IMG/VR virus record: IMGVR_UViG_3300047409_000475
Source: an uncultured virus (IMG/VR IMGVR_UViG_3300047409_000475)
Taxonomy: Duplodnaviria; Heunggongvirae; Uroviricota; Caudoviricetes
DNA: 64,000 nucleotides
Strand: one strand, 5' to 3'
In this document: one piece after another, positions 1 through 64,000 of the stretch
How the letters are laid out: each line of letters opens with the position of its first letter
Numbering within the stretch: position 1 is the first letter of the stretch
The notes under the pieces: generated by a model
What the model saw: the letters and a program-made list of their open reading frames with translations, nothing else
The model's database searches: none
Told to the model about the DNA's origin: nothing
Program-made: the position numbers and the translations under genes

Positions 1-478
1 TCCGCTTGGCGATGCCGGTGGGCTGTCTCGGCGTCTCAGGTGCGAACACCCGATACGCCGACTTGACCTTGCGGCGATCCGTCTCAACCCACTTCACCAC
101 GCCGCCGCCAATCGTCTCGGCGACGTGGCCGCTCGACACCGCCACCCAGTGCTTGGTGACGTTGACGAGGAAGGCACCCGGCATGTGCTGGGTGTCGTCC
201 ACGAACTGCCCCAGTGTCTTCAGGTCAGTGGTGGGGTAGTCCGTGACCTTGCAGCCGAGGCGCTCCAGCACCGCCGTCACCTCGTAGGTGCTGGTGCTCT
301 TCGGGAACGGTCGCCGCCGCTTGCTGGGCTTCCTGCGCTGGCTGCGCCACCAGTCGTCACGCACGCGGAAGATCATCTTCTCCACACGCGTGAGCGGCGT
401 GCCGGTGAGGGCGGACACTGCGGCGGGTCCGCAGTAGTAGACCCGCCTGCCGGTGTCGTTCTGGACTGGCCACAGCAT
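1..478 (-). CDS. Papain/C39-like peptidase-fold protein (runs off window start)
   Basis: Translated by hand, not in ORF track: ATG at 478 overlaps upstream TGA; MLWPVQNDTGRRVYYCGPAAVSALTG...FLVNVTKHWVAV; open to position 1; Cys (CGPA) and His (HWVAV) motifs. Confidence 0.6.
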   Translation of the reverse strand, partial: MLWPVQNDTGRRVYYCGPAAVSALTGTPLTRVEKMIFRVRDDWWRSQRRKPSKRRRPFPKSTSTYEVTAVLERLGCKVTDYPTTDLKTLGQFVDDTQHMPGAFLVNVTKHWVAVSSGHVAETIGGGVVKWVETDRRKVKSAYRVFAPETPRQPTGIAKR

Positions 479-678
479 CATCCCCTCCCCGAGGTGAGCC
501 GGTCCCAGTCGCGCAGCGGCAGCTTGCCCTGCACCTTGGTGGCCGTCTCGCGGAAGTAGACCCACTTGCGACCGCGCGAGATGAGTTGCACCCCGCGCGT
601 GCCAGAGCCAATGCGGGGGCACTGGTCCTGCAGATAAATCCACGCGTCAGAGCGTGGTCGTCTCTTACTCATGGTCAT
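478..678 (-). CDS. Hypothetical phage protein
   Basis: Starts at the GGAGAATGACCATG cassette on the minus strand; TGATG coupling to the next gene. Confidence 0.7.
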   Translation of the reverse strand: MTMSKRRPRSDAWIYLQDQCPRIGSGTRGVQLISRGRKWVYFRETATKVQGKLPLRDWDRLTSGRG

Positions 679-719
679 TCTCCAAGTTGTCAAAGAACAG
701 GCGGCGACGTTGCCGACTA

Positions 720-825
720 CACATATATAAGCACTTATATCAATAAGTCAAATCGACCAACACGTTAGGTCATAAAAACGGGGTGATTTGACAAGACTGG
801 GTTGTTGCTATACAAGCACTTAGCC
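720..825. promoter_or_regulatory. Divergent promoter/operator region
   Basis: AT-rich; leftward TTGACT-N16-TATATA; rightward TTGACA at 788; palindrome ATATAAG-CA-CTTATAT at 725-740; near copy at 809-823. Confidence 0.6.
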
Positions 826-901
826 CTGCGACAATCTGTCATTTTCGCTTGTGTGCAAACTCGAAGCATGCCATCTGTCCCGGCCGGGAGAACGAGAATA
901 A

Positions 902-2383
902 ATGCGCCTCACCGATCCGATGATCGAGAACGTCGTCACCATGCTGGGCTGGAGCCCGCATGGCAATGTCATCGGCCGGATGCTCGAAGGCGTGGAATTG
1001 CCCAACGAGTATGGGCTGATCGCGTCGCGCTGCCGGGGCTACTGGAAGCAGCACAACAGCCCGCCCGCGCTGCACCTCCCCGACCTCTTCGACGACGTGC
1101 TGTCGCGCTCCGACGATCCGCGTGCCATCGCGCTGCGCTCCATCCTTGGCCAGATGCAGAGCCTCAAGGACGGCATCAACGCGGGCTACGTCATCGGGCG
1201 CATGTCCAGCTTCCGCCGCCTGACCGCCATGCGGCAGGCGGTGCTCGATGTGGCGGGCCGCCTGTCACGCGAGGATGACACGACGCTTGCCGACGCCGAG
1301 AGCATGCTGTCCACGCTGCTGCGCTCGCGCGAGATCGAGTTCGATGCGGGCTTGGGCCTTGGCAACCTCGACGAGTTCATGGCCTACATGAACATCGAGC
1401 GCGGCTTCAAGATCGGCATCCCGCCGCTCGACATGATCGGCATCACCCCGACGCGCAAGACGCTGTTCTGCAAGCTGGGCGTGGCCGGGAGAGGGAAGAC
1501 TTGGTTCCTCGTGCACTGCGGCAAGCAGGCTCTCAGGGCGGGCCTGCGCGTCGTGCACATCAGCCTTGAGATCGACGCGCCGTCGGTGCTGTCGCGCTAC
1601 TACCAGAGCATGTTCACGGCCAGCGAGCATCAGGTCAAGCACCTGATCACCACGCTCACGACCGACCACACCGGCCGCGTCACCGCCAGCCCACAGACCG
1701 AGGTGGACCCGGCCTTCGCCTTCCGCCATGACGGCCAGATCAACCCGGAGCTCCACACCGAGCTCGCTGTGCGCCTGACCCACATCGGCGCGACCGCCGA
1801 GAACCTCCGCATCCGCTCGTGGCCGCCACGCGTCGCCAGCATCGACAGCATCGAGGCCTACCTCGACACGCTTGCCGACATGGGACATTTCCAACCCGAC
1901 ATTATCCTTGTCGATTACCCGCAACTGCTCAAGGCGTCGGTCAATCATTACCGGCTGGAGCTCGGCCAGAACGTCGAGCACCTGCGGCGCATCGCCATCG
2001 AGCGTAACTGTGCAATGGTCATGGTGCACCAATCGAGCCGCGCCGGGGCCAAGTCGAAGAGCGTCGGCATGACGCACATCGCCGAGGATTGGAGCGTGGT
2101 GCAGACCTCAGACTTCCTGCTTGCCTACTCGGCCACCGAGAGCGAGCAGGCCTTCGGTCTGGCGCGCTTGCACATCGAGAAAGCGCGCGTGCCCGGCGCA
2201 AAGGGCAAGACGTTGATCGTGTCGCAGAACTACGACATCGGCCAATATTGCCTGTCCGCCGTGTTGATCCCGCCCAACTACTTGGACTACATGGAGGCTC
2301 GCTCCCCGCATCAACGTCCCGGTGTGGAAGCAGCGCCGGACGACGATGATGTGCCGGACGACGAGGAAGGGCCATTCGAATGA
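902..2383 (+). CDS. DnaB-like (SF4) replicative helicase
   Basis: Walker A GVAGRGKT, HISLE, ILVDYPQLL, HQSSR, IAED, EKAR. Confidence 0.88.
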   Translation: MRLTDPMIENVVTMLGWSPHGNVIGRMLEGVELPNEYGLIASRCRGYWKQHNSPPALHLPDLFDDVLSRSDDPRAIALRSILGQMQSLKDGINAGYVIGRMSSFRRLTAMRQAVLDVAGRLSREDDTTLADAESMLSTLLRSREIEFDAGLGLGNLDEFMAYMNIERGFKIGIPPLDMIGITPTRKTLFCKLGVAGRGKTWFLVHCGKQALRAGLRVVHISLEIDAPSVLSRYYQSMFTASEHQVKHLITTLTTDHTGRVTASPQTEVDPAFAFRHDGQINPELHTELAVRLTHIGATAENLRIRSWPPRVASIDSIEAYLDTLADMGHFQPDIILVDYPQLLKASVNHYRLELGQNVEHLRRIAIERNCAMVMVHQSSRAGAKSKSVGMTHIAEDWSVVQTSDFLLAYSATESEQAFGLARLHIEKARVPGAKGKTLIVSQNYDIGQYCLSAVLIPPNYLDYMEARSPHQRPGVEAAPDDDDVPDDEEGPFE

Positions 2384-2637
2384 GCAGGAAGCCACGCAAG
2401 GCGAAGCCGATCTGGACGCCTGACGACATTACTACAGAGGAGGATGAGTATGCGGCCCGCCGTGGTGCGGTGTGGCGGCAACTTATTCAGGAGCCCGACC
2501 GTGACCTCGACACGATGGTGTTGGTGTGCGCCGAGTATGGGATCGATGTGACCAAGGATTACGTGCGTTCAACGAGGGCAAGATGGCGCAATACAATAGA
2601 AGTGCTTCGCGAAGAGGGCTTTCACGTCCCCGGATGA
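2380..2637 (+). CDS. Hypothetical protein
   Basis: ATGA overlaps at both ends. Confidence 0.7.
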   Translation: MSRKPRKAKPIWTPDDITTEEDEYAARRGAVWRQLIQEPDRDLDTMVLVCAEYGIDVTKDYVRSTRARWRNTIEVLREEGFHVPG

Positions 2638-4184
2638 CCTACCAGCCACGCATCAACCGTGGCGTCGAGGCGTTTGTCGAGCGCAAGCGCCGCGACTTCC
2701 GCACCTGCCTCGACTGGCAGGCGCTGGACATCGAGAAGGCCGTCGCGAAGCTGCCGGTGCACCCGCCGTTCTTCGCGCGGCTGCGCCGCTCGCAGCAGAT
2801 ATGCGTCACCATCGGAGCGCACATGCGGCGCTTCGCTTTTTTCAACGACATGGGCACCGGCAAATCATTCGTGGCGATGGCCATCGCCGCCTACTATGCC
2901 GAGGCCGAGGGCGCGAAGCGCTTCCTTGTGCTGGTGCCCAACCGGGTGAACTTGCGTGGCTGGCTCGACCAGATCAACAAGCACGCCCCCGAGGTCAAGG
3001 CGGTGGCGCTGCCGTCGAACATGGAGGCGAAGCTTGCCACGCTGGAGAGCAGCGACGCGCTGCTCTACATCGAGACATACGCAGGCTTCGCGCGCATGTG
3101 TGCCAAGCAGGGCCGCAGCAAGATGGTCCCCGATCCGGCCATGGTGCAGCGCATGGCCAAGCTGCTCGATGGGCTGATCCTCGACGAGAGCAGCGCCATC
3201 GGGCATCACAAGAGCCTGCAGACCGAGGTGGTGACCGACATCGCCGAGCACGCCGACGCCGCCAAGCTGTGCGTGTTCCTGCTGTCCGGCACGCCGTTCG
3301 GCCGTGACCCGCATTTGCTCTGGAGCCAAATGAAGCTGCTCGACCAAGGCTACACGCTGGGTGAGACGCTGGGCATCTTCCGCGCCACGTTCTTCCGCAC
3401 CGAGCAGAATTATTTCGGCGGCCTGAGCCACGTCTTTCTGAAGAAGCAGACGCCGCTGCTGCACCGGCACATCGCGCACCGCTCCATCCGCTTCGCGCTC
3501 GATCAGGCTGACCTTCCGGCCGTCACGCCCATCGTCGTGCACCTCGACCTCGCCATCGATGCTGGCCAGCTATACGAGGCAGCCGTCAAGCAGCTACGCG
3601 CCAGCCGTGGCAACTACGATTTGTGCAAGAACGCCTTCATGCGGATGCGGCAAATCTCCAGCGGCTTCATCAACCTCAAAAACCCCGACACCGGAGAGCG
3701 TGAGCGGCTGGAGTTCAAGGACAACCCGAAGCTTGAGTGGGTCAAGTCACAGATCGGCGCGCTGGACGGTCAGGTGCTGATCTACCACGACTTCATCCAC
3801 AGCGGCGAGGTGCTCAAGGCGGCGCTCGACGAGATGAAGGTGAGCAACTGCATCATCAACGGCAAGGTCAGCAGCGGCGAGGTGAACCGCGCCTACGACG
3901 ATTTCACTCAGGGCAAGAAGCAAGTGCTGTTGCTCAACAGTCAGGCCGGTGCCTTTGGCGTCAACCTGCAGTGCGCCAAGTATGGGGTTTTCTACGAGAG
4001 CCCGGTCCCGGTCATCATCCGCAAGCAGACCGAGCTCCGCTTCATCCGCCCCGGCTCCGAGCATCAGAAGGTGGTCAAGATCGACCTTGTCGTGCGCGAC
4101 ACGGTTGACGAGGCGATCCTGCAATTCCACGCACAGGGGGCCGATCTGTTCAAGGCAATCTTAGACGGTAGCTTCAAGCTGTGA
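2634..4184 (+). CDS. SNF2-family SF2 helicase
   Basis: DMGTGKS, ILDESS, LSGTP, RMRQISSGF, GVNLQ; ATG at 2634 overlaps upstream stop. Confidence 0.88.
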   Translation: MTYQPRINRGVEAFVERKRRDFRTCLDWQALDIEKAVAKLPVHPPFFARLRRSQQICVTIGAHMRRFAFFNDMGTGKSFVAMAIAAYYAEAEGAKRFLVLVPNRVNLRGWLDQINKHAPEVKAVALPSNMEAKLATLESSDALLYIETYAGFARMCAKQGRSKMVPDPAMVQRMAKLLDGLILDESSAIGHHKSLQTEVVTDIAEHADAAKLCVFLLSGTPFGRDPHLLWSQMKLLDQGYTLGETLGIFRATFFRTEQNYFGGLSHVFLKKQTPLLHRHIAHRSIRFALDQADLPAVTPIVVHLDLAIDAGQLYEAAVKQLRASRGNYDLCKNAFMRMRQISSGFINLKNPDTGERERLEFKDNPKLEWVKSQIGALDGQVLIYHDFIHSGEVLKAALDEMKVSNCIINGKVSSGEVNRAYDDFTQGKKQVLLLNSQAGAFGVNLQCAKYGVFYESPVPVIIRKQTELRFIRPGSEHQKVVKIDLVVRDTVDEAILQFHAQGADLFKAILDGSFKL

Positions 4185-4209
4185 TTTACCCTAGAGGAGG
4201 AATAAATCA

Positions 4210-4800
4210 GTGACCAACTCAAAGAAGCCAAAGAAGCCGAAATCGAAGTTTTCCACAGTGCGGCACCCGTTCCTGTTCAGCATCACGCGCGGCGATGGCA
4301 CCACCGTGGTGAAGCGGGTGTGGGCCAAGGTGGTCATGGCTACCGAGCCGGTGACGCTGACGGTGACGGAGGAGCACATCCGGCGCGCAATTGCCGTGGG
4401 CGGTATCGGCAACACGTCGCGCTGCACGATGGCGATTTGCTGCTATCAGCAACAGGAGGCCTTTCCCCACAAGATCGAGGGGCACGTCGATTGGAATTAC
4501 AGCCGCGCCTTCGTGGTCACCAAGACCGACAAGCTTGGCCTGCCAAGCGAGTGCGTCGCCTACGAGCACAGCAGCGGGATCGCCCGGTTGAACGATACTC
4601 CCGACGGCCTAGAGGTGCTGCTCAAACGCATCGCGGACAACGGTCCCATCACGGTGACGCTGCGACCTTATCGCAAGCGTTCGGAGGAGGATCGGCCGCA
4701 CGGCGCACGCGTGAGCACGGGTGTCCGTGACCCATCGCACCGGGGTGCAAACCTACGGCTGGATGTCGCCTACCTCAACAACCGCCCACAGGCCGATTGA
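4210..4800 (+). CDS. Hypothetical protein
   Basis: RBS GAGGAGG, GTG start, 196 aa. Confidence 0.75.
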   Translation: MTNSKKPKKPKSKFSTVRHPFLFSITRGDGTTVVKRVWAKVVMATEPVTLTVTEEHIRRAIAVGGIGNTSRCTMAICCYQQQEAFPHKIEGHVDWNYSRAFVVTKTDKLGLPSECVAYEHSSGIARLNDTPDGLEVLLKRIADNGPITVTLRPYRKRSEEDRPHGARVSTGVRDPSHRGANLRLDVAYLNNRPQAD

Positions 4801-5315
4801 TGATGGGTGCGGGTAGCAAGCGTAAGGGCTCATCCTTCGAGCGCAGTATTTGCACTTCGCTGTCGCTGTGGATCAGTGGCGGCAAGCACGACGATCTCCT
4901 GTGGAGATCGGCCATGTCGGGAGGGCGTGGAACCCGTCGGGAGCTCACGCGCGGAGCGCAGCAAGTCAGCGGCGACATCTGTGCGGTGGCTCCCGGCGGG
5001 CACGTGCTCACCAACTGGTGGCACATCGAAGCGAAGCACGTGAAGGCCATGAACCTCACCAGCTTCGCGCTGAAGGGCAGCGGCTGGATGGCCACCGAGT
5101 GGAAGCGCTGCAAGCGGCAGGCTGTCAGCCATCACAAGCTGCCGATGATGATCGTCAGGCAGAACCTGATGCCCGAGATCACGCTGCTGCAATATTACCT
5201 CTACTACGAGCCGCTGCTCACCATCCCGCAGCACGAGTGCTTCATCTACCTGCTGAAAGACATGCTTGATCAACCCTACACCATCCCACGCCTACCTCTG
5301 AGGGATCATGCGTAG
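4800..5315 (+). CDS. PD-(D/E)xK Holliday junction resolvase
   Basis: SKRKGSSFER, GDI, IEAK motifs. Confidence 0.8.
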   Translation: MMGAGSKRKGSSFERSICTSLSLWISGGKHDDLLWRSAMSGGRGTRRELTRGAQQVSGDICAVAPGGHVLTNWWHIEAKHVKAMNLTSFALKGSGWMATEWKRCKRQAVSHHKLPMMIVRQNLMPEITLLQYYLYYEPLLTIPQHECFIYLLKDMLDQPYTIPRLPLRDHA

Positions 5316-6300
5316 ACTGCTCCTCACCTGCGACTGGCATCTGTCGGACAATCCTCGCGACGCCTACCGCTTCGGAGCAGTGGAGCAGATCAGGAAGCTG
5401 ATCAGCGAGAACCACGTCGATGATCTGTTCATTCTCGGTGACCTCACCGATCACCCCGGCGGTCACTCAGCCGCTTTCACCAACCGCATCGTCGAGCTAT
5501 TGGCGGCCATCGGCGTCGTGTGCCATGTGCACATCCTGCGCGGCAACCATGACGCCTCCGATCCTTCGGTGCCGTTCTTTCGCTTCATCAACTGCATCCC
5601 CGGCTGCCGCTACGTCACCGAGTTGATTGGCTGGGAGGCCGAGGGGCACCGCGTCTTGATGGTGCCCAACGGCGCGTGGCCACAACCACTCCCCGACGGC
5701 TTCGACATGGTGTTTGCACATCAGACATTCGCAGGAGCTAAAGCGGAGCACGGCACTACCCTCAACGGTCTGCGGCTGCCTCTCGTCAGCGGGCCGATAT
5801 TTAGTGGGGACGTGCATGTGCCACAACGGCAGGGCATGGTGACCTACATTGGAGCTCCAACGCTCATGCGCTTCGGCGACACCTACAAGCCGCGCGTGCT
5901 GCTGATGGACCTGTCCTTCGCCACCGCTCCAATCGTGCGTTCCGGGCCCATTGGCGGCCCGACCAAGCGGCTGGTCGATGTGCAGGCACACGCCGATGGC
6001 GACCTCACTTGGCACGGCATCAGCGCCGTCAACAAGGGTGATATCGTCAAGGTGCGCGTCTCCTTCCACGGCGAGATACCGTCAATGGCGCACATGCGTG
6101 CCAACCTCGACCGCGCCATCAAGGAGCGCAACGCCACCCTCTACAGCATCGACGTGGGCAACAACACGCGCGACCGCGCCCCCGTTCCCACTCGACCGGT
6201 GTCGCGATCCGACGCCGACCTCGTGCGCCAGTATGGCGCTTCCCGCAGCCTCGCCCAGCCGGTCATCAAGGCGGGACTGGACATCGTGAAAGGAGAATGA
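5308..6300 (+). CDS. SbcD/Mre11-like metallophosphoesterase nuclease
   Basis: DWH, GDLTD, GNHD, AHQ, GDVH motifs; partner ATPase downstream. Confidence 0.88.
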   Translation: MRRLLLTCDWHLSDNPRDAYRFGAVEQIRKLISENHVDDLFILGDLTDHPGGHSAAFTNRIVELLAAIGVVCHVHILRGNHDASDPSVPFFRFINCIPGCRYVTELIGWEAEGHRVLMVPNGAWPQPLPDGFDMVFAHQTFAGAKAEHGTTLNGLRLPLVSGPIFSGDVHVPQRQGMVTYIGAPTLMRFGDTYKPRVLLMDLSFATAPIVRSGPIGGPTKRLVDVQAHADGDLTWHGISAVNKGDIVKVRVSFHGEIPSMAHMRANLDRAIKERNATLYSIDVGNNTRDRAPVPTRPVSRSDADLVRQYGASRSLAQPVIKAGLDIVKGE

Positions 6301-6737
6301 CCATGGCACAGGCCCGACGCAATGACCCGCCAACCTCACACTCGGCGATAAGTTCAAACGACATTGAGGGCCATAACCTGACGGTGTGGCAGATGCTCTA
6401 CCGCATGCCCAACAACCGAAGCGCGACGTGGGACGAAGCGAAGAAGGAACTGCACCCCATGAAGCCCGACAGCATCAGCCCGCGCTTCAAGACCTTGGTG
6501 CGCCGCAAGTATGCCTACCGCATCGAGGTGGACAAGGACGGCAACGAGATCGGCATCATCACGGGCGACGACGTGCTGCGCAAGAAAATCCGCTACAAGA
6601 CGCGCGCCTGCATCTACAGCCGTGGGCGGCAACTGGTGAACTACTGGAAGCATCCGGATCAGGACGTGGTGTGGACGCCGCCGCCACCGAAGCCAGTGCC
6701 GCCACCAAAGGCGGTCAAGCCCAAGAGGATCAAATGA
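6297..6737 (+). CDS. Putative DNA-binding protein
   Basis: ARRNDPPTSHSA N-terminus and SISPRFKTL helix, as in small phage wHTH proteins. Confidence 0.55.
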   Translation: MTMAQARRNDPPTSHSAISSNDIEGHNLTVWQMLYRMPNNRSATWDEAKKELHPMKPDSISPRFKTLVRRKYAYRIEVDKDGNEIGIITGDDVLRKKIRYKTRACIYSRGRQLVNYWKHPDQDVVWTPPPPKPVPPPKAVKPKRIK

Positions 6738-7042
6738 ACGAGGAACGCGATCCCACCCCCGCCGAGCGCAAGCTTTATGCTGAGGTGTGCGCGGCGGTGC
6801 TCGACACGCTCGAACCCTTCTTGGATCACGCGCTGACCGTGCGTGACAACGACACCATCGATCCGTCGATCATCCTTGACGCCACGCTGCGCGCTGTCGC
6901 CGACATCGTCGTGGCCAATCACCACGGTGCGCCGCCGCACAATTGCAAATGCGAGGAGAACGCCGTGCGCAGCCTGCGCTACGCTCTCAAGGCGTCGCGC
7001 GATACCTTGGAGGCGCACGAACCGTCCCATGCGCAGCATTGA
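6734..7042 (+). CDS. Hypothetical protein
   Basis: ATGA overlap, MNEERDPT... Confidence 0.65.
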   Translation: MNEERDPTPAERKLYAEVCAAVLDTLEPFLDHALTVRDNDTIDPSIILDATLRAVADIVVANHHGAPPHNCKCEENAVRSLRYALKASRDTLEAHEPSHAQH

Positions 7043-8735
7043 TTTTCAGCGGCTGCACGCCGAGCGCTTCAAGGTCTACTCCGACTTCAGCTTCGACTTC
7101 TCCAAGTTCGGACCCGGCTGCCACTCGATCCGGGGCGTCAACATGGTGACCCCGAGGCTCGGCTCGAACGGCACCGGCAAGTCCACTCTCTGGGATGCGC
7201 TGCTGTTCGTGCTGTTCGGCAAGACGGCAAAGAAGCTGCGCAGCCAAGACGTGGTGCCCTACGGCACGCAGCATAATCCGAAGGTCACGCTCGACCTCAG
7301 CATCGACGGCACGCCCTACCAGATCGAGCGACGTGCGTGGCCGCATGCGCTGATGATCTCCAGCGAAGGGCGCATCGTCTCCAGCAGTTCACAGGAGCAC
7401 ATCAACCAGTTGCTCGGCATGGACATGGACATGTTCATGCACACCGTGATCCTCGCGCAGGGAGCTCCGCTGTTCTTGGACCTCGCACCGCGTGAGAAGC
7501 TTGAACTGCTCTCCGACGTGCTCAACCTGACGCGCTTCGAGATGTATGCCATCGCCGCCAAGAACCGCGTCGGCACGATCAAGCTTGAAGACCACACGCT
7601 GCAGATCGCCCGCTCCACGGTCGAGGGGCAACTGGCCGAGGTGGAGCGGCAACTCGACAGCGTGCAGAAGCAGGCGCGTGAGTTCGTCACCGAGCGCAAC
7701 GCCGCGCTCAAGGTGTTCAAGGCGCGCGTCACCGAGGCCGAGCGCCACCTTGGCACGGTCGAGACGAAGGTCATGGCCGCCAAGATCGACCGCGATGCCG
7801 CCTACCTCGAAGTGTCCGACGCATCGGTGGCGATGACCAAGGCGATGGCCAGCTACCAGATGGGCGTGCAGCTACGCATCAAGGCCGGTCGCATGACCGT
7901 CGGCTCCAACTGCCCGCAGTGCGGACAGCCGGTCAGCAAGGAGGCACGCTCCTGCATCGCCGAGGAAGCCGAGCGGCTGGTCACCGAGAGCAACTACGAC
8001 ACGCTGGCCGAGGTGCACGGCAAGCTGGCGGCCAGCTACCGTGAGGTGGCCAACGACTGCGAGAGCCTGCTCAACGATGAGCGCAGCGCCCTTGTCAAGT
8101 TGATCAGTCTCAAGACCGCGCTCGCCGAGCTACAGGGGCGGGTCAACCCGCACGAGGCACAGGGCGACGCCCTGACCAAGCGCCGCGCCAAGCTAGAGGA
8201 GCGCGCCGCCGAGATCGATGCGCGCCGCGACGTGCTGGAGGCCGAGCGGCAGACCCTCGATCCATGGATCGACGGTTTTCGCGACATCCGGCTGATCGTG
8301 CTCGAAGACGTGCTTGCCTCGCTGAGCGTGCTCACCACCAGCTACGCCAACGAGCTCGGACTGCCGTGCGACGTGCGCTTCAGCATCGACCGCACCACCA
8401 AGTCCGGCACCACCGTCAGCGGCATCCAGATGACCGTGGACGCGGTTGAGAAGCTGGAGGCATGGTCAGGCGGGGAAGCGCAGCGCCTGCGTCTGGCGGC
8501 CTCGCTGGCGCTGTCGTCCAGCCTGCTGGTCGAGGCGGGCCTGAACTTCGACCTCCTCGCCTTGGACGAGCCCAGCGCCCACCTGAGCACCGAAGGGCTG
8601 GACGAGCTCACCACCTTCCTCAGCCTGCACGCCGAGGCCGAGGGCAGGCGCATCTTCCTGACCGATCAGCGGCACCTCGCCGTTGACAGCACGGTCACCC
8701 TGACAAGGGCCGGGAGCAACGTCACCCTCGCATAG
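7029..8735 (+). CDS. SbcC/Rad50-like ATPase
   Basis: GSNGTGKST, LAQG Q-loop, coiled coil with CPQC hook, WSGGE signature, LALDEP. Confidence 0.9.
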   Translation: MRSIDFQRLHAERFKVYSDFSFDFSKFGPGCHSIRGVNMVTPRLGSNGTGKSTLWDALLFVLFGKTAKKLRSQDVVPYGTQHNPKVTLDLSIDGTPYQIERRAWPHALMISSEGRIVSSSSQEHINQLLGMDMDMFMHTVILAQGAPLFLDLAPREKLELLSDVLNLTRFEMYAIAAKNRVGTIKLEDHTLQIARSTVEGQLAEVERQLDSVQKQAREFVTERNAALKVFKARVTEAERHLGTVETKVMAAKIDRDAAYLEVSDASVAMTKAMASYQMGVQLRIKAGRMTVGSNCPQCGQPVSKEARSCIAEEAERLVTESNYDTLAEVHGKLAASYREVANDCESLLNDERSALVKLISLKTALAELQGRVNPHEAQGDALTKRRAKLEERAAEIDARRDVLEAERQTLDPWIDGFRDIRLIVLEDVLASLSVLTTSYANELGLPCDVRFSIDRTTKSGTTVSGIQMTVDAVEKLEAWSGGEAQRLRLAASLALSSSLLVEAGLNFDLLALDEPSAHLSTEGLDELTTFLSLHAEAEGRRIFLTDQRHLAVDSTVTLTRAGSNVTLA

Positions 8736-8753
8736 CTTCCATGCAGTAATCCC

Positions 8754-8783
8754 CTTGAATGCCGCATATACCAACTTATATGC
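8754..8783 (+). promoter_or_regulatory. Sigma70-like early promoter with overlapping palindrome
   Basis: CTTGAA-N16-TTATAT; inverted repeat GCATATA-N6-TATATGC at 8764-8783. Confidence 0.6.
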
Positions 8784-8795
8784 TTTTCAAGGAGA

Positions 8796-9089
8796 ATGAC
8801 CATGAGAACCTACTACACACTGGTTGAACGCGACGCCCCCGGCGAGCTCTGGACGATCCAGTTCGGCGACTATGACCCGGACACGGTCAAGGCCGAGCGC
8901 GACGACTTCCGCGATCACGGCGTCCGCGCCAAGAACCTCAAGATCATCCGCACCACGAGCGACAAGTGGACTGCCATCGAGGCGGCCGTCGCCCGCCTCA
9001 ACCTGACGACCGGTGCGATCTTTGAGCGCCCGAGCGTCGATCCCGATGGTTACGACCGCGACAATCTGGGTGAGAGCCCGGACTTCTAG
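8796..9089 (+). CDS. Small early hypothetical protein
   Basis: AGGAGAATGACCATG start cassette. Confidence 0.75.
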   Translation: MTMRTYYTLVERDAPGELWTIQFGDYDPDTVKAERDDFRDHGVRAKNLKIIRTTSDKWTAIEAAVARLNLTTGAIFERPSVDPDGYDRDNLGESPDF

Positions 9090-9099
9090 GAGAACGGCC

Positions 9100-9300
9100 A
9101 TGAAGAGTAAGCTTGTTGCCAGCGGCAACGGTGCCATCGACAGGCAGCGCCCCGGTTTTGTCGAGCTCTACGACCGGGGCGAGCTCCTCTGGCTGATCGC
9201 CGCCAACGTCAGTAGCAGGGGCGCAGACCTCGAAGAGTTGGCACACATCGCCGAGCTCACCGACGCCGAGATCGCCGATGTCCGCACCATGATTGACTAG
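9100..9300 (+). CDS. Small early hypothetical protein
   Basis: AGGAG RBS, MKSKLV... Confidence 0.65.
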   Translation: MKSKLVASGNGAIDRQRPGFVELYDRGELLWLIAANVSSRGADLEELAHIAELTDAEIADVRTMID

Positions 9301-9303
9301 GAG

Positions 9304-9579
9304 ATGACCATGACCACCATTCGCTTCAACACCGGCCGGGGCTACACGTCTTCCGGCCAGCGCATCGTAGCCACGTTGCACGACGATGGTATCGTGACCT
9401 TCATGGATCACGACCGTGGCATCAGCGGCGAGTATTGGAAGTCCGACCGCGACAGCTTCGACGCTGCCAACGTCATGGACCACTACGACAGCGGCGACTA
9501 CACCAGCGGTCGCCGCTCTTGGGCCGATGGCATGGCGCGTGACGGCGTCAATGCCCTGACGGCATACCCCGGTAACTAG
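9304..9579 (+). CDS. Small early hypothetical protein
   Basis: AGGAGATGACCATG start cassette. Confidence 0.75.
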   Translation: MTMTTIRFNTGRGYTSSGQRIVATLHDDGIVTFMDHDRGISGEYWKSDRDSFDAANVMDHYDSGDYTSGRRSWADGMARDGVNALTAYPGN

Positions 9580-9592
9580 AGTTTGCAAGGAG

Positions 9593-9847
9593 ATGACCAT
9601 GACCATTACATCGACCAGCGACGACAAGATCGTCGCCGCCGCACTCGCACTGACCAACGCCAACCGCGAGCGGGACAGGGCGCACGAGCAAGCACGCAGG
9701 GCAGCCTACGTGGCTGATGCAGCCCACAAGAGCGCTGCCATCGAGCAGGCCAACTTCAACGAGGCACGCGACTATGCGGCGCGCATGGCCGACCTCGCCA
9801 AGGAGGCATTGCAGGCCTTCAACGCGCTGAACGCGAAGGGAGAATGA
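9593..9847 (+). CDS. Small helical early protein
   Basis: AGGAGATGACCATG start cassette. Confidence 0.7.
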   Translation: MTMTITSTSDDKIVAAALALTNANRERDRAHEQARRAAYVADAAHKSAAIEQANFNEARDYAARMADLAKEALQAFNALNAKGE

Positions 9848-10058
9848 CCATGACCGGCAACAACAGGAATGCCAACTACAGCCGCGAAGCTTATCAGCGC
9901 CGCATCAACGCTTCGTCGAGCGCGTCGCCAACATGCGGGTGCCCATGAGCCGCGAGCGCCGTGACAACATCGAGACAGCGCGCTTCCTCATGCTCGCGGA
10001 GATCATTGCCGACGCACGCGAGTTCTACCCCCTGAAAGGAGAATTGACCAATGACTGA
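9844..10058 (+). pseudogene. Small gene split by an apparent 1-nt frameshift near 9909 (or two coupled micro-ORFs)
   Basis: Frame 1 reads MTMTGNN...YQRRIN then looks off-frame; frame 3 reads RFVERVANMRVPMSRERRDNIE... to 10058. Confidence 0.4.
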
Positions 10059-10251
10059 CGAGCAACAAGCCGACGAGGAGTTGGCCACACGCGTTGAGAA
10101 TGTGCTGCTCACCGTGCTTGCCGAAGCCGACTACGACGTTGACGCGGCACTGGCGCGCATGGGTGGGAAGAACCCGGAGGCCGGTCTGCGGAACCGCACC
10201 CTGCGGGAGCTCTTCGAGGCGATGAAGGATGCACGGGAGAACATGCAATGA
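10051..10251 (+). CDS. Hypothetical protein
   Basis: AAGGAG RBS. Confidence 0.7.
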   Translation: MTDEQQADEELATRVENVLLTVLAEADYDVDAALARMGGKNPEAGLRNRTLRELFEAMKDARENMQ

Positions 10252-10559
10252 TCTGGCACGGCATACATCCGAAGTTCGAGCCCGAGACGCTCGGCTTCAT
10301 CCCCAGCTTCCTGAGCGAGGCCGACGAGCGCCCGGCCAAGCAGCAGATCGACGCCAACTACCGTCACGGCGGTGGTTGGCGTCCGGCGTCGGGCTTCACG
10401 CTCGACACCAAGACCATGAACCTCAACTACCCGGAAGACCCGCCCTACCGGCCGCTTGCCATGAGCACGCTGCGTGACGAGGTGCTGGTGTTCTACGACT
10501 GCGCCTTCCTGATGATCCTGCAAAAGGACGGCACGTTCGAGGTGGCGAGGATCGACTGA
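10248..10559 (+). CDS. Hypothetical phage protein
   Basis: ATGA overlap; YRHGGGWRP...YPEDPP...DGTFEVARID. Confidence 0.75.
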   Translation: MIWHGIHPKFEPETLGFIPSFLSEADERPAKQQIDANYRHGGGWRPASGFTLDTKTMNLNYPEDPPYRPLAMSTLRDEVLVFYDCAFLMILQKDGTFEVARID

Positions 10560-10621
10560 TGCGATACCTGCACCCAATCGCTTGGGAGAACGACATCCCG
10601 CTTACCCAAAAGGAGACGACC

Positions 10622-10999
10622 GTGGCACACATGACCCCGCACTACGAGAACACCACCAAGTGGACGCTCACCAAGCCCAACGGCGAGGATACGCTGTTCG
10701 ATGAGCTCACCGATGCCACTTGCGCCATCGACGACGACAAGGAGTTTGCTCCCGGCGAGAGCTACACCGTCACCTGTGAGAAGGGCTGGTGGGCGCGCCT
10801 CAGCGCCAACGGCTACCTCGACTGCACCGACTGGGGCGGACCCTTCGCCTCCGAAGAGCTCGCGCGCGACTACATCGCCGACACCTATGACGTGGACGCC
10901 GACAGCGGCGAGCCGCTGGCAGAGGACGACGATTACTGGCATGGTGGCGACCGGACCAACGCAGCTACCGGAACGGAGAATAGCAGTGGACACGAATAA
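10622..10999 (+). CDS. Acidic hypothetical protein
   Basis: AAGGAG RBS, GTG start; GWWARLSANGYLDCTDWGGPF. Confidence 0.7.
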   Translation: MAHMTPHYENTTKWTLTKPNGEDTLFDELTDATCAIDDDKEFAPGESYTVTCEKGWWARLSANGYLDCTDWGGPFASEELARDYIADTYDVDADSGEPLAEDDDYWHGGDRTNAATGTENSSGHE

Positions 11000-11399
11000 T
11001 CCGACACCCGCGCCGACGCGCATCGAACGCCAACCAGCGCCGCCAGCGCGGGAGCCGATCAGGGAGGGGCTCGCTGCCCACCTGAAGCGCATCGATGCGC
11101 TGATCGGCGACATCGGCCAAGAGATCGCTGCGCTGCAGCGCATCGAGAAAGCCCTGAAGGACTGCCACGACCGGCTGGACCGGCAGGGTGGCCTGATCGT
11201 CATGGAGACGCAGTTGGTCGAGCAGTTGATCAAGCGCGATGCACCCAAGCCGCCAGTCACTCCCGCCATCGTGCGCGGCATGCCCATCGACAAGCTTGCC
11301 GACCGCGTCGAGGATGACCTCAAGCGCTTGGCGGACATCCCGGCCACAGCCGACATCGCGCCCAGCAATCAGCCCATGGGCTTCGTGCCGAAGCGCTGA
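10986..11399 (+). CDS. Coiled-coil hypothetical protein
   Basis: GGAG RBS, GTG start, heptad pattern. Confidence 0.6.
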   Translation: MDTNNPTPAPTRIERQPAPPAREPIREGLAAHLKRIDALIGDIGQEIAALQRIEKALKDCHDRLDRQGGLIVMETQLVEQLIKRDAPKPPVTPAIVRGMPIDKLADRVEDDLKRLADIPATADIAPSNQPMGFVPKR

Positions 11400-11562
11400 C
11401 CCGCCTCACGGGTGATTACGAGCCACCGCAAAACCTGTCCCCGAGCGAGCCTTAGCCTGAGACAGGGGCCGTTGAAAGGTCACCCAACCAACTCCAACCC
11501 GAAGGCCCACGACCATCCGCTACGACGGCTACCTCAAGCCTTGGCTCGCCGAAATCCACCGC

Positions 11563-12099
11563 ATGTGGTCCGACGGCCTGAGCACGCTCGACATCGCCAC
11601 CGCCATCGGTGACAACATCCGGCAGCAGCAGGGCAAGCTACGCACTGCCGACGGCACCCCATGGCCTGACCAGTGGTATATCCCATACCCATCCGCCTCG
11701 CTGGTCCGCTACGTGCTCGAACGCACGCTCCCCGACGACGACATCAAGGAGCGGCGCGACCTCTATCCATTCCCCGGCGAGTGGCGCTGGCGTTGCATCC
11801 TGCCCGCCAACGTCGCACACCGGCAAGCCTGCTGGGAGCGCGCCCGCCAAATCCATCGCATGCGCTCACTCGGCATCGACACCAACAGCATCGCCAAGCG
11901 CTTCAGCGTCAGCCGCGTCCGCATCAACCAACTCTTGCAGAAGCAACCCGCCACGCGCAGCCCCATCGAGATGTTCATCCTTGCCGGTGCTGCCGACATC
12001 GACGCGCTGCGCCGCTCCTTGCGCCTGCGGCGCTGGGCCAGCAAGATGCGTGACAGCGACTTCAAGCTGTTCACCAACGCTGATCCCGATGGCATTTGA
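11563..12099 (+). CDS. HTH protein (sigma region 4-like C-terminus)
   Basis: TNSIAKRFSVSRVRINQLL; frame stays open ~30 codons upstream without an ATG. Confidence 0.65.
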   Translation: MWSDGLSTLDIATAIGDNIRQQQGKLRTADGTPWPDQWYIPYPSASLVRYVLERTLPDDDIKERRDLYPFPGEWRWRCILPANVAHRQACWERARQIHRMRSLGIDTNSIAKRFSVSRVRINQLLQKQPATRSPIEMFILAGAADIDALRRSLRLRRWASKMRDSDFKLFTNADPDGI

Positions 12100-13075
12100 C
12101 TGGCTGCTGTTCCTCGACCGCTACGGCATCGAGTATGCCGACAGCGGGCCCAACGTCGGCAAGGATCACGTCGTCACCCACTGCCCCTATTGCGGCTCAT
12201 CCGACCAGAGCATGCACATGTCGATATCGACCGAGGGCAAGGGCTGGCACTGCTGGCGCGACAATTCCCACGCAGGCATCAGCCCCACACGCCTCGTTGC
12301 CGCCATGCTCAACATCTCGTGGTCCGACGCGGCAGCGATCACCGGCACCGGCAAAGGCTACCAGTCACAGCCACCCGTGCAAGCCGAGTTACTGGTCGAG
12401 CAGGTGAACAATTTATTGCAAGCGCCGACTACACGCACCGCGCAACCGAAATTAATCGAGTTCCCGCAATCAGCCCAACCACTGAACACCCTGAGCCGCA
12501 CCGCCATCCCCTACCAACTCTACATGCGCGGCCGGGGCATCACCGATCTCAATCACCTCGACCGCTGGGACATCCTCTACGATCACCGTGACGAGCGCTT
12601 CCACGGCCGCATCCTGTTCGGTGTGCGCGACAAGGGCAAGCTGGTGGCACTCACCGCACGCGCCGTGGGCCAGCGCCTGCAGCCGCGCTACCTCGCCGAG
12701 GGCCCGGTCGATCAGCACCTGATCTGGGCCGACCGCTTCCCCACCAAGTCCAACACGCTGGTGCTCTGCGAGGGACCGTTCGATGCGCTGAAGCTCAACC
12801 TGCTCGGCAAGCCCTACGGCATCTGGGCCACCTGCTGCATGACCTCCAGCTTCAGCGACACGCAACGCTCGAAGCTCTACAGCCTCATGCCGCGCTTCAA
12901 GCGCACCGTGGCGCTGTTCGACCGAGGCAACGAGCACAACGCTCACCGCTTGTCACAGGGCTTTCCGGGGCGCATGCTGGTGGGCACGCTGCCACCCAAC
13001 GTCAAAGACCCGGCAGAGCTCGACAACATCGACTTCCTGATCGAGCCACACCGCGCGGAGGATGACTGTGACTGA
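12089..13075 (+). CDS. DnaG-like primase (Zn finger + Toprim)
   Basis: CPYC...WHCWR, GRILF, VLCEGPFDA, LFD, KDP. Confidence 0.85.
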   Translation: MAFDWLLFLDRYGIEYADSGPNVGKDHVVTHCPYCGSSDQSMHMSISTEGKGWHCWRDNSHAGISPTRLVAAMLNISWSDAAAITGTGKGYQSQPPVQAELLVEQVNNLLQAPTTRTAQPKLIEFPQSAQPLNTLSRTAIPYQLYMRGRGITDLNHLDRWDILYDHRDERFHGRILFGVRDKGKLVALTARAVGQRLQPRYLAEGPVDQHLIWADRFPTKSNTLVLCEGPFDALKLNLLGKPYGIWATCCMTSSFSDTQRSKLYSLMPRFKRTVALFDRGNEHNAHRLSQGFPGRMLVGTLPPNVKDPAELDNIDFLIEPHRAEDDCD

Positions 13076-13343
13076 CACGCCGAAGACCGGCATGCATCAA
13101 GTTGGCCGCCTCGCGCTGCGCGTCGAGGGCCAGTGGTGGTGCGCCTACTACGCGCAGCCCGACAGCATGGACAAGGCGCAACGCCTCGCCAAGGTGCACA
13201 TGGCCGTCGTCGCCGACGAGAAGCGCAAGCAGGCCTTCATGGACCTGATGTCGGGCTTCGTTGCCGACCTCATCCAAGCGCAGACCGGCAAGCGTCCCGA
13301 CTTCCGCATCGAGGATGCACCCAACCACGAGAAGAAGCACTGA
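13062..13343 (+). CDS. Hypothetical protein
   Basis: GGAGG RBS, 93 aa. Confidence 0.7.
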   Translation: MTVTDTPKTGMHQVGRLALRVEGQWWCAYYAQPDSMDKAQRLAKVHMAVVADEKRKQAFMDLMSGFVADLIQAQTGKRPDFRIEDAPNHEKKH

Positions 13344-13346
13344 TGG

Positions 13347-13499
13347 ATGCCCACGCGGCTGCCAGAACGCCGCGATGCAAAGCGCGAGCGGCTGATCGAT
13401 CATCTCGTGGTGCTCGGCTTTGCCACCATCTTCATCCTTTGCACTGTCTTGTGGATCATCGTGGGCTTTGCATTGGTATACATCTGGTCGTGGAACTGA
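13347..13499 (+). CDS. Small membrane protein
   Basis: MPTRLPERRDAKRERLIDHLVVLGFATIFILCTVLWIIVGFALVYIWSWN. Confidence 0.55.
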   Translation: MPTRLPERRDAKRERLIDHLVVLGFATIFILCTVLWIIVGFALVYIWSWN

Positions 13500-13556
13500 A
13501 CTGTGCGTCACTTGTTTATGCGCGGGGTGTCATCCAGAAAAAGGAATGTATACCAA

Positions 13557-13733
13557 ATGGCACAGGAAAAGACTTACAAGGTCGTGTCAGATTTCAACGA
13601 CGCTGGCGGCAAGAACTGGCGCACCGGTCAGACCTACACCGGCTCCGAGGCCGAGGTGCAGGAGCAGATTGCTCAAGGGCACATCGCCGAGGACACCTCT
13701 GGCGGCAAGAGCGGCCAGCAGTCGCAGCGTTAA
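13557..13733 (+). CDS. Small hypothetical protein
   Basis: AAGGA RBS, MAQEKTYKV... Confidence 0.65.
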   Translation: MAQEKTYKVVSDFNDAGGKNWRTGQTYTGSEAEVQEQIAQGHIAEDTSGGKSGQQSQR

Positions 13734-13766
13734 GCGTAGCCTGTGTGCGTCCCCTGCGGGCGTGGT

Positions 13767-13795
13767 GTTGAACACACCGCGCCCGCAACTTATAT
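13767..13795 (+). promoter_or_regulatory. Sigma70-like promoter
   Basis: GTTGAA-N17-TTATAT; shares CAACTTATAT with the 8754 promoter. Confidence 0.55.
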
Positions 13796-13829
13796 TACTG
13801 GCTGTGGCCAGCAAGGCCGCAGCAGGAGA

Positions 13830-14132
13830 ATGACCATGAGCAACGGACACGACGCAGAGCACTTCGAACAATTCCCCAGCGATCCCACCGAGGCCACGCG
13901 CCGCGCCATGATCGCCGAGCAGCGGATCGTCGGCCCGCTCACCCGCGAACAGCTTGCCGCCGTGCACGGCGAGGTGTTCGACACCGCCGAGATGAGCGCC
14001 CGCTACCGGGTCAAGGCCTTCATGGCACCCTTCGTCGTCGTCGAGGAGCACGGTCCCAACGGCAGGCTCGGGACACTTGAATTTCAGCACAGCCCGAGGT
14101 TCTACTACGGCTTCACGCCCGACAAGGATTAG
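13830..14132 (+). CDS. Hypothetical phage protein
   Basis: AGGAGAATGACCATG cassette; FMAPFVVV...GTLEFQHSPRFY. Confidence 0.75.
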   Translation: MTMSNGHDAEHFEQFPSDPTEATRRAMIAEQRIVGPLTREQLAAVHGEVFDTAEMSARYRVKAFMAPFVVVEEHGPNGRLGTLEFQHSPRFYYGFTPDKD

Positions 14133-14135
14133 CCG

Positions 14136-14315
14136 TTGCCCGACGAACAACTGCCGCAGGCCATCGCCGAAGAGTTCATGCAGGTTGGCGACATCAAGCT
14201 GCGCGTCGCGGTCCTTGACGACGGGCGGCGCATCATTGTGTATGACGAGAACCTGCAAGCCCTGTTGCAGGCGATGGCCGACGCACTTGAAAAGGGGGAG
14301 CCAAATGAGAGATAG
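14136..14315 (+). CDS. Hypothetical protein
   Basis: TTG start; LRVAVLDDGRRII. Confidence 0.55.
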   Translation: MPDEQLPQAIAEEFMQVGDIKLRVAVLDDGRRIIVYDENLQALLQAMADALEKGEPNER

Positions 14316-14535
14316 CTCGTGGCGGCCCATCGCGACAGCGCCGAAGGACGGCACGCGCATCCTAGTGCTCTGCCAATTTGCGAATGGCTGTGAGCCGACC
14401 GTTGTGCGCTGGGTTGATAGCCCAAATCCGGCAGGACCGTTTGGGCGCTTTGCGTGGCGCGAGATGCAGGACAGCGCCGTCGCCGAGAGTGTGCCGACAT
14501 TCTGGATGCCGATCCCGAATGCGCCGGATGGTTGA
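14305..14535 (+). CDS. DUF551-like protein
   Basis: WRPIATAPKDGTRIL...PTFWMPIP. Confidence 0.8.
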   Translation: MRDSSWRPIATAPKDGTRILVLCQFANGCEPTVVRWVDSPNPAGPFGRFAWREMQDSAVAESVPTFWMPIPNAPDG

Positions 14536-14566
14536 CGGATGTGCGGCGCATACTTACTGGGGAGAG

Positions 14567-14642
14567 GCTCCCGTCGCCAAGTGGTTAAGGCATCGGTTTT
14601 ACATACCGACATTCCGGGGTTCAAATCCTCGCGGGAGCACCA
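14567..14642 (+). tRNA. tRNA-Val (TAC)
   Basis: 76-nt cloverleaf: acceptor GCTCCCG/CGGGAGC, anticodon stem TCGGT/ACCGA, loop TTTACAT, T loop TTCAAAT, A73 and encoded CCA. Confidence 0.92.
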
Positions 14643-14663
14643 GCCTCACAAGGAAAACCCGCC

Positions 14664-15053
14664 ATGAGCCTGCAAGACACCGACGCATCCGCAGCCGCTG
14701 TAGCCAAGGCACCACGCGTGAGCCTGCTCGACATTGAGCGCAACATTGCGCACCGCTTCGACCTCACCGCCGCACAGGCCATCGCCAATCTTGGTGTTGA
14801 CCCACCGGCCAGCCTCAACGTGCTGTCCATCTGCATCTTGGTGACGAAGAACGGCTTCACCGTCATCGGCAAGAGCGCACCCGCCGCCGAGGAGAACTAC
14901 GACCGCGACCTTGGCAAGCGCTTCGCCTTCGAGGACGCCGTGCGCCAGTTGTGGCCGCTCATGGGCTACGCACTGCGTGATCGCTTGTGGAGCGACAGCT
15001 ACGACAAGGACAACGTCTGGCGGGAGCGGCGGATATACAGTGGTCAAGACTGA
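14664..15053 (+). CDS. N4 Gp49/Sf6 Gp66 family protein (Acb4-like nucleotide sponge candidate)
   Basis: ICILVTKNGFTVIGKSA...NYDRDLGKRFAFEDAVRQLWPLMGYAL. Confidence 0.85.
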   Translation: MSLQDTDASAAAVAKAPRVSLLDIERNIAHRFDLTAAQAIANLGVDPPASLNVLSICILVTKNGFTVIGKSAPAAEENYDRDLGKRFAFEDAVRQLWPLMGYALRDRLWSDSYDKDNVWRERRIYSGQD

Positions 15054-15288
15054 CAGCCTGACCGAGATCAAGGCGGCGCTGGAGGAGATTGGCAAGCTGG
15101 TTGCTCTGATCGACTGCAGCAACAAGGATAATCTGCTTCTGCTGCCATTATTTCTGGCCCAGCAGAAGCGCGCCGCTGCGGCTCTCGCCCGGATGGAGCC
15201 GGTGGAGGAGGCCGCGAAGGGGGCGGACAGCGCCAACTTGGAAGAGCGAATTGCCGCCCGCATTCGCGACCTCAAGGAGCGGCCATGA
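15040..15288 (+). CDS. Hypothetical protein (EEAA...IAxxIRxLK motif)
   Basis: GTG start; motif shared with the next two genes. Confidence 0.65.
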   Translation: MVKTDSLTEIKAALEEIGKLVALIDCSNKDNLLLLPLFLAQQKRAAAALARMEPVEEAAKGADSANLEERIAARIRDLKERP

Positions 15289-15575
15289 TTACCCGCGTGG
15301 TATGGGCGGCGGCATGGGCGGATGGCGACATCAGCGAAGCTGCGGCACGGGCGCTCTATCCCTACCTAGGGCCTCCCGCCACTGAGACGAGACTGCTTGA
15401 AGGCCGTGCGGCTGCTAAAGTAGTCCTTGCCACCCTCACCCCGCTGATCCGCGACCAAGTGCTGGAGGAGGCGGCGAAGAGAATGCTGGAACTGGCACGC
15501 GAGGAGCGCAACCTCGACGGCGCAACGCTCTCCCGAGCCGCTGAGTATCTCCGCGCCTTCAAGGAGCAGCCGTGA
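15285..15575 (+). CDS. Hypothetical protein (LEEAA motif)
   Basis: ATGA overlap; PLIRDQVLEEAA. Confidence 0.7.
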   Translation: MITRVVWAAAWADGDISEAAARALYPYLGPPATETRLLEGRAAAKVVLATLTPLIRDQVLEEAAKRMLELAREERNLDGATLSRAAEYLRAFKEQP

Positions 15576-15793
15576 GCGATCCAGCCGTGACCAGCAAAGA
15601 AAGCATTGAAGCAGTGGCACGGGCGCTTGAGCATTTTCTCGACAAATTCGCGCCGCTGATCCGCGCCAACGCGCTGGAGGAGGCGGCGCAGTTGGCAGAG
15701 GGGTGGGTGGTGGCATACGGTCAAGAGGTTGCTGAAGGCGCGGTCATCGCCGCCGCCATTCGCGCTTTGAAGGAGCAGCACACCAATGAGTGA
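15572..15793 (+). CDS. Hypothetical protein (LEEAA motif)
   Basis: GTGA overlap; PLIRANALEEAA...IAAAIRALK. Confidence 0.7.
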   Translation: MSDPAVTSKESIEAVARALEHFLDKFAPLIRANALEEAAQLAEGWVVAYGQEVAEGAVIAAAIRALKEQHTNE

Positions 15794-16862
15794 CGTCTAT
15801 GTCTCCCCGGATGGCGAGGACATCGCTTCCGGCAACGAATTGCATCCTGTGCACACGCTCAATCGCGCTTCCGACTTGGTGCGAGCCGGTGGCTCGATCC
15901 TCTACACCAGCGGCGTGCACCAGCACGTGACACAGCAGACGATCACGCGCGCCGGTAATGAGGGCGAGCGCATCACGGTGTGCCCAGCACCCGGTGCGCA
16001 AGTGGTGATCGATGGTGGTGGCGGCTCCGGTGGTGCCACGCCGCTCATCATGCTCGACGGCAACTACGTCACGTTCAAGGGCATCGAGGTTGCCCGATCC
16101 GCCCGCCAAGGCATCGCCATCTACGCGGCGAAATACGTCGAGGTGCTGGAATGCGATGTGCACGATTGTTGGGAGACGGGCATCATCAACGAGGGGCCGA
16201 CCGTTGACAGCAATGTCGGCACGCTGATCGAGGGCTGCACGGTCCACCGCAACACCAACCACAACTTAACCGGTGAACCGGGCTACGGGCAGGGCATCTC
16301 TCTCAGCAAAGGCAAGGGCGGGATTGCGCGCCGCAACTACATCTTCAATAACAAGGGCGAGGGCCTTGGCATAATGAAAGGCCACGTCGGCGGCTCGGCG
16401 CTGGAGAACGTCTCCTTCGACAACTACAAGATCAACATCTACATCGACAGCCCGGTGGACGGCGCGACGATCAAGAAAAATCTCTGCTACTGCACCGGCA
16501 ATGAGAAATACCTGACCTACAATGAGAAGCTCAAATCCACCGGCATCACCCTCGCGCGCGAGACTGGCTCCGGGCATATCGAGGGCATCGTCTGCGAGGA
16601 CAACAGCCTGTTGGGCTGCCACTACGGCATCAGCTTTTTCATCCAGAAGCGCGACAGCGGGCTGGTGGGTGCCAGCTTCAAACGCAACCTGATCGCCAAC
16701 AGCGTGGCGGCGGGCATGTGGATCGAGAAGGGCGGTGCCAGCGACAACACGATACGCGACAGCATCTTCATCTCCACCACGGGTGCGCCGCACTTCGTGG
16801 GCGACATGGAGGGCTACGCGTTGCTCGACAATCTCTACTACCCGGAGCTAGAGGCCGCGTGA
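15786..16862 (+). CDS. Right-handed beta-helix (pectate lyase-like) protein
   Basis: YVSPDGED...G...PVHTL N-terminus and repeated G-I / N-x-I coils. Confidence 0.8.
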   Translation: MSDVYVSPDGEDIASGNELHPVHTLNRASDLVRAGGSILYTSGVHQHVTQQTITRAGNEGERITVCPAPGAQVVIDGGGGSGGATPLIMLDGNYVTFKGIEVARSARQGIAIYAAKYVEVLECDVHDCWETGIINEGPTVDSNVGTLIEGCTVHRNTNHNLTGEPGYGQGISLSKGKGGIARRNYIFNNKGEGLGIMKGHVGGSALENVSFDNYKINIYIDSPVDGATIKKNLCYCTGNEKYLTYNEKLKSTGITLARETGSGHIEGIVCEDNSLLGCHYGISFFIQKRDSGLVGASFKRNLIANSVAAGMWIEKGGASDNTIRDSIFISTTGAPHFVGDMEGYALLDNLYYPELEAA

Positions 16863-17110
16863 GCTCCAAGTGCTCCGTCGAGGGCTGTGACAATCCATCC
16901 AACGCGCGTGGCCTGTGCCGCGCCCACTACCAGCGCGCGGCGCTGCGTGGCACCCTGAACCACTTCCCGCGCAAGCTGCCTTACGAGCGTCCGCTCTGCT
17001 CGATCCCCGACTGCAGCGAGCCACACCTCGCGCACGGTTGGTGCCGCGTGCACTACGACCGCTGGCGCAGGCGTGGCACACCGGTCAGCTTGGTGCGCGC
17101 CAAACTATGA
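16859..17110 (+). CDS. Tandem C3H zinc-finger protein (HNH-associated type, no nuclease)
   Basis: Two CSxxxC...GxCxxHY repeats. Confidence 0.75.
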   Translation: MSSKCSVEGCDNPSNARGLCRAHYQRAALRGTLNHFPRKLPYERPLCSIPDCSEPHLAHGWCRVHYDRWRRRGTPVSLVRAKL

Positions 17111-17161
17111 TATGCTTCAGCGATTGCGGCTTCCCCTGTTGTTCTGTCGTGGAGGGCTGTT

Positions 17162-17368
17162 GTGGATGCTGTCGTAAAGATCGACCGCGCAAGCCTTCCC
17201 GGCGACGGCCTGCGCGATCTGGCGCTGCAGATCGAGACGCTGGCGCATGCACATCCAGAGCACTCACGTGCCAGCGAGGCGGTGTCGATGCTCATCGACT
17301 ACCTGACGCTGCGTGCGCGGCTCAGCGACTACGAGGCCGAGGCTTTCCTGACGGGGCGATATGGCTGA
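17162..17368 (+). CDS. Hypothetical protein
   Basis: GGAGG RBS. Confidence 0.55.
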   Translation: MDAVVKIDRASLPGDGLRDLALQIETLAHAHPEHSRASEAVSMLIDYLTLRARLSDYEAEAFLTGRYG

Positions 17369-17475
17369 CGCGTTCCTGCAGTTGTTCTCTGCCAGCATGC
17401 TGATCCTCGCCGGGATCGCGTGCGCGCGCCTTGCGTGGCTCATGCATGAGCGGCGGCGCAACCGGAGAAGGCGCG

Positions 17476-17820
17476 ATGGCACGTCTTCCTGAGATCGGCC
17501 CAGACGAGCGCGCCGCCATCGCGCTGGCGCTGGGCAAGGCGCGCAAGCGCCGAGCTCCTGACGTGGTGACCGTCACCATCCCACCCAAGTATGGCTGCAC
17601 CATCGCCTTCGAGCAGAAGGAGTTCGGCTTGGCGCGGCACCTCACCGTGCGGGTGCCACATGCACCACGCGGCAAGGAGGCATCGCTGCTCAAGGACGCT
17701 GCCGCCGTCGTCACCATCGCCGAGGCGTTCGGCTTCACGCAGCCGACCGTGCTCGGGCAGTGGGTGGATGAGGACGGCGACTACCACGTGCTCGGCACCG
17801 ATCATGCCTTCCACGCCTGA
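17476..17820 (+). CDS. Hypothetical protein
   Basis: RBS plus ATG, typical codon usage. Confidence 0.65.
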   Translation: MARLPEIGPDERAAIALALGKARKRRAPDVVTVTIPPKYGCTIAFEQKEFGLARHLTVRVPHAPRGKEASLLKDAAAVVTIAEAFGFTQPTVLGQWVDEDGDYHVLGTDHAFHA

Positions 17821-18007
17821 CCGCGAGGCCGAGTTGCTCGTGCGCTACCGCGTGCTGGAGATGGTGCGCGCCGCCGAGAAGTTGGTGCACGCCGTGCAGA
17901 ACGCCGACAGCTTGCACGGCGGGCTGCTCAACCGCGAGACGATCCGTGCCTCCGATGAACTGCGCGTGCTGTTGTTGCGCTACCGTGCCAAGGTGAGTGT
18001 TGCATGA
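17804..18007 (+). CDS. Hypothetical protein
   Basis: Overlapping start. Confidence 0.6.
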   Translation: MPSTPDREAELLVRYRVLEMVRAAEKLVHAVQNADSLHGGLLNRETIRASDELRVLLLRYRAKVSVA

Positions 18008-18279
18008 CCACGACCATCAGCTTCCCCGAGCCGAAGGTGCGCGACGCCGAGAGTGGCGAGCTACTCGGGGACAACGACGTTGAAAGCCACCCACGCATCG
18101 TCATCACCCAGCGCATCAGTGTCTGGGTAAAGGATGAGGCGTGCCCCGCTGAATGCACTCTCAGCATCGACATCAGGGGGCTTGCGGGGTGGCTTGGGCA
18201 TCAAGCGTGGCGCAACCCAAGCCACACGACGCAAGCGCTCAACAGCAGCGTCGTGGCGCGGGTGAAGCTGGTGAAGTAA
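18004..18279 (+). CDS. Hypothetical protein
   Basis: ATGA overlap. Confidence 0.65.
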   Translation: MTTTISFPEPKVRDAESGELLGDNDVESHPRIVITQRISVWVKDEACPAECTLSIDIRGLAGWLGHQAWRNPSHTTQALNSSVVARVKLVK

Positions 18280-18290
18280 GGAGGTTCCTT

Positions 18291-18617
18291 ATGGGCACCG
18301 TGACGAGGTTGATCCCGCGCAGTCCGCAGGGCATCCGCTTTTTCCTCGAACACGAGTATGGCAAGCTGGCCGCCAAGGGGTTGGTGCCGAAGACCAAGTC
18401 GTGGCCGAAGATGCAGCGCGAGCTCCGCTATCTGCAGGTGGCGGTGATCGCGCAGCGCCTGCTCGAAGAGCGGGGCGTGCACGGCGTCACGTTCAACGAG
18501 TTCAAGCGCGCCTTCGGCTACGCCCCGCCACGCGCGCTCGGGCACATCGAGGACATCGAGCGCTTTTACGAGATGCGGATCGATCCCGACGACGACGGCC
18601 CCGACGCTGCCGCCTAG
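18291..18617 (+). CDS. Hypothetical protein
   Basis: TAAGGAGG RBS. Confidence 0.7.
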   Translation: MGTVTRLIPRSPQGIRFFLEHEYGKLAAKGLVPKTKSWPKMQRELRYLQVAVIAQRLLEERGVHGVTFNEFKRAFGYAPPRALGHIEDIERFYEMRIDPDDDGPDAAA

Positions 18618-18692
18618 GTATAGCTACGGGGTTGCCTTTGTCCGAAAACGAACATAAGACCATTCGCCCATGCAACCCACGGGAGGGATCGC

Positions 18693-18929
18693 ATGGGAGA
18701 CAAGCTCTACGCCAAGATCACGCTGAAGGACGGCGCTGTGCAGCAGACCAGCGACACGCCGATCCAGATCGCCGACGAGGAGCGCGGCACCTTCGAGTGC
18801 GTCGAGGTGCTCGAGGAGCCCTACGGCGGGCTGGAGATCGGCGACATCATCAAGACCAAGGACGGCCAGCACTTCAAGGACGTGACGTTCAGGGACGGCG
18901 GGTCAGTCAAGTCCGAGGACGGCTGGTAG
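18693..18929 (+). CDS. Acidic hypothetical protein
   Basis: GGGAGG RBS. Confidence 0.7.
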   Translation: MGDKLYAKITLKDGAVQQTSDTPIQIADEERGTFECVEVLEEPYGGLEIGDIIKTKDGQHFKDVTFRDGGSVKSEDGW

Positions 18930-19433
18930 GTGCGGTTCGACCTCGCCGAGGAGCGGGTGATCGACCACCCGCGCTGGGTGGTCGCCCAGACGCAGCCGCT
19001 GTGCGAGCAGCGTGCTACGCGCCACATCCTGCGGCAGGGCGGCGACGTGTTCGCGCCGTTCTTCTACGACCGCTGGGGCAAGTCCCTACGATTATTCCCC
19101 GGCTATCTGTTTGTGCACATCGAGGGCACGGCCAACTGGTTGCAGAACACGATGGGCGTGCTACGTGTGCTGTGCATGGGCTCCAGAGCCTGTGAGGTGA
19201 GGCCGAAGGTGATCGAGGATTATCAGGTGCTGGCCGACGAGGTGGGCGTCGTCTGCTTGCCAAGGGACTACTACCAGCCCGGCCAGTCGGTGCGTATCAC
19301 CGAGGGACCGTTCGAGAACCAGATCGGCATCGTCGAGGGCATGGACGCGCAGCAGCGCGTCGCCATCCTGCTGTCGATCTTGGGCCGCGAAAGCCGCGTG
19401 CATTGCCCCGTGACATTGGTGGCCGCTGTCTGA
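18930..19433 (+). CDS. nusG: NusG/RfaH-family antiterminator
   Basis: NGN domain (WVVAQT...LFPGYLFV) and KOW domain (GQSVRITEGPF). Confidence 0.9.
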   Translation: MRFDLAEERVIDHPRWVVAQTQPLCEQRATRHILRQGGDVFAPFFYDRWGKSLRLFPGYLFVHIEGTANWLQNTMGVLRVLCMGSRACEVRPKVIEDYQVLADEVGVVCLPRDYYQPGQSVRITEGPFENQIGIVEGMDAQQRVAILLSILGRESRVHCPVTLVAAV

Positions 19434-19509
19434 TACGGTGCTGTCGGGGTGTTATCGTTTTGAGAACGTCGAATTGAGGACGGCGCACCCCTGTGCCGCT
19501 GCGGTAGCA

Positions 19510-19881
19510 ATGAAGCGAGCCGTTCTGAAGGTCGAGCGCGAGAAGCTCGATCCCCTTGACCAGCCACTCGGCGACGAACGCGGCTACGACAGCCGTGGCC
19601 GCAAGAAGGGCGGCCAGATGCGGACGACGACCGTGCTGAAGGACGCCATCCTCTACGCCGCCCAGAAGGTGGGCGAGGACGGCAGGGGCCTCAACGGGCT
19701 GGTTGGATACCTCACCAACATCGCCCGCACCGATCCGCGCACCTTCGCTGCGCTGTTGGCGCGCGTCATCCCGCTGCATGTCACCAACACCAACACCGCC
19801 GAGGTGACCTACCGCTCGGTTGACGAGGTGAAGGCCGAGCTCGCGGCACGCGGCATCGTCATCGACCGGGTCTACCATTGA
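19510..19881 (+). CDS. terS: Probable terminase small subunit
   Basis: GRKKG...TTVLKDAILYAA...GLVGYL...DPRTFAALLARVIP; lies upstream of TerL. Confidence 0.7.
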   Translation: MKRAVLKVEREKLDPLDQPLGDERGYDSRGRKKGGQMRTTTVLKDAILYAAQKVGEDGRGLNGLVGYLTNIARTDPRTFAALLARVIPLHVTNTNTAEVTYRSVDEVKAELAARGIVIDRVYH

Positions 19882-20354
19882 GCGCTTGGACGTTTGAATG
19901 GGACGACGCCGCCATCGAGCGCCTGAAGCGCCTGAAGGCTGACGGCCACTCGGCGGTCGATATCGCCAAGCTGCTTGGCGTCAGCAAGAACGCCGTCATC
20001 GGCAAGCTGTATCGCCTGAAGACCGTCGCCGGGCCCGTGCAGGTGGCGCGCACGAAGCGATCCTACCAAGCCAAGCCGCAGCCAAGCCGGAAGCAGAAGC
20101 AGGGCGCGGACAGGTGGTTCAAGATGGAGCCGCCGCCAGCGCCCAAGCCGCAGCAGCCCAATGTGCCGTTCACGCGCTCGATCCTTGAACTTGTGCACGG
20201 TCAGTGCAAGTGGCCAGAGGGTGACCGCGATTTCCTCTTCTGTGGTGAGCCGCAGGCAACGGGGCACGTGTATTGTGCCGCGCATGTCGAGCGTGCCTAC
20301 AACAAACCAAGGCATGGTCTGAGTGCCCATTTCATACGAACAACTCAAGGATAG
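19878..20354 (+). CDS. gcrA: GcrA-like transcription regulator
   Basis: WDDAAIERLKRL...SAVDIA...SKNAVIGKLYRL; CKWPEGD...FCG...YCAAH. Confidence 0.9.
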   Translation: MSAWTFEWDDAAIERLKRLKADGHSAVDIAKLLGVSKNAVIGKLYRLKTVAGPVQVARTKRSYQAKPQPSRKQKQGADRWFKMEPPPAPKPQQPNVPFTRSILELVHGQCKWPEGDRDFLFCGEPQATGHVYCAAHVERAYNKPRHGLSAHFIRTTQG

Positions 20355-21837
20355 CCGCAGCTTCGAGCTCTACAACGAGTGCGCGCGCTCCGAGGCAAGA
20401 GTAGACTTCTACTCGTTCCGCTGCCACATGCGCGAGGACATGAAGATCGGCTGGTGGTTGAAGGAGATATGCGACCACCTGCAGCGCTTCTACCTGCGCT
20501 TTATGAATGGTGAGCGGCCGAAGATGGTGCTGATGGCACCGCCGCAGCACGGCAAGACGACCATCGTCACCGACTTCATCGCGTGGGTGGCGGGCAAGAA
20601 CCCCTCGCTCAGGTGCCTGTTCACGTCCTACTCCGACGATCTCGGGCAGGGCGTCAACGTCAACTTGCAGCGCATGATGGACAGCGACAAATACAAGCAG
20701 GTGTTCGGGCCGCGCCTGCCAAGCTTCGGCCGCTCCATTGCAGGCATGCGCAACAACAACCTGCTGGAATACATGGGCGGGACTGGATCGTTCAAGGGCA
20801 GCTTCCGCAATACTACCGTGAACGGACAGGTTACTGGTAAGGGGCTGGACTTCGGCTTCATCGACGATCCGATCAAGGGCAGGCGTGAAGCAAACTCCAC
20901 GACCGTGCGCGACGCCACGTGGGCGTGGCTCACCGACGATTTCTTCACCCGCTTCTCCGACCACGCCGCGCTGCTGATGACGCTGACCCGCTGGCACCTC
21001 GACGATCCGGCCGGGCGCTTCCTGCAGAAATTTCCTGAGACGGAGGTGCTCGACTACCCGGCCATTGCCACCAAGGATGAGCTCCACCGCCGCAAGGGCG
21101 AGGCGCTGTTCCCCGAGTTCAAGTCGCTGGAGTTCCTCGAAGAGCGGCGGCGCGGCCTGAGCCAAGCCTCGTGGGTGTCGCTCTACCAGCAGAGCCCGAT
21201 CATCGCTGGCGGCGGCATGTTCCCCGTCGAGAAGTTCGCGGTGGTGAACGCGGTGCCGAAGAACGTCATCAAGTGGGTGCGCTACTGGGACAAGGCGGCC
21301 ACCGAGATGGGCGGCGCATACACGGCGGGCGTCAAGATGGGCAAGCTGCCGGACGGCGGCTTCATCGTCTCCGATGTGCGGCGCAAGCAATTGTCGGCAC
21401 TCGAACGCGAGCGCATGATCCTGCAGACGGCGCAGATGGACCGGCAGGAGAGCGGCCCCAACGTCTTGACCGTGGTTGAGCAGGAGCCGGGCTCAGGCGG
21501 CAAGGAGAGCGCCGAGCGCAGCGTGCGGATGCTCGCGGGCTACAAGGCAGAGGCCGACAAGGTCACCGACGCCAAGCACATCCGCGCCGATCCCTACGCC
21601 GCGCAAGTTCAGGCGGGCAACGTGTCGATCCTCTCGGCGATGTGGAACAAGGACTTTTTGAACGAACACGAGACGTTCCCGAATGGCACCTACGTCGATG
21701 TGGTGGACGCCGCCGCAGGCGCGTTCACCAAGCTGACGCTGGGCAGCACCTATGACAGCAGCATGCGGTGGGCGACGGGTGACGTTCCCGACAATGTTTT
21801 GGCACAGCAGCTAAACGGAGGCGCACGGCCATGGTAG
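20323..21837 (+). CDS. terL: Terminase large subunit
   Basis: MAPPQHGKT, IDDPIKG, TRWHLDD, LYQQSP, YWDKAA, DVVDA. Confidence 0.95.
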   Translation: MPISYEQLKDSRSFELYNECARSEARVDFYSFRCHMREDMKIGWWLKEICDHLQRFYLRFMNGERPKMVLMAPPQHGKTTIVTDFIAWVAGKNPSLRCLFTSYSDDLGQGVNVNLQRMMDSDKYKQVFGPRLPSFGRSIAGMRNNNLLEYMGGTGSFKGSFRNTTVNGQVTGKGLDFGFIDDPIKGRREANSTTVRDATWAWLTDDFFTRFSDHAALLMTLTRWHLDDPAGRFLQKFPETEVLDYPAIATKDELHRRKGEALFPEFKSLEFLEERRRGLSQASWVSLYQQSPIIAGGGMFPVEKFAVVNAVPKNVIKWVRYWDKAATEMGGAYTAGVKMGKLPDGGFIVSDVRRKQLSALERERMILQTAQMDRQESGPNVLTVVEQEPGSGGKESAERSVRMLAGYKAEADKVTDAKHIRADPYAAQVQAGNVSILSAMWNKDFLNEHETFPNGTYVDVVDAAAGAFTKLTLGSTYDSSMRWATGDVPDNVLAQQLNGGARPW

Positions 21838-22043
21838 CAGCAGCAAAGACCGCCGCGAAGCCCGCGACGGGTGACAAGAAGCAGACGCCGTGGGACGCGA
21901 TGGGCCTGACCCGGCACGAGTTCATCCGCGAGATGGCGAAGCGCATGAAGGCGGCCCGCTCGGTGCGCCCGACGCCGAGGCCCGATCAACCACTGCCCGA
22001 TGTCGGGCTCGACCGTCCCGGTATGCCGAAGTTCAAGAATTGA
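21831..22043 (+). CDS. Hypothetical protein
   Basis: GGAGG RBS. Confidence 0.6.
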   Translation: MVAAAKTAAKPATGDKKQTPWDAMGLTRHEFIREMAKRMKAARSVRPTPRPDQPLPDVGLDRPGMPKFKN

Positions 22044-22046
22044 GCC

Positions 22047-22298
22047 GTGTCCGAGTGGGACGATGCGCGGTTCACCGCGCAGGCGGGCGCTATCCACCCG
22101 CACGAGCTCCGTTGGCATTGTGAGTTGAAGTGGGGGCAGCGGGGCGTGGCCAACGCGCACGCGCCCGCCAATTGGTTCGTCGAGTTCATCCCCGAGTTCG
22201 GCTACCGGCTCACCAAGGAGCCGCCGTGGCAACGCGGAGACGTCGATGACCCTGACTGGGGTGAGATAGCCTTTTACGGCTACGACGAAGACGACTGA
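22047..22298 (+). CDS. Hypothetical protein
   Basis: 83-aa ORF in operon. Confidence 0.6.
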   Translation: MSEWDDARFTAQAGAIHPHELRWHCELKWGQRGVANAHAPANWFVEFIPEFGYRLTKEPPWQRGDVDDPDWGEIAFYGYDEDD

Positions 22299-22299
22299 T

Positions 22300-22522
22300 C
22301 ACGCCCGCGTGGCTCGGCAAAAGCAAGCGCGGACGTATGGGGCCGGGAGTTGCAATCCCGGCCCCGACCTGATCCCGGTTAGCGTGGCAGGGGTGAACAC
22401 CTCCCCGCCCCTCGACCGTCCTAGCGCTACACCGGACTAGGCGACCTACACCAACACTGAGTTCTGGGTTCCTCCCTGAGCCTTGGACCGCGAGAGCGTG
22501 CGTGTAGGTCGCCGCCCTTTTC
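22300..22522 (+). ncRNA. Putative structured RNA (four hairpins, CCTCCC loops)
   Basis: Stems 22339-48/22356-65 (10 bp), 22375-84/22425-35, 22440-51/22502-13 (12 bp), then TTTT. Confidence 0.55.
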
Positions 22523-22537
22523 AAGGAGCTCAAGCCA

Positions 22538-22804
22538 ATGATCAAGCCAACTGTCGGACGCGTCGTCTGGTTCTACAGCAGCAAGGCCCCGGAGAAGGCG
22601 TTCGCCGCCATGATCGCGCACGTGCACAGCGACCGCATGGTCAACCTCATGGTGGTCGATGCGGACGGTGACCCCTACGGCCAGACCTCCGTGCAGCTTC
22701 TGCAGGACGATGACAAGCCGCAAGGCGGTGCGTTCTGGTGCGCTTGGATGCCCTACCAGCTTGGGCAGGCAGCGAAGACCGAGGCAGCCGAGGCCAAGGC
22801 ATAG
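22538..22804 (+). CDS. Hypothetical phage protein
   Basis: AAGGAG RBS; KPTVGRVVWF...WMPYQ. Confidence 0.8.
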   Translation: MIKPTVGRVVWFYSSKAPEKAFAAMIAHVHSDRMVNLMVVDADGDPYGQTSVQLLQDDDKPQGGAFWCAWMPYQLGQAAKTEAAEAKA

Positions 22805-22815
22805 AGGAGATCAGC

Positions 22816-23142
22816 ATGGGCACCACGACGCACCGCATCGCGGTCAACACCGACGCCTACACCGACGTGAGCGGCGAGGGCAACCTCAACTGCACGCTGG
22901 TGGTTGCCAGCGGGCAGGCGCTGCGCGTCAGCATCGGCGGACCCGGCGTGCCCGACCCGGCCACCGAGAAATACGCACGTGTCACTGGCCCGAGCGGCTC
23001 GTCAGCGCGTGGCAGCGCCATGACCGTGCAAGGCTTCGACCCGGTCGAGGGCGAGCGCCTGTGGGTCAAGTCGGAGAGCGGCGACACCGAGGTCACCGTG
23101 ATGCGCGGCAGCGCCAGCGTCAGCTTTTCATACGGCGGCTGA
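22816..23142 (+). CDS. Hypothetical beta-rich protein
   Basis: GAGGAG RBS. Confidence 0.7.
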   Translation: MGTTTHRIAVNTDAYTDVSGEGNLNCTLVVASGQALRVSIGGPGVPDPATEKYARVTGPSGSSARGSAMTVQGFDPVEGERLWVKSESGDTEVTVMRGSASVSFSYGG

Positions 23143-23155
23143 GCGCCTGCATGCA

Positions 23156-23437
23156 GTGGGAAAGCCCCCCACCAACGGCAACAATCAGGTCATCCTCGCC
23201 GCGCACCCAGCAGGTGCGGTGCAGGCCGGGATTGCGGTCGCGCATGATGCCATAGGCTCGCTCGGCGCGCAGCCTGTCCTGCTCCTCATCGTGCTGCTGA
23301 ACCTCGCCTTCGTCGTGGCCGCCGCCTACTTCCTCGCCACGCTGGAGACGAGCCGCGTCGGGCTGGTCACGAACGTGCTCGACATCGTCAAGGTGTGCGT
23401 CGTGCAGAAGGCGACACCGACGACACTGTCACACTGA
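23156..23437 (+). CDS. Holin-like membrane protein
   Basis: TM segment VLLLIVLLNLAFVVAAAYFL; upstream of endolysin. Confidence 0.55.
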   Translation: MGKPPTNGNNQVILAAHPAGAVQAGIAVAHDAIGSLGAQPVLLLIVLLNLAFVVAAAYFLATLETSRVGLVTNVLDIVKVCVVQKATPTTLSH

Positions 23438-23536
23438 GCTTCACCCGAGGGTGTTCCTTCCCATCGCCCCCAGCCGGTTGATGGTTCACTGGACCCCTTC
23501 GGGTGGAGGCCACCAACAAATGCGGAGGGATTGTTG

Positions 23537-24229
23537 ATGCGAACCGATGAGCTACAGGACCGCTTGCGCTCGCTGGGCTTCGACCCCGGCCCCAGCGACG
23601 GCATGTATGGGCCGCTCACCGAGGATGCGATCTTCGACATGCTCGACGAGTATGCGCCGCTGCCTGCGCCGCCCGAGGTCGAGGAGGGCGGTGAAGGCAC
23701 CCCTGTCCCCGGCATTGTGCCGCCGTCGTGGATGCCGGACTGCAACATGGAGCGCGTCATCTGCCACTGGACGGCAGGCACGCACAAGGCGGGCGGTGGC
23801 GACACGCCGCACTACCACATCCTGATCGAGGGTGACGGCACCCTCGTGCGCGGCTCCTACTCGATCAAGGACAACGTCAGCACCAGCGACGGCACCTACG
23901 CGGCGCACACGAAAAACCTCAACACCGGCTCCATCGGTGTGTCGCTGTGCTGCATGTCGGGCGCAAAGGAAAGCCCGTTCGACGCTGGCGACTACCCGAT
24001 GACCGAGGATCAGTGGGAGACGCTGGTCGCGGTGGTCGCCGATCTCTGTGCCTTCTACAACATCCCGGTCACGCTCACCACGGTGCTCAGCCACGCCGAG
24101 GTGCAGGCCAACTGTGGCGTCGCGCAGGAAGGCAAGTGGGACTACACGCGGCTCGCCTTCGACAGCAATGTGCAGGGCGCGAGGGAGTGCGGCGACAAGC
24201 TGCGGCGTGAAGTGCAGGGAATGCTGTGA
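23537..24229 (+). CDS. Endolysin: PG-binding domain + Amidase_2
   Basis: LQDRLRSLGFDPGPSDGMYGPLT; ICHWTAG, YHILI, AHT...N, SHAE, KWD. Confidence 0.9.
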   Translation: MRTDELQDRLRSLGFDPGPSDGMYGPLTEDAIFDMLDEYAPLPAPPEVEEGGEGTPVPGIVPPSWMPDCNMERVICHWTAGTHKAGGGDTPHYHILIEGDGTLVRGSYSIKDNVSTSDGTYAAHTKNLNTGSIGVSLCCMSGAKESPFDAGDYPMTEDQWETLVAVVADLCAFYNIPVTLTTVLSHAEVQANCGVAQEGKWDYTRLAFDSNVQGARECGDKLRREVQGML

Positions 24230-24336
24230 CAGTCGCCGCGCTGTGCACGCTGTTCGCTGTGCTCGCCATGTTTGGCGGCTTGGTGATCGGCGTGGTCGTC
24301 GGCATCATGTGGGCACAGCAGCACTACGGTGTTTGA
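24226..24336 (+). CDS. Small single-TM protein
   Basis: GTGA overlap with endolysin; hydrophobic, 36 aa. Confidence 0.45.
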   Translation: MTVAALCTLFAVLAMFGGLVIGVVVGIMWAQQHYGV

Positions 24337-24418
24337 GGCGCTGGTCTTCATGGCTGGCGTGATCGTCGGCTTCCTCGTCTCACTGGCGTGGCGCTGCGGC
24401 GACGATGGCGAGGTGTGA
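24329..24418 (+). CDS. Small single-TM protein
   Basis: MFEALVFMAGVIVGFLVSLAWRCGDDGEV. Confidence 0.4.
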   Translation: MFEALVFMAGVIVGFLVSLAWRCGDDGEV

Positions 24419-24463
24419 TCGATATGCAATTTGCAACCGACATTGCGACGGTAAGTAACTGAC

Positions 24464-27400
24464 ATGGGCGCACCGTTCGACGTTGCTGCGATCAAGGACA
24501 GCTTGATCAACCTCATGGCAGGCTTCGGCGTGCCGGGCCGCGACAAGGCGGCCAGCGGCGCGTCGTTCTGGCAGTTCACCCCGCTGTCGCAGTATGAGCT
24601 CGAAAGCGCCTACCGGGCCAACTGGATCGCTCGCAAGCTGATCGACATCCCGGCGCAGGACGCCACGCGCGCGTGGCGTGCGTGGCAGGCCGACACCAAT
24701 GTGGTGGAGCTGCTCGAAGAGGAGGAGACGCGCCTCGACGTGCAGGTGGTGCTGAAGAACGCCCTGATCATGTCGCGCCTCTACGGCGGCGCAGCCATCC
24801 TGCTCGGCGTCAAGGGCGCGAGCAACAACACGCCGCTCGACTACGAGAGCGTCGAGAAGGGCGGCCTTGAGTTCATCGCCGCCGTCTCGCGCTGGGCGCT
24901 CGGCACGGGTCCGCTGGTCAAAGACCCGATGGACCCGATGTATGGCAAGCCCGAGTATTTCACCCGCAACATGGACATCGGCCAGAACCAGACGGCGGCC
25001 GAGTTCCAGATACACCCGAGCCGCGTCATCATGCTGAAGGGCATGAACATGCCGGACCCGGTGATGCAGGGAGAAATCTGGGGCGACAGCGTGCTGCAGA
25101 ATGTGCAGGACGCGGTGCAGTCGGCCACCCTCGTCACCCAGTCCATCGCCACGCTGGTGACCGAGAGCAAGTTCGACATTATCAAAATCCCTGACCTGTC
25201 GCAGAACATCGCCACCGCCGAGTATCAGAACCGGCTCACGGCGAGGTTTGTGTATGCCAACTCGGTGAAGAGCGTGATCAACACGCTGCTGCTCGACAAG
25301 GAAGAGGAGTGGGAGCGCATCAATGCGAATTTCACGCAACTCCCCGATGTCCTGCAGATGTATCTCCTCATCGCCTCCGGTGCAGCAGACATCCCCGCTA
25401 CACGTATGCTCGGGCAGTCCCCTGCTGGACTACAGTCTACTGGAGAGAGTGATGTCCGTAACTACTACGACCGAATTAACAGCGATCAAACCAACGTATT
25501 GTCTCCCGCCCTTGCTGCTCTTGACGATGTATTGATCCGCTCTGCATTGGGCGACCGCGATCCTAGTCTGTATTATATCTGGAACCCGCTGTGGCAGATG
25601 CCCGCCACCGAGAAGGCGGCGGTCGCCAAGCAGAAGGCGGAAGCCTTCAACGTGGACATCATGGCCGGTGCTGTCGATGCCGAGGCGCTGCGCATCGGGC
25701 GGCAGAACCAGTTGATCGAGGACGGCACCTACCCCGGCCTTGAGCAGGCGCTGGAGCAACAAGACCAACTCGACATGGAGAGCATGCTGTCTCCCGAGGA
25801 GCAGGATGCGCAAGCGCAGGCCGAGATGGAGAAGCAGGCGGCGCTGGCTGGCCCCGGTCAACCGGGACAGCCGGGCCAGCCGGGCCAGCCGAATGGTGGC
25901 GGCAATCCGTTCCAGCGTGGCAAGGCACCGCAGAAGAAGGGCAACCCGTTCCAGAAGAAGGACAGCAGACCACTTGCCGTCGGCCGCCGCCTCAAGAAGG
26001 CACGCAGCACCCCGATCTTCAAGCGCCGCGCCGAATGGCTCGCCTCTGTGGCGCGCGATTACAACGAGTGCCATGACCCGGATACCGGCCTGTTCTGCGG
26101 CGAGGGTGGCACCAGCTACAGCGGCCCCTCGTCTGGATCGAGCGATCCGTATCAGTCCGAGGGCGCGACCGGCTTTGGTGCCGAGATCATGTCGGCGGCG
26201 CACGGCCGCCTGCACGGTGGCGAGCACGGCGTGTTCCGCGCTGAAGACCAAGGCATGGCCGACAAGCTGGAACGCGATATGGGGCGCGTGCTGGGCGAGC
26301 TCGACCGCTACAAGGAGAAGCCGGACAGCACGCGCATCAAGAACCTGATGGTCGAGCACCGCGACCTGATGAAGCAGATACGCCGCCTGCGCCTCGATCC
26401 GGGTGGCCTGCAAGGCTTCGGCAAGCCGGGCGGGCACCGCGACGTGGTGATCATTGGCGGCGGTCCCGCAGGCCTCAACGCGCTGGTCAATGCCGCCTAC
26501 GAGGGCATGGACGCCACGCTGCTGGAGGGCGGCTCGGACATTGGCGGCCAGTCACGCACCAGCGGCGGCATCAAGAACGTCGCAGGCACCAAATACGGGA
26601 CGCGTGGCAAGGCCTACTTCGAACGCCTCGCCAACCTCGCCACCGCCAACGGCGGCGAGATACGCACGCAGTCGAAGGTCCGCAACCTCACCTACGATCC
26701 GACTACCGGCCTGAAGACCATCCACCTCGACAACGGTGAGACGATCACTGCCCGCAACGTGGTGATCGCGACCGGCGTGCAGTTCAAGGTGATCAACTTC
26801 AAGGGCTCGGAGGGCACTGGCGTGCACTTCGGCGGCCACAACGATCTGCTCAACGAGGCGAAGGCGGCAGGCCGGGCGCAGAACCGCCCCGGCCACGTCG
26901 TCATCGTCGGCGGCTCGAATGGCGCGGCGCAGGCCGCGATCAGCGCCTCCAACGCCGGGCTGAAGGTCACCATCCTGTCGCGCTCCCCCATTGGCGGCGA
27001 GACGGGCAAGATGAGTGCCGATCCGTTGAAGGTCATTCGCGCCAAGCAGCGCACCAACATCAACGTGGTCGAGGGCGACGAGATCGCCGAGCTACAGCGT
27101 GACGCCGATGGCAAGCCGGTGGCCATCATCACCAAGGGCGGCAAGCGGCTGCCCGCCGACAGCGTCGGGCTGTATCTTGGACAGGCACCCGACACATCGT
27201 GGCTGCCCGACAGCATCGAGCGCGACGAGAAGGGTTACATCAAGGCTGATGTCGATCTGCGCTCCACCATGCCCGGCGTGTTCGTTCCCGGCGATGCACG
27301 CTCCGATCCGCCCGGCCGCGTGCAACGCTCCGGTGCCGAGGGCCAGACCTCCGTCGTCGGCGTGTTCAAATACCAGACCCAGCAGGCGCTCGCCTACGCA

Positions 27401-28810
27401 CGCGGCGACAACTCTCCGCACACCTCCGCATGGACGCGCCGCATCGCGGTGCCCGAGGAGGAGCAAGCGAAGCTCAACCAAGAGAACGAGCGGCTGGCGA
27501 GCGAGAACGAGAGCCTGCGGGCGCAGCTTGCCGAGCTCCGCAGGCGGCACGGTGATGCCGCGCGTGGGCGCTCGATACTCGGCGGCACAGACCCGCCCGA
27601 CAAGCCCGGCAAGATGACCTTCGCCGACTGGGATCAGTCGGTGGACATGCTGCACGCGCTCGACGCCGAAGACCCCTACATCACGCGCGGCATCGAGTAT
27701 GCGGCGGGTCAGCGGCTTGACCCGCTCAGCGGCCACGTCGATTACGAGGCTGGCGAGAGCTACAGCATCGATTACAGCCCCGACCAGCCGCGTGGGCAGC
27801 CAGACAACGCTGGCCAGTGGGGTCCGGGCGGTGGTGGATCGTCTGCCAAGTCGAAGCGCAGCGAGCCGTCGCAGAGCGCCAAGAGCAGCTACCGCGAGGT
27901 GCTGCAGACGCGCAAGAAGATCGGCAAGACACCGGGCGAGCGCGAGCACACCTACCAGAGCCTGCTGGAGAGCGGCGAGGGCAAGCACCCCGGCCACGGC
28001 TACTCGGGGCGCGCCGTCGAGGACGAGGACGGCATCATCCACACCGACGACGTGACGGATGTCGTGCGCGCGCTCTACGAGGGCCGCAAGGTCAACCTCT
28101 GCTCCGAGGACAAGGTCGCCATCGCCATCGACAAGGTGGGCAAGGTGGCCAGCCGCATGGCCAAGTCGAAGGGTGAGGGCAAGGACCGCACCTTCGATCT
28201 GTGCAACGTCACGGTCGAGGGCACCAACTTGTTCTGCGCCGAGAGCAAGGGCATCCCGCGTGTGAAGATGCCGCAGTTGAAGGGTGTGCCGAAGCCCAAC
28301 AGCCCCGCTTCGAAGCTGCCCGCCAACAAGAAGGGCGAGGTCGATCTCACGCAGGCGTTCCGCGATCACCTCGAAGAGATCGGCCTGACCATCGACGACA
28401 CCGACGTGCGTGCCGACCACCTGAAGGCCAGCCAGAACGAACTGAACGGTGCAAAGATCGCCGGTATGGCGAGCGCGATCCGCGCGGGCAAGATCGGTGA
28501 GGAGCGCATCTTCGTCAGCGACGACAACTACATCGTGGACGGTCACCACCGCTGGGCCGCCAACGTCGCGGTGGACTACGACGACAACAAGTCCGGCGAC
28601 ATCAAGATGCCGGTGGCGCGCATCAACGCCTCGATCCTTGAGCTCTTGGAGATCAGCAACACCTTCGCACGCGAGATGGGCATCCCGCAGGCGGGCGTCG
28701 GCGCAATGGTGCCGAAGGAAGAGCAGAAGCAGACAACCAAGAAGGATGCGGTGACGCACGGCTCCCACCGCCCTTTCGCTTCAACCCTTACACCGGCATC
28801 CGACTGGTAG
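24464..28810 (+). CDS. DUF1073-type portal fused to TrxB-like and ParB-like domains
   Basis: Portal motifs (YRANWIARKLIDIPAQD, RLYGG, IHPSRVI, GQSPAGL..TGESD, WNPLWQ) in aa ~1-440; GGGPAG, IATG, VFVPGD; IVDGHHRWAA. Confidence 0.9.
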   Translation: MGAPFDVAAIKDSLINLMAGFGVPGRDKAASGASFWQFTPLSQYELESAYRANWIARKLIDIPAQDATRAWRAWQADTNVVELLEEEETRLDVQVVLKNALIMSRLYGGAAILLGVKGASNNTPLDYESVEKGGLEFIAAVSRWALGTGPLVKDPMDPMYGKPEYFTRNMDIGQNQTAAEFQIHPSRVIMLKGMNMPDPVMQGEIWGDSVLQNVQDAVQSATLVTQSIATLVTESKFDIIKIPDLSQNIATAEYQNRLTARFVYANSVKSVINTLLLDKEEEWERINANFTQLPDVLQMYLLIASGAADIPATRMLGQSPAGLQSTGESDVRNYYDRINSDQTNVLSPALAALDDVLIRSALGDRDPSLYYIWNPLWQMPATEKAAVAKQKAEAFNVDIMAGAVDAEALRIGRQNQLIEDGTYPGLEQALEQQDQLDMESMLSPEEQDAQAQAEMEKQAALAGPGQPGQPGQPGQPNGGGNPFQRGKAPQKKGNPFQKKDSRPLAVGRRLKKARSTPIFKRRAEWLASVARDYNECHDPDTGLFCGEGGTSYSGPSSGSSDPYQSEGATGFGAEIMSAAHGRLHGGEHGVFRAEDQGMADKLERDMGRVLGELDRYKEKPDSTRIKNLMVEHRDLMKQIRRLRLDPGGLQGFGKPGGHRDVVIIGGGPAGLNALVNAAYEGMDATLLEGGSDIGGQSRTSGGIKNVAGTKYGTRGKAYFERLANLATANGGEIRTQSKVRNLTYDPTTGLKTIHLDNGETITARNVVIATGVQFKVINFKGSEGTGVHFGGHNDLLNEAKAAGRAQNRPGHVVIVGGSNGAAQAAISASNAGLKVTILSRSPIGGETGKMSADPLKVIRAKQRTNINVVEGDEIAELQRDADGKPVAIITKGGKRLPADSVGLYLGQAPDTSWLPDSIERDEKGYIKADVDLRSTMPGVFVPGDARSDPPGRVQRSGAEGQTSVVGVFKYQTQQALAYARGDNSPHTSAWTRRIAVPEEEQAKLNQENERLASENESLRAQLAELRRRHGDAARGRSILGGTDPPDKPGKMTFADWDQSVDMLHALDAEDPYITRGIEYAAGQRLDPLSGHVDYEAGESYSIDYSPDQPRGQPDNAGQWGPGGGGSSAKSKRSEPSQSAKSSYREVLQTRKKIGKTPGEREHTYQSLLESGEGKHPGHGYSGRAVEDEDGIIHTDDVTDVVRALYEGRKVNLCSEDKVAIAIDKVGKVASRMAKSKGEGKDRTFDLCNVTVEGTNLFCAESKGIPRVKMPQLKGVPKPNSPASKLPANKKGEVDLTQAFRDHLEEIGLTIDDTDVRADHLKASQNELNGAKIAGMASAIRAGKIGEERIFVSDDNYIVDGHHRWAANVAVDYDDNKSGDIKMPVARINASILELLEISNTFAREMGIPQAGVGAMVPKEEQKQTTKKDAVTHGSHRPFASTLTPASDW

Positions 28811-31800
28811 GAGACGAGTGGAACGAGGCCGACCACCCGCGCGGTCAACCCAACAACGCCGGGCAGTTCGGGCCCGGTGGCGGCGGCTCCAGCAGTAAAT
28901 CCGGTAAATCCGGTAAATCCGGCGGCAGCACCGGATTTGTCTCCCCGAATATCCACGACCTGCAGATCGAGCAGGCGGCCAACGCCATCACCTCATCAGC
29001 CCGTCAGAAGCTGCTCAACGAGGCCAGCCGTGAAATAAATTCGGCGCTTGGGCTGAAGGTCAACCAAGCGCCGGTCGTGGGCGCGTGGTCAGATGGTGCC
29101 GAGAACAGCATCATGCTCTCGTGGTCCGGCGAGAACCCCGCCGTCGAGCGCGCCGCCTTGGCCATGGAAGGCTACATCGCCGACCAGAAATCGGTGCTCT
29201 ACTTCCAGCCCGACACGCAGGCCGAGGAGTTCATCGCACGCTTCACCGCCGAGGGCGATGTCGTTGCCGTGCATGAAGATTTGTTAAAGCGCGGCCTTGC
29301 CTTCCACACCTTGCGCCCCACATCCGAGGGCACCGTGGTGTATGTCTACGGTCAGGACCAAGAGACACTCGACAAGGTAGGCGATGCGGCCAAGGCGCAC
29401 AACGCCGAGATGTCGTGGACGCCGGGCAAGGGAGAGTTCATTGGCACAAAGCTCGAAAACGGAGAAGCCACCGACCGAGAGCAAAGGGACGACGCCCGGC
29501 GCGTCTACGAAGACGAAATTAGTCGGGCCGCCGGGGGCGAAGTTGGACATGTCTGGGAGGACATACGGGATCGTTGGACCCGCCGACTTCAACAATCCCA
29601 AGATCAAGAAGTAGGCGACTTCAACCCCAACCACGATCCCGATACCGGCGAGTTCAGCAGCGGCGAAGGCGGCGGTGGTGGCGGCGACTTCACGGTCGCC
29701 TCGCCCGCGCAGCGCGTTCAATACAAGGCCAACCGCGCGGGCAAGATCGCCGAGTATGACCCGCGCTTTTTCACGCACCGGCCGCTGGTGCTGGAGTATG
29801 AGGGCAAGCCGCTGGACATGGGGCGCGACGAGCTCGTGCGAACCGCTCCCTACAATGCCGACCTGTCCAACGTGCCCACCTCGCCCGACATCATCTACCG
29901 TGGCATGTCGGCGGGCGAGTTCGACGCCATCCAGAAGACCGGCGAGATACGCGGCAGCGGCGAATACAATATCGGTGAGCAGCAGCGGGGCCTGACCTAC
30001 TACGGCGCAGACCCGCAGATCGCGCAGTCCTACGCCAGCAGCTTCGCGCCGCGCAAATACAAGCCAAGCTGGGATCGACCGGCCTACGTGGTCGCCATCC
30101 GCCGCCCGCCCCCGGAGCTCATCCGGCAAGTGTCGGGTGTCGGTGAGAACGAGGTGGGCGTGGTTGGTGCCGTGCCTGCCGACGACATCGTGGCGGTCTA
30201 CCGTGGCGACGTCATTGCCTACGTGCCCGAGGAGCACTACGCGGGCGGCAGCACCTCAGCCATGGTCACGCTGAACTGGAGCCAGCAGGCTCTGCCACCG
30301 CGCAAGGGCGGCGACGGTTGGAACCGCGCCACGGGCACGCGGCTGGAGAGCGAGTATGATGCCTCGCGCGCGGCTGTCGCCGCCACCGTGCACGACCTTG
30401 GCGTGGCGGAACCGGAGCAACTCGACCCGCTGTCGCAGCGCTCCAACAACGACAGCAGCACGCACCAGTTCGCCACGGCGCTGGTCGAGAAGCACGCCGC
30501 CAAGGTCATGTCGGAGCGGCTCGCACGCCCGATAGACCCGGCCGCAGTGCACGCCATGGGCAGCCGCCTGTGGAGTGACTGGCTCGACAGCACCGCACTC
30601 ACCAAGGGTGGGAAGCTGTTGCAGCTTGCCGCCGCCGAGGAATTGGGCGGCCGGTTCGATGAGCGGCGGATGATCGGATCGAAGCTGCAGGAATTGGTCG
30701 AGGCCGCCGACAAGGAGTTTGCCGATGTCGGCGGCTACGCGGGCGTCAAGGCCTACGTGCGCGGCATGTGGGAGACGACGCAATACCTGCTGGAGCGATC
30801 CGGCATGAACGATGTCGGCGTCTACCGCTCGATCTGGCAGCGGCCGGAGGAGCGTGGTCGCTCGGAGGAGTTTGCACACGGGGCACAGCGCTGGACGCGG
30901 CTGCCCGATACGCTGATCCGGCGCAACGGCATGGCATCGTTCTCGGCGGCGTCGAGCATGGCATCTTCGTGGGGGCAGGGCGACCGCACCGTGATCCGCG
31001 CCAAGGTGCCGCGCACCGCCATCGTGTCGATCCCCGCCTACGGCGGCAACGACACCGACGAGATGGAGCTCACCGTGGCGGGGACGGCGTGGCATGGCTG
31101 GGACGCGTGGCTGCGCTCGGCACCCGACTTCAACACTGTGCCGCTGGTCGAGCCGCCCGACAAGATCAAGGACGAGGCAGCGCCGCCTGCGGCATCGACA
31201 CTGCCTTCCGCCTCAGCCGGGGCACCGGCCGAGAACCAGTCGCTGCAGCCGGTCAACGATCCGAAATATCGCGCCATCGATCTGCAGCGCCTCGACACCG
31301 ACTGGCTGCGGCCCGCTGGCCGCGCCCGCGCCCGCCTCGCGCGCGACGATGTCTCAGGCTCCTTCGCCAGCAAGCAGGGCTCTTGGCTGATGGACCCGGA
31401 GACGGGCGAGCTCATCGGCTCCTCCAGCGAGGAGGGCGGTGGCGGCGGTGAGAGCGCAGCGCCAGCGCGTGCAGCTACACTGCCGAAGGCGGCGAAGACC
31501 AAGGCAGCGAAGGCCACGACCAGTCCGGCGGCGTCACCTCCGAAGAAGATCGAAGGCGTCAAGGCCGACAGCCACCCGGCCAAGATCAGCCCGAGCTACA
31601 CCAAGACCAACAAGCGCACGGTGAACAGCGAGGACACCTACGTCCCGACCGGCCTCGCCACCATGGCCAAGCACGAGCACAGCTACAGCCACAACATCGC
31701 CTTGCACGCCAACGCCGCCCATTATCCGGGCCTGCGCGCCGAGGATACCGAAGGCACCAACGCCGTGGTGGCGCGCAACATCGTTGACCGCATGAAGAGC

Positions 31801-32934
31801 AATCTGCGCTACCTGTGGACCAAGGCCACCGCTGCGCAGAAGACGGCGGCCAACTGGTATCGCGGCGCGAACAGCAGGATACGTGCCAAGGCCACGCAGT
31901 ATAAACTCGACAGCGCCAGCGTGGCGGGCGTCTATGCGGCGCTCAGCCCGACCAAGGACTGGGAAGAGAACATCTACCTCGCCGACCGTGTGCTCGACAT
32001 CTACCACACCAAGCAGCATTTCGAGTGGACGCAGGAGATGTCGGACACCGCTGAGCGCATCTGGCTGAAGGAGAGCAGCGAGAAGGACAGCCCCGAGAGG
32101 CAGGCCAGCATCGTCGCCAGTAACGCGGTGAAGACGGCGCAATGGCAGCGCCTGCGTGCGGCCAAGACGTTGTCGGCGCTGACCAGCCACCGCGACATGG
32201 CGATGTGGATACGCACCTACGACGAGACTTACGGCGACCCGGAGCAGGAGATCGTCTCGGGTGTGCTGCACGGGCGCGGTTACCGTGAGTTCCTGCCCGA
32301 CGGCACGCTCGGCGGCTTCCGCATGACCCAGCCGCAAAGCGGCAATCCCGAGAAGGCACTGGTGACGTGGCAGTCGATGACCATGACCGCCAACGCCATC
32401 GAAGCGATGCTGTCGGGTGGTGACCGCCACATCATCTCCGCTGCCGTGGGTGAGCGGCACAAGGTCAGGAATTTCTACAACAACCTCGTCGATCCCGATG
32501 GCACCGACGGCGACGTGACCATCGACAGCCACGCAGTGGGCGGCGCGTGGATGATGCCGACATCCGGCGTCGAGGTGGCCAAGGGGCACGCACTCGCCAC
32601 CTCGCCCGGTGAGGGTGCGCAGAACGCCAAGAACGGACCATCGGAAGGCATCTGGGGCACCTACGGCTTCTACGCCGACGCCTACCGTGAACTGGCCGGG
32701 GAGCTCCACATGCTGCCCGACGAACTGCAGGCGGTGCTGTGGGTGGTGAAGCGCGACGCCTTTGTTGACATGGCCAAGCAAGCACAGGTCGATATCCGCT
32801 CCATGTGGCAAAGCTTCCACAACGGTGACCGTTCGCTCGCGGAGACACACGACGCGGTGTGGCGTATCGTCGAGGAGGATCAGCAGCGCAAGCGTGACGC
32901 CGCTGCTGCCCGCTCACAGAGGACTGCAGAATGA
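28777..32934 (+). CDS. Continuation of the portal polyprotein in the -1 frame: unknown domain, two ART-like domains, HhH-glycosylase-like domain
   Basis: Frame open from 28642 with no ATG/GTG/TTG before 29077, yet it encodes a tag at 28813 that nearly matches the tag at 27770. Confidence 0.8.
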   Translation, partial: RFNPYTGIRLVGDEWNEADHPRGQPNNAGQFGPGGGGSSSKSGKSGKSGGSTGFVSPNIHDLQIEQAANAITSSARQKLLNEASREINSALGLKVNQAPVVGAWSDGAENSIMLSWSGENPAVERAALAMEGYIADQKSVLYFQPDTQAEEFIARFTAEGDVVAVHEDLLKRGLAFHTLRPTSEGTVVYVYGQDQETLDKVGDAAKAHNAEMSWTPGKGEFIGTKLENGEATDREQRDDARRVYEDEISRAAGGEVGHVWEDIRDRWTRRLQQSQDQEVGDFNPNHDPDTGEFSSGEGGGGGGDFTVASPAQRVQYKANRAGKIAEYDPRFFTHRPLVLEYEGKPLDMGRDELVRTAPYNADLSNVPTSPDIIYRGMSAGEFDAIQKTGEIRGSGEYNIGEQQRGLTYYGADPQIAQSYASSFAPRKYKPSWDRPAYVVAIRRPPPELIRQVSGVGENEVGVVGAVPADDIVAVYRGDVIAYVPEEHYAGGSTSAMVTLNWSQQALPPRKGGDGWNRATGTRLESEYDASRAAVAATVHDLGVAEPEQLDPLSQRSNNDSSTHQFATALVEKHAAKVMSERLARPIDPAAVHAMGSRLWSDWLDSTALTKGGKLLQLAAAEELGGRFDERRMIGSKLQELVEAADKEFADVGGYAGVKAYVRGMWETTQYLLERSGMNDVGVYRSIWQRPEERGRSEEFAHGAQRWTRLPDTLIRRNGMASFSAASSMASSWGQGDRTVIRAKVPRTAIVSIPAYGGNDTDEMELTVAGTAWHGWDAWLRSAPDFNTVPLVEPPDKIKDEAAPPAASTLPSASAGAPAENQSLQPVNDPKYRAIDLQRLDTDWLRPAGRARARLARDDVSGSFASKQGSWLMDPETGELIGSSSEEGGGGGESAAPARAATLPKAAKTKAAKATTSPAASPPKKIEGVKADSHPAKISPSYTKTNKRTVNSEDTYVPTGLATMAKHEHSYSHNIALHANAAHYPGLRAEDTEGTNAVVARNIVDRMKSNLRYLWTKATAAQKTAANWYRGANSRIRAKATQYKLDSASVAGVYAALSPTKDWEENIYLADRVLDIYHTKQHFEWTQEMSDTAERIWLKESSEKDSPERQASIVASNAVKTAQWQRLRAAKTLSALTSHRDMAMWIRTYDETYGDPEQEIVSGVLHGRGYREFLPDGTLGGFRMTQPQSGNPEKALVTWQSMTMTANAIEAMLSGGDRHIISAAVGERHKVRNFYNNLVDPDGTDGDVTIDSHAVGGAWMMPTSGVEVAKGHALATSPGEGAQNAKNGPSEGIWGTYGFYADAYRELAGELHMLPDELQAVLWVVKRDAFVDMAKQAQVDIRSMWQSFHNGDRSLAETHDAVWRIVEEDQQRKRDAAAARSQRTAE

Positions 32935-33143
32935 CACCGGGACTAAAGGGCGTGCTGGAAGACATGCGCGCAGCGGGCTTGGCGATCACCCGCGAGAACT
33001 TCATCCTCTATAACTGGGCGGGCATCCCGGTCGAGTGGGACGACGAGCACGAGGCCGAATTGCCCGAGGATTTGCAGGACTGGTCGCTGTTCAAAAATCG
33101 TGGCGGCAGTCGCGTCTATGTCGGCCCACCCATCGAGACGTAG
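32931..33143 (+). CDS. Small acidic protein coupled to the polyprotein
   Basis: ATGA overlap; TRENF...WDDEHEAELPEDLQ. Confidence 0.75.
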   Translation: MTPGLKGVLEDMRAAGLAITRENFILYNWAGIPVEWDDEHEAELPEDLQDWSLFKNRGGSRVYVGPPIET

Positions 33144-33147
33144 CAAA

Positions 33148-33223
33148 CGCCGACGCGGCATGTGTCGGCGGGGGACCGCCTGCCGTGCCTAACCCCCACT
33201 CCGGGCGGTCCCCACCCACTTTT
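33148..33223 (+). terminator. Double hairpin (terminator or leader)
   Basis: CGCCGAC/GTCGGCG and GGGGACCGCC/GGCGGTCCCC stems, short T run. Confidence 0.5.
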
Positions 33224-33243
33224 GCAACGAAAGGATTGAACTA

Positions 33244-33705
33244 ATGCCAACGACCATCCCGTTCGAAGACGACATCTTGAAGCTCATCTTCCAAGCCGTC
33301 GCCATCCAAGGCATCGCCATCAACCACACGACCACGCCGCTCGCGTCCTACTACGTGTCGCTGTGCAAGGCGGACCCGATCCTGCCGACCAATCAGGTGC
33401 AGGACCAGTTGACCAGCGAGGTCTTCTACACCGGCTACGCGCGCGTGCTGGTGCCGCGCAATCCGCTCGGCTGGAAGGTGGGCGGCGGCGTGGTGACAGC
33501 GGTCAACGTCATCGCCTTCGCCATCCCCACCGACATCGTGCAACCGTTCTACGCCACGCACTTCGCCATCGGGGGAGCGGCCAGCGGAGCGGGCAAGCTT
33601 ATTGCGTCGGGCAAGCTGGTGCCGCCGATCCAGATCGCCAACGGCGTCGAGCCGCGCATCGACAACAAGTCGCCCGCCGCGCGCATGCCCGACGACTGGG
33701 TTTGA
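33244..33705 (+). CDS. Virion-associated beta protein
   Basis: YVSL..ADP, EV.YTGYARV, THFAIG pattern. Confidence 0.6.
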   Translation: MPTTIPFEDDILKLIFQAVAIQGIAINHTTTPLASYYVSLCKADPILPTNQVQDQLTSEVFYTGYARVLVPRNPLGWKVGGGVVTAVNVIAFAIPTDIVQPFYATHFAIGGAASGAGKLIASGKLVPPIQIANGVEPRIDNKSPAARMPDDWV

Positions 33706-33706
33706 G

Positions 33707-34651
33707 TTGTTCCCTGCGTCGGCACCACATGCGCGTCCGCGCCGCATCCTCAGCGATGCGGCGAAGAAGCGTGACCCGACGCAGTCGAACGACATCCGGC
33801 GGCGCATCTCCACCAATCTGCGGCAAGGGCTTGCTGCATGGCGCAGCCAGATATACGCGGCCGTCGTCGAGGCTGACCAGTTCGGCTACGTCTACGGCGA
33901 CGTGGACCGTGGCGACGCCGAGGCGCTGATCGAACGCCTCGACACCCTGTTGCACCGGGGAGCCGAGTTCGCCTTCACCCCTGCCGCCGACCAGATGGAC
34001 GTGATGCTGGGCACCGCCTACGCGCGCGGCGTGCGCAAGGCGGGGCAGGAGGTGCAGCCCGTGATGCCGCTCACCAGCAGCACCTTCGAACTGGCGCAGC
34101 GGGCGCGTGACGACCTTGAGAACATGCTGGAGGACCGCATCGCAGAGTGCTTGCGCGTCCTGCGCGAGGACGAGGATACGGCTGCCGCCGCCACCTCTTC
34201 GCGCTACCTGCTCTACACCGCGCTGCTGTTGCCGACCGTGATCCGGCCGCTGGTCAGCCGCCTCAACGCGCTTTCGACTACCAACGTTACTCGGGCATAC
34301 AACACCGGCAAGCTTGATGCCTACGAGGTGCTCGGCATCGACGAGGTGGGCGTGCAGGCCGAGAGCCAGCCTTCGTCCGGCAAGCAACTCTCCGAGTTGC
34401 TCGCTGAGCATGTGCGTGAGCAAGCGGCCGAGCAGTTGCTACACGAGCATCTTCCGAGCGAGGAGTTTTCCGAGCCGGTGCTGCCAGAGGGACAGCGCTT
34501 CCCAGAGTTCTATACGGTCGAGACGGTAGGGGATGACAGGGTGTGCGACATATGCGAGGGTTACGAGGGCAACACCTATACGCTGGCAGAAGCGCGGGAG
34601 TTGATCCCTGCACATCCTAACTGCAGATGCAGCATCGTTCCGGTGGCGTGA
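33707..34651 (+). CDS. MuF/SPP1 gp7-like minor head protein (start uncertain)
   Basis: TVGDDRVCDIC...IPAHPNCRC. Confidence 0.8.
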   Translation: MFPASAPHARPRRILSDAAKKRDPTQSNDIRRRISTNLRQGLAAWRSQIYAAVVEADQFGYVYGDVDRGDAEALIERLDTLLHRGAEFAFTPAADQMDVMLGTAYARGVRKAGQEVQPVMPLTSSTFELAQRARDDLENMLEDRIAECLRVLREDEDTAAAATSSRYLLYTALLLPTVIRPLVSRLNALSTTNVTRAYNTGKLDAYEVLGIDEVGVQAESQPSSGKQLSELLAEHVREQAAEQLLHEHLPSEEFSEPVLPEGQRFPEFYTVETVGDDRVCDICEGYEGNTYTLAEARELIPAHPNCRCSIVPVA

Positions 34652-34660
34652 GCGGTAGCT

Positions 34661-34936
34661 ATGGTGAACTGTCCAACCCAGTGGATCACCGACGACGACA
34701 AGGCGCAATACGCGCTGATGCGCGTCGCCGAGAGCCTCGACGAGATGTTCAACGGCGTTGAGGAGCGGGACACCCGCCCGCCGCAGACCGGCTTCATGTT
34801 GCTGGTCGCCTACCCCATCGCCAACGAAGACCGCTGCAGCCTCGTCACCAACATGGACCAGCGCGACCTGTTGTCGATGCTGAAGCTGCAGGTAGCACGC
34901 CTCGAAGGCCAGTCGTTCACGCCCGGCCACGCTTGA
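34661..34936 (+). CDS. Hypothetical protein
   Basis: GFMLLV...TNMDQRDLLSMLK. Confidence 0.7.
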   Translation: MVNCPTQWITDDDKAQYALMRVAESLDEMFNGVEERDTRPPQTGFMLLVAYPIANEDRCSLVTNMDQRDLLSMLKLQVARLEGQSFTPGHA

Positions 34937-35124
34937 GCAAACGATGGGTGTGGGGCCTGTTTGAGGTCGCCACTGCACTACTGTTCATCGCTGCGATTGT
35001 CTTCGTGACCGTCATGGTCACGATCTCTTTCTCCAACTGAACTGCTCGACATCATTGGGGTGAAGTGCCGTTCCGCGCGGGACGGCGAAGCCATGCCTAC
35101 CCACCAACAAGGAGGGCCCGCTTG

Positions 35125-36444
35125 ATGGCCAATAACTACGATGCACCCGACGTGTGCAGCGAAGACAGTCCCGACTACGACGAGGAAGCCTGCGCTGCGC
35201 GGCGCTCCGAGGACGCCTTCCCGCCAAAGGAGGAGAAAGCCTCGAACGAGGAGGCCGATCCCTGCGACGAGAGCTCCGACGCCTACGACGAGGAGGAGTG
35301 CAAGCGCCTGAAATCGGCGGCGAAGACCGGCGACAGCATGGCGTGGGTGGAGGATGCCGTCATCGACCGTGGCAACATGCGGATGACTGCCAACGGCTAC
35401 CTCGTTGCACAGGCGCGCGTCGCCCGCACCGGCATCCAGATTTACCACGGCGACGAGATCGGTGATCCGCGTCCCACCGTGCGCGTCTATCGGCCCGAGA
35501 AGACGGTGTTCGCACGCGACAGCCTGCACAGCTTTGGTCACAAGCCGGTGACGCTTGGGCATCCCCCGGAGATGGTCAACGCCCACAACTGGCGCGACTA
35601 CGCCGTCGGCCACGTGGACGGCGAGATCGTGCGCGACGGCGACATGGTCAAGGTGCCGATGATGATCACCGACGCCACCGCTATCGAGGCCATCAACCGG
35701 GGCGCGTCGCAGCTATCGGTTGGCTACGACGCACGGCTGGAGATCGTCGATGGCAAGACCCCGGACGGTGAAGCCTACGACGCCATCCAGCACGACATCC
35801 GGGTCAACCACATTGCTCTCACGCCAACGGCGCGCGGCGGCCCGCAACTGCGTCTCGGCGACAAAGGACAGAAAGGACAGAAAATGGAACGAGCCAAGCT
35901 TAATGACGAGCGCACCGTCACCATCGACGGCATCGAGTTGAAGCTGCCCGAGCCCAACGCCAGCATCGTGCAGCGCGGCCTGAAGAAGCTGCGCGATCAG
36001 GTGATCTCTCTCACCTCCGAGCGTGACACGCTGAGCGGCAAGGTCGCTGCCATGTCGAAGCAGGTGAAGGACAGCACCTTCTCCGACGCCGAGCTCGACG
36101 CGCGCGTGGCGCAGCGGCAGGCGCTGGTGTCACAGGCACAGAAGGTGCTCGGCCAGTCATGGCAGCCGGACGGCAAGCCCACCAATGACATCCGTCGCGA
36201 GGTGGTCGCCAGCAGGCTCGGCGACGACGTGGCGAAGGCGATGACCGACGCCGCCATCGAGGGCGCGTTCACGGCGGTCACCGCCACCGATGCATCGAGT
36301 GCACCACGCGAGCTCGCACAAGCGCTTGCCAAGCCCGGCTACGGCACCAGCAGCAAGCCCAACGCTGAACAGGCGTGGGAGGAGCGCGGCAAGCTGATGC
36401 GCGAAGCGTGGCGTAGCAACAACGGCTCGATGGTGAAGCAGTAA
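35125..36444 (+). CDS. DUF2213 prohead protease/scaffold
   Basis: ARTGIQIY, VYRP, PVTLGHP, QLSVGY, NHIAL...ARGG; coiled-coil C-terminus. Confidence 0.9.
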   Translation: MANNYDAPDVCSEDSPDYDEEACAARRSEDAFPPKEEKASNEEADPCDESSDAYDEEECKRLKSAAKTGDSMAWVEDAVIDRGNMRMTANGYLVAQARVARTGIQIYHGDEIGDPRPTVRVYRPEKTVFARDSLHSFGHKPVTLGHPPEMVNAHNWRDYAVGHVDGEIVRDGDMVKVPMMITDATAIEAINRGASQLSVGYDARLEIVDGKTPDGEAYDAIQHDIRVNHIALTPTARGGPQLRLGDKGQKGQKMERAKLNDERTVTIDGIELKLPEPNASIVQRGLKKLRDQVISLTSERDTLSGKVAAMSKQVKDSTFSDAELDARVAQRQALVSQAQKVLGQSWQPDGKPTNDIRREVVASRLGDDVAKAMTDAAIEGAFTAVTATDASSAPRELAQALAKPGYGTSSKPNAEQAWEERGKLMREAWRSNNGSMVKQ

Positions 36445-36475
36445 GCACCCGGCCCAAGTCGAGAGGACGACAGAC

Positions 36476-36940
36476 ATGACAGTCAATCTGCAGCCTACCT
36501 ATAGCCCAACTCAACCCATTGCTCTTCCGGGCATGCCCGCGACCGAGCATGGTTGGGACGGCGACAGCTACATCGTGGATAAGGCCGCCACCGTCAGGAT
36601 ACCCTTCGGTGTCGCCTGCTCCCTGAAGGTGGCCACTGACCCGCTGAGCGTGATCATCGGCGGCACCGCTGCGCTGTTCCGGGGCGTCAGCTACCGTGAC
36701 ATCACGCAGCCGCCGCGTGCCCCCGAGGGCTATCAGGCGGGCGAGAACATCTCGCTGATGTCGCGCGGCGACATCTGGGTGCGGGTGATTTCGGCGATCA
36801 CTGCTGGCGATCCGGTCAAGTTCGACGTGAACGGCATCTTCGGCGGCGCAGGCCTCAACATCGTGGCGAATGCTCAGTGGATGCGCGGCGGCGCAGCCAA
36901 CAGCCTTTGCCTGCTGCGCCTTCACAGCGTTGTTGCCTAG
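36476..36940 (+). CDS. Capsid decoration protein
   Basis: Between protease and capsid genes; IPFGVA, MSRGDIWV. Confidence 0.75.
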   Translation: MTVNLQPTYSPTQPIALPGMPATEHGWDGDSYIVDKAATVRIPFGVACSLKVATDPLSVIIGGTAALFRGVSYRDITQPPRAPEGYQAGENISLMSRGDIWVRVISAITAGDPVKFDVNGIFGGAGLNIVANAQWMRGGAANSLCLLRLHSVVA

Positions 36941-36997
36941 CTACAAAGTAAAACGGGGTGGTGTCAACCAGTTATTCAGGATAAGGAGAAGTTAAGC

Positions 36998-37936
36998 ATG
37001 CCCCGTCAATTCGTGGATGCACAGGCTGCGATGGCCTTTATGGTCAACCAAGCCGCCTATATTGAGAGCGAGGTCTACCGCACTCAGTATCCAGAAATCC
37101 AATACCCGACGCTCGTCCCCATCGACGAGAGCGCCCCCGAGTGGACCAAGTCCGTCACCTTCTACTCCATCGACCGGGTGGGTGAGGCGCAGTGGTTCCA
37201 CCACATGTCAACCGACATCCGGCTGGCTGATGTGCAGCGCTCGGCCTACGAACAGGGCATCGAGATGGCGGCCATCGGGTATCGCTACACGCTCGAAGAG
37301 ATCGGGCAGGCGATGATGATCGGCTGGAACCTCACCACCGAGCGGGCGGCTGCGGCCGTGCGTGCGGCCGAGGAGTTCACCGAGCGCGTCGCCATGGTAG
37401 GCGATGCCACCAAAGGCTGGACCGGCATCATCAACGCTCTCGGCGTCACCGCCACCACGGCGCAGGCCGGTGTGGGCGGCATCACGTGGGTGACGAAGAC
37501 CGCCGATGAAATCCTGCGCGACGTGAACAACGCGCTGGCCGACATCTACACCACTTCGAACACCATCGAGACGGCGAACACCATCCTGTTGCCGATCAAC
37601 CAATACTCGTTGATCAGCACCAAGCGGCTCTCCGACAGCCTCGACATGACGATCATGGAGTGGCTCACACGCTACAATGTTTACACTGCCCAAACGGGCC
37701 AGCCGCTCACCATCCGCGCAGTTCGTCAGCTTGCGACTGCAGGCGCTGGCGGCACGGCGCGCATGATGGTCTACCGGCGCGACCCGACGGTGTTGAAGAT
37801 GCACATCCCGATGCGGCATCGCTTCCTGCCGGTCTGGCAGACGGGCCCGATAACTTTTGACATCCCCGGAATTTTCCGTCTGGGCGGTGCCGAGGTGCGG
37901 CGTCCGGGCGCGGTGCGCTACGTGGACGGCATCTAA
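36998..37936 (+). CDS. Major capsid protein (DUF2184-like)
   Basis: IESEVYRTQYPEIQY, YTLEEI, RLGGAEVRRP, YVDGI; TAAGGAG RBS. Confidence 0.92.
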   Translation: MPRQFVDAQAAMAFMVNQAAYIESEVYRTQYPEIQYPTLVPIDESAPEWTKSVTFYSIDRVGEAQWFHHMSTDIRLADVQRSAYEQGIEMAAIGYRYTLEEIGQAMMIGWNLTTERAAAAVRAAEEFTERVAMVGDATKGWTGIINALGVTATTAQAGVGGITWVTKTADEILRDVNNALADIYTTSNTIETANTILLPINQYSLISTKRLSDSLDMTIMEWLTRYNVYTAQTGQPLTIRAVRQLATAGAGGTARMMVYRRDPTVLKMHIPMRHRFLPVWQTGPITFDIPGIFRLGGAEVRRPGAVRYVDGI

Positions 37937-38000
37937 GATCAAACGGCGAACATCGGTCTTTTGATCTAAATCAATACGATAGGTTTAAGGAGAACAAATC

Positions 38001-38246
38001 ATGCCTGTGATTGGCTTGAAGAACAGTCGTGGCAACGGCCCGCGCGGCGTCATCGACATCCGCTCCGTGCAGCACACCATCCCGGTGGGTGGCGAGGAAG
38101 CTGACATCGAGGTGGATGATCACACCGCTGAATGGCTGGCCGAGGTGTGGGAGAACAACGGCGACCTTGAGGTCACTGGTGGAGCTCCTGCGCGCAGCAG
38201 CAAGCACGCCAAGGAGCATCAGCCCGAAGGCCGCGCCAAGCTGTAA
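38001..38246 (+). CDS. Small head-associated protein
   Basis: TAAGGAG RBS, follows MCP. Confidence 0.65.
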   Translation: MPVIGLKNSRGNGPRGVIDIRSVQHTIPVGGEEADIEVDDHTAEWLAEVWENNGDLEVTGGAPARSSKHAKEHQPEGRAKL

Positions 38247-38260
38247 CCGGGAGAACGCCA

Positions 38261-38632
38261 GTGCCCGTCTACTACGATCCGTCACTCAAGAACACGCGGA
38301 TGACCGTCACGCGTGACCACTTCGCCAATGGCACGCTGGAAATCCTCTCGGCCACCGACGTGCTGCTCGTAGCGTTCGGGCTGGCAGACGACGGTGGCAC
38401 CGTGTCCAACGGTGTGTGGACGCTGGCCTTCGACTTCGGCACCGTGCCCGCAGTCGGTGCGGGTGACGCTGCCAAGGCGCAGGTGAAGACCGGCGTCGTT
38501 GGCGGCGGCCTCGCCCACCTCACCGGCCTCACCGTTGGCACGGCGGGCACCGACGTGATCCTCCCCAGCCTTGCAATCGTCGTTGGCCAGAACGTCACGC
38601 TGACGGCGGCGACAATCACCCACGCACTGTGA
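38261..38632 (+). CDS. Virion-associated beta protein
   Basis: GLTVGTAGTDVIL...TLTAATITH. Confidence 0.65.
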   Translation: MPVYYDPSLKNTRMTVTRDHFANGTLEILSATDVLLVAFGLADDGGTVSNGVWTLAFDFGTVPAVGAGDAAKAQVKTGVVGGGLAHLTGLTVGTAGTDVILPSLAIVVGQNVTLTAATITHAL

Positions 38633-38657
38633 CCCTCTGATGTGAAGGGATCAACTC

Positions 38658-41600
38658 ATGGCTGCCCCGTATAATCCCCCGATCAAAGGGGAAGACTTCG
38701 TGTTGCGTGTGTCGCTGTCCGATATGGCGATGCCGGGAACGTTCAAGGCCAACCCCAGCCTCGCGGCGGGCGACTTCAAGATCGACAAGGACGGCTATGG
38801 CCTCGCGCCACTGTCCATCGCGCCGGTCGTGCAGCCCGCTGGCTCGGTGCTGGTGCGGGTGACGCTCACGCCTGATGAGATGGCTGCCGACGTGGTGACC
38901 ATCGTCGGCATCGACCAGAGCTTCCCGAAGGAATGGGCCGACTTCGTCTTGTCGATCCCGACCACGGCGATGGCCAGCACCGTGCACGTCGCCAGCGCCA
39001 TCTACCTCAACGACGAAATGGCGCTCCAGCCCCCTTTCGAGGATAGTGCTATCGGGGGCGGCACAATCCAAGCACTGCCCCCCGCTGCTGGCGCTGCCAG
39101 TTCTGTTGCAAGAGATGCCTCTGCAAGGGAAGGCATGACCGTCGCCCCGATCCACATGGTCAGCGGCGGCGAGATGGCGCTTGGCGTGCCGGGTGCGGCC
39201 ACGCCTACCTACAGCCTGCGCATGACCAACGTCGGCGGCGGCTTCTCGGCGGGCGCTGTTGACAGCAACATGGTCAGCTTCTGGCTCGACGACAACTGGA
39301 TCAACAGCGACGCACAGCCAGCACCGCTCGATGCGTCGGTGCCGTCGCTGATCTTGCAGACCGGCTACTTCCTTGGGCTCGCCAACACCGTCGAGTTCAT
39401 CAACGACTGGGATGAGTTCGACCGCTACTTCTCGTTCGGCTGGAGCGACGCGAAGGATCAACTCCAGTTGTCGGTGGGCTTCGACAAGAACTGGGTGACC
39501 AGCGAGCCGGGGGTGCAGCCCGACATGGCCTTCTGCGCGCAAGTCTCGCCCACGGACGGCCACTCTGTGCCGCATTGGAAGTTCGCGTTCTCCAACGGCA
39601 ATCACTTCGTGCCCAACGCCGACAACGTGGTTGACGTTGGCGATGCGGCGCATCGCGTGCGCGATATCCACGCTGGCTCCACGGTGCATACGCCACTGGT
39701 GAAGTTGAAGCAGGCTGGTCTGCTCGACAACGGCTCTGTCGTGAGCGAGCGCGTTGACCGCCCCGACATCCCGGCAGCGGCGGTGCTCTCCAACACCGAT
39801 ATGACCTTTGAGGATTTTGGTTACCCTGACATCCGCTTTCGCACCGTCAACCTTGGCACCGCCGATCCTTGGATGCTGGGTGACAATCCCCCTGTCGATA
39901 CCAATGGTATCTACTTCTACGCCAGCGACAACTACGGCTCAACAACCCCGCCCGATCCCACCAGCAGCAACTTGGTTGCCTACCTTTATCCTTATACTCC
40001 CGGTTACGCCGGTATCCTTGGCCTCTATGCCTGTGAGGCAGCTTTCTACGACTACACCAACAATTGGGATGCGACGATTGGTTGGGACAACCAAGAGGCT
40101 CCCACCCGCTTCAACATCAGGGTTGGCTTCTGGAGCGGAACGGTCACGGCCTCACAGGCCGATCTGGCGTTCTGCGCCGATGACAGTCAGCCGAAGTGGA
40201 CGATGGCGTTCTCGAACGGCAATCACCTCATCCCCGGCACCGACAACTTGCAGGACATCGGTGATCCCACGCATCGCGTGCGCGCCGTGCACGCTGGCAG
40301 TCTCGGCGTGGAAAACTTCACCTCCGACAAGGTCGTTCTGCCGCCACCAGCGGGCTACGAGAGTGTTGGCAGCGAGACGCTCTACAACGCCTTCGGCTAC
40401 GTGGGATTGATCAATCCCAACTACACTTCCGGCCTTTGGCTCGACGGCTTCGGTAACAACCTCGACGACCTGACCTTGCCGGGTGAGGCCATGATCATCA
40501 GTGGCGGGGTGGGTGGCTGGCTCATAGGCGCGCAGGCGTGGGGGCAAGGTGAGTTTGCGGGGAAGCCGCTCTACGTCACCGCTAACTGGGGCTTTGGTGC
40601 GTGGCACGAGCCACACATCACGCCGTGGCGCGACAACGTGTCGGACCTTGGCTCACACACCAACCGGCTGCGTGACGTGCACGCGGGCACCAGCGTCAGC
40701 ACCCCGAGGCTGCTCCTGTCGGACACGGGCGGCACCACGAGCGAGAGGGGGGACACGTGGCGCGGTGGCACCATCCAAGTGCGGCAGAGCGATCCGGGCG
40801 CGCCGGAAGGGCCGGAAGGGACGGCACCACCGCTGCACATGATGAGCGGCGGCGTGATCATCAACGGCACCGAGGGCTTCAAGTGGCGTCAGATGAGCAT
40901 CGGTGGCGGTGGGGGCGGGGAGTTCGGCGGCAGTGGCAGTGACGAACAAGAGGATGGGTTGGATGCCAACGTCATCATGTTCTTCGTTGATGATGACAGC
41001 ACCATCGAGAGCCAGCCCAATGGTGGCCGACTGATCCAGATGATGGCATCAGTCGGGTCTTACTTCTACGACCACTTTCATATGTTCTCCAGTGGCCCGC
41101 TGTCCGACTACGAGAGCAGTTACGGCGGCCTCGCTTGGTCAGAGGACAAGAGCTTCTTCCAACTCGCGGTCGCTAGTTACGGCACGCCGAAAGACCTTGC
41201 CTTCTGCACCAACACGGATACGCCTGTGTGGCGCGTGTCACACTCGACCGGTGGTCACTTCATCCCCGAGGTGGACAACACGCTCGACATCGGCTCGCCC
41301 GAGAAGCGCCTGCGTCGTGTGCACGCCGCCTCGTTGATGGGCAACGTGTCATTCCGCGACGACACTACCGGCGCACCGCATTGGAGTATCCTCCACTCAC
41401 AGGGCAGCCACCTGACCCCCGAGGTGAGCAACACCTACGACATCGGGACGGAAGCCTACCGGGTGCGCACTGCCTACATCAACAGGGTGACCACGCCGCA
41501 CGTGTTGCTGGAGAGCAAACCCGGAAATGGCGGCCTCATAACCGAAGGCGGGATCACGGCAAAGGGCACTGACCAACCAACGCCGTCGGCAGTGATCGGC

Positions 41601-42173
41601 AGCGTGGATTGGGATGGCGATGCGTTGCCCCTCATGCGTTACCGCCAACTGAGCATTGGTGGTAACATTGGTGGAGCCGTTGCTGCCAATTACATTACCT
41701 TCTGTGCCAGTGTGGAATACTCTGATAGCTCAGAAGACTTGGGCAAGATTGTCATGGGGATAATGCCCGGCGGTGTCACCGTGTATGGTGCCAAGCTTGG
41801 CATGTATAACAACGATGCCGTCCCAACTGGCGTTGCCGGTTTTGGTTGGGACAGCACCGATGTCCCAACCCGCTTTAATATCGAGGTGGGTCAACTTAAC
41901 GGCGGCGTGCAGACAGACCTCGCTTTCACCGTCGAAGGTGGCGGCATCAAGTGGCGCATGGCTCACTCGACAGGCAGCCACCTCGTGCCCGAGACGGACA
42001 ACACCCTCGACATCGGAGCACTCAGCAAATCGCTGCGCAGCCTGTTCACGTCGTCTGTGCAAATGCCGGTCAGCACACCAGCAGCGCCAACCGATGGCCT
42101 TATCTGGTTCGACGGCACGGCGTTGAAGATGCAAGTCGGTGGCGTAGCAAAGACCTTCGCCTTCGCGCCATGA
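38658..42173 (+). CDS. Large fibre/spike-like protein with six HxxPxxxNxxDxG repeats
   Basis: 1171 aa; C-terminus PTDGLIWFDGT. Confidence 0.7.
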   Translation: MAAPYNPPIKGEDFVLRVSLSDMAMPGTFKANPSLAAGDFKIDKDGYGLAPLSIAPVVQPAGSVLVRVTLTPDEMAADVVTIVGIDQSFPKEWADFVLSIPTTAMASTVHVASAIYLNDEMALQPPFEDSAIGGGTIQALPPAAGAASSVARDASAREGMTVAPIHMVSGGEMALGVPGAATPTYSLRMTNVGGGFSAGAVDSNMVSFWLDDNWINSDAQPAPLDASVPSLILQTGYFLGLANTVEFINDWDEFDRYFSFGWSDAKDQLQLSVGFDKNWVTSEPGVQPDMAFCAQVSPTDGHSVPHWKFAFSNGNHFVPNADNVVDVGDAAHRVRDIHAGSTVHTPLVKLKQAGLLDNGSVVSERVDRPDIPAAAVLSNTDMTFEDFGYPDIRFRTVNLGTADPWMLGDNPPVDTNGIYFYASDNYGSTTPPDPTSSNLVAYLYPYTPGYAGILGLYACEAAFYDYTNNWDATIGWDNQEAPTRFNIRVGFWSGTVTASQADLAFCADDSQPKWTMAFSNGNHLIPGTDNLQDIGDPTHRVRAVHAGSLGVENFTSDKVVLPPPAGYESVGSETLYNAFGYVGLINPNYTSGLWLDGFGNNLDDLTLPGEAMIISGGVGGWLIGAQAWGQGEFAGKPLYVTANWGFGAWHEPHITPWRDNVSDLGSHTNRLRDVHAGTSVSTPRLLLSDTGGTTSERGDTWRGGTIQVRQSDPGAPEGPEGTAPPLHMMSGGVIINGTEGFKWRQMSIGGGGGGEFGGSGSDEQEDGLDANVIMFFVDDDSTIESQPNGGRLIQMMASVGSYFYDHFHMFSSGPLSDYESSYGGLAWSEDKSFFQLAVASYGTPKDLAFCTNTDTPVWRVSHSTGGHFIPEVDNTLDIGSPEKRLRRVHAASLMGNVSFRDDTTGAPHWSILHSQGSHLTPEVSNTYDIGTEAYRVRTAYINRVTTPHVLLESKPGNGGLITEGGITAKGTDQPTPSAVIGSVDWDGDALPLMRYRQLSIGGNIGGAVAANYITFCASVEYSDSSEDLGKIVMGIMPGGVTVYGAKLGMYNNDAVPTGVAGFGWDSTDVPTRFNIEVGQLNGGVQTDLAFTVEGGGIKWRMAHSTGSHLVPETDNTLDIGALSKSLRSLFTSSVQMPVSTPAAPTDGLIWFDGTALKMQVGGVAKTFAFAP

Positions 42174-42183
42174 CGGTGCGCCG

Positions 42184-42651
42184 ATGTCTGGCGTCTTCAT
42201 TGGTGGGCCGTATGTAGTCTTCAGCGGCACAGCGCCGCTGCGTGGCAAGGCGACAGCGACGATCAAGCGCAATGTCGCGCCATCGTATCAGACGCTTCTC
42301 AACGACGACGACGGCAGCGACCTCCCGCACTTCAACGCCGCCGCGCAGCAATTCACGCCGCTGTTCTTCGAGACGATCCCGAAGAGCAACGGCGCAGGCA
42401 ACCCGATCTACAAGCCGCTGCTCGGTGAGCCGTGGATCATTTTTTGTCGCAGTCCGCGCCTGCCGACGCCTCCCGGCCTCTACGCGCAGGAACCCGGCGG
42501 CGACACGGCGCATATCACCGGCAAGGTCTTGCACCTGCAGGTGATCGAGTGGCCCGACAATTACGGCGCGTTCGCTGCGCACGCGGGCCACACGACTGAC
42601 TGGCCGCCACGACCGCACCACATCGCCGCGAGGAGGCGCTACGGCACATGA
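42184..42651 (+). CDS. Hypothetical protein
   Basis: 155 aa, coupled to the next gene. Confidence 0.6.
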   Translation: MSGVFIGGPYVVFSGTAPLRGKATATIKRNVAPSYQTLLNDDDGSDLPHFNAAAQQFTPLFFETIPKSNGAGNPIYKPLLGEPWIIFCRSPRLPTPPGLYAQEPGGDTAHITGKVLHLQVIEWPDNYGAFAAHAGHTTDWPPRPHHIAARRRYGT

Positions 42652-43142
42652 ACTACAGCCCCATGCCCGGCTGGCCGATCAACATCGCGGTGTCATCGGA
42701 GCCATGTGAGCCGCCGACCGTCGAACAGTTCAGAGCTCGCTTCCCAGAGTTCGGTGAGCTCAAGGACGCCACCATCGAGAACGCCATCAACGATGCCTCG
42801 TGCTGGGCCGACAGCACATGGATCGAGACAGCCTGTTTTGATTGCACCAAGGCCATCGGCTACCTCGCTGCCCACTACCTGATGCTCGGCCTCGTGGCCG
42901 CCTCGCTGGTGCCCGACGTGGTGACCGATGACAGCGGCACCGTCATCATCCCCGGCGGCTCGGTCACCTCGCTGCACTTCGAAGCCATGTCGGTGAGCTT
43001 CAACGCGCCGACGGCGGCAGGCGGCACAGGCGGTGGCTCTGGCTCGGGCATGGGCGATCAATACGGCCTCGCCGCCACGCCCTACGGGCAAAGGTATCTT
43101 GAGCTTCTGAAAGTGAACAAGCCAGCCGTGCTGGTTGTCTGA
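42648..43142 (+). CDS. DUF4054 head-tail adaptor
   Basis: FRARFPEF, YLAAHYL, TPYGQRYLEL. Confidence 0.85.
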   Translation: MNYSPMPGWPINIAVSSEPCEPPTVEQFRARFPEFGELKDATIENAINDASCWADSTWIETACFDCTKAIGYLAAHYLMLGLVAASLVPDVVTDDSGTVIIPGGSVTSLHFEAMSVSFNAPTAAGGTGGGSGSGMGDQYGLAATPYGQRYLELLKVNKPAVLVV

Positions 43143-43153
43143 GGAGGACGAAC

Positions 43154-43336
43154 ATGCCTGACGACAAGGACGACAAGCAGGACCGCAAGGAGAAGGTGCG
43201 CGAAGGCACCTACGCGCCCGCCAGCGGCGGCATCAGCCCCGGCGCGCATCCGGGTGGCACCAAGCCGACCGAAGACCCGCGCGATGATGCAGGGCTGAAC
43301 AAGGAAGACCCTGCGCCCGAGCAGCACAAGGATTGA
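43154..43336 (+). CDS. Small hydrophilic protein
   Basis: GAGGAGG RBS. Confidence 0.55.
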   Translation: MPDDKDDKQDRKEKVREGTYAPASGGISPGAHPGGTKPTEDPRDDAGLNKEDPAPEQHKD

Positions 43337-43557
43337 TCGTCATGGGGTGTGGATGTGGACAGCGCCGCGAGATCGGCGCTCGCATGGTTACGGCGCTGCG
43401 CAACGGTGACAACGCCGCGCTGCGCGCACACATGGGCGAGATGGCTCGCTCGCTTGGCGACGACCTGCGCGTCGGTCGCGCGCAGATCAGCAGGAACTGG
43501 CAACAGGCCCCGAGGCCGATTGATCCGCCGCGACCGTTCACGGTGCGTCGCTTCTGA
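43333..43557 (+). CDS. Hypothetical protein
   Basis: MGCGCGQRR. Confidence 0.55.
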   Translation: MIVMGCGCGQRREIGARMVTALRNGDNAALRAHMGEMARSLGDDLRVGRAQISRNWQQAPRPIDPPRPFTVRRF

Positions 43558-44093
43558 TGCCGAAAGCACCAGCGCCGACCTCGCTGGTGCTGGGGATCGA
43601 TACGTCGGTCTTGCAGGCGCAATACACCTACGCGGTGACGATCAGTCAGAGCGAGATCGAGCGGGCGCTGCCCATCGAGGTGAACAACAGCGGCCACGTG
43701 CTGTTCAACGACGTGGTCACCGAGATCAGCCGCGACTTCCCCGATGTGCCGCCGCAGGTGATCGCGTCGGCGCTTACCAGCCGCGAAGCAACCGGCGTGC
43801 TGCCGAGCTTCAGCATCTCATCCGCCGAAGCGATGGTGACCTACGTCGAGTGGATCACCAGCCGCGACGAAAGGGTCTGCCCGATCTGCGGGCCGCGCGA
43901 CGGCGTCGTCTACCGGATCATCGACGTGATGGACATCTACCCGGCACACCCAAATTGCCGCTGCAGGCTTGAGCGGCTGGGCATCACCGACAGCATGCTG
44001 CAGGCTGGTGCCGAGCTCCTGCCCGACGCGATGCAGCGCGTTGCCGATGGTGTGCTCGAACAGTTCGGGCGCGTCTGGGGACGCTTCGGATGA
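43557..44093 (+). CDS. Second MuF-domain protein
   Basis: WITSRDERVCPIC...PAHPNCRC. Confidence 0.75.
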   Translation: MPKAPAPTSLVLGIDTSVLQAQYTYAVTISQSEIERALPIEVNNSGHVLFNDVVTEISRDFPDVPPQVIASALTSREATGVLPSFSISSAEAMVTYVEWITSRDERVCPICGPRDGVVYRIIDVMDIYPAHPNCRCRLERLGITDSMLQAGAELLPDAMQRVADGVLEQFGRVWGRFG

Positions 44094-44536
44094 GCGTCTT
44101 TGGTGCACGCATTGTCGGTGCCTACCAGATGCTCGACGCGGAGTTCGCTGACGGCTTCAACTACACGCCGATGCGCGAGGTGGTGAACGCGCTGCCCGAG
44201 CCTGACCCCGAGCGCGAGGGAGGCTCGATCAAGGCGATCCTGTTGCAGCCCGGCGCGGCGCTCGGCTCCGGTCACAGCCTCAACGCCATGCACAAGCGCG
44301 CATCGTCTGAGCCGAAGCTGTCGTTCATGGCGCGTGGCCTGCTCACCGATGTGCGGCGCTTCGACCGCTTCACGTTGACGGGCTCGCGCCACAACCCGGA
44401 TCGCACCGGCACGCGCACCTACGAGGTGGGGGACGGGCCAACCCCAGTCGGCTTTGGCCGCTACGAGGCGACGCTGGTCGAGATCAGCGGCATCGATGTG
44501 CCGCCAGCACCGGATGACGCGACGCCGCCTTGGTGA
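44090..44536 (+). CDS. Head-closure/neck protein
   Basis: Position and size. Confidence 0.55.
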   Translation: MSVFGARIVGAYQMLDAEFADGFNYTPMREVVNALPEPDPEREGGSIKAILLQPGAALGSGHSLNAMHKRASSEPKLSFMARGLLTDVRRFDRFTLTGSRHNPDRTGTRTYEVGDGPTPVGFGRYEATLVEISGIDVPPAPDDATPPW

Positions 44537-44547
44537 AAGGGGATGCC

Positions 44548-44706
44548 ATGTCAGTTGGAACAATCCTGCTCATCCTGCTGATCCTGATCCTTATCGGCGC
44601 TGTGCCGACTTGGGGCTACAGCGCCAACTGGGGTTACGGACCATCAGGCATCATTGGTGCAATCCTTGTCATCGTTGTTGTCTTGCTCCTGCTAGGGAGG
44701 CTCTGA
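44548..44706 (+). CDS. DUF3309 family small membrane protein
   Basis: MSVGTILLILLILILIGAVPTWGYSANWGYGPSGIIGAILVIVVVLLLLGRL (not in ORF track). Confidence 0.85.
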   Translation: MSVGTILLILLILILIGAVPTWGYSANWGYGPSGIIGAILVIVVVLLLLGRL

Positions 44707-44712
44707 ACTCAG

Positions 44713-44895
44713 ATGACCAGTGGTCTGCTGTTTTGGATACTGATGCTGATCTGGTTGATCTTCGGCTTCGTCATCAATTGGGGCTGGCCAGCGAATGTTC
44801 CTACTTCCTACGGCCTGTGGGGGCACAGCATTCTGCTGTTCATCCTGCTGGGCATTCTCGGCTGGCAGGTGTTCGGCGCGCCGATCCACGGGTGA
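44713..44895 (+). CDS. Small two-TM protein
   Basis: GLLFWILMLIW...LGWQVFGAPIHG. Confidence 0.75.
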   Translation: MTSGLLFWILMLIWLIFGFVINWGWPANVPTSYGLWGHSILLFILLGILGWQVFGAPIHG

Positions 44896-44896
44896 G

Positions 44897-44941
44897 AACC
44901 CCGACAAACTCCGACAAACTCCGACATCCCCTGATCCGACA
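44897..44941 (+). repeat. CCGACA direct repeats
   Basis: AAC(C/T)CCGACA three times in tandem, plus a fourth CCGACA at the next ATG. Confidence 0.8.
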
Positions 44942-45777
44942 TGGAACGAACTGCGCTCAGACTGGCAACGGTCGCAACGCTGATCAATGGCGGGCATGGT
45001 CCGCCTTGGCCGACGGTGGCGGGCGAGTTCGTCTACGACAGCATGATCGACAGCGTCGTCGATGTGGTGCCGTCGAAGCGCCGTCCGGTCATCATCATTC
45101 GCGTCGATGACGACAACCTCGCCTTCAACCGCTTCCAGATCATCGGGCGGCAAGCCCGCCTGCTGATCGAGTTCGGTGTGCTCTCTGCCGCTACCACGCT
45201 GATCAACGGCAAGGAGGAGCCGCGCATCGACTGGCCAAGGACCGACAGTTCGCTGGAAGCTTTCCTCGACCTGTTGGAGTGGCAGATATGGGCGGCGCTG
45301 CGTGGCCACGGCTACTGGGCGAGCCTGTATCAGGACCGCTGGCACTACGGCCAATTCAGCGGCTACTCGTCGGTGCCACGCTTCTCGGCACCGGAGCGCG
45401 GCGCAGTCCGCCTCGCGGTTCGCACGCTGTCGATCCTCGTCAACCTGCCGCCCGAGTGCCCGCCAAGCCCGGTGAAGGAGTTTGCACATCCGGTGCCCGA
45501 CGTGCTGCCCGAAGGCTGGGTGCGCGTCGTCAACGACCTGCTCTGCACCGCGACCGGCGACTTCAAGAAGAGCATCGAGCAGTTGGCCGCGATCATCGAG
45601 GCGCACGGCTACCTGCCGCGTCCGACCTACCCTCCGCTGCAACGCGTCTGGGCTTCCATCCCGAGCCTTGAGATCGAGGCGATGTGGCCCATCGAGCAGG
45701 AGGCTCCGTTCGTTGAGACTGCGAACGTTATGGTTCCCCCGGAGACGGGCACACCGGCCATCGACCATGCCGGGTGA
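44941..45777 (+). CDS. Tail completion/terminator-like protein
   Basis: Position before sheath; VYDS, LEAFLDLLEWQI. Confidence 0.6.
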   Translation: MERTALRLATVATLINGGHGPPWPTVAGEFVYDSMIDSVVDVVPSKRRPVIIIRVDDDNLAFNRFQIIGRQARLLIEFGVLSAATTLINGKEEPRIDWPRTDSSLEAFLDLLEWQIWAALRGHGYWASLYQDRWHYGQFSGYSSVPRFSAPERGAVRLAVRTLSILVNLPPECPPSPVKEFAHPVPDVLPEGWVRVVNDLLCTATGDFKKSIEQLAAIIEAHGYLPRPTYPPLQRVWASIPSLEIEAMWPIEQEAPFVETANVMVPPETGTPAIDHAG

Positions 45778-46147
45778 GGTCGATCCCAACTCTGACCCGC
45801 CGACTGACGCACTGACGGCGGGCATCCCCGGCGGCCTGCCGATGGCGGCACTGGGTGAGATGGCAGCGGCACGCCGCGCCGTGGCGATGCGTGCTGCACC
45901 GAAGAGCGAGCCCGCGCCGACCAGCATGTGGGTCAAGCCCGCCGAGGGGCGCACGATCCTCGACATCGACGGCCTCCCCTACCCGGTCGCGGGGATGGCG
46001 GTGCCACGCGACGACACCTACGCCCACCGCCGCCTGCGCGACGGCTCGCTGCTGTTGGGTGAGCCGGTGCCCGACTGGATGTTGATGGCGGCACAGGAGA
46101 GCGGCGCAGACATCTGCGTCGTCACGGCGACCGTCGCCACCGAGTGA
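45767..46147 (+). CDS. DUF2635/Mu gp38-like protein
   Basis: MWVKPAEGRTI...YAHRRLRDGSL. Confidence 0.7.
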   Translation: MPGEVDPNSDPPTDALTAGIPGGLPMAALGEMAAARRAVAMRAAPKSEPAPTSMWVKPAEGRTILDIDGLPYPVAGMAVPRDDTYAHRRLRDGSLLLGEPVPDWMLMAAQESGADICVVTATVATE

Positions 46148-46166
46148 ACTTCGAAAGGGACAACCA

Positions 46167-46556
46167 ATGCCGAAGAGCATCGCAGATCAGGAATTTGAGG
46201 CCACGCAGAAGGTTCTCGACCGCAACGATGAGCGGATCAGGGACGAGGAGGCGCTCGGCCTGCGCCCCCGCAAGCCGCCGCGCAAGATGATCTGGGTGAC
46301 GCCTGCACCGCACATGAAGCGGGTGATGGCCTCTGACATGTCGGAGATCACCGGGCCCGTTGAGGTGGGAGCCGACGACTTGTGGATCAACGGGCGCATC
46401 CGCGACGGCGATCTGGTGGTCATGGACATGTCGCAGACCGGGCCGGACCCCGAGCCGCTGCCCGAGCAGGATGACGTGCAGGAGCAGCCAGAGCCCGAGC
46501 CGCAGCCAGAGCCCGAGCCACAACCAGAGCCCGAGCCAAACCAGATCGCGCGCTAA
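46167..46556 (+). CDS. Second DUF2635-like protein with EP/QP tail
   Basis: IWVTPAP...WINGRIRDGDL. Confidence 0.65.
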   Translation: MPKSIADQEFEATQKVLDRNDERIRDEEALGLRPRKPPRKMIWVTPAPHMKRVMASDMSEITGPVEVGADDLWINGRIRDGDLVVMDMSQTGPDPEPLPEQDDVQEQPEPEPQPEPEPQPEPEPNQIAR

Positions 46557-46589
46557 GCGCCAACCCTAAGCTTCTGAAAGGAGCTCTCC

Positions 46590-48176
46590 ATGCCAGTCGC
46601 CTTTGGACAAATCCCTCCTGATGTCCTGCTGCCGCTGTTCTACGCAGAGGTCACCAGCGCCGCCGAGCCGTGGTCGCCCGCACTCAAGATGTGCCTCGTC
46701 GGCTCAGCCAATCAGGGCGCTGGCTACGGTGAAGGCAGCGCTGTCCCCAACCAACCCTACCTGCTGTCGGGCACGCTCGCGAAAGAACTGTTCGGGCGCG
46801 GCTCGATGCTGGCGCGCATGTATGACTTCGCTCGCTCCAACGCGCCGTTCGCGGAAATCTGGGGCTGTGCCATTCCCTCGACGCTCGATGACCCGGACCC
46901 GCTCAACAATGCATTTCGCGCTACCGCCAAGGTGCGCGTGGTCCGGGGCGGCAGCGCCAACTTCTTTGGCACCGGCACCTTCCACATCGAAGGCATCCCG
47001 ATCCACTTCAGTGTGCAGAAGACTTGGTCCGCGCAGACCGTTGCGCTGGCAGTCCGCAACGCGGTCAACGCCCGCCAGACCGGCATGCTCGCGACCATCG
47101 ATCCGAAGGACACCAGCCACCAGACGGTGCTGCTGACGGCGCGCTATCCGGGCATCGTCGGCAACTGGCTGCGGGTCAGCTACGTCGGCTGCTTCGGGCG
47201 CGCCGACCTCAGCGCCAAGAACATCATCATCGCCCGCAACTGCCTGCAGATCACCAAGCAGGCGAGCGACGGCTCGGGTGAGCACTACCCGTCAGCCTGC
47301 TTCTCAGTGATACAGGACCGGCCCTTCGACGTGTTCGTCATGGGCATGCAGACCGCCCACTTCCTCGCGGCCTGCGAGGACTTCATGGACCACGCAGCGG
47401 GCCGCTGGGCACCTAACCGGCAACTCTACGGCCACTGCTTCACCGGCCTCAACAACTCCTCTTGGCAGGCGACCTACGACTACCTGTCGGTGCAGCAAGA
47501 CCCGCACATGTCGATCATCACGGTCAAGAACACGGTGATCCCGTATTGGCTGTGGGCGTCGGCGCTGGCTGGCCTCGCCACCACGCACTGGGCGGCACCT
47601 CCCGAGTTGTCACGCCCGCTGCAGACGCTCGAGCTCCGCAATTGCTGCGCGGGCAGCGACGACGACGAGAGCTTCACGCGCGTCGAGAAGCAGACGCTGC
47701 TCAACCAAGGTGGCTCGACGATCACGGTGGACGACAACCACACCTGTCGCATCGACCGTGTGCGGACGCTGCGCAAATACAACGTCTTCGGTGACCCGGA
47801 CCCCTCTTGGGCCGACGCGATCACCATGTTCCAAGCGCAGTATTTCGTCCGCCAGATGCGGGCGCGCATCACAGGTGCCTACCCGCGCGCGGCGCTCTCT
47901 TCGCTGCCGAAGGGGATCAACGGCTTCACCAGCCCCATCGAAATCCGCAACCTCATCATCCACGAATACAAGCGCATGGCGTCGATGGGCTTGGTGGAGA
48001 ACGCCGACCTGTTCACCCGCTATCTGGTCTGCGAGCGCAACCCGACCGACCGCAACAGGGTGGACGCGCTGATGCGGCCTGACTTCGTCAACCAGTTGAG
48101 GGTTGTGGCTGCGCTGGTCGAGACGCACCTTGAGCTTGATGCAACCGACCCAACATTGATGCAGCAAGCTGCTTGA
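46590..48176 (+). CDS. Mu-like tail sheath protein
   Basis: PLFYAE, FGRGSMLARM, RPLQTL, ERN..DRNRVD...DFVNQLRV. Confidence 0.93.
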   Translation: MPVAFGQIPPDVLLPLFYAEVTSAAEPWSPALKMCLVGSANQGAGYGEGSAVPNQPYLLSGTLAKELFGRGSMLARMYDFARSNAPFAEIWGCAIPSTLDDPDPLNNAFRATAKVRVVRGGSANFFGTGTFHIEGIPIHFSVQKTWSAQTVALAVRNAVNARQTGMLATIDPKDTSHQTVLLTARYPGIVGNWLRVSYVGCFGRADLSAKNIIIARNCLQITKQASDGSGEHYPSACFSVIQDRPFDVFVMGMQTAHFLAACEDFMDHAAGRWAPNRQLYGHCFTGLNNSSWQATYDYLSVQQDPHMSIITVKNTVIPYWLWASALAGLATTHWAAPPELSRPLQTLELRNCCAGSDDDESFTRVEKQTLLNQGGSTITVDDNHTCRIDRVRTLRKYNVFGDPDPSWADAITMFQAQYFVRQMRARITGAYPRAALSSLPKGINGFTSPIEIRNLIIHEYKRMASMGLVENADLFTRYLVCERNPTDRNRVDALMRPDFVNQLRVVAALVETHLELDATDPTLMQQAA

Positions 48177-48205
48177 TCTGACATCCGAGAAAGGGGTCTA
48201 TCCCA

Positions 48206-48703
48206 ATGGCAACTGATCTTTCAGCTTGTTGTTCTGAAATCATTGGCGGTGAAGTTTACATCATCGCCAACTTCGACAACACCAGTGAGTATTACGAGGC
48301 GCTGGGTGACGTGCGTATCCAGCCAGCGCGCATCGAACGCACGGCGGGCGCTTCGTCCGCCGGGCGCGTCTGGGTCACCGAGGCGTCGCGGCCCATTCGC
48401 GTCGTCATGTCGTTCATCAACCGCTGCGACCAGAACCCCATCCGGCTCTACTGCTCGCGCTGTCTGGTGGACATCGTGGTGGTGGAGAAGAGCCGGGGCT
48501 TCACCCACAGCCTGACGCAATGCCTCGTGGTGGGCGCACCCGAGGTCAACCTCAGCACAGGTGAGATCAGCGGCATCGAACTGGTGACCGACGATTACAC
48601 GGCGCAGCAGACCACCGAGGTGCTCGGCCGCTTCTGCCCGCAATACGACGACGTATCGACGCCCGATCCGGGTCCGCTTGGGCGAGGTGGTCCAACCGCC
48701 TGA
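48206..48703 (+). CDS. Tail tube protein
   Basis: Follows sheath; IGG..., GAPEVNLSTGEI. Confidence 0.75.
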   Translation: MATDLSACCSEIIGGEVYIIANFDNTSEYYEALGDVRIQPARIERTAGASSAGRVWVTEASRPIRVVMSFINRCDQNPIRLYCSRCLVDIVVVEKSRGFTHSLTQCLVVGAPEVNLSTGEISGIELVTDDYTAQQTTEVLGRFCPQYDDVSTPDPGPLGRGGPTA

Positions 48704-48727
48704 TGCTTTAACCAAAAGGGGTGTTCA

Positions 48728-49246
48728 ATGAGTGAAGCTTTCTCACAGGCTCCCGAGCCTGATACCAGCCGTGTGCCAAGGCGCGACGGGCAGAGCCAAG
48801 CGCCAGTCGTCAATGCTCGGCCTCCCGAGCGCAATCAAGCCATGCAGCGGGCGATGGAGGCGCAGCTAAACAAGCCGCCACCCGAGCCCGAGCGTCCGCC
48901 TGATCCCGAGGTGACGCTGGCTGCGCCGCTCGACGCGCTGCCCAAGTGGGAAGCTGAGCGCGTGTTCAAGCTTGCCACTCCGGTGCAGGCCACGGGTGGC
49001 GGCAACATCACCGAGATCAAGCTGCGCGCGCCTGCGGGCCTTGATGTGTTCGAGGTGGGCGGCATGCCGACCAAGACGCAATGGACGGCGGGTGGCATGT
49101 CGGTTGACATGGACGTTGATCGCTTCAGGAAATGGATCATGCGCCTCGCCAGCGTCGATATGCACACCATCAACCGCATCCCGGCGCGCGATCTGCGTGC
49201 CATGTTCGAATGGCTGAACACGGAGCTCAATCAAGCGGGAAATTGA
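48728..49246 (+). CDS. Tail assembly chaperone (G-like)
   Basis: Between tube and tape measure; ITEIKLRAP; ends in G_GGA_AAT. Confidence 0.8.
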   Translation: MSEAFSQAPEPDTSRVPRRDGQSQAPVVNARPPERNQAMQRAMEAQLNKPPPEPERPPDPEVTLAAPLDALPKWEAERVFKLATPVQATGGGNITEIKLRAPAGLDVFEVGGMPTKTQWTAGGMSVDMDVDRFRKWIMRLASVDMHTINRIPARDLRAMFEWLNTELNQAGN

Positions 49247-49443
49247 CCATGGTCATCGCGGGCCTCGTGTTTGAGGCAGGCGTCTGCCGCGATGATCCAC
49301 ACCGCCTCCTGACCTACCCCATCCGCCAAATATTGTTTTGGTATGACCTCTGCGTCGCGTGGCGCAAAGAGATGTCCAAGGCGAGTAAGCGGCAGGAGCA
49401 AACTCAACAGCGGGCGCAAGCCGTGACGAGGCCCATGCGATGA
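49243..49443 (+). CDS. Tail assembly chaperone -1 frameshift extension (T-like)
   Basis: -1 frame after the slippery site: KLTMVIAGLVFEAG...ILFWY. Confidence 0.7.
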   Translation: MTMVIAGLVFEAGVCRDDPHRLLTYPIRQILFWYDLCVAWRKEMSKASKRQEQTQQRAQAVTRPMR

Positions 49444-52400
49444 ACGCGGCCTTTTCAGCCAGCACAGCCTCCACCATTGAAGGCCGCATAATCCTCACCG
49501 CCGAGAACCGGACGGGGCAAGGGTTTGCGGAAGCTTTGCGCGATCTGCAGCGCTACACGACGCAAGCCAACAAGATGCAGACGGAGTTCGTGCGCAGCCA
49601 GCGGCTACAGCACCGCATGCACGAAGAGGGTCAGCGCGACATCGCGAAGACTACATCGCTGGCGGCCAACATGTTCAGCAGCTTCGCCAGTGGCGCAGCG
49701 GCTGCCGCCACGGCCGTTGCTTACTCAATGTCCAATTTGGCTGCCGGTTACCGCGAAGACGCCAAGAACATGGCGGTCTGGCAGATGCGGTTGGCCGACA
49801 CCACCAAGCTTTCGTCCAAAGCGCTGAACACACTGGCGACAAACTTGGCGACACAGAACTTCCTGCCGAGCGTCTGGGATGCCCGCAGGTGGATGCCGAT
49901 GACCACGGCTGGCGCGGGCGACAACCAAGCACTCATCGCCAAGCGCACGCAGGCGATGATCGATCTGCAAGCCAAGTATGGCGACGATGCCAACATCGAA
50001 GGCTCGCTGCGCGCCGCTCGCACGCAGCGTGGGCCGATGGCGTTGTTGAAAACGCTCGGCATCATCGATCCGGGCCGCTGGCCTAACTACGGCGACTATG
50101 AAGCCGAGCGTAAGCAGATGGAGTATGACTTCAAGCAAAGCCCCGAGCAGGCCTACAACGCGGCGCTGGACAAGTTCGTCGAGATCGCGACGCGCAACGC
50201 GACGGGGGCATCCACGACAGCCTACGCAGCATCGAAAGGCGAGAACGCGATGCAGCGCTTGGACGAGGACCGGCGCGAGCGTGAAGGCAAACAGATCAAC
50301 GAAGCGCTCGAAGGAGCCAAAGATTACATCAACCAATTCGGTGAAGGCTTCAAGAAATGGTATGATCAACTCTCCGAGCCCATGCAGGAGATTGTTGTCG
50401 GCATGGGGGAGGTAGGCAAGTTTTTTGCTGCCATTGGTATTTACAAGATCGGCAGTAAGCTGTGGCAGAGCTTTACGGGTGCGGCCAGAACAGCGGCGGC
50501 GCTGGAAGCTCTGGCGTCGGGGCCAGCGGCAGAGGTGGCGGGCGCGGCGGCTAAACCAGCGTCGAGGCTCATTCCAAAAGCTGCGCCGGGACTGTTGAAG
50601 CGCTTCGGCAGGTTCGCCGGACGCTGGGTGCCTCCTGCGCTGATGGCGTGGGACTTAGGCAGCATACTGTTCTCCGACAATCCTGCCGCCGCCGCCCTTG
50701 GCGGTGCCGAAGGCCCACTCGGTTGGTTGGAAGACCAAGGCCGAGCTCAGGACCGCCTCGATGAGGGACGTGGCGCAGATCGCCTGTCGGCATGGGACAT
50801 TCACGCCGCCAAGCGTCGGCACGAGCAACTGATGCGTTCTCGCGCGGGGACTGGCTACTACGAAGACCCGCGCGGCAGCCGCTCGATGGGCACCGGCACC
50901 TATTGGCGTGGCGACCGAAGCTACGATCCGACTACCAACACCGGCATCCCGCGCAGCAAGTGGCAGTATGGCGAGCAGAGCGGCGTCAGCATCGGCTCGC
51001 ACGACGACATGATGACCGCCGGGACGGGCGGCGACGCACCGGGGCCCACTCCCTACAATTCCAACCTCTCCTACTTCGCCGCCAGCGTCAGCAACGCGGC
51101 GAAGGCCGCGCGTGAGTTCAACAGCGCGCTGACGCTGGCCACCATATCGCTGTATGGGCTGCGCGGTCGTCGCGGTGGTCGCGGTGGTGGACGTGGCGGT
51201 GGCACGGCGGGCGTCGGTGCACCGGGTGGAGCTCCAAGCTTCGCGGGCGGTGCCGTCGGCATGGGTGGCGGCATCAACACGGGTGGCGGCACCGGCTTCG
51301 GTCAATACGGCGCGCCCGGCTCCGAGTTCAGGGGCGGTGGCGGCAGCATCGGCGGCGGCGGCGCTGCGGTGACCCCCGGCCAAGAGGGCGTGCTGCTCGA
51401 TGCCATCGCGCGCGCCGAGGGCACTTACGACAGCGGCTACGACAGCGTGCTCGGCTACGGCAAGTTCGGCACACCGCCAAAGCCGCTGACGCAGATGACG
51501 CTGGATGAGGTGTATGACTGGGGCCAGAACGTGCTGCGCCCCAACAGCGGCATGAACAGTTCGGCGGTGGGCCGCTACCAGTTCGTCGGCGGCACCATGA
51601 TGGATCGGGCGCGCGAACTGGGCCTCAGCGGCAACACAGTGTTCTCACCGAAGGTGCAGGACATGCTGGCGGTGCGCAACGCCGAGGTGCAGGGGCTGGG
51701 CGCGTGGGAGGGCTTCAAGCGCAACGCGCAGCAACTGGGCATCGCGCGCGGCGCGATGGGTGGCGGCAGCGCCGTCACCATGCCCGCCAGCGGCAGCCTT
51801 GGCACCTACACGGGACCGGCCCCGATGGGCGGCTTCGTCAGCGAGCAGCAGTCACGCCTCGCGAGCATCCGCCGCCGGGCGCTCGATCCGACCCTGCGCA
51901 ACGTGCTGGAGATGGCGGGGCAGGAGACAGGCATCCGCGCCGAGGTGTTCTCGGGCGGTCAAGCGGGTAAGGGCGAGGGTGGGCGGCGCACCGGCTCGAC
52001 GCGCCACGACCATGGGCTGGCCGCCGACATCAAGATGTATGACGCGGTCACCGGCCGCTTGCTCGACATGCGCCACCCGGACGACGCGCGGCGCATGGAG
52101 CAGTATGGCGCGGTCGCTGTGCAACACGGTGCGACCGGCATTGGGGCGGGTGAACACTACATGGGCCCCAACGCCATGCACGTCGGCTTCGGCAAGTCGG
52201 CGACGTGGGGCGGCGCACCGTGGATCGCGCGCGCGGCGGCAACCGGCCGGGCCAACCGTGGTAAAAGGCCCATTGCCGGGGCAGGAGCGCCCGGTGGAGC
52301 GCCCAGCGTTGCCGCCACGGGCCCAACAGGCCAACTGAGCGGCGCGCCTCCCTTCGCCACCGGCAAGGCCATCAAGCCGCCGCTGCTGGAGGACCGCTTC

Positions 52401-52934
52401 ACCCGCGAACGCCGCGCAAGCAAGCTGTTGGAAGACCGTGCGACGCGTGAGCGTCCTGCGGCGCTGCTGGAAGACCGTGCGACGCGTGAGCGCGCGTCAT
52501 TCGAGGGCAACGTGCCGCGCCCGCGCCCGGAAGTGGCGATGGCGATGATGCAGGCGTCGGGTGCGGGCAACGCCGTGGTCAGCAACGCCGATGTCAATTC
52601 GGCAGCGGGTCGTGGCGGCATCATCAGTCGCGGCGGCCTGATGCCGGGGTTCAACAACGGCGGTGGCGGCAGTGGTCGCAATCCGCTTTCAGGGCTGATC
52701 GGCGGCATGGGTGGCGGTGGCCGCAACCCGCTTGAAGGGCTGATGGGCGGCAATTCGCTGCAACTCGGGCGCGGCGCAGTGGACATCACCGTCAAGCTGG
52801 CGAAGCAATTGCAGGCGGCGGTGCCGAGCGTGCTGCCTGCCAGTCACTTCGATCTCGGCGTCGATATTGACCGCACGGGTAGTGCCTTCTCACGCCCCGG
52901 CGATCCGGCATTCCCTCCAGCCCTTAGTCGGTGA
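49440..52934 (+). CDS. Tape measure protein with lysozyme-like and M15-like peptidase domains
   Basis: Ala-rich helical N-half; IARAEG...SSAVGRYQF; GSTRHDHGLAADI...MHVG. Confidence 0.85.
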   Translation: MNAAFSASTASTIEGRIILTAENRTGQGFAEALRDLQRYTTQANKMQTEFVRSQRLQHRMHEEGQRDIAKTTSLAANMFSSFASGAAAAATAVAYSMSNLAAGYREDAKNMAVWQMRLADTTKLSSKALNTLATNLATQNFLPSVWDARRWMPMTTAGAGDNQALIAKRTQAMIDLQAKYGDDANIEGSLRAARTQRGPMALLKTLGIIDPGRWPNYGDYEAERKQMEYDFKQSPEQAYNAALDKFVEIATRNATGASTTAYAASKGENAMQRLDEDRREREGKQINEALEGAKDYINQFGEGFKKWYDQLSEPMQEIVVGMGEVGKFFAAIGIYKIGSKLWQSFTGAARTAAALEALASGPAAEVAGAAAKPASRLIPKAAPGLLKRFGRFAGRWVPPALMAWDLGSILFSDNPAAAALGGAEGPLGWLEDQGRAQDRLDEGRGADRLSAWDIHAAKRRHEQLMRSRAGTGYYEDPRGSRSMGTGTYWRGDRSYDPTTNTGIPRSKWQYGEQSGVSIGSHDDMMTAGTGGDAPGPTPYNSNLSYFAASVSNAAKAAREFNSALTLATISLYGLRGRRGGRGGGRGGGTAGVGAPGGAPSFAGGAVGMGGGINTGGGTGFGQYGAPGSEFRGGGGSIGGGGAAVTPGQEGVLLDAIARAEGTYDSGYDSVLGYGKFGTPPKPLTQMTLDEVYDWGQNVLRPNSGMNSSAVGRYQFVGGTMMDRARELGLSGNTVFSPKVQDMLAVRNAEVQGLGAWEGFKRNAQQLGIARGAMGGGSAVTMPASGSLGTYTGPAPMGGFVSEQQSRLASIRRRALDPTLRNVLEMAGQETGIRAEVFSGGQAGKGEGGRRTGSTRHDHGLAADIKMYDAVTGRLLDMRHPDDARRMEQYGAVAVQHGATGIGAGEHYMGPNAMHVGFGKSATWGGAPWIARAAATGRANRGKRPIAGAGAPGGAPSVAATGPTGQLSGAPPFATGKAIKPPLLEDRFTRERRASKLLEDRATRERPAALLEDRATRERASFEGNVPRPRPEVAMAMMQASGAGNAVVSNADVNSAAGRGGIISRGGLMPGFNNGGGGSGRNPLSGLIGGMGGGGRNPLEGLMGGNSLQLGRGAVDITVKLAKQLQAAVPSVLPASHFDLGVDIDRTGSAFSRPGDPAFPPALSR

Positions 52935-52943
52935 GCGAGCTCC

Positions 52944-54566
52944 ATGGGCACTGAACTCAGCACCAAGCCGGGATGGCAATTCCTCAACGAGGGCGGCGGC
53001 GTCGGACAGCGCCACCCGTTCGAGGTGCTCGCGCCAATGGGCGGCATGTCCTGCAACTCGGTTGGCGCGGTAGGTAGTTGGGATGTCAGTAATGCGGGCG
53101 ATCCATGGAACGCCAAGGTGGGCTGCGTGCCGTGGCAGACGTCGCAGTGGCCAGCCTCGTTCAAGGACGTTCCGTTTGCGGTCGAGACTGACAGCCGCTC
53201 TGGTGGGCGACGCATACACGTGCATGAATACCCGAGTAAAGAGTGGTGGGACAATGAAGACTTGGGAAGATTGCGCCAACAGATACAAGTAGAGGGTTAT
53301 GTCTTTGGTGACGAGAGTGACCACTGGGCCGAGTTATTGTTCGCAGCGTGCACCGATCCACTGAAAACTACCAACGTTACCGGCGCTGGTCTGCTCTACT
53401 TACCCATGCGCGTGCCGCTGTGGGCCGTGTGCCAGACAGTGGAAAGCACCTTCAATGCTGACCGCATGGGGCGCATTGACTTCAGTATGTCGTTCTCGGT
53501 TGAGCCGCGCGGCTACGAAAACAACAAGGGCCTCGCCCCAAGGTCCACGACGAAGCCGAATGCCGTGCAGTTGGCCTACGCTGTGCACCGTGCCGCTGGC
53601 GATGTCGTCAGTAGCGCGCTGCGGCGCTTCGATGAGGTGTTCACCGGCACGCAGCCATCGGTCGCGCGCACCACTGCCGCCTACTACATCAACGGTATCG
53701 GGCAGAACCTGCTCAAGGCGGCAGCGGCGGTGCGCCTCGATCAGCGCTCTGGCGCGATTGTGAAGTTCATCGCGCAGCGCTTCATCGACAATGCCTCTGC
53801 CTACGCCGACGTGCAGCGCACGGCAGTGAACACGCTCAACCGCAAGGCCGCCGTGCTGTCGCAGCGCGCATCCGGCTTGTCGATCTATGAGGAGGCGATG
53901 CGTGGTGTCGCCGTGCGCGCCTCGACCGGTGAGGTGCTGCCTGCTACCGGCAAGATGGGCGAGGGCTTCGGCGGCATGCTGGCGAACGGCTTCGCCGCCC
54001 TGCAGGGTGGGCGTGACGCCAACAACGCCTCCGATCTTGCGATGGCGCTCATCCCGCTGACCAATCTCAAGCCACGTATCAAGCGCGCGCTCAGCGCCGC
54101 CCAGCTATCGACGGCGTCGGTGAGGGCTGAACTGGCGCTGGCCGAGACAGTATGCTCGCTGACGCGCCGCTTGGCACTCGCTTACTCGGTGCGCGCGGCC
54201 ATCGATGTCGCTCCCGCCAAGCAGCCGGATGCGTCGCTGACGCGCAAGCGTTTGCTTGAACAGATCGACGAAGAGGTGGCGCTGCTGCCGTCGCAAACGG
54301 ACTTGCAGGACCATCTGCGCAAGCTGCGCGGGACGGTGCCCAGCTTCGTCGCGCACTATTCGATGGGTGGCAATGGCTCGGTCAAGTTGCCGCCAAGCTG
54401 GGCGGGCAAGCCGCTCGCTGCCATCGCCGCCTCCGTCTATGGCAGGAACGCGGCAGGCAAAGACCTCGACCTGATGCGCTTCAACGGCATCAGCCATCCG
54501 ATGTTTGCGCCGACGCAGATGGTGGCGCTGGTCGAGCACGGCATGAGCTTGGTGACGGGGCTATAA
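52944..54566 (+). CDS. Mu N-like DNA circularisation protein
   Basis: ASFKDVPF.VE...GGRRIHVHEYP...EDLGR; HPMFAP. Confidence 0.9.
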   Translation: MGTELSTKPGWQFLNEGGGVGQRHPFEVLAPMGGMSCNSVGAVGSWDVSNAGDPWNAKVGCVPWQTSQWPASFKDVPFAVETDSRSGGRRIHVHEYPSKEWWDNEDLGRLRQQIQVEGYVFGDESDHWAELLFAACTDPLKTTNVTGAGLLYLPMRVPLWAVCQTVESTFNADRMGRIDFSMSFSVEPRGYENNKGLAPRSTTKPNAVQLAYAVHRAAGDVVSSALRRFDEVFTGTQPSVARTTAAYYINGIGQNLLKAAAAVRLDQRSGAIVKFIAQRFIDNASAYADVQRTAVNTLNRKAAVLSQRASGLSIYEEAMRGVAVRASTGEVLPATGKMGEGFGGMLANGFAALQGGRDANNASDLAMALIPLTNLKPRIKRALSAAQLSTASVRAELALAETVCSLTRRLALAYSVRAAIDVAPAKQPDASLTRKRLLEQIDEEVALLPSQTDLQDHLRKLRGTVPSFVAHYSMGGNGSVKLPPSWAGKPLAAIAASVYGRNAAGKDLDLMRFNGISHPMFAPTQMVALVEHGMSLVTGL

Positions 54567-54569
54567 GCG

Positions 54570-55775
54570 ATGCCCTTCGAGCATGTGACAGTGGTGGCCG
54601 ACGGCGGCGTCTATGAGGACTGGGAGACAGTCGTCATCGAGCAGGACGCGCAGACCAACATCATCAACATCATGCTCTCCACCACCGAGATCACGCCAGT
54701 TGGCGCGACCACGGTATCGGCCTTCGACAAGTGGAATTTCCCGCCGGGGACGATCATCGAGGTGTATGCCAATGGCGACTTCGTGGCGCGCGCCATCGTC
54801 TGGCAATACGCGCCCAGCGCCGACGCCGATCAGCACTCGATCACGATCACCGCCAAGAGTGCGCCCCATAGCATGAACGTCTCGTCCATCGTCTCCGACA
54901 GCGGTGGCTACTACGAAGACAAGACGATCTACGAGTTGGTGCAGGCGTGGGCGCAGCCGCTCGGCATTCAGGTGCGGAACGACAGCCTCGATAGCAGGGT
55001 GCCCTTCTGGCAGATACGGCAGGGCGCGTCGGTCTACGCCGAGAGCATGCGCGTCCTGAAGAACTACGGCCACCTCCTGCACGGCATGATGGACGGCGGC
55101 GTGTCGGTCAGCGCGGGCAAGGCCTTGGGCACGCAGGGCCCCATCGTGCAGGGTGAGAACATCCTCAAGATGTCGGCGCGCCTCACCGACGAGAGCGCCG
55201 ATGTCAGGATACATGGCCAGACCCCCTACGGCATCGACGTGAAGCAGAACATCCAGCCGCAGGCCATGGAGCAGTCCTTCCTCTCGCGCAACCGCACCAA
55301 GATCATCATGGAACCGGCGGTGGTTGACGAGCAGCGCGCCCAGACGCGCGCCCGCTGGGAGGCACGCCGCGCCTCTGCTACCGGCCTGCAATGCACTGTC
55401 ACGGTGCCCGGCTGGCACGCGCCTGCTGGCGAGAGCTACGTGCAGCGCAACATCCCGTTCGGGAGTGACGAGGGATCAGGTGGCGGCGGCCCGCTCTGGC
55501 AAATCCTCGCCGACGTTTACGTGCTGGCAGCATGGCTGAAGATCAATTGCACGCTGCGCTCCGCGCGCGTCGTGTTCAAGCAGTCGCTGGCCGAAGGCTC
55601 GGTCACCGAGCTCACGTTGGTCGATCCCGCCTCGATGGAGGCACCGGACATGGGCATCAGTGCTGCGGGTTCGACGCCATGCCAGAACGGCAGCATGTGG
55701 AAGCCGCGCTTCACCAGCATACTCGGCGGCTTCGTCGATCCCGGCTTCAAGACTGGTGGGGGCTTCCCCGGATAA
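54570..55775 (+). CDS. Mu gp44-like baseplate hub
   Basis: YEDWETV, QGENIL, RARWEARR, VPGW. Confidence 0.85.
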   Translation: MPFEHVTVVADGGVYEDWETVVIEQDAQTNIINIMLSTTEITPVGATTVSAFDKWNFPPGTIIEVYANGDFVARAIVWQYAPSADADQHSITITAKSAPHSMNVSSIVSDSGGYYEDKTIYELVQAWAQPLGIQVRNDSLDSRVPFWQIRQGASVYAESMRVLKNYGHLLHGMMDGGVSVSAGKALGTQGPIVQGENILKMSARLTDESADVRIHGQTPYGIDVKQNIQPQAMEQSFLSRNRTKIIMEPAVVDEQRAQTRARWEARRASATGLQCTVTVPGWHAPAGESYVQRNIPFGSDEGSGGGGPLWQILADVYVLAAWLKINCTLRSARVVFKQSLAEGSVTELTLVDPASMEAPDMGISAAGSTPCQNGSMWKPRFTSILGGFVDPGFKTGGGFPG

Positions 55776-55787
55776 GGAGGTGAGCTA

Positions 55788-56198
55788 ATGGCCACACAGA
55801 TGGACAACACGATCCACCGCAATCAGTTGGCGAAGACACACGACGACAAGGAGCAACAGCGGGTGGAGGCGGATGGCCGCGCGGGTGAACGCTACGGCGG
55901 CACCAGCGGCAAGTTCGCGGTGCCGCGCGTGCAGTCCTACGGCTTCACCAACCATGCACCCGTCGGCTCGCAGGGCGTCAACATAAACCTTGGCGGCAAC
56001 AACGACGCCGCAATGGTGATCGGCATGGAGCACCCGAAGTATAGGCCGAAAGACCTGAAAGAGGGCGAGTTCAAACTCTACGAGATGTGGGGCGGCTTCG
56101 ACCACGGCACCGAGAACGTGTGGAAGCGCAAGGTCGGCAAGGCCACCATCGAATGCTTCCGCGATGGCAAGGTGCACATCAACCGGTCGGGCGCGTGA
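55788..56198 (+). CDS. Mu gp45-like baseplate spike
   Basis: QSYGFT..P, RPKDLKEGE.KLY. Confidence 0.85.
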   Translation: MATQMDNTIHRNQLAKTHDDKEQQRVEADGRAGERYGGTSGKFAVPRVQSYGFTNHAPVGSQGVNINLGGNNDAAMVIGMEHPKYRPKDLKEGEFKLYEMWGGFDHGTENVWKRKVGKATIECFRDGKVHINRSGA

Positions 56199-56459
56199 GT
56201 GCCACTGATCCTGCGTCTCGGTGACCCCGGCTCGCACGGCGACGTGGTCTGCACGTCTGCCAAGCGCACCTACGCAGAGGACATCCTGATCGCACGGATC
56301 GGCGACATCTATTGCTGCCCGATCCACGGTCCCAATCCAATCGCCACCGGCTGCGTCCGCACTTACGTCGAAGACAAGCTGGTCGCCTTCAACGGCAGCA
56401 TGGCGACGTGCGGCGCAACGCTCACTGCAACAGCCGTCCGCACCTACGTCGAGGACTGA
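56199..56459 (+). CDS. PAAR protein
   Basis: RLGD..SHG, ARIGD..CPIHG, CGA. Confidence 0.88.
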   Translation: MPLILRLGDPGSHGDVVCTSAKRTYAEDILIARIGDIYCCPIHGPNPIATGCVRTYVEDKLVAFNGSMATCGATLTATAVRTYVED

Positions 56460-56463
56460 CCGC

Positions 56464-56916
56464 ATGAGCTACCTTGATGCACGCGTGCTCGACCGTGGAC
56501 TGGAGGTGCTGGTGCGCGAGACGACGCGCCTGCTCATCGGCCCGGCTGAGCCGACTGACTACGGCAGCGCGAAGCACGGGGCGCTCGGCTGGGTCATGCC
56601 CAGCGTCGTCGGCCCGTCGAACTACCTGCCGGTCGGCCGCAAGGTGATCGTGCTGGAGATCATCTACGGCATGGTCTTCCACGACGGTCGCGCCGCCTTC
56701 TGGTCGCTCGTTGATGACCGCGAAGGGGCGGTGCGGTTGTTGGCTGCAGGCGCGCTCGGCAACCCGCTCGACGTGGCGGCGGGCAACGCCTTCACCTTGA
56801 CCGCCTTCGAGATCGCCATCCCCGGCGCGCAGGCGGGCACCGGCACGCCGCCGATCATCGTCTCGGGCACGGTGGGCGCGACGTATCGAACGTTCGGGGG
56901 AATTGGATCGCTATGA
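56464..56916 (+). CDS. Virion-associated beta protein
   Basis: LDRGL...GNAFTLTAFEIAIP. Confidence 0.6.
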   Translation: MSYLDARVLDRGLEVLVRETTRLLIGPAEPTDYGSAKHGALGWVMPSVVGPSNYLPVGRKVIVLEIIYGMVFHDGRAAFWSLVDDREGAVRLLAAGALGNPLDVAAGNAFTLTAFEIAIPGAQAGTGTPPIIVSGTVGATYRTFGGIGSL

Positions 56917-57491
56917 GCCGCGCTCTCTGGGACACCATCTGGTCAACCGATCCGGCGCTCGGCACGGTCGGCGACTGGCAACTCCAGCCGCCACCAGACC
57001 CGGAGGGAATACCGGGGGAGCCGATAGCTGCGCCCTACGAGGTGTTCAATCCCCGCACCGGGGAGATCACGACAATGCAGCGGGTGCTCAACTCGGGCGG
57101 CCTCGCCAACGTCGATCCGATTGGCACCGCCGTGCTGCTGTGTATCGCCTCCGACGCGCGGCTGCCTGACTGGATGGTGGGCCGCCACGGCTTCACCATC
57201 GCCGATCAACACGAGTGGCATGGTAACACAGAGGGCATTGCACCGGGCGAGGAGCCGCTCGGCTCGCTGCTGTGGACGCTGCGCCGTGCGCCGCTGTCCA
57301 ATTACACCTGCAAGCTGGCTGAGCACTTCTGCGCCGAAGCCCTGCAGGTGATGATCCGCAGCGGCGTCATCAACAATGTCGAGGTGCGTGCTGAGATCGA
57401 CAGGGGACGTGGCATGATCGCCATCGATATCAAGGTATTTGGTAAGACATACGAGCGCACCTTCCGGCACGATCTCTACGCTTTGCAATAG
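56913..57491 (+). CDS. Mu gp46-like baseplate protein
   Basis: TAVLLCIASDAR, WHGN, LGSLLWTLRR. Confidence 0.85.
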   Translation: MSRALWDTIWSTDPALGTVGDWQLQPPPDPEGIPGEPIAAPYEVFNPRTGEITTMQRVLNSGGLANVDPIGTAVLLCIASDARLPDWMVGRHGFTIADQHEWHGNTEGIAPGEEPLGSLLWTLRRAPLSNYTCKLAEHFCAEALQVMIRSGVINNVEVRAEIDRGRGMIAIDIKVFGKTYERTFRHDLYALQ

Positions 57492-57499
57492 GAACCAGC

Positions 57500-58591
57500 A
57501 TGTATACTGCGCCAAGCACAGAAGAGATCATCCAAGACCTGCGCAATTCTGTGCAGTCTGAGGTCGCTGGCACCGATCCTTGGATTTGGCCCAACAACCT
57601 CGTGCCGGTGCTGAAGGCCTTCGGGCAGGCGATGCGTATGGGCTACTTGCGCTTGGAGTATATCCACCAGCAGGCCTTCGTCACCACCGCAACCGGCGAC
57701 TACCTCGACTGGCACGGTATCCAAGCTGGTGGCCTGTCGCGCAACCCTCCCGGCTTCGCGCAAGGCTCGATCTCCTCACCAGCGGTGCTCGGTGTCGTGG
57801 TCTACGACGGCACCGCCTTCATGCGCTCCGACGGCGAGACGTTCATCAGCGTCGGCACCGTCACTGCCACCACAGCGACGCTGACGCTGTTCGTGCGCGC
57901 CTACTCGGCGGGCGAGCTCGCCAACACCGACGCGGGCGCGACCCTCACGCCACTGACGCCAATCGCCGGGGTGATAGGCTTCACTGTCGCGACCGGTGGC
58001 CTCATCGGGGGGCGCGCGGCCGAGAGCGATGACAGCTTCCGGCAGCGCATCCTGTATCGCAAGCAAAATCCCCCGCACGGCGGCACGCCTGCCGAATACA
58101 TCGAGTGGTGCCAAACCAAGGCGGGCGTGACGCGGGTGTTCGTCAAGCGCGCCACCCCGGTGCCGGGCTCGGTGACGATCTACTTTATGATGGACAGCGT
58201 CGGCAACGGACTGCCCGCCGCCAACGACATCGAGCAGATGAAGGTCATCCTGCAGACGCTGGCACCATCCGACGCCAACGTCATCGTGGCGAAGCCCGTG
58301 CCATCGGTGGTCAATGTCACGGTGCAGGCGCTGCTGCCCGACACCGCCGCAGTGCGCGACGACGTGGTGAAAGAACTGAAGGCCATGTTCATGCGCCGCG
58401 CCGAGCCCGCGAGCAGCATCGAGCCTTCGCACTTCAGCCTCGCGTGGATCAACGAGGCGGTGGCGATGGCACCCGGCTGGGTGCGCAGCCACAACTACTT
58501 TACTGACTACCCGAACAACCCCGACATCGTGATCCCGATCACCTCACCGGGCGGCATGCCGACGCTCGGCACCGTGCGGTTCATCGCATGA
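57500..58591 (+). CDS. Baseplate J/Mu gp47-like wedge protein
   Basis: ATGDYLD, ESDDSFRQR, PPHGGT..Y..W. Confidence 0.92.
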   Translation: MYTAPSTEEIIQDLRNSVQSEVAGTDPWIWPNNLVPVLKAFGQAMRMGYLRLEYIHQQAFVTTATGDYLDWHGIQAGGLSRNPPGFAQGSISSPAVLGVVVYDGTAFMRSDGETFISVGTVTATTATLTLFVRAYSAGELANTDAGATLTPLTPIAGVIGFTVATGGLIGGRAAESDDSFRQRILYRKQNPPHGGTPAEYIEWCQTKAGVTRVFVKRATPVPGSVTIYFMMDSVGNGLPAANDIEQMKVILQTLAPSDANVIVAKPVPSVVNVTVQALLPDTAAVRDDVVKELKAMFMRRAEPASSIEPSHFSLAWINEAVAMAPGWVRSHNYFTDYPNNPDIVIPITSPGGMPTLGTVRFIA

Positions 58592-59277
58592 GCAACGACC
58601 TCATCCCCTTGGCTGACGCCGAGCTCGCTCCCTACGCTGCCGACTGGGAGCCTGCGCCGCAGGAGCTAGAGGGCGATCCGGTCCCGTCCGACTACACGTT
58701 CTGCCCTGACCACGACGATTGCTTTCTCGCGCTGATGAACCTGCTGCCGCGCGGCACGGCGTGGGACAACACCGAGACGAGCTACGAGCGCGGCAGTGTC
58801 ATCCGGCAGTTCATGTCGGGGCTCGCATTGTCATGGCTGCGCTACGAAGACGCCATGTGCATCAGCCTCGACGAGTGGATTTGCTCCACGTCGGACGAAG
58901 ACCTCGACCTGTGGGCCGCCGACTTTGGTATTCCAGATGAGTGCGACATATACAATATGTCGCTGTGCGCCAAAGTTCAGCACAGTGTGGGTGCAATACC
59001 GACGGCCAAATATCTGTTAGACCTGTTGGCTGCCAATGGTTACACCGCAACAGGCCGCTGGCTGACCGGGCACGATACTCAATATCCCAACGTCTATTCA
59101 ACCTTCCACGTGGTGATCAACACCGGCATGTCGCCTGCATTCAAGCAGGGCTCGGTGCTCAACTTCAAGCTTGGGCACAACGTCAAGCTCGGCCTCGCCA
59201 CGCTCGAAGAGATCGACTGCATGCTCGAACGCTATGTCCCCGCGCACTGCAAGGTGGACATGGCGGTAACGACCTAG
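58588..59277 (+). CDS. Mu gp48/DUF2313-like baseplate protein
   Basis: LLPRGTAW, W..DFGIPD, PAH. Confidence 0.85.
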   Translation: MSNDLIPLADAELAPYAADWEPAPQELEGDPVPSDYTFCPDHDDCFLALMNLLPRGTAWDNTETSYERGSVIRQFMSGLALSWLRYEDAMCISLDEWICSTSDEDLDLWAADFGIPDECDIYNMSLCAKVQHSVGAIPTAKYLLDLLAANGYTATGRWLTGHDTQYPNVYSTFHVVINTGMSPAFKQGSVLNFKLGHNVKLGLATLEEIDCMLERYVPAHCKVDMAVTT

Positions 59278-59290
59278 AAAGGGACCAGCG

Positions 59291-62200
59291 ATGCCAATCG
59301 GCGTTCTCAATCCAGCCGACAAAGACCACTCGACAGCGCAGCGTCCCGTCGCGCCGGTAGGTGGTGCTGCGCAGCGCCGCTGGTATTCCGACCCGCTCAA
59401 CACTGAAATTCGCGACCACGACTTCAACGGCATCATTGCACAGATCAGGCACGTCATCGACCACTTCGCCATCACCGACGTGGAGGGCGACGACACGCTG
59501 CTCAGGCAGGCCATCGTCAAGGGCACGGCGGCACTGACTGGCAACGTCGCTGCACTGCAGGCGATCATCCCCGGTGCCGACAAGGTGCCCTACTGGTCGA
59601 GCACCTCGACCGCCTCGCTGACGACGTTCATCGCCTCGGCCTACTCGCGCGGCCTGCTGGCCAACGCCAACCTCGCGGCGTGGCAGACGGCGCTCGGCAT
59701 GACCGCCGCCACCAAGCCCAACAACATCGCCTTCGGCAACCTCGTCAGTGCCGCCAACACCATCGCCTACTTCACTTCGAACACCAGCGGCATGGCGCTG
59801 ACGCCGTTCACGCCAGTCGCACGGCAATTGCTCGACGACGCTACCTTCCCGGCGATGCGCGCGACGCTGGGGCTGGTTGGCCCCTACATCGACTTCACCA
59901 CGCTCGCCTTGCTGGGCAACCAGCCGCTGGTCTTCAACGGCGGGCAAGTCACCTCCAATACCAGCATCCCCGTCCCGACGCTGGTCCTGACGATCAAAAG
60001 CGGCGCAGCCACCACCGGCTACATCGGCATGTCGGCGGCACCCGGCGGCTTCGATAGTTCGAAGGGTGCCAACATCGTCCTCTACGGTGGCACGCATGCG
60101 ACCAATGCTGGCGACCTCGCGCTGCACAGCGGCAGCATGCCGGGTGCGCAAATCCTTCTCAACGGCGTGCCGATCAGCCCGTTCGCCACCAGCACCAACG
60201 CCGCCAACCTGACCGGCACGCTGCCAATCGCGGTCATCGCCACGGCCTCGATCCCCTACACCAAGCTCGGGGTGATCGCCAGCGACCGCATCCTCGGCAA
60301 CGTCAGCGGTGCCAACGCCTCGCCGATCCCGCTCACCGCCGCGCAGGTGCGGGACATGCTCGACCTGTCCGGGTCAGGTGACGGCACGCTGGCCAAGATC
60401 GCCACCACCGGCAGCGCCACCGACTTGTCATCCGGCCTCATCCCGGCGGCCCGCTATCAGGTGGCCACGATTGCGCTGAGCAAGCTGGTGGTGATCCCCA
60501 CCGACACCATCCTCGGCAACACCAACGCCAACCCCGCCTCGCCGCTGGCGCTGACCGTGGCTGAGGTGCGCGCCATGCTCGGGGTTACGGCTGGCGTCAC
60601 GCTGGCTCCCATCGCCACCTCGGGCAGCGCCGCGCACCTGACCAGCGGCTTCATCCCGGCGGCCCGCTATCAGGCCGCCACGATCCCGCTGGCGGCGCTG
60701 CACGTCATCCCCGCCGACACCATGCTCGGCAACACCCTCACCTCACCCGCCGCGCCGGTAGCGCTCACCGTGACCGAGATACGTGCGATGCTCGGCATCG
60801 CGGCTGGCTCGGTGCCGCTGGCCGAGATCGCCACTTCGGGCGACGCCTCCGACCTGATCGCGGGCATCATCCCTGCCGCACGCTACGGCACGGGCAGCAT
60901 CGCGCTCAACAAGCTGGTCGTCCTGCCGGTCGATACCATCCTCGGCAACACCGCCACCACGCCTGCCGCACCGGTCGCGCTGACCGTTGCACAGGTGAAG
61001 ACGATGCTCGGCCTCGATACGCTGGGCGGGCAGTTGGCACTCATCGCGAGCTCGGGCAGCGCCGCCGACCTGATCGTCGGCCTCATCCCCGCCAACCGCT
61101 ACGGCGCAGCCACGATCCCGCTGAGCAAGCTGGTGGTGATCTCCACCGACCACATCCTCGGCAACGTCAGCGGCAACAACCTGTCGCCCTATCCGCTCAC
61201 CCCCACGCAGGTGAAGACGATGCTCGGCATCGCCACGCCGGGGGCGGGCTTGGCGACCATCGCTGTCACCGGCAGCGCCGCCGATCTGGTGACCGGCACC
61301 ATCCCGCAAGCCCGCTACGGCACCGGCACCATTCCGCTGAGCAAGATGGTCGTGATCCCCACCGACCACATCATCGGCAACGTCAGCGGCGGCAACCTGA
61401 CGGCCTACCCGCTGACCGTGGCGCAGGTGCGCGAGATGCTCAACCTCGGCGGCGCGACCGGCCCGCTCGCCGCCATCGCCACGTCAGGCAGCGCCGCTGA
61501 TCTGGTGACCGGCGTCATCAACACGTCGCGCTACGGCACCGCCTCGATTGGCTACAACAAGCTGGCGCTGATCGCAGCCCACACCATCCTCGGCAACACT
61601 ACGGTCAACCTCGGCCCACCCGTCGCGCTGACCGTGGCTGAGGTCAAGGTGATGCTTGGCATCGACACGGCGGCTGGGCTGGCAGCCATTGCCGCCTCGG
61701 GCAGCGCCGCCGACCTGATCGCGGGCATCATCCCGGCAGCGCGCTACGGCACGGGCACCATCGCGTGGACCAAGCTGGCGATCATGCCGGTCGATACGCT
61801 GCTCGGCAACACTGCCGCCAATCCAGCCGCGCCGGTCGCGTTGACCGTGGCCGATGTCAAGCTGATGCTCGGCATCGCCAGTCTTGGCAGCAATCTGGCG
61901 GTTATCGCCACTTCTGGCAGTGCCACCGATCTGATCGCAGGCATCATCCCGGCGGCGCGCATCGGTGTCGGCGAGATCGCGCTGAACAAGATCACGGTGA
62001 TCTCGGCAGCCACCATCCTCGGCAACAACGGTGCAGCCGCTGCCTCGCCGAAGGCGCTGACCGTGTCTGAAGTGAAGGCGATGCTCGGTGTCACGGCGGG
62101 CACTGTGCTGGCACCTATCGCCACCTCGGGCAGTGCCGCCGATCTGACCGCAGGCGTCATCGCTGCGGCGCGCTTCGGTGTAGCCACGATAGGGCTGACC

Positions 62201-64000
62201 AAGCTACAGGCGATTGGTGCCGACACCATCCTCGGCAACACGACTGGAGCGAGCGCCTCACCGGTCGCCCTCACGGTGGCTGAGGTGCGGACGATGCTCA
62301 ACCTCGGCGGTTCGACTGGCACTTTGGCCACCATCGCCACCTCTGGCAGCGCCGCCGATCTGATCGCAGGCGTCGTTCCCGCCGCCCGCCTCGGCGCTGG
62401 CACGATAGCGCTGAGCAAGCTGGTGGTGATCCCAACCCACACCATCATCGGCAATGACGGGGCAGCGGCTGCTGAACCGCAGGCGTTGACGGTGGCTGAG
62501 GTCAAGACGATGCTCGGCATCGCGACGCTGGGCAGCAATCTGGCAGTCATCGCCACGTCAGGCAGCGCTGACGATCTGGTGGTAGGCACCATCCCCGCAG
62601 GACGCTACGCGGCAGGCACCATCGCGCTCAGCAGGCTGTCGGTGATCGCGCCCAACATGCTGCTTGGCAACGCCGGGACCGCGAACGCTTCGCCTGCCGC
62701 GCTGACCGTTGCACAGGTCAGGACGATGTTGAACCTCGGTGGCTCGACCGGGACACTGGCGGCCATCGCCACGTCAGGCAGCGCCAACGACCTGATTGCA
62801 GGCTTCATCCCCGGCGCTCGCTTCGCTGACCACACGATCCTGCTCGCCAAGCTGGCGCTGATCCCGCCTGACACCATCGTCGGCAATACGTTGACGGTCA
62901 ACGCAGTGCCGATCCCGCTGACGGTGGCTGAGGTGCGGACGATGCTCAACCTTGGTGGCTCGACCGGGCAACTGGCGGCTATCGCCACCTCGGGCAGCGC
63001 CACTGATCTGGTGACCGGCACCATCAATGTGCTGCGCATCGCCGACCGTTCGCTGACGGTCACCAAGCTGGCGGTGATGGCTGCCAACACCATCCTCGGC
63101 AACAACACCGGGGCCGCAGTGTCGCCTATCGCCCTCACCGTCGCTGAGGTGAAGGCGATGCTCGGGGTCACGGCTGGGACCACACTGGCTCCCATCGCCA
63201 CTTCCGGCAGTGCAGCGCACCTGACGACCGGCGTCATTCCGGCTGCGAGATATGGCGCGGCCACGATCCCGCTGACCGCGATGGTCGTCATCGCCCCAGC
63301 CACCATCCTCGGCAACAACACGGCGGCGAACGCCGCGCCTCTCGCGCTGACCGCTGCGGCAGCGAAGACCCTGCTCGGGCTGGCCGCCATCGCCTCGTCT
63401 GGCGACGCCTCGCACCTCATCGCGGGCCTCCTCCCGGCGGCGCGCTTCGCGGTCGCCTCGATTGGCTTCAACAAGCTGGTGGCGCTCCCCACGCTCACGC
63501 TGCTCGGCAACAACACGGCGGGGACCGCACCTGCACAACCCCTCACCGTGGCACAGGTGAAGGCGATGCTTGGGGTCACGGCGGGCACCACGCTGGCGAA
63601 GATCGCCACATCGGGCAGCGCCACTGACCTGATCACTGGCACGCTGCCGCTCGCCACCCTGCCGGTCAACTACATCCCGTTCGCGCGCATGCAATACATC
63701 GCGGCGGCGCGCGTCATGGGCAACGTCACCACGGTCACCGGGCCGTGCGAGACGGTGAGCCTGCCGCAACTGAGCGGCGCGATGGGCCTGAAGCAATTCG
63801 CCACCAGCACCGACTTGGTGCACGCGACCGGCACGCTGAGCGAAGCACGTATCGCCAACGGCTCACTGATACTGGCGAAGCTGGTCAACATCGAAGCCGA
63901 CCGCCTCATCGGCAACAACAACGCCAGCGGCGGTGCCGCTGCCGCGCCGAAGGTGCTCTCGTCGCCACAGGTGGCGGCCATGCTGAAGCTCGGTGCATGG
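59291..64000 (+). CDS. Long tail fibre (runs off window end)
   Basis: ATG at 59291; MPIGVLNP...FNGIIAQIRHVI...DDTLLRQAI; frame 2 reads open by inspection. Confidence 0.85.
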   Translation, partial: MPIGVLNPADKDHSTAQRPVAPVGGAAQRRWYSDPLNTEIRDHDFNGIIAQIRHVIDHFAITDVEGDDTLLRQAIVKGTAALTGNVAALQAIIPGADKVPYWSSTSTASLTTFIASAYSRGLLANANLAAWQTALGMTAATKPNNIAFGNLVSAANTIAYFTSNTSGMALTPFTPVARQLLDDATFPAMRATLGLVGPYIDFTTLALLGNQPLVFNGGQVTSNTSIPVPTLVLTIKSGAATTGYIGMSAAPGGFDSSKGANIVLYGGTHATNAGDLALHSGSMPGAQILLNGVPISPFATSTNAANLTGTLPIAVIATASIPYTKLGVIASDRILGNVSGANASPIPLTAAQVRDMLDLSGSGDGTLAKIATTGSATDLSSGLIPAARYQVATIALSKLVVIPTDTILGNTNANPASPLALTVAEVRAMLGVTAGVTLAPIATSGSAAHLTSGFIPAARYQAATIPLAALHVIPADTMLGNTLTSPAAPVALTVTEIRAMLGIAAGSVPLAEIATSGDASDLIAGIIPAARYGTGSIALNKLVVLPVDTILGNTATTPAAPVALTVAQVKTMLGLDTLGGQLALIASSGSAADLIVGLIPANRYGAATIPLSKLVVISTDHILGNVSGNNLSPYPLTPTQVKTMLGIATPGAGLATIAVTGSAADLVTGTIPQARYGTGTIPLSKMVVIPTDHIIGNVSGGNLTAYPLTVAQVREMLNLGGATGPLAAIATSGSAADLVTGVINTSRYGTASIGYNKLALIAAHTILGNTTVNLGPPVALTVAEVKVMLGIDTAAGLAAIAASGSAADLIAGIIPAARYGTGTIAWTKLAIMPVDTLLGNTAANPAAPVALTVADVKLMLGIASLGSNLAVIATSGSATDLIAGIIPAARIGVGEIALNKITVISAATILGNNGAAAASPKALTVSEVKAMLGVTAGTVLAPIATSGSAADLTAGVIAAARFGVATIGLTKLQAIGADTILGNTTGASASPVALTVAEVRTMLNLGGSTGTLATIATSGSAADLIAGVVPAARLGAGTIALSKLVVIPTHTIIGNDGAAAAEPQALTVAEVKTMLGIATLGSNLAVIATSGSADDLVVGTIPAGRYAAGTIALSRLSVIAPNMLLGNAGTANASPAALTVAQVRTMLNLGGSTGTLAAIATSGSANDLIAGFIPGARFADHTILLAKLALIPPDTIVGNTLTVNAVPIPLTVAEVRTMLNLGGSTGQLAAIATSGSATDLVTGTINVLRIADRSLTVTKLAVMAANTILGNNTGAAVSPIALTVAEVKAMLGVTAGTTLAPIATSGSAAHLTTGVIPAARYGAATIPLTAMVVIAPATILGNNTAANAAPLALTAAAAKTLLGLAAIASSGDASHLIAGLLPAARFAVASIGFNKLVALPTLTLLGNNTAGTAPAQPLTVAQVKAMLGVTAGTTLAKIATSGSATDLITGTLPLATLPVNYIPFARMQYIAAARVMGNVTTVTGPCETVSLPQLSGAMGLKQFATSTDLVHATGTLSEARIANGSLILAKLVNIEADRLIGNNNASGGAAAAPKVLSSPQVAAMLKLGAW
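60190..64000 (+). repeat. ~18 tandem ~72-aa repeats in the tail fibre
   Basis: IATSGSAxDL..GxIP.AR...KL...TILGN...ALTVAEVKxML, period mostly ~213-219 nt. Confidence 0.9.

Follow-up and report, generated by a model that had tools for sequence, protein, structure and literature searches.

Among phage structural genes, lambda G/GT and T7 10A/10B are known to use a programmed -1 frameshift. In phage T4, a short N-terminal capsid targeting sequence is found on Alt and the internal proteins, which bind the scaffold core, and the prohead protease gp21 cuts this sequence. For portals in general, the C-terminus is established to point into the capsid interior. Phage polyvalent proteins and effectors fused to portal or MuF were described by Iyer et al. 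in 2017 (PMC5512222) and 2022 (PMC9503650), and the general idea of portal-fused injected effectors is already published there. The available parts of these two papers list Burkholderia phage BcepF1 gp124 as an InPase-portal fusion and also report portals fused to PBECR, 2H, Nudix and ART domains, which contradicts the statement of the initial annotation that portals are normally single-domain proteins. MuF polymorphic toxins of temperate phages were reported by Jamet et al. 2017 (PMC5576092). According to the accessible part of PMC11456595, the gp19 portal of Pa193 and E217 has 765 aa and the Pa193 virion map shows no density for residues 529-765.

The window analysed here, a stretch of 64,000 nucleotides, comes from an uncultured contractile-tailed soil phage of approximately 84.7 kb. 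The portal protein of this phage stands at the start of a very long enzyme chain, and this chain probably rides into the host inside the virus head. The architecture, as observed directly, confirms the portal-cargo gene of the initial annotation almost to the base. The features are as follows:

24464..28810, +, ORF1, short portal-cargo product of 1,448 aa, stop TAG at 28808-28810
24464..25828, +, portal domain (PF06381/DUF1073; TIGR01555)
25850..25891, +, (GQP)4 linker stretch (aa 463-476), within the acidic-then-basic linker after the portal crown
26057..26110, +, tag 1, variant H-D-P-D-T-G-x-F...GG type
26441..27523, +, FAD/NAD(P)H flavoprotein module of TrxR fold, redox-active CxxC absent
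27770..27838, +, tag 2, strong type (HMM i-E 4e-12)
27854..28771, +, ParB-like module with invariant D-G-H-H-x-W motif
28771..28777, +, C_CCT_TTC heptamer of X_XXY_YYZ form, in frame with ORF1, candidate site of -1 slippage
28777..32934, +, continuation in the -1 frame (ORF2), 1,385 aa
28816..28887, +, tag 3, strong type (HMM i-E 8e-15), located before the first start codon of its frame
28927..29661, +, tandem ferredoxin-like domain, 245 residues, starting with invariant F-V-S-P
29617..29685, +, tag 4, variant type
29740..30441, +, ART-like module 1 with invariant Arg, Thr-Tyr and Glu
30442..31296, +, helical region, then ART module 2 with invariant R / S-x-S / E-x-E set
31381..31449, +, tag 5, degenerate, after a Pro/Ala-rich linker
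31597..32931, +, DUF7178 (PF23802) module, modelled with an HhH-GPD glycosylase-type fold
33602..34651, +, separate gene for a MuF / SPP1 gp7-type minor head protein (match to the C-terminal motif only, true start uncertain)
35065..36444, +, DUF2213 protein, "head maturation protease" according to PHROG 530; His, Ser and His invariant in 15 relatives
36476-36940, cement protein, before the major capsid protein
36998..37936, +, major capsid protein (PF09950)

The gene sits in the head module, flanked by terminase, MuF, DUF2213, cement protein and capsid protein. The proposed DUF1073-type portal at the N-terminus is complete: PF06381 matches ORF1 at aa 44-396 (profile search, E 2.1e-102), TIGR01555 scores 260.8 bits (cut-off 196), PHROG 146 matches as well, and the PDB relatives are the portals of Pam3 and E217. 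No second portal-like match was present in the window. The (GQP)n linker was also found as described, and ORF1 continues behind it with the TrxR-fold flavoprotein and the ParB-like block. PF07992 matches at aa 660-960 (nt 26441-27343, E 3.3e-34) and comparison with the TrxR 7jyp gives E 3.7e-21. The flavoprotein had been called TrxB-like; the TrxR fold stands, but the redox CxxC of TrxB is absent from the module. For the ParB-like module, whose D-G-H-H-R-W motif lies at 28535-28561, no profile confirmed ParB membership. Pseudomonas phage H66 has a distant homologue of this block within a protein of 3,787 aa, which is recorded as part of the virion by mass spectrometry.

ORF1 ends shortly behind the ParB-like block, and the coding capacity continues in the -1 frame, which is open from 28642 to 32934. 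No ATG, GTG or TTG occurs in this frame between 28642 and the first one at 29077; upstream of that position stand tag 3 and the 50 N-terminal residues of the ferredoxin-like domain, among them the invariant F, S and P. Of the overlapping ORF junctions listed for the window and for 12 related loci, the 25 others all have the first start of the downstream ORF before the upstream stop or at most 17 nt behind it. The heptamer is positioned where the conservation of ORF1 stops. In three relatives with portals 78-85 % identical, ORF1 ends at the same place and is kept up to ...H-x-P-F, beyond which the sequences diverge, and the called proteins P0132, P0129 and P0134 start within the ferredoxin-like domain (query residues 63, 63 and 29).

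The frame break is real and appears to be conserved. The window is a record from a metagenome assembly and three of the four runs give partial cover only, which would be compatible with an assembly or sequencing artefact in the fusion or in the break. Such an artefact is highly improbable. A second IMG/VR contig of the same DNA is free of indels (1 mismatch in 11,756 nt), and so are Logan contigs of runs X2 (whole stretch; possibly the source sample), X5 (28760-28910) and X6 (28385-28835, 3 substitutions). The break is identical in all of them, with no indel across 28760-28835, which answers the concern about a chimera raised in the initial annotation; moreover, in-frame portal fusions to the same modules come from many independent samples. 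The protein data suggest that the break recurs in relatives, in which we infer conservation of the slip site from their protein ends only.

Because ORF2 has no start before its first tag and domain, a heptamer lies in frame, the break is free of indels and it apparently recurs in relatives, we consider that a -1 frameshift probably gives rise to two forms of the portal protein, of 1,448 aa and approximately 2,823 aa. The computed length of the frame-shifted product, if the frame change is used, is 2,823 aa, close to the 2,820 aa estimated originally, and it places six modules and about 2,400 residues behind the portal. The frame change speaks against the "fixed stoichiometry" proposed for the cargo, since the portal would then come in two isoforms.

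It is also conceivable, though rather unlikely, that no frameshifting takes place and only the 1,448-aa portal-flavoprotein-ParB protein is fused, with ORF2 either recently disabled or translated separately, beginning at GTG 29077 or at a non-canonical start codon near 28800. ORF2 is indeed called from GTG 29077 in the protein database (P0123), AGGAG is present at 28810-28814, no stimulatory RNA structure was detected 3' of the heptamer (z +0.64 and +0.44), and the close relative L018 as well as P0124 have free-standing cargo genes with their own leaders. The heptamer by itself is not significant either, as about 0.2 are expected by chance in the 166-nt overlap (55 in-frame positions x 1/256). 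However, a start at 29077 would cost the ferredoxin-like domain the first 50 of its 245 residues, invariant F-x-S-P included, a perfect tag would stay untranslated, and AGGAG is not followed by any ATG, GTG or TTG in the right frame. The break appears common to diverged relatives, and the modules of ORF2 retain all invariant residues of their families together with coding GC3 (0.84), which argues for the frameshift.

Of the six modules, fold or catalytic motifs could be observed directly for three. The ferredoxin-like domain is preceded in frame by a tag in 13 of 14 IMG/VR loci. ART-like module 1 (invariant Arg within 29890-29910, Glu within 30142-30162) is a weak ART-like block and no profile confirmed its ART membership. 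The second ART-like domain, originally placed at about 30810-31090, held up well: with Arg at 30820-30837, S-x-S at 30934-30957 and E-x-E at 31057-31077, it aligned R, STS and ExE to a profile built from PF03496-certified relatives (E 2.4e-6, probability 88.9 %) and by these motifs is a clear R-STS-ExE ADP-ribosyltransferase. The glycosylase-like domain proposed at about 31780-32890 corresponds to DUF7178, which is modelled as an HhH-GPD glycosylase-type fold (pLDDT 88.4). Among the best 21 VIA rows for this model, 20 were DNA glycosylases and one was the queuine-salvage enzyme DUF2419, with Z 8.8 to 4.6, a range in which the tool warns of a common helical arrangement. Foldseek with the same model gave nothing at E<=0.001. 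No HExxH peptidase was found in the polyprotein.

The modules are joined by tags of 20-30 residues with the consensus W-N-E-x-x-H-P-R...G-x-F-GGGG. Each block had been said to begin with a related tag; this applies to five of the six joints after the portal, but no tag was found between ART-like 1 and ART 2. The two variant tags (1 and 4) have 48 nt in common at 71 % identity, the DNA of tags 2 and 3 is only 59 % identical, and strong and variant types occupy the same position in orthologues. Judging from these comparisons, selection acts on the tag peptide and not on the DNA. The strict pattern occurs more often than by chance: it was recovered 83 times in plus-strand ORFs with a length of 200 aa or more, from 41 of 81 loci, and never in minus-strand ORFs of the same loci, four of which are copies of the window's own DNA. 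The tag HMM matches 137 of 183 proteins of relatives, and the carriers include three portal families, MuF, the DUF2213 protein and free-standing proteins. Tags with modules are found on the lambda-type portal L008 (2,643 aa), on Mu-type portals, on MuF and on the DUF2213 proteins L065 and L071, and they adjoin the S78 protease-capsid fusions L013 and L014. The same tag therefore occurs in at least three unrelated head-protease settings, including phages with S78 protease-capsid fusions and phages with lambda-type heads, and is not specific to DUF2213. This spread argues against a site for one particular protease; the DUF2213 protease, originally proposed to release the modules, is a candidate for that step. 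We infer that it is a handling signal of the cargo class.

The survey of long DUF1073 portals for variable tagged C-terminal cargo, suggested at the outset, recovered 212 PF06381 portals of 796-2,534 aa at E<=0.001 among 7,997 scored candidates. Among the 120 listed, the cargo comprised approximately 37 Acb1, 15 ADPrib_exo_Tox, 9 Zeta_toxin, 8 Pyr_redox_2, 5 CDO_I and 5 DUF7178. The modules of our locus recur in relatives in shuffled order with tags in between, and in L018, whose portal is 85 % identical, the cargo is encoded by separate genes, each with a short leader and a tag. The reading as cargo fits this family, in which the same portal also carries Acb1 (an anti-CBASS enzyme), ADP-ribosyltransferases, kinases of the zeta type, Nudix and others.

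We propose that translation would yield two products, the first consisting of portal, flavoprotein and ParB-like block. A -1 ribosomal slip at C_CCU_UUC (28771-28777) would lead to the second, with the ferredoxin-like domain, the ART-like block, the ADP-ribosyltransferase and the glycosylase-like domain added. As the portal C-terminus faces the capsid interior, assembly at the portal vertex would place the chain inside the prohead. The modules are mobile cassettes, each headed by the conserved tag, which may mark a flexible joint for docking them and/or cutting them loose as the head matures. The freed enzymes would exit with the DNA; their putative targets are the DNA, the proteins or the defence signals of the host. 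The reading as a whole, from tagged cargo on the portal through the slip and the two forms to cut and ejected enzymes, seems to us somewhat better than an even bet.

Some ARTs modify DNA. The chain might stay on the portal or act in the producing cell, e.g. on phage DNA during packaging, or serve as an inner body or plug. Three modules look DNA-related (the glycosylase fold, the ParB-like block and the ARTs), the portal is the DNA entry channel, any cleavage of the chain is putative, and the polyprotein lacks an HExxH peptidase. We regard this as improbable, since the same modules reside on MuF, DUF2213 and free tagged proteins, sister portals bear the plainly host-directed Acb1, zeta kinase and Nudix, and such fusions are read as injected in the available text of PMC5512222 and PMC9503650. 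Ejection of the freed enzymes remains our preferred interpretation.

Regarding the known systems, lambda G/GT and T7 10A/10B likewise have an X_XXY_YYZ site near the end of the upstream ORF, which sets the ratio between two forms, short and long, of a virion or assembly protein; here the candidate frameshift lies in a portal gene and has no detected RNA stimulator. The literature listing, as far as it was available, contained no case of a frameshift in a portal gene, and neither the recurring joint peptide nor the conserved mid-gene frame change was found in print in the parts of the literature covered by our search. As in T4 Alt and the internal proteins, a short peptide stands before an enzyme and would be tied to prohead loading and removal at maturation, and the T4 ART is ejected with the DNA. 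The T4 signal sits on free proteins, whereas the tag here is longer and can be either internal or N-proximal, its role in targeting or cutting is putative, and it is found with several unrelated protease families, unlike the gp21 system. MuF toxins similarly combine a head-internal anchor with a variable C-terminal toxin or enzyme, and their gene adjoins the portal gene, but the anchor is MuF, usually with one toxin domain and immunity genes (PMC5576092); in our locus the portal serves as anchor, MuF has a small gene of its own and we noticed no immunity gene. The words "motif", "junction" and "boundary" do not occur in PMC5576092, nor do "linker" and "glycine" in the available text of PMC5512222, which leaves the recurring tag and the frame change unmentioned. 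As in the effectors described in the available parts of the papers by Iyer et al., several conflict-type enzyme domains are combined in one polypeptide of the head module, fused directly to the portal, with ART and ParB-type domains among the hubs, and those effectors are likewise read as packaged and injected. In contrast, the portal fusions in these parts are simple, with one added domain compared with six modules here, and the present protein lacks the MPTase peptidase of the polyvalent proteins. The PB1-like portals (Pa193 / E217 gp19) belong to the same portal family and also possess a C-terminal extension, which by the accessible part of PMC11456595 has approximately 240 residues, compared with approximately 2,400 in our phage.

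The portal-led frame, ORF1, encodes a complete portal at its start. PF06381/DUF1073 matched aa 44-396 (Pfam, E 2.1e-102, 343 bits against a cut-off of 33.8), covering positions 1-356 of the 357 in the model; TIGR01555 scored 260.8 bits (cut-off 196) and PHROG 146 was matched as well. The Pam3 and E217 portals are solved structures related to this one, and no second portal-like match was found within the window. The assignment agrees with the position of the gene in a head module, with terminase, protease and capsid genes as neighbours, and a contractile tail with a Mu-like baseplate is encoded downstream.

Features of the head module and of the two frames
20323-21837: TerL (large terminase), upstream of the portal gene
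24464..28810, + strand: ORF1, 1,448 aa
aa 463-476 of ORF1, + strand: (GQP)4 stretch after the portal
28642 to 32934, + strand: open stretch of the second reading frame, ORF2
end at 34651: MuF/SPP1-gp7-type gene
35065-36444: DUF2213 protein
36476-36940: cement protein
36998-37936: MCP (capsid protein)

Several other genes of the window deserve mention in their own right. A 153-aa ORF between the cargo gene and MuF (33244-33705) matched PF23140, the podophage GP4 fiber I protein gp80 family (E 3e-7), which is an odd location for a fibre-type protein. In the neck/tail region, a small ORF (43557-44093), separate from the MuF gene at 33602-34651, matches MuF over the C-terminal end of its model (PF04233, E 1.7e-7) and also matches DUF7243. 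Directly upstream of the packaging genes lies a NusG-like protein with a KOW motif (18930-19433; PF02357, PF00467), which may function in transcription elongation or antitermination of the phage. A replication/recombination block (902-8735) holds a DnaB-like helicase, an SNF2 helicase, a PDDEXK nuclease and an SbcCD-like pair (Metallophos and AAA_23 ATPase). After the baseplate genes, an ORF of more than 1,569 aa (59291-64000) continues past the window end; no family fits it convincingly, and it is presumably a tail fibre or some other giant protein.

Following the portal, the initial annotation had placed six blocks of unrelated domains, and the coordinates of all six coincide with modules that we detected. 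A related tag peptide of the form W-N-E-x-x-H-P-R...G-x-F-GGGG was found at five of the six joints; none was detected at the joint between ART-like 1 and ART 2. The tagged multi-module architecture behind the portal that had been described is confirmed.

Tags and neighbouring modules along the gene
26057-26110, + strand: tag 1, H-D-P-D-T-G-x-F variant
27770-27838, + strand: tag 2, strong copy
27854-28771, + strand: ParB-like block with a D-G-H-H-x-W motif
28816-28887, + strand: tag 3, strong copy
28927-29661, + strand: F-V-S-P domain, beginning with an invariant F-V-S-P
29617-29685, + strand: tag 4, H-D-P-D-T-G-x-F variant
31381-31449, + strand: tag 5, degenerate copy

The later modules are encoded in ORF2, and their connection to the portal depends on the frame change. 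Over 28642-29077 neither ATG, GTG nor TTG occurs in the ORF2 frame, a stretch in which tag 3 and the 50 initial residues of the F-V-S-P domain are encoded; before ~28770 this frame reads as off-frame filler. Conservation of ORF1 extends to ...H-x-P-F, and exactly there C_CCT_TTC sits in the ORF1 frame. This X_XXY_YYZ heptamer (CCCTTTC at 28771, upstream frame) lies inside the overlap. Two points speak against a programmed event: such a heptamer is expected by chance at ~0.2 per overlap, about once in five, and no stimulatory RNA structure was detected 3' of it (z +0.64 for 123 nt and +0.44 for 63 nt). At the 25 other overlapping ORF junctions listed from the window and 12 related loci, the first start of the downstream frame occurs before the upstream stop or <=17 nt past it.

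An assembly chimera had been named as one way to explain the fusion. A second contig matches this DNA without gaps, and the Logan contigs of DNA sequencing runs X2, possibly the source sample, X5 and X6 contain no indels (X6 has three substitutions), with X5, X6 and X7 covering the compared stretch in part only. The frame break is real DNA. It also appears to be conserved in relatives, as judged from protein ends and truncated downstream gene calls: the related proteins P0003, P0004 and P0005 terminate at the same spot as ORF1, and the gene calls of P0132, P0129 and P0134 start at methionines that lie within the F-V-S-P domain. P0132 and P0003 are listed with longest contigs of equal length, from which we infer that they lie on one contig. 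A junction-protein scan of JGI metagenome contigs returned only tag-length matches. Among 14 more distant loci, 13 have the F-V-S-P domain in a single frame with the tag that precedes it, and P0012 (2,327 aa) has the portal, the F-V-S-P domain, DUF7178 and the ParB-like block all in one frame. We consider it quite likely that the frameshift is used, giving a long product of 2,823 aa.

The first cargo module (ORF1 aa 660-960) matched PF07992 and, over residues 3-312, 7jyp (E 3.7e-21), with the two-dinucleotide-binding TrxR fold. However, no cysteine aligned with the C-A-A-C of 7jyp and the TIGR01292 equivalog score was not reached (102.9 bits, cut-off 343). The 'TrxB-like flavoprotein' of the initial annotation is therefore TrxR-like in fold only, without the redox-active CxxC. 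The second module is the ParB-like block. Its D-G-H-H-x-W is invariant in 15/15 sequences, and the PDB profile search gave only short D-G-H-H matches (E 0.07-0.4) to proteins of the ParB/Srx fold, namely 1vk1 and the chains named 'free serine kinase' (5x0j and its relatives). ParBc_2 matched one of the 15 members (E 0.3), and the related protein P0049 matched ParB_N at E 0.008, under the cut-off. As these profile matches are weak and short, the name 'ParB-like' stays a lead. A distant homologue of the block (27% identity, E 4e-5) is found inside the 3,787-aa gp60 of Pseudomonas phage H66, which its record lists as a structural protein confirmed by mass spectrometry; the tag HMM found no tag in gp60.

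The F-V-S-P domain, the first module of ORF2, was predicted to have a tandem ferredoxin-like fold (pLDDT 92.7). Foldseek against PDB gave nothing at E<=0.001 and ESM Atlas no usable match. The VIA search recovered phage SAM lyase (6zm9, Z 7.6), 7ock (Z 7.2) and a SAM-AMP lyase (9gab, Z 6.6), but these rows tied with generic ferredoxin-like proteins, and for this reason the SAM lyase label is withheld. BFVD yielded 17 matches at E<=0.001, mostly within >800-aa proteins of uncultured phages, some of them named 'large polyvalent protein associated domain', 'RelA/SpoT' or 'inorganic pyrophosphatase domain' proteins. There was no tblastn match to the domain among 50,697 cultured-phage records. GTDB genomes contained it in only 3 small MAG contigs, which point to no host.

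Of the two ART-like domains proposed initially, the second gained support while the first is left without profile or fold support. R54, T86, Y87 and E138 are invariant in ART-like 1, but hhalign gave probabilities of 5.2% and 6.4%, and the ESM Atlas rows were all <0.9, so that PARP and Tox-ART-HYD1 are leads only. For ART-like 1, ART 2 and DUF7178 alike, portals were the only matches in PDB sequence-profile searches. No Pfam family matched the ART 2 region (30400-31299) at E<=5. Its R129, S166, E207 and E209 do not vary across 27 sequences, and hhalign against a profile of relatives passing PF03496 gave a probability of 88.9% (E 2.4e-6, 89 columns), with the Arg, S-T-S and E-x-E in register. 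The control comparisons reached 0.1% (ferredoxin-like domain vs the PF03496-type profile) and 0.4% (ParB-like vs ART-PolyVal). By profile homology, ART 2 is a putative member of the R-S-E clade of ADP-ribosyltransferases (PF03496-like).

The last module, DUF7178 (model pLDDT 88.4), had been described as glycosylase-like. In the structure search against representatives, DNA glycosylases made up 20 of the 21 best rows, the other being the queuine-salvage enzyme DUF2419, which shares the HhH-GPD fold. The best row was 3n0u (Tm1821; Z 8.8, rmsd 3.8, 186/209 aligned), followed by DUF2419 (Z 8.4), AGOG (Z 7.0) and then Mag1, EndoIII, OGG1, MutY and AlkA. Foldseek alone, however, gave nothing at E<=0.001. 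Since the model is helical and the Z-scores, being under the caution line, may reflect common helical arrangements, we call the domain glycosylase-fold-like rather than a proven glycosylase; the predicted similarity to HhH-GPD glycosylases covers the domain. Its conserved stretches, H-K-V-R-x-F-Y-N-N and D-V-T-I-D-x-H, seem by eye to resemble a helix-hairpin-helix with a catalytic Asp after it. Catalytic motifs or folds are shown for ART 2, the flavoprotein and DUF7178.

We then turn to the tags. In orthologues with 78-85% identical portals, strong and variant tags interchange at the same position, which shows that both forms are one element. Tags 2 and 3 are ~70% alike as peptides (read by eye) and only 59% alike as DNA, so it is the peptide that is under selection. 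The strong-tag HMM matched 137 of the 183 collected relatives, and the strict pattern occurred 83 times in + strand ORFs, in 41 of 81 loci, with 0 occurrences in minus-strand ORFs of those loci. Within the window, the HMM confined the tags to the portal-cargo gene and found none in the protease, capsid or MuF genes. No tblastn match to the tag was obtained in the 50,697 cultured-phage records, where the low-complexity filter may mask it.

A candidate for cutting at the joints is the DUF2213 protein, in which a His, a Ser and a His are invariant, as expected of a serine prohead protease (cf. the HK97 and T4 enzymes). Complex prediction for the DUF2213 domain plus a tag peptide scored 0.02, where the mark is 0.32, and counts neither way. 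Neither ORF1 nor ORF2 contains an H-[ED]-x-x-H motif, and hence the chain has no MPTase-type self-processing hub, a non-obligatory element; by eye, the motif is present in the relatives L018 (a locus) and P0132.

The survey of long DUF1073 portals suggested by the initial annotation found 212 proteins of 796-2,534 aa with PF06381 at E<=0.001 among 7,997 scored candidates. A search for longer proteins recovered no portal fusion >2,534 aa, a result of little weight. Many of the 212 are on contigs of 80-88 kb, and the longest contig listed for P0123, the window's own ORF2 protein, has 84,681 nt. Among 120 listed long portals, Acb1 (PF23474, anti-CBASS) is present on ~37, ADPrib_exo_Tox on ~15, Zeta_toxin on ~9, Pyr_redox_2 on ~8, and CDO_I and DUF7178 on ~5 each. 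In these ~37 proteins, which fall within P0010-P0122, the Acb1 phosphodiesterase domain follows the portal (aa 588-730 in P0035), and they would represent a large set of head-anchored anti-signalling enzymes.

In the local domain survey, the same few modules were shuffled into many orders with tags (t) between them, such as Portal-t-ParB-t-ART2, Portal-t-FVSP-DUF7178 and t-FVSP-t-flavo-t-ParB. Modules and tags were also found on a lambda-type portal of 2,643 aa (L008), on Mu-type portals, on MuF, fused to DUF2213 (L065, L071) and adjoining S78 protease-capsid fusions (L013, L014). L018, with an 85% identical portal, encodes its cargo in separate genes that each begin with a short leader and a tag. 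These varied settings, together with the split genes, indicate that covalent attachment to the portal is one option among several and that the tag is the constant element.

Three relatives showed further peculiarities. At L018:9974-17328 the portal carries a different first module, ART-like and DUF7178 cargo is encoded in separate genes, and one separate cargo gene has an H-E-x-x-H stretch. In P0156 (1,977 aa) the portal falls into two Pfam pieces with a weak intein-splicing match between them (PF14890, E 2e-4), possibly an intein within a portal-cargo fusion. The cargo-locus ORF L002:6805-9582 has a sub-threshold ATLF metallopeptidase match (23.4 bits, cut-off 27.4), probably to a zincin-type peptidase common in polyvalent proteins.

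Portal C-termini face the capsid interior, an orientation that would place the C-terminal cargo chain inside the prohead. The same placement is suggested by Pa193, in which a 240-residue extension of the same portal family is without density (PMC11456595). Two portal isoforms would be mixed in the dodecamer, the joints would be cut or otherwise released in head maturation, and the freed enzymes would exit with the DNA. As a whole, we somewhat favour this explanation, a portal-anchored cargo chain whose long form arises by -1 frameshifting and which is carried in the head and ejected with the DNA. The interpretation offered initially, that portal-anchored modules are released by the DUF2213 protease and injected, is supported in part.

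The tag co-occurs with other protease families as well, which argues for a more general role. In the broadest form, it would be a general, portable, modular and internal cargo-handling peptide of tailed phages, with a conserved portal -1 frameshift setting, in this lineage, the long-chain subunit number of the twelve, a proposal that we regard as rather doubtful. Any enzyme cassette could then be loaded into the head and freed, whatever the maturation protease or the anchor, be it one of three portal families, MuF, a protease-scaffold or none. If the tag is truly a loading or release signal, injected phage effectors could be searched for in metagenomes by its sequence, and it already connects Acb1, ARTs, kinases, the glycosylase-fold domain and unknown domains. 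Foreign proteins could also be packed into phage heads with the help of the tag, and the portal-gene frameshift, if true, would set the dose of virion cargo in a new way. Among cargo modules, DUF7178 and the F-V-S-P domain are widespread, and a glycosylase-type fold that enters with the DNA would suggest that host DNA or nucleotides come under an early attack of a kind not yet studied.

As for known systems, the available text of Iyer et al. 2017 (PMC5512222) defines polyvalent proteins by two to fifteen effector-type domains per polypeptide and describes PBECR, 2H and InPase fused to portal domains (BcepF1 gp124 is named), read as packaged and injected. In the corresponding text of Iyer et al. 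2022 (PMC9503650), head and portal proteins fused to Nudix and ART domains are added, and MuF toxins are treated in that of Jamet et al. 2017 (PMC5576092). No motif at the joints is mentioned in the searched text of the three papers: PMC5512222 uses neither 'linker' nor 'glycine', and PMC5576092 has no instance of 'motif', 'junction' or 'boundary'. The figures and supplements may differ. At the level of titles, the literature gave no obvious case of a portal with a programmed frameshift. Portal-fused injected effectors being already published, the gain lies in mechanism and scope, not in kind, and the tag and the portal frameshift are the concrete additions to the class. The gene is a large, tagged, frameshift-joined variant of the published portal-fused effectors. 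It shares with phage-type polyvalent proteins the neighbourhood of virion and packaging genes, and its six post-portal modules match their domain number only with the frameshift, ORF1 alone having two. The proposed role of the tag is comparable to that of encapsulin loading peptides and the T4 targeting sequence, from which the tag differs in being modular and internal.

Follow-up and report, generated by a model that had tools for sequence, protein, structure and literature searches.

Our analysis showed that a peptide tag found five times behind the portal protein of an uncultured soil phage is a single short linear motif, and that this motif recurs very widely among those phage polyvalent proteins that form fusions with head-internal proteins (portal, MuF, prohead protease) or whose genes adjoin theirs. 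The putative function of the tag is deduced from its position and conservation only: it is probably a label for head-borne cargo. The fuller reading, to which we would give an even chance, is that the tag is a portable header or recognition signal for capsid-borne cargo modules, whose dosage is set in part by a frameshift.

Results

A chain of tagged modules behind the portal protein

The whole stretch of DNA analysed here (the window, 64,000 nucleotides) belongs to a soil myovirus-type phage, and its portal protein, with a chain of enzyme modules at the C-terminus, is a phage-type polyvalent protein. ORF1 (24464..28810, + strand) encodes the portal protein and the first part of this chain as an unshifted product of 1448 aa, with Pfam matches to Phage_portal_3 (aa 44-396, E 2e-102) and Pyr_redox_2 (aa 660-960, E 3e-34); the portal domain (24593..25651, +) also matches the portal family PHROG 146 (E 3.5e-118). 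The order along the chain is portal, tag 1, flavoenzyme, tag 2, ParB-like module, tag 3, M3, tag 4, two possibly ART-like modules, tag 5 and DUF7178. The tags thus lie between the portal, M1, M2, M3, the M4-M5 pair and DUF7178, in keeping with the first-pass annotation of this DNA, which had taken them for marks of module boundaries.

M1, the flavoenzyme (26441..27343, +; Pfam Pyr_redox_2), is a thioredoxin-reductase-like FAD/NAD(P) oxidoreductase of a type also present in tagged relatives (L061 and P0030). M2 (27911..28765, +) is a ParB/Srx-like module (DGHHR) that matches PHROG 2859 (E 5e-22) and, weakly, SerK (ParB fold); we found 15 related loci, most of which have tags before and/or after M2. 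The conserved 'FVSPN' domain M3 (28936..29619, +), with a tandem ferredoxin-like fold, has 25 invariant columns (alignment A3), an AF2 pLDDT above 90 over residues 60-290 and only weak fold matches. M4 and M5 (29686..31344, +) are possibly ADP-ribosyltransferase-like, but these are leads only: a tblastn match of this region to a 'large polyvalent protein' of a Planktothrix phage (41% over aa 331-547) and Atlas feature matches of 0.87 and 0.91 to ART-type clusters, a Pfam search of M4/M5 having given no match. The terminal DUF7178 module (31783..32931, +; Pfam PF23802, E 1e-21) is the last module of many other tagged chains too. Further along the window lie an untagged DUF2213 prohead protease/scaffold protein (35065..36444, +; Pfam E 1e-50) and the major capsid protein (36998..37936, +; Pfam PF09950, E 1e-84).

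The five tags are copies of one motif

All five peptides are present on the + strand where the first-pass annotation had placed them. Tag 1 (DYNECHDPDTGLFCGEGG; 26057..26110, +) belongs to an N-H-D-P-x-T-G-x-F sub-variant and scores 35 bits with the full profile. Tag 2 (DYSPDQPRGQPDNAGQWGPGGGG; 27770..27838, +) reads Y-S-P-D-Q-P-R, a 6-residue loop and G-Q-W-GPGGGG, tag 3 (DEWNEADHPRGQPNNAGQFGPGGGG; 28813..28887, +) W-N-E-x-x-H-P-R-G-Q-P-x-N-A-G-Q-F-GPGGGG, and tag 4 (DFNPNHDPDTGEFSSGEGGGGGG; 29617..29685, +) F-N-P-N-H-D-P-D-T-G-E-F followed by a Gly run. Tag 5 (DDVSG...MDPETGELIGSSSEEGGGGG; 31345..31449, +) is degenerate, M-D-P-E-T-G-E-L plus a Gly run, and reaches 11.5 bits even with the full profile, which contains it. 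An independent profile, for which we used only 15 tag copies taken from other phages and no row of the window, was run against 106,941 residues of six-frame ORFs. It detected tags 2, 3 and 4 (E 7e-8, 4e-5 and 4e-3); tags 1 and 5 did not rise above noise in this search, and the highest-scoring decoy reached 4.0 bits. The tag 1 sub-variant recurs in other phages (P0039, P0059, L064 and L054), and that of tag 3 also heads the M3 module in L040, L046, L049 and L050. The window tags are three strong copies (2, 3 and 4), one sub-variant (1) and one decayed copy (5).

A six-frame regular-expression search of the 64 kb found PRGQPxNAGQ[FW]-type strings at tags 2 and 3 only, and DPxTG at tags 1, 4 and 5 and once at 26696. 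The string at 26696 falls within the flavoenzyme domain and is probably there by chance. Both string forms had been read as separate tag types; the strings exist, but they are loop-length variants of one motif, of which the five tags are copies. It reads aromatic-[DNS]-[PE]-x-[QEH]-P-R, loop, G-x-[WF]-[TS]-x-GGG or, more fully and over about 20 residues, (short helix)-[DKAG]-[FYW]-[DNS]-[PE]-x-[QEH]-P-R-(loop of 3, 6 or 8)-G-x-[WF]-[TS]-x-GGG. Counted over 158 copies from 66 other proteins, the loop is 3 or 8 residues long in 145, position +1 is D in 79 and N in 28, position +2 is P in 124, and P-R-D-x-x-G-x-W is the reading of most copies. Our searches of papers, Pfam models and NCBIfam models did not turn up the motif. 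As had been claimed, the tags are kept as peptides while their codons differ: tags 2 and 3 share 17 of 19 residues with just 3 of 17 codons identical, and tags 1 and 4 share 7 of 8 residues, with 4 of 7 codons identical. The motif is real and selected at the peptide level.

The proposed cleavage after Asp

The first-pass annotation had proposed that the DUF2213 prohead protease cuts after a leading Asp and so exposes an N-terminal packaging or ejection signal. Asp does stand immediately before the aromatic residue in four of the five window tags (tag 3 has Asp-Glu), the expected link to head proteins including DUF2213 is borne out by DUF2213-tag-cargo fusions (L040 and L046, with further examples in P0049 and P0088), and the processing of T4 internal proteins by prohead proteases, described in the part of PMC9024508 that cites Mullaney and Black (1996), offers a precedent. 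However, the residue before the aromatic position across the 158 copies is A in 38, D in 37, K in 35 and G in 13, which puts Asp on a par with Ala and Lys and leaves cleavage after Asp unsupported; Asp would not be the determinant. DUF2213 also makes a poor specific reader, since the tag accompanies four portal families, MuF, S78-type proteases and chains with no protease. Neither the full nor the independent tag profile matched the protease and capsid genes of the window, and the strings KKD-S, TGD-S, LGD-K and FVD-A, although they exist, have nothing to mark them as the processing points they were taken for. We thus consider the proposal very unlikely.

Distribution of the tag

We searched 1.84e9 representatives exhaustively with HMMER. 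At E<=1e-3 the tag was found in 1,850 protein clusters, of which 264 remained at E<=1e-10, and all 150 of the matches listed carry 2 to 22 tag copies each; the carriers examined were picked by tag score, and multi-copy proteins are therefore over-represented among them. The carriers that we sampled proved to be phage polyvalent proteins; they either include a portal, MuF or prohead-protease domain or are encoded next to one. Such a domain lies in the same chain in 11 of 67 word-seeded matches, and the remainder have ART-PolyVal, ParBc, Acb1, NUDIX, Zeta toxin, GNAT, 2H or DUF7178 domains. A Pfam search of 40 further carriers identified Phage_portal_3, Phage_portal_2, Phage_portal, MuF and DUF2213 as anchors; no conjugation domain was found in either set. 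When the window and 36 portal-related loci were searched together (591,312 residues of six-frame ORFs), all matches of at least 11 bits fell within the portal ORF or directly behind it, on the + strand, and the 84-kb contig of the related phage L002 has only four tag matches, all so placed. In these sequences the post-portal chain is the only place where the motif occurs. The portal-cargo fusions of cultured phages lack it in three of three regions examined (phiPSA1, RHEph04 and the F116 p60 region), so such fusions can do without the tag.

At least four portal families, MuF and three protease families (S78 and DUF2213 among them) have the tag behind them, so that a single phage-encoded reader is hard to imagine. 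This independence of head-protein family would be explained if the reader were host-side or self-contained, that is, if the tag were a post-injection or self-cleaving cut site at which a conserved host protease or [DN]-P bond chemistry frees the modules in the infected cell. Most copies do contain [DN]-P, and the window chain has no zincin HExxH motif to do the cutting. Yet the W-[DN]-E-x-x-H-P-R sub-variant of tag 3 lacks the [DN]-P bond, the hosts of tagged phages span several phyla, and the motif shows no homology to known self-cleaving modules and occurs in no chain of the PDB (best E 0.35), which together make a cut site of this kind distinctly improbable.

Position, disorder and module exchange

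Among 202 other carriers, the first tag starts within the N-terminal 30 residues in 67 and within the N-terminal 60 in 92, as against 7 with a tag within 60 residues of the C-terminus, a bias that could partly reflect gene callers starting ORFs that are frameshift continuations. The tags thus head modules rather than trail them. Tag-to-tag spacing has a median of 248 residues and is never below 30. In an AF2 model of tag 3, M3 and tag 4, the domain has a pLDDT above 90 and both tags fall below 50, which places the motif in predicted disordered linkers; the distance from tag to next domain ranges from 4 to more than 60 residues. The portal fusions of the window and L002 are 78% identical up to aa 516, and their relationship ends about 15 residues ahead of the tag. 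Because the similarity ends ahead of the tag, the unit of module exchange includes it, and the tag moves with the module behind it.

Several of these features would also fit a passive junction cassette, a short cap and poly-Gly hinge inherited with the module, insulating folding units and read by nothing: the tags are disordered in the AF2 model, their distance to the domain varies, many unrelated head families carry them and untagged portal-cargo fusions exist. Such a cassette is hard to square with about 10 specific positions (aromatic, P, Q/E, P-R, G-x-W, T-S-G-G-G) kept in 1,850 clusters despite codon drift; it would not give a 92-to-7 bias between N- and C-terminus, nor does it account for a tag seen, among the carriers scanned, only in phage-type polyvalent proteins and never with conjugation domains. 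We regard it as possible, though unlikely. The 2 to 22 copies per chain among the matches listed, the disordered Gly-rich context, the conserved Y/F, R and W, and the many free-standing giant proteins that start with a tag would agree with multivalent 'stickers', whose aromatic and Arg residues in Gly-rich spacers bind one another, so that cargo chains condense near the portal and free tag-first proteins are recruited to anchored ones. The motif is much more specific than known sticker motifs, given that 145 of 158 copies have a fixed loop length of 3 or 8, and this proposal seems to us highly improbable.

A candidate frameshift upstream of tag 3

A candidate -1 slippery heptamer, C_CCT_TTC (28771..28777, +), lies in the X_XXY_YYZ phase of ORF1, whose stop follows after 39 nt. 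The -1 frame, open from 28642, continues for 1385 aa (28777..32934, +), and the first ATG/GTG/TTG of this ORF2 frame is at 29077, inside M3, where a start would cost the module 47 conserved-domain residues. Tag 3 would seem translatable only via a -1 frameshift at this candidate site. In L043, L044 and L045, of a lineage unrelated to that of the window, a plain portal gene has the identical heptamer in the same phase, 30 nt before its stop, and the -1 frame runs directly into a tag. M2 and M3 share one frame in L055, and contigs from three other soil runs (three studies) cover the heptamer site free of indels. A search for stimulatory RNA structure at the heptamer found none (z-score 0.09), and a scan of all IMG/VR for the heptamer plus tag gave 8 stretches, with the correct configuration in these two lineages only. 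The unshifted 1448-aa product would comprise portal, flavoenzyme and ParB-like module, and the shifted product of 2823 aa would add four more tagged modules to these. Cargo dosage is probably set in part by -1 ribosomal frameshifting at C_CCU_UUC (28771).

Discussion

In the reading that we prefer, a header signal for capsid cargo, the motif would sit in a disordered linker at the head of each cargo module and act much as sequences for capsid targeting or processing do. Cargo units so marked would be taken into the head and/or detached from the chain, and could then exit with the DNA.

The capsid-cargo peptides that have been shown experimentally in phages are, like the tag in our reading, short and portable and head a capsid-carried protein that is co-delivered with DNA. 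They are each specific to one phage and occur once per protein, at the extreme N-terminus, whereas the tag, a putative signal, is found in very diverse phages and is repeated inside chains; there is no sequence likeness between the two. Encapsulin cargo-loading peptides, short and conserved on a flexible Gly/Pro-rich linker, send unrelated enzymes into an HK97-fold shell. The tag shares the short conserved peptide and the flexible linker, but it is N-terminal to its modules, while encapsulin peptides stand at the C-terminus, and the pocket of the shell protein that they bind is known.

Short motifs that resemble the tag strings occur at the junctions of polymorphic toxins, where a conserved motif (VENN, Rhs DPxGL) bounds exchangeable modules, and at sortase LPxTG and FlhB NPTH sites. 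The likeness of D-P-x-T-G and N-P-N-H in tags 1 and 4 to these is superficial, as the T of DPxTG and NPNH are features of a sub-variant only, and the tags have no Rhs shell, sortase or export gate in their context. The candidate frameshift recalls the programmed -1 frameshifts of tail chaperone G/GT and dnaX, in which an X_XXY_YYZ heptamer near the end of the upstream frame gives two products with a common N-terminus. The heptamer of the window is likewise near the end of ORF1, ahead of a frame without a start of its own; unlike those cases, the shift would extend a portal-cargo polyprotein, and no stimulatory structure was found.

A close parallel is with the phage-type polyvalent proteins of Iyer, Burroughs, Anand, de Souza and Aravind (2017; PMC5512222), where term searches of the main text gave 0 occurrences of linker, glycine, low-complexity or disordered and we noticed no reference to this junction motif. 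As described there, these proteins have many effector domains per polypeptide (ART, ParB-like, NUDIX, GNAT, 2H), are encoded with portal-terminase head genes or fused to portal/MuF, and are predicted to be packaged and injected, with zincin peptidase domains proposed for their processing. The window chain differs from that last proposal in having no HExxH motif, and resembles the polyvalent proteins so described in carrying several effector modules on a portal in one polypeptide.

Results

Our analysis showed that the five short peptides placed by the first-pass annotation between the modules of the portal-linked chain lie exactly at 26057, 27770, 28813, 29617 and 31345 (+; tags 1 to 5), each between two modules. 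The conservation of peptide with differing codons that it had described also stands, since tags 2 and 3 are alike in 17 of 19 residues and in 3 of 17 codons; because these tags keep residues and not codons, selection acts on the peptide. In a six-frame regular-expression scan of the window, tag strings were confined to the two ORFs of the chain, the sole exception being a DPxTG inside the flavoenzyme. An independent profile, built from 15 tags of other phages only and searched against 106,941 residues, recovered tag 2 (E 7e-8), tag 3 (4e-5) and tag 4 (4e-3), with the best decoy at 4 bits; tags 1 and 5 gave no match to this profile. Tag 1 is an N-H-D-P-x-T-G-x-F sub-variant that is seen in other phages too, and tag 5 is a decayed copy.

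The chain lies in a head-to-tail module with a large terminase (20323-21837), the portal fusion gene (24464-28810, 1448 aa), a MuF-like ORF (33602-34651), a DUF2213 protease/scaffold gene (35065-36444), the major capsid protein (36998-37936), and amidase, cement protein and tail sheath genes. Within the portal fusion, Phage_portal_3 (residues 44-396) is followed by a thioredoxin-reductase-like flavoenzyme (Pyr_redox_2, residues 660-960) and then by a ParB/Srx-like module; the remainder of the chain, encoded in another frame (open over 28642-32934), comprises a domain that we call M3, two ADP-ribosyltransferase (ART)-like modules (M4 and M5, whose resemblance provides leads only) and DUF7178. 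M3 is a conserved 'FVSPN' domain with 25 invariant columns over 16 sequences, including G-A-W-x-D-G-A-E-N-S. The chain thus combines the portal with at least two unrelated effector-type domains in one polypeptide (Pyr_redox_2, ParB-like, M3, DUF7178 and the two ART-like leads) and is encoded among portal-terminase head genes (terminase, portal fusion, MuF-like ORF, DUF2213 and capsid). On these grounds it belongs, as far as sequence can tell, to the phage-type polyvalent proteins of Iyer et al. (2017; PMC5512222). The window is found in sequencing runs from soil metagenomes.

Several other features of the window were recorded. At 27900-27990 in the window, and in its relatives in many phages, the ParB-like module opens with a conserved H-P-G-x-G-Y-S...G-[VI]-I-H-T string directly after the tag and linker. 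M3 (28936-29619; also in the related loci L038-L061) is common in tagged chains and has no family name, its matches to a ferredoxin-like fold being weak. For the ORFs at 33602-34651 and 43557-44093, the match to the MuF profile is limited in each case to its C-terminal part; the ORF at 33602-34651 stops right after this match, and neither ORF has cargo or a tag. An ORF open from 59291 to 64000, where it runs off the window, has about ten or more tandem copies of a 216-nt (72-codon) unit at 60398-63102, with 68-75% matches, and may encode a repetitive fibre or surface protein.

Among 36 loci retrieved with the portal domain as query, peptides similar to those of the window come after the portal. 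An alignment of 20 copies gave the core aromatic-[DNS]-[PE]-x-[QEH]-P-R ... G-x-[WF], after which comes a run of Gly. In 158 copies, drawn from 66 other proteins, the R-to-G loop has 3 residues in 103 copies and 8 in 42, the PRGQPxNAGQ type of the window having a loop of 6, and the residues after the motif W/F are T, S, G, G, G. The two tag types proposed initially are thus variants of one motif. Nor did the leading Asp prove to be a feature of the tag: the residue preceding the aromatic position is A in 38 copies, D in 37, K in 35 and G in 13 (n = 158), so that Asp is a local trait outside the motif. This bears on the model of the first-pass annotation, which we keep as a rival, in which the DUF2213 protease cuts after Asp and exposes an N-terminal packaging or ejection signal. 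With Asp in 37 of 158 copies, there is no conserved P1 residue for removal by a prohead protease, and tag profiles found no tag-like site in the protease, capsid or MuF-like genes of the window. The co-occurrence with DUF2213 that the same model led one to look for was found, this domain serving as an anchor on tagged chains, for example in loci L040 and L046. A complex prediction for the DUF2213 protein and the tag gave a score of 0.00, which is no answer and counts neither for nor against.

Other resemblances of the tag were set aside. The Rhs/YD DPxGL autoproteolytic junction was rejected because neither ORF has an RHS/YD Pfam match and DPxTG occurs in a sub-variant only. No test supported an EF-hand or dockerin-like metal loop, an SH3-type PxxP ligand or a 2A-like NPG; the same is true of an RNA G-quadruplex in the Gly codons, which would lie about 90 nt from the slip site discussed below, too far away.

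The position of the tag was studied in 202 other tag-bearing proteins (carriers). The first tag starts in the N-terminal 30 residues of 67 carriers and in the N-terminal 60 of 92, and a tag comes within 60 residues of the other end in only 7; successive tags are typically 248 residues apart (median; quartiles 173 and 359) and never closer than 30. By this placement the tag is very probably a header of modules, not a trailer. The portal fusions of the window and of the related locus L002 are 78% identical up to residue 516; beyond a point about 15 residues ahead of the tag they are unrelated, and the tag sub-variant, too, differs between the two. Since the break falls ahead of the tag, the exchanged unit consists of leader, tag, linker and module.

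Between a tag and the domain behind it there are 4 to more than 60 residues. In an AlphaFold2 model of the segment from tag 3 to tag 4 (alignment of 16 sequences), M3 has pLDDT above 90 over most of residues 60-290 and both tags fall below 50. The low values are what one would see if the tag were a passive linker, a rival reading that we retain; strong conservation within a stretch predicted to be disordered is the pattern expected of a short linear recognition motif. Among solved structures no chain carries the tag (best PDB match E 0.35), Pfam gave nothing at E<=1 on the tag-bearing segments, and neither did NCBIfam on seven tag-bearing pieces (five from the window and those of the tagged proteins P0067 and P0060). 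In PHROG, only the long portal profile PHROG 113 contains a tag-like stretch (E 8e-6).

When 8,000 word-seeded candidates were scored with the tag profile, 67 proteins reached E<=0.01, including one from the window itself. With HMMER, an exhaustive search over 1.84 billion representatives yielded 1,850 proteins at E<=1e-3, 264 at E<=1e-10 and 8 at E<=1e-30; each of the 150 matches listed has 2 to 22 copies, the 22 being in a protein of 7,334 residues. A head-protein domain is on the same chain in 11 of the 67 word-seeded matches (Phage_portal_3 in 4, Portal_Mu in 3, and MuF, S78, S78_2 and DUF2213 in 1 each), and the remainder have ART-PolyVal, ParBc, Acb1, NUDIX, Zeta toxin, GNAT, 2H, flavoenzyme, DUF7178 or nothing known. 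Further Pfam scans covered 20 tagged ORFs from the loci and 20 of the strongest representatives; the anchors in these 40 carriers include Phage_portal_3, portal families of the lambda and HK97 types, MuF and, at either end of the chain, DUF2213, and no conjugation-type domain was seen. The cassette from M3 to DUF7178 follows a portal in the window and DUF2213 in L040 and L046, and stands directly behind a MuF-type C-R-C motif in L011 and L016. Such diverse anchors argue against one head-protein family as the reader of the tag.

One tag variant, written as a degenerate DNA pattern, occurs at 45 places in one-per-species bacterial genomes, mostly of soil Alphaproteobacteria with a few Actinobacteria; by an estimate that assumes even base composition, about 0.02 matches would be expected by chance. 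Methylocapsa palsarum NE2, which is in culture, has 5 tag matches. In 50,697 GenBank phage records, tblastn found no match with P0035 or with the tag 3 piece of the window and one match at E 2 with the tag piece of L011, a weak search given the short queries and the low-complexity filter. Three cultured portal-cargo or polyvalent regions reached via domain homology (phiPSA1, RHEph04 and F116) have no tag, and fusion to an anchor therefore does not require one. Several of the DUF2213 ORFs of L029, L030, L032 and L024 have N-terminal extensions of 190-390 residues, so cargo can sit before the protease too, as in P0088 and P0049. Acb1 (anti-CBASS) is found as a tagged module, portal-fused or inside giant chains, in L027 (9968-13249), P0078 and P0085, which suggests that such modules may be virion-delivered anti-defence enzymes.

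The two ORFs of the chain overlap at a candidate programmed -1 frameshift site. C_CCT_TTC at 28771-28777 is in the X_XXY_YYZ phase of the portal fusion ORF, inside the overlap and 39 nt before the stop; the predicted -1 product, ...HRPF|RFNPYTGIRLVGDEW..., has 2823 residues, the slip before the stop joining the 1448-aa ORF to a further 1385 aa. The frame of tag 3 has no ATG, GTG or TTG between 28642 and 29077, and a start at 29077 would cost M3, which is conserved and confidently folded, its first 47 residues. In L055 a single frame encodes both the ParB-like module and M3. In L043/L044/L045, an unrelated lineage whose portal is 49% identical to that of the window, a plain portal gene ends 30 nt past an identical heptamer in identical phase (L043 5710-5716), and the -1 frame leads straight into leader and tag. 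We listed 78 overlapping ORF junctions from all loci: only two of them (the window and L043/44/45) combine an in-phase heptamer containing a T or A triplet with an extended -1 continuation in which no canonical start precedes the upstream stop. A scan of all IMG/VR for heptamer plus tag returned 8 stretches, with the right configuration in only these two lineages, which speaks against the frameshift. The site is crossed without an indel by contigs of three other soil runs from three studies, one of which has three nearby substitutions and therefore represents another strain. Also against the frameshift, no stimulatory RNA structure was seen after the heptamer, the fold of 28765-28900 having a z-score of 0.09, with 104 of 200 shuffles folding as well.

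Discussion

Polyvalent proteins are regarded as the weapons that a phage delivers first, and we know of no account of how such cargo is loaded, dosed and released outside T4 and P1. We see about an even chance that the tag is a portable header signal of capsid-borne cargo units, serving in their loading, their separation or both. Cleavage at the tag after injection, or by the chain itself, is kept as a rival explanation. Peptidase-mediated processing has been proposed for polyvalent proteins (Iyer et al., 2017). The window chain has no zincin motif. M3 was considered as the processing enzyme and rejected, its matches to a tandem ferredoxin-like fold being weak and the domain being on the same chain in just 18 of 202 carriers. 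A further rival is that tags recruit one another.

A broader version of the header signal, which we consider rather unlikely, is that tailed phages generally use the motif as an address or processing code, by which any protein headed by it would enter the head and leave with the DNA, whatever the family of portal, MuF or protease. This would imply a common reader so far unrecognised, or tag-to-tag recruitment, and -1 frameshifting at C_CCU_UUC, just upstream of the tag, would set the number of portal subunits with a long cargo chain.

A conserved header motif would provide a simple sequence handle for capsid-borne cargo in metagenomes. It already gives 1,850 clusters, many of whose modules belong to no known family, and the tagged chains include Acb1 anti-CBASS domains, ADP-ribosyltransferases and NUDIX enzymes. 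The motif would also open a direct route to testing a common mechanism of loading or processing and, if portable, would be a tool to load proteins into phage heads. For cargo attached to the portal, the candidate frameshift adds a possible control of dosage.

We found no description of the motif strings or of the concept in the literature searched. The main text of Iyer et al. (2017; PMC5512222) describes fusions of polyvalent proteins to portal and MuF and does not mention this junction motif; the words motif, linker, glycine and cleav are absent from Jamet et al. (2017; PMC5576092). Signals of the T4 CTS or P1 DarB type lie at the N-terminus of a head-internal protein; the first tag is close to that end (60 residues) in 92 of 202 other carriers, and the tags of the window are internal.

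Follow-up and report, generated by a model that had tools for sequence, protein, structure and literature searches.

The portal gene of this phage (ORF1) and the long open frame that overlaps its 3' end (ORF2) are probably linked by a -1 ribosomal frameshift, a reading to which we give a probability of roughly 60%. Under this model, the two frames would constitute a single recoded gene. The majority of ribosomes would stay in frame 0 up to the TAG at 28808–28810 and produce a 1,448-aa portal–oxidoreductase–ParB protein with a conserved C-terminal tail. A minority, on reaching C_CCU_UUC (28771–28777), would move back by one base, with tRNA-Pro re-pairing from CCU to CCC and tRNA-Phe from UUC to UUU. 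TTC (Phe) would then be the last codon decoded in frame 0, and reading would resume at CGC (28777–28779) for a further 1,385 codons. The resulting 2,823-aa portal would carry a tag, an FVSPN domain and DUF7178 cargo, and its predicted junction would read ...HRPF-RFNPYTGIRLVGDEWNEADHPRG... (junction peptide ...HRPFRFNPYTGIR, with RFNPYTGIR across the junction). We infer the slipping itself, its efficiency and any stoichiometric purpose from sequence comparison.

Within the window (the whole 64,000-nt stretch of DNA analysed; all features described here lie on the + strand), ORF1 extends from 24464 to 28810 in frame 0 and encodes a portal polyvalent protein. It contains a Phage_portal_3 domain (aa 44–396; 24593–25651; PF06381, E = 2e-102; phrog_146), a pyridine-nucleotide disulphide oxidoreductase (flavin oxidoreductase) domain (aa 660–960; 26441–27343; PF07992, Pyr_redox_2, E = 3e-34) and a ParB-like cargo domain with a DGHHRW motif (aa ~1240–1434; 28181–28765). 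The ParB-like domain, which has no match in Pfam, was recognised through phrog_2859 (E = 2e-20) and its relatives, and it is similar to the DdrB-like ParB domains of polyvalent proteins, as portrayed in the available part of the family description (PMC5512222). A conserved linker island, KKDAVTHGSHRPF (28739–28777, frame 0; alignment of five sequences), leads into the tail ASTLTPASDW plus TAG (28778–28810), so that ORF1 ends in ...HRPFASTLTPASDW; in frame -1 this overlap reads RFNPYTGIRLVG. Frame -1 stays open from 28642 to 32934, the proposed translated part (28777–32934) comprising 1,385 codons plus a stop. It encodes a third linker tag, DEWNEADHPRGQPNNAGQFGPGGGG (28813–28887), which is a copy of the ORF1 tag DQPRGQPDNAGQWGPGGGG and is in frame in many relatives. 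Beyond the tag lie the FVSPN domain (28933–29580), the first ORF2 cargo domain, with no Pfam family and with relatives at 62 IMG/VR loci, and, near the C-terminus, DUF7178 (PF23802, E = 6e-22; best-scoring stretch 31783–32022). The portal stop, the limits of the -1 frame, its lack of ATG, GTG or TTG before 29077 and the tag at 28813 are all as given in the original prediction. A toxic ART cargo, which it had also proposed, was not borne out: DUF7178 was the only Pfam family found, with no ART family in ORF2 at E ≤ 0.1 (four segments) or E ≤ 0.01 (whole ORF). PF18760 (ART-PolyVal) is carried by three relatives (L038, L047 and L084). The neighbouring genes are those for terminase, DUF2213 and the major capsid protein, and this head-gene setting, together with the portal, Pyr_redox_2, ParB-like and DUF7178 domains, identifies a polyvalent protein. 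The arrangement is hosted by a soil phage.

The first ATG, GTG or TTG of ORF2 is the GTG at 29077–29079, 145 codons into the open frame and inside the FVSPN domain, where the gene caller starts its P0003. All other open frames listed in the window have their first start within 58 codons. Off-frame open stretches elsewhere reach at most 263 codons, with 19–30 stops per ~1,400 codons in the off-frames; ORF2 is open for 1,430. The FVSPN domain begins 48 codons (about half of the domain) upstream of the GTG. Because the tag and this initial 48-codon stretch of a conserved domain both lie ahead of the first ATG, GTG or TTG, ORF2 needs upstream translation and, judging from its reading frame, its whole product is not obtainable from a start of its own; this supports the earlier suggestion that the start-less stretch before 29077 is very likely translated. 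Among the FVSPN-domain relatives in IMG/VR, an in-frame start lies upstream of the domain in 60 of 61, and the 61st runs off its contig. Similarly, the window's is the only one of 148 tags in all loci examined to lack a start, besides one spurious minus-strand match. The ParB-like and FVSPN domains lie within a single ORF in L013, as do portal and FVSPN domains in L028, L054 and L067. ORF2 retains the residues conserved in the FVSPN domain. The window therefore contains an overlapping, start-less -1 ORF that encodes a conserved protein, and the frame switch must fall between the Phe codon (28775–28777) and 28813.

The proposed shift site, C_CCT_TTC at 28771–28777, lies 10 codons ahead of the frame-0 stop and is read ...CGC CCT TTC (R P F), a register in which both tRNAs can re-pair one base back. 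Its position and register are those originally predicted, and it is the sole in-frame X_XXY_YYZ heptamer across the 2,823 codons of ORF1 and ORF2. Using the any-frame heptamer rate of the window, at least one in-frame heptamer would be expected by chance in the 56-codon overlap with a probability of 4.3%, or 1.6% for Y = A/T. CCT makes up 7.5% of Pro codons and is found in only one of 20 Pro-Phe pairs. A codon model likewise placed the switch here, with a score of 33.8 at 28771 compared with 28.1 at 28747 and 25.0 at 28804. Over the tail overlap frame 0 scored -3.99 and frame -1 scored +3.28, and five of the eight degenerate codons of the frame-0 tail are rare A/T-ending ones. The class to which C_CCT_TTC belongs, H_HH.U_UU.Y, is among the most efficient in E. 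coli, where the best motifs shift at ~0.3% without stimulators (PMC4066793, in the part available). The heptamer is thus the best-supported switch site, and the predicted isoforms are of 1,448 and 2,823 aa (1,438 + 1,385 for the long form), in agreement with the sizes first put forward.

The same heptamer is found in other portal fusions. In five lineage groups (L040/L051/L058, L059, L170, L174 and L177) the PF of the linker ahead of the tag is encoded by C_CCT_TTC/T, and all four of the heptamer-bearing lineages tested are Phage_portal_3 fusions. The flanks are otherwise unalike between groups (18–51% ungapped identity). KD..PF motifs like that of the window's linker island occur in L040, L051, L058, L170 and L174. 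CCT is a rare Pro codon in these genes too (1/45 in L040, 1/13 in L174 and 3/49 in L170). A scan of IMG/VR covering the Pro codons CCT and CCG found CCT-TTY upstream of a tag in four genuine lineages, and no case with the common codon CCG. The comparison suggests that the heptamer is under nucleotide-level selection. All five groups carry the tag in frame 0 and meet a stop 4–16 codons on in frame -1, and a GGAGG lies 19 nt upstream of the heptamer. The start-less -1 arrangement itself was seen in none of the other IMG/VR loci examined (0/78 non-self ParB relatives; 0/61 FVSPN-domain relatives), and no clear counterpart of the -1 peptide RFNPYTGIRLVG was found elsewhere. Overall, this comparative evidence strengthens the case for a functional slip site beyond that of the original prediction.

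Closer relatives, compared as proteins (P0123/P0243, P0125, P0126/P0004 and P0244), bear on the age of the frame-0 stop. P0123 (79%), P0125 (75%) and P0126 (74%) have the common ending ...KKDAV(T/A)HG(S/P)HxPF...W*, so that both tail and stop are kept, in line with the conservation that had been proposed as a check. KKDA and PF are invariant in all five sequences of the linker island alignment, and the W-stop is conserved in four lineages. On this alignment, the TAG is ancestral and no accident; the break is old because stop and tail are common to relatives that are only 74–79% identical. P0244/P0128 (72%) is continuous through the junction, where it reads ...KKDAASPRPFRGPLSRLIDYNQCHDPETGEF..., matching the predicted slip junction (...RPFR...tag). 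The product P0243/P0005, from a 76–79% relative (four contigs), starts MMSWSG, which aligns within the domain, at -1 frame residue 158. It appears start-less and is intact over 1,183 aa, and its longest contig is given as 33,880, the same figure as for the tail-ended P0123. This lineage therefore probably has the same two-frame arrangement. P0004 and P0126 also share a longest-contig figure; P0004 has its own Met and an additional N-terminal domain, and that lineage may have a separate downstream gene.

No stimulator was found in the window by folding and motif inspection, either as downstream structure or as an upstream SD-like sequence. The weak ACCGG/CTGGT hairpin noted earlier is present at 28786–28812, 8 nt past the heptamer (-6.8 kcal/mol, with the TAG inside it), but it is not a credible stimulator: it is no stronger than background in four folds against shuffles (z = +0.47, +0.64, -0.21 and +0.43), and downstream structure is at least as strong at 56–93% of positions in ORF1/ORF2. 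On its upstream side the window heptamer has no GGAGG, only an AAGGA 24 nt off. Since no stimulator was detectable, the slip fraction is probably small, at most a few per cent. If the model is correct, this fraction would set the number of portal subunits that carry the extra cargo.

The lack of a stimulator is also what might be expected of an inherited lesion, in which a continuous gene was broken, either by the loss of one base just after the Phe codon (e.g. TTC-CGC to TTC-GC) or by imprecise module exchange, leaving ORF2 silent, or made only through accidental slippage, and decaying. The continuous form in P0244 and in many more distant relatives fits such a history, as does the restriction of the arrangement to this one among the IMG/VR loci examined. 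However, the break is old, yet ORF2 has remained open for 1,430 codons with its conserved domain residues in place; a second lineage (P0243) is apparently start-less and still intact; and the break coincides exactly with a rare, conserved slippery heptamer. We consider a lesion unlikely.

Recoding could instead take place at the stop itself, by a short hop from UGG 28805 (followed by UAG) to UGG 28819 or from GAC 28802 to GAC 28813. These matched codon pairs lie at +14 and +11, the stop directly follows the take-off UGG, and the W-stop is the element conserved in four lineages. The products, ...PASDW-NEADHPRG or ...PASD-EWNEADHPRG (junction peptides PASDWNEADHPR and PASDEWNEADHPR), would each restore a good tag (cf. 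GASDEWNEADHPR in L005 and ADWNEAAHPRG in L041), and the tail PF..ASDW is like the in-frame pre-tag linkers PFGASDEF and PFAHDAW. An AGGAG (28809–28813) also lies inside the gap, but it is not notable, because there are 19 copies in the 8.5 kb of ORF1/ORF2. A hop would require frame 0 to be the sole frame up to take-off, whereas frame -1 scores higher over the tail, where the frame-0 codons are atypical; nor was a significant take-off structure found. Moreover, a hop does not account for the heptamer or for its conservation in other lineages, and very few precedents are known for programmed bypassing (PMC5009743). This reading is very unlikely.

Still less plausible is that ORF2 gives a separate protein, from the non-canonical CTG 28804 or ATC 28798 or by reinitiation after the TAG at 28808. 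Stand-alone short leader-tag-FVSPN genes do occur in L025, L069, L072 and L077, and possibly as P0004, and the AGGAG overlaps the stop codon. However, there is no in-frame ATG, GTG or TTG before 29077, the CTG and ATC have no preceding SD, and the codons 5–9 nt past the AGGAG (TGG, AAC and GAG) are not near-cognate starts. The sole nearby GTG (28818) belongs to the +1 frame, where it starts an open stretch of ~26 codons, and codon usage puts -1 coding from ~28777, upstream of both the CTG and the ATC.

The frame break is present in the DNA itself. DNA contigs from the window, from IMG/VR and from three Logan runs carry the same bases at the break: IMGVR_UViG_3300045284_000326 matches over 5,603 nt with one mismatch (at 24384) and zero gaps, Logan contigs X3 (28300–29037) and X5 (28760–28910) show no differences, and X6 (28385–28835) has three substitutions, all synonymous in ORF1, and no indel. 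The runs found included none from RNA. A sequencing or assembly error can thus be dismissed as far as the contigs show, including the G supposedly lost from AAG-GGA near 28747: the independent contigs contain no extra base that would restore one frame, four relatives hold frame 0 through KKDAVTHGSHRPF, past that point, three of them also stop at the same place, and the window shows no other broken gene.

If ORF1 and ORF2 are linked by frameshifting, the closest parallels are T7 gene 10A/10B and lambda G/GT, which likewise have a slippery site near the 3' end, a minority -1 event and a C-terminally extended structural protein made at a fixed ratio. The full T7 gene 10 shift site, G_GUU_UUC, ends in the same U_UUC as the window heptamer. 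In the available part of the review, gene 10 uses G_GU as its X_XX and the lambda G:GT ratio is ~30:1 (PMC5009743). The present case differs in that a portal gene would gain a cargo extension of ~1,385 aa, against short ones on a capsid or chaperone protein, and in that no stimulator was found; the word 'portal' is absent within 300,000 characters of the same review. In the in-frame relatives (the L040 group, L059, L170, L174 and L177), a -1 slip would instead truncate the product, as in E. coli dnaX, where it yields gamma rather than tau. Their GGAGG is comparable to the SD-like element of dnaX, which lies ~10 nt upstream rather than 19 nt and which has no equivalent in the window. The window is the opposite of dnaX in that frame 0 gives the short form and -1 the long form, and its heptamer is C_CCU_UUC rather than A_AAA_AAG.

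As a multi-domain effector among head genes, the locus resembles the polyvalent proteins of Iyer et al (2017), which include portal/MuF fusions and DdrB-like ParB; in the available text of that paper 'frameshift' does not occur, and a two-frame split with a conserved linker heptamer is not described (PMC5512222). A further comparison is with 'savior' or compensated indels, in which a gene can survive an indel that breaks its frame, since some product is recovered, at a low level, through a shift-prone run (Atkins et al, 2016, PMC5009743, in the part available). Here, by contrast, the frame-0 product is conserved and presumably functional, and the putative slippery site is kept in lineages that do not have the indel.

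The window (64% G+C) carries a head module in the order terminase (20323-21834), giant portal gene, DUF2213 protein (35065-36441) and major capsid protein (36941-37933). The portal polyvalent protein gene, ORF1 (24464-28810, frame 0), encodes 1,448 aa ending at TAG 28808-10, and contains a Phage_portal_3 domain (aa 44-396, E = 2e-102), a pyridine-nucleotide disulphide oxidoreductase (aa 660-960) and a ParB-like domain (aa ~1240-1434, phrog_2859). The -1 frame, ORF2, is open over 28642-32934, its earliest ATG/GTG/TTG being GTG 29077. Upstream of this codon it encodes the third copy of a recurrent linker tag (DEWNEADHPRGQPNNAGQFGPGGGG, from 28813) and the initial 48 residues of the first cargo domain (28933 onward), which begins GFVSPN and is called here the FVSPN domain. 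The off-frames of both genes contain 19-30 stops per ~1,400 codons and have a longest open run of 263 codons, which argues that the 1,430 open codons of ORF2 are not due to chance. ORF2 is also the sole listed open frame of the window with a first start as far as 145 codons in (all others, no more than 58), and by this measure no other gene appears broken. The original prediction was correct in its coordinates for the ORF1 stop, the open -1 frame, the first start, tag 3 and the CCCTTTC register. It had also proposed that a slip limits the dose of toxic ART cargo. Limitation of cargo dose is plausible, but the ART identity was not borne out: no ART family matched ORF2 at E <= 0.1, and DUF7178 is its sole recognised domain.

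The organisation of related loci indicates that ORF1 and ORF2 belong together. Of the 61 non-self IMG/VR loci that carry the FVSPN domain, 60 have an in-frame start ahead of it and the remaining one runs off the contig end; the domain is mostly preceded by a tag in the same frame. Across 148 tags, from all loci examined, the preceding stop-to-tag stretch is startless only in the window and its twin, a second IMG/VR contig (IMGVR_UViG_3300045284_000326), barring one spurious minus-strand match. Indeed, the two halves occur in single ORFs elsewhere: locus L013 combines the ParB-like domain (41% identity) with the FVSPN domain (39%, 221 aa), and L028, L054 and L067 combine portal and FVSPN, with DUF7178 additionally present in L054 and L067.

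Proteins of close relatives narrow the position of the switch. In the protein collection, three portal-ParB proteins, P0123 (79% identity over the last 271 aa), P0125 (75%) and P0126 (74%), all terminate in the frame-0 tail (window, ...KKDAVTHGSHRPFASTLTPASDW; P0123, ...KKDAVTHGSHHPFSLTLTPASDW; P0125, ...KKDAVTHGSHRPFGSTPLPASDW; P0126, ...KKDAVAHGPHIPFAPAPHW). This common tail identifies the stop at 28808 as a conserved natural end, with frame 0 kept right through RPF, and so refutes the suggestion that a G was lost near 28747. The upstream slip tetramers G_GGC 28678, G_GGC 28693 and C_CCG 28684 were ruled out on the same grounds. A continuous portal fusion, P0244 (1,631 aa, 72% identity), and P0128, from the same 90% cluster, read without a break through ...KKDAASPRPFRGPLSRLIDYNQCHDPETGEF..., the same form as the predicted slip junction RPF|R...tag. 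Together with the conservation of frame 0 through RPF, this reading places the switch between the Phe codon (28775-77) and 28813. P0128 itself (1,125 aa, on another contig than P0244) has the N-terminus MKTRPIF directly after the portal part, so the portal of that contig has either been called as a gene apart or is interrupted at a different (R)PIF linker.

The sequence CCCTTTC at 28771-77 reads C_CCT_TTC in the register of ORF1 and is the single in-frame X_XXY_YYZ heptamer in 2,823 codons. Given how often such heptamers occur in any frame of the window, at least one would fall in-frame within the 56-codon overlap with a probability of 4.3% (1.6% if Y is restricted to A/T). It requires the rare codon CCT, used for 7.5% of 561 Pro codons and in 1 of 20 Pro-Phe pairs. 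A codon-usage likelihood scan reached its maximum at 28771 (33.8, compared with 28.1 at 28747 and 25.0 at 28804), and past the heptamer five of the eight degenerate codons of the frame-0 tail are rare and A/T-ending (GCT 8.8%, TCA 6.6%, CTT 5.9%, ACA 6.4%, GCA 11.9%). The tail scored -3.99 in frame 0 and +3.28 in the -1 reading, a small sample of 10-12 codons in which the Ala/Ser/Thr/Pro-rich frame-0 peptide alone yields C at -1 third positions. When the tails of relatives were back-translated by parsimony, from proteins rather than DNA, 4 changes were inferred in frame -1 and 7 in frame 0, a count to which we give no weight.

We favour, with a probability of about 0.6, a -1 slip at C_CCU_UUC that would join ORF1 to ORF2, since it accounts together for the heptamer, its conservation and the codon usage of the tail. 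The slip product would comprise 1,438 + 1,385 = 2,823 aa with the junction peptide ...HRPFRFNPYTGIR, the unslipped C-terminus being ...TLTPASDW. According to Sharma et al. 2014 (PMC4066793), H_HH.U_UU.Y is among the most efficient slip motifs in E. coli, and the best motifs shift only ~0.3% without stimulators. The window has neither the GGAGG 19 nt upstream nor the 11-bp downstream hairpin found in relatives; it lacks a stimulator, and the long form may therefore be rare. Transcriptional slippage was ruled out, the runs being only CCC and TTT.

Formally, ribosomes might instead make a short hop at the stop (UGG-UAG...UGG or GAC...GAC), which would give products reading ...PASDWNEADHPR or ...PASDEWNEADHPR. 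Indeed, the window at 28802-28821 (GAC TGG TAG GAG AC GAG TGG) offers matched codons with AGGAG in between, the frame-0 tail ending D-W-stop and the -1 tag beginning D-E-W 11-14 nt later, and the tail PF..ASDW resembles in-frame linkers such as PFGASDEF-NEADHPR. However, a hop would leave the heptamer, its conservation and the tail codon usage unexplained.

A recent lesion that split a now dead gene fits poorly. The break seems old, since relatives of 74-79% identity have the tail in common; moreover, ORF2 has stayed intact, and there is probably a second startless lineage. The candidate members of that lineage, P0005 and P0243, are 76% identical to ORF2 over the common part of the FVSPN domain and both start MMSWSG, which aligns at residue 158 of the window's -1 frame, within that domain. 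Since this start is seen on four contigs, it is not a contig-edge effect. The longest contig is 33,880 nt for both P0243 and the tail-ended P0123; read most simply, this points to a phage ~21-24% diverged in protein that has the pair of tail-ended ORF1 and startless ORF2 as well. As far as these proteins indicate, conservation of the two-frame arrangement is partly supported. The P0126 lineage may differ, as P0004, whose longest contig is the same size as that of P0126 (86,239 nt), starts at a Met of its own and carries an additional N-terminal domain of ~110 aa. A protein search for the ORF downstream of P0125 gave no match from a contig of the length of P0125's (84,960 nt).

Separate initiation of ORF2 is made unlikely by the lack of both a start codon and a well-placed SD. 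Finally, a sequencing error is ruled out to the extent that contigs allow, and the break is real in the DNA, because independent contigs from the twin and from metagenome runs X3, X5 and X6 agree across the site without an indel. The twin (42,436 nt) aligned over 5,603 nt with 1 mismatch (24384) and 0 gaps. At least part of the stretch was found in 17 soil-metagenome runs from 11 studies, four of which were examined at the site, as contigs rather than raw reads. Run X3, which may be the source sample of the window, gave a 2,727-nt contig over 28300-29037, and X5 a 151-nt piece over 28760-28910, both with 0 differences. X6, from a different study and year, gave a 451-nt contig over 28385-28835 with 3 substitutions and 0 indels, all three substitutions being synonymous and at third positions of ORF1 codons. 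The fourth run, X7, has no contig over 28606-28911 and is uninformative for the site.

Unexpectedly, other Phage_portal_3 fusions use the same heptamer for the PF of a pre-tag linker of the KD..PF type. The linker reads EVAKDSA[VAI]PF in the group of L040/L042, L051/L053 and L058, HDGRPF in L059 (as C_CCT_TTT), AAKDGVVPF in L170, GKGAVVPF in L174 and AGDSVLPF in L177, and a portal was confirmed in all four heptamer-bearing fusions tested. Several observations speak for selection acting on the nucleotides. The flanks are dissimilar between groups (ungapped identity 18-51%), and the residue preceding the linker Pro is V, A, I, L or R, with a C-ending codon every time. CCT is rare among the Pro codons of L040 (1/45), L058 (2/42), L170 (3/49) and L174 (1/13), and less rare in L051 (10/44), L059 (8/65) and L177 (2/15). 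When IMG/VR was scanned for CCT-TTY at 12-42 nt upstream of TGGAAYGARGCNGAYCA, 7 loci emerged, namely four genuine lineages (the twin, the contig of L170, L174 and L177) and 3 spurious ones; with the common CCG replacing CCT there was a single, spurious locus, in a census limited to CCT and CCG. L170, L174 and L177 were found through patterns containing CCT, and the L040 group and L059 alone came from heptamer-blind searches. With the spacing fixed and any Pro codon allowed (CCN-TTY, 39 nt, GARTGG...), a scan returned only the twin and the contig of L170; the CCTTTC-to-GAGTGG spacing of the window is exactly one base shorter than that of L170. As counter-examples, L007, L011, L015, L041 and L071 have a pre-tag PF in other codons and lack the KD motif.

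In all heptamer relatives frame 0 contains the tag, and a ribosome in the -1 frame would meet a stop 4-16 codons past the heptamer. A slip there would mirror the window by yielding a portal without cargo. Several of these in-frame fusions carry a GGAGG motif 19 nt ahead of C_CCT_TTC, often as AAGGAGGT (regions L040:4826-4900, L051/L058:4820-4895 and L170:1470-1510; in L174 and L177, on the minus strand at ~position 300 of the reverse complement). In L040 and L174 this GGAGG is kept together with a rare Val codon, GTA (1/63 and 1/17 of Val codons, respectively), and in L174 and L177 the -1 stop arises from rare codons within the tag (AAT-GAG, GCT-GAC). The combination of GGAGG, heptamer and early -1 stop resembles the truncating frameshift cassette of E. 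coli dnaX. An 11-bp hairpin lies 3 nt downstream of the heptamer in L040 (4866-4892), L051 and L058 (both 4860-4886), and is maintained over these three related sequences by G-U and U-G changes (z = -1.73, -0.90 and +0.11, respectively). Among the downstream folds of seven relatives, z was <= -1.7 in two (L040, and L174 at -2.10) and -0.95 to +0.11 in the rest, a folding signal that is suggestive only.

Tail chaperones and a few capsid proteins are the known cases of programmed -1 frameshifting among tailed phages, and ribosomal frameshifting as such is textbook. In the literature searched, we found no report of it at portal or polyvalent cargo proteins, nor of a portal-cargo junction as shift site or a two-configuration heptamer across portal polyvalent proteins. 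In the text available, 'frameshift' has 0 occurrences in the polyvalent-protein paper (PMC5512222), as does 'portal' in the part of a recoding review (PMC5009743) examined. The apparently new elements are the portal-cargo junction as a putative frameshift site and the heptamer's likely conservation over portal polyvalent proteins in two configurations. More tentatively, and with rather less confidence than in the slip itself, C_CCU_UUY at the KD..PF linker could be a conserved two-configuration recoding switch of Phage_portal_3 cargo fusions, slip frequency setting the cargo-bearing share of the twelve portal subunits. In most lineages cargo would be in frame 0 and a -1 slip would end 4-16 codons on; in the window's clade the portal protein would end in frame 0 and the slip would append a further 1,385 aa of cargo. 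If true, ribosomal frameshifting would gain a new role in virion assembly and effector delivery, and would explain how a dodecameric portal can have very large effector polyproteins tethered to it while not all of its subunits are overloaded. KD..PF encoded via C_CCT_TTC upstream of a WNEADHPR tag would then serve as a search signature for further cases, with which giant ORFs of metagenomic phages that look 'split' or 'startless' could be better annotated.

Wider searches were also made. Against isolated phages, blastn gave 0 matches and tblastn 335 records, all below 60% identity and, among the matches listed, no higher than 32%, so there is no close cultured relative. A metagenome scan with the ORF2 N-terminus gave six loci in which the tag was the sole matching part, none of 59 pattern matches from a ParB alignment scan of GTDB genomes was confirmed, and none of 79 IMG/VR ParB loci (best non-self, 63%) had a startless -1 ORF. 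The -1 junction peptide gave 244 matches against all representatives, nearly all beginning at the tag (query residues 11-17); among the few extending further upstream, RFNPYTGIRLVG had no conserved counterpart.

The tag, [DE]W/Y/F-N/D-E-x-x-H-P/D-R/P...G-x-F/W followed by a Gly run, lies between all cargo domains at 24464-32934 and in relatives, with five copies across ORF1 and ORF2, and commonly has (R/T)P(I)F and basic residues on its N-terminal side. It is possibly a cleavage site, packaging signal or recombination joint. Just downstream of tag 3, at 28888-28914, a 9-nt unit (AAATCCGGT) is present in three tandem copies encoding SKSGKSGKSG, a linker that could be slippage-prone and variable in length. 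Finally, two plus-strand open frames in different frames overlap at 33193-33705 and 33497-34651. One is Gp80-like (E = 4e-7), and the other, with its first start 35 codons in (33602), has a weak Mu F-like C-terminal match below the Pfam cut-off; the overlap may be another frame junction or plain gene overlap.
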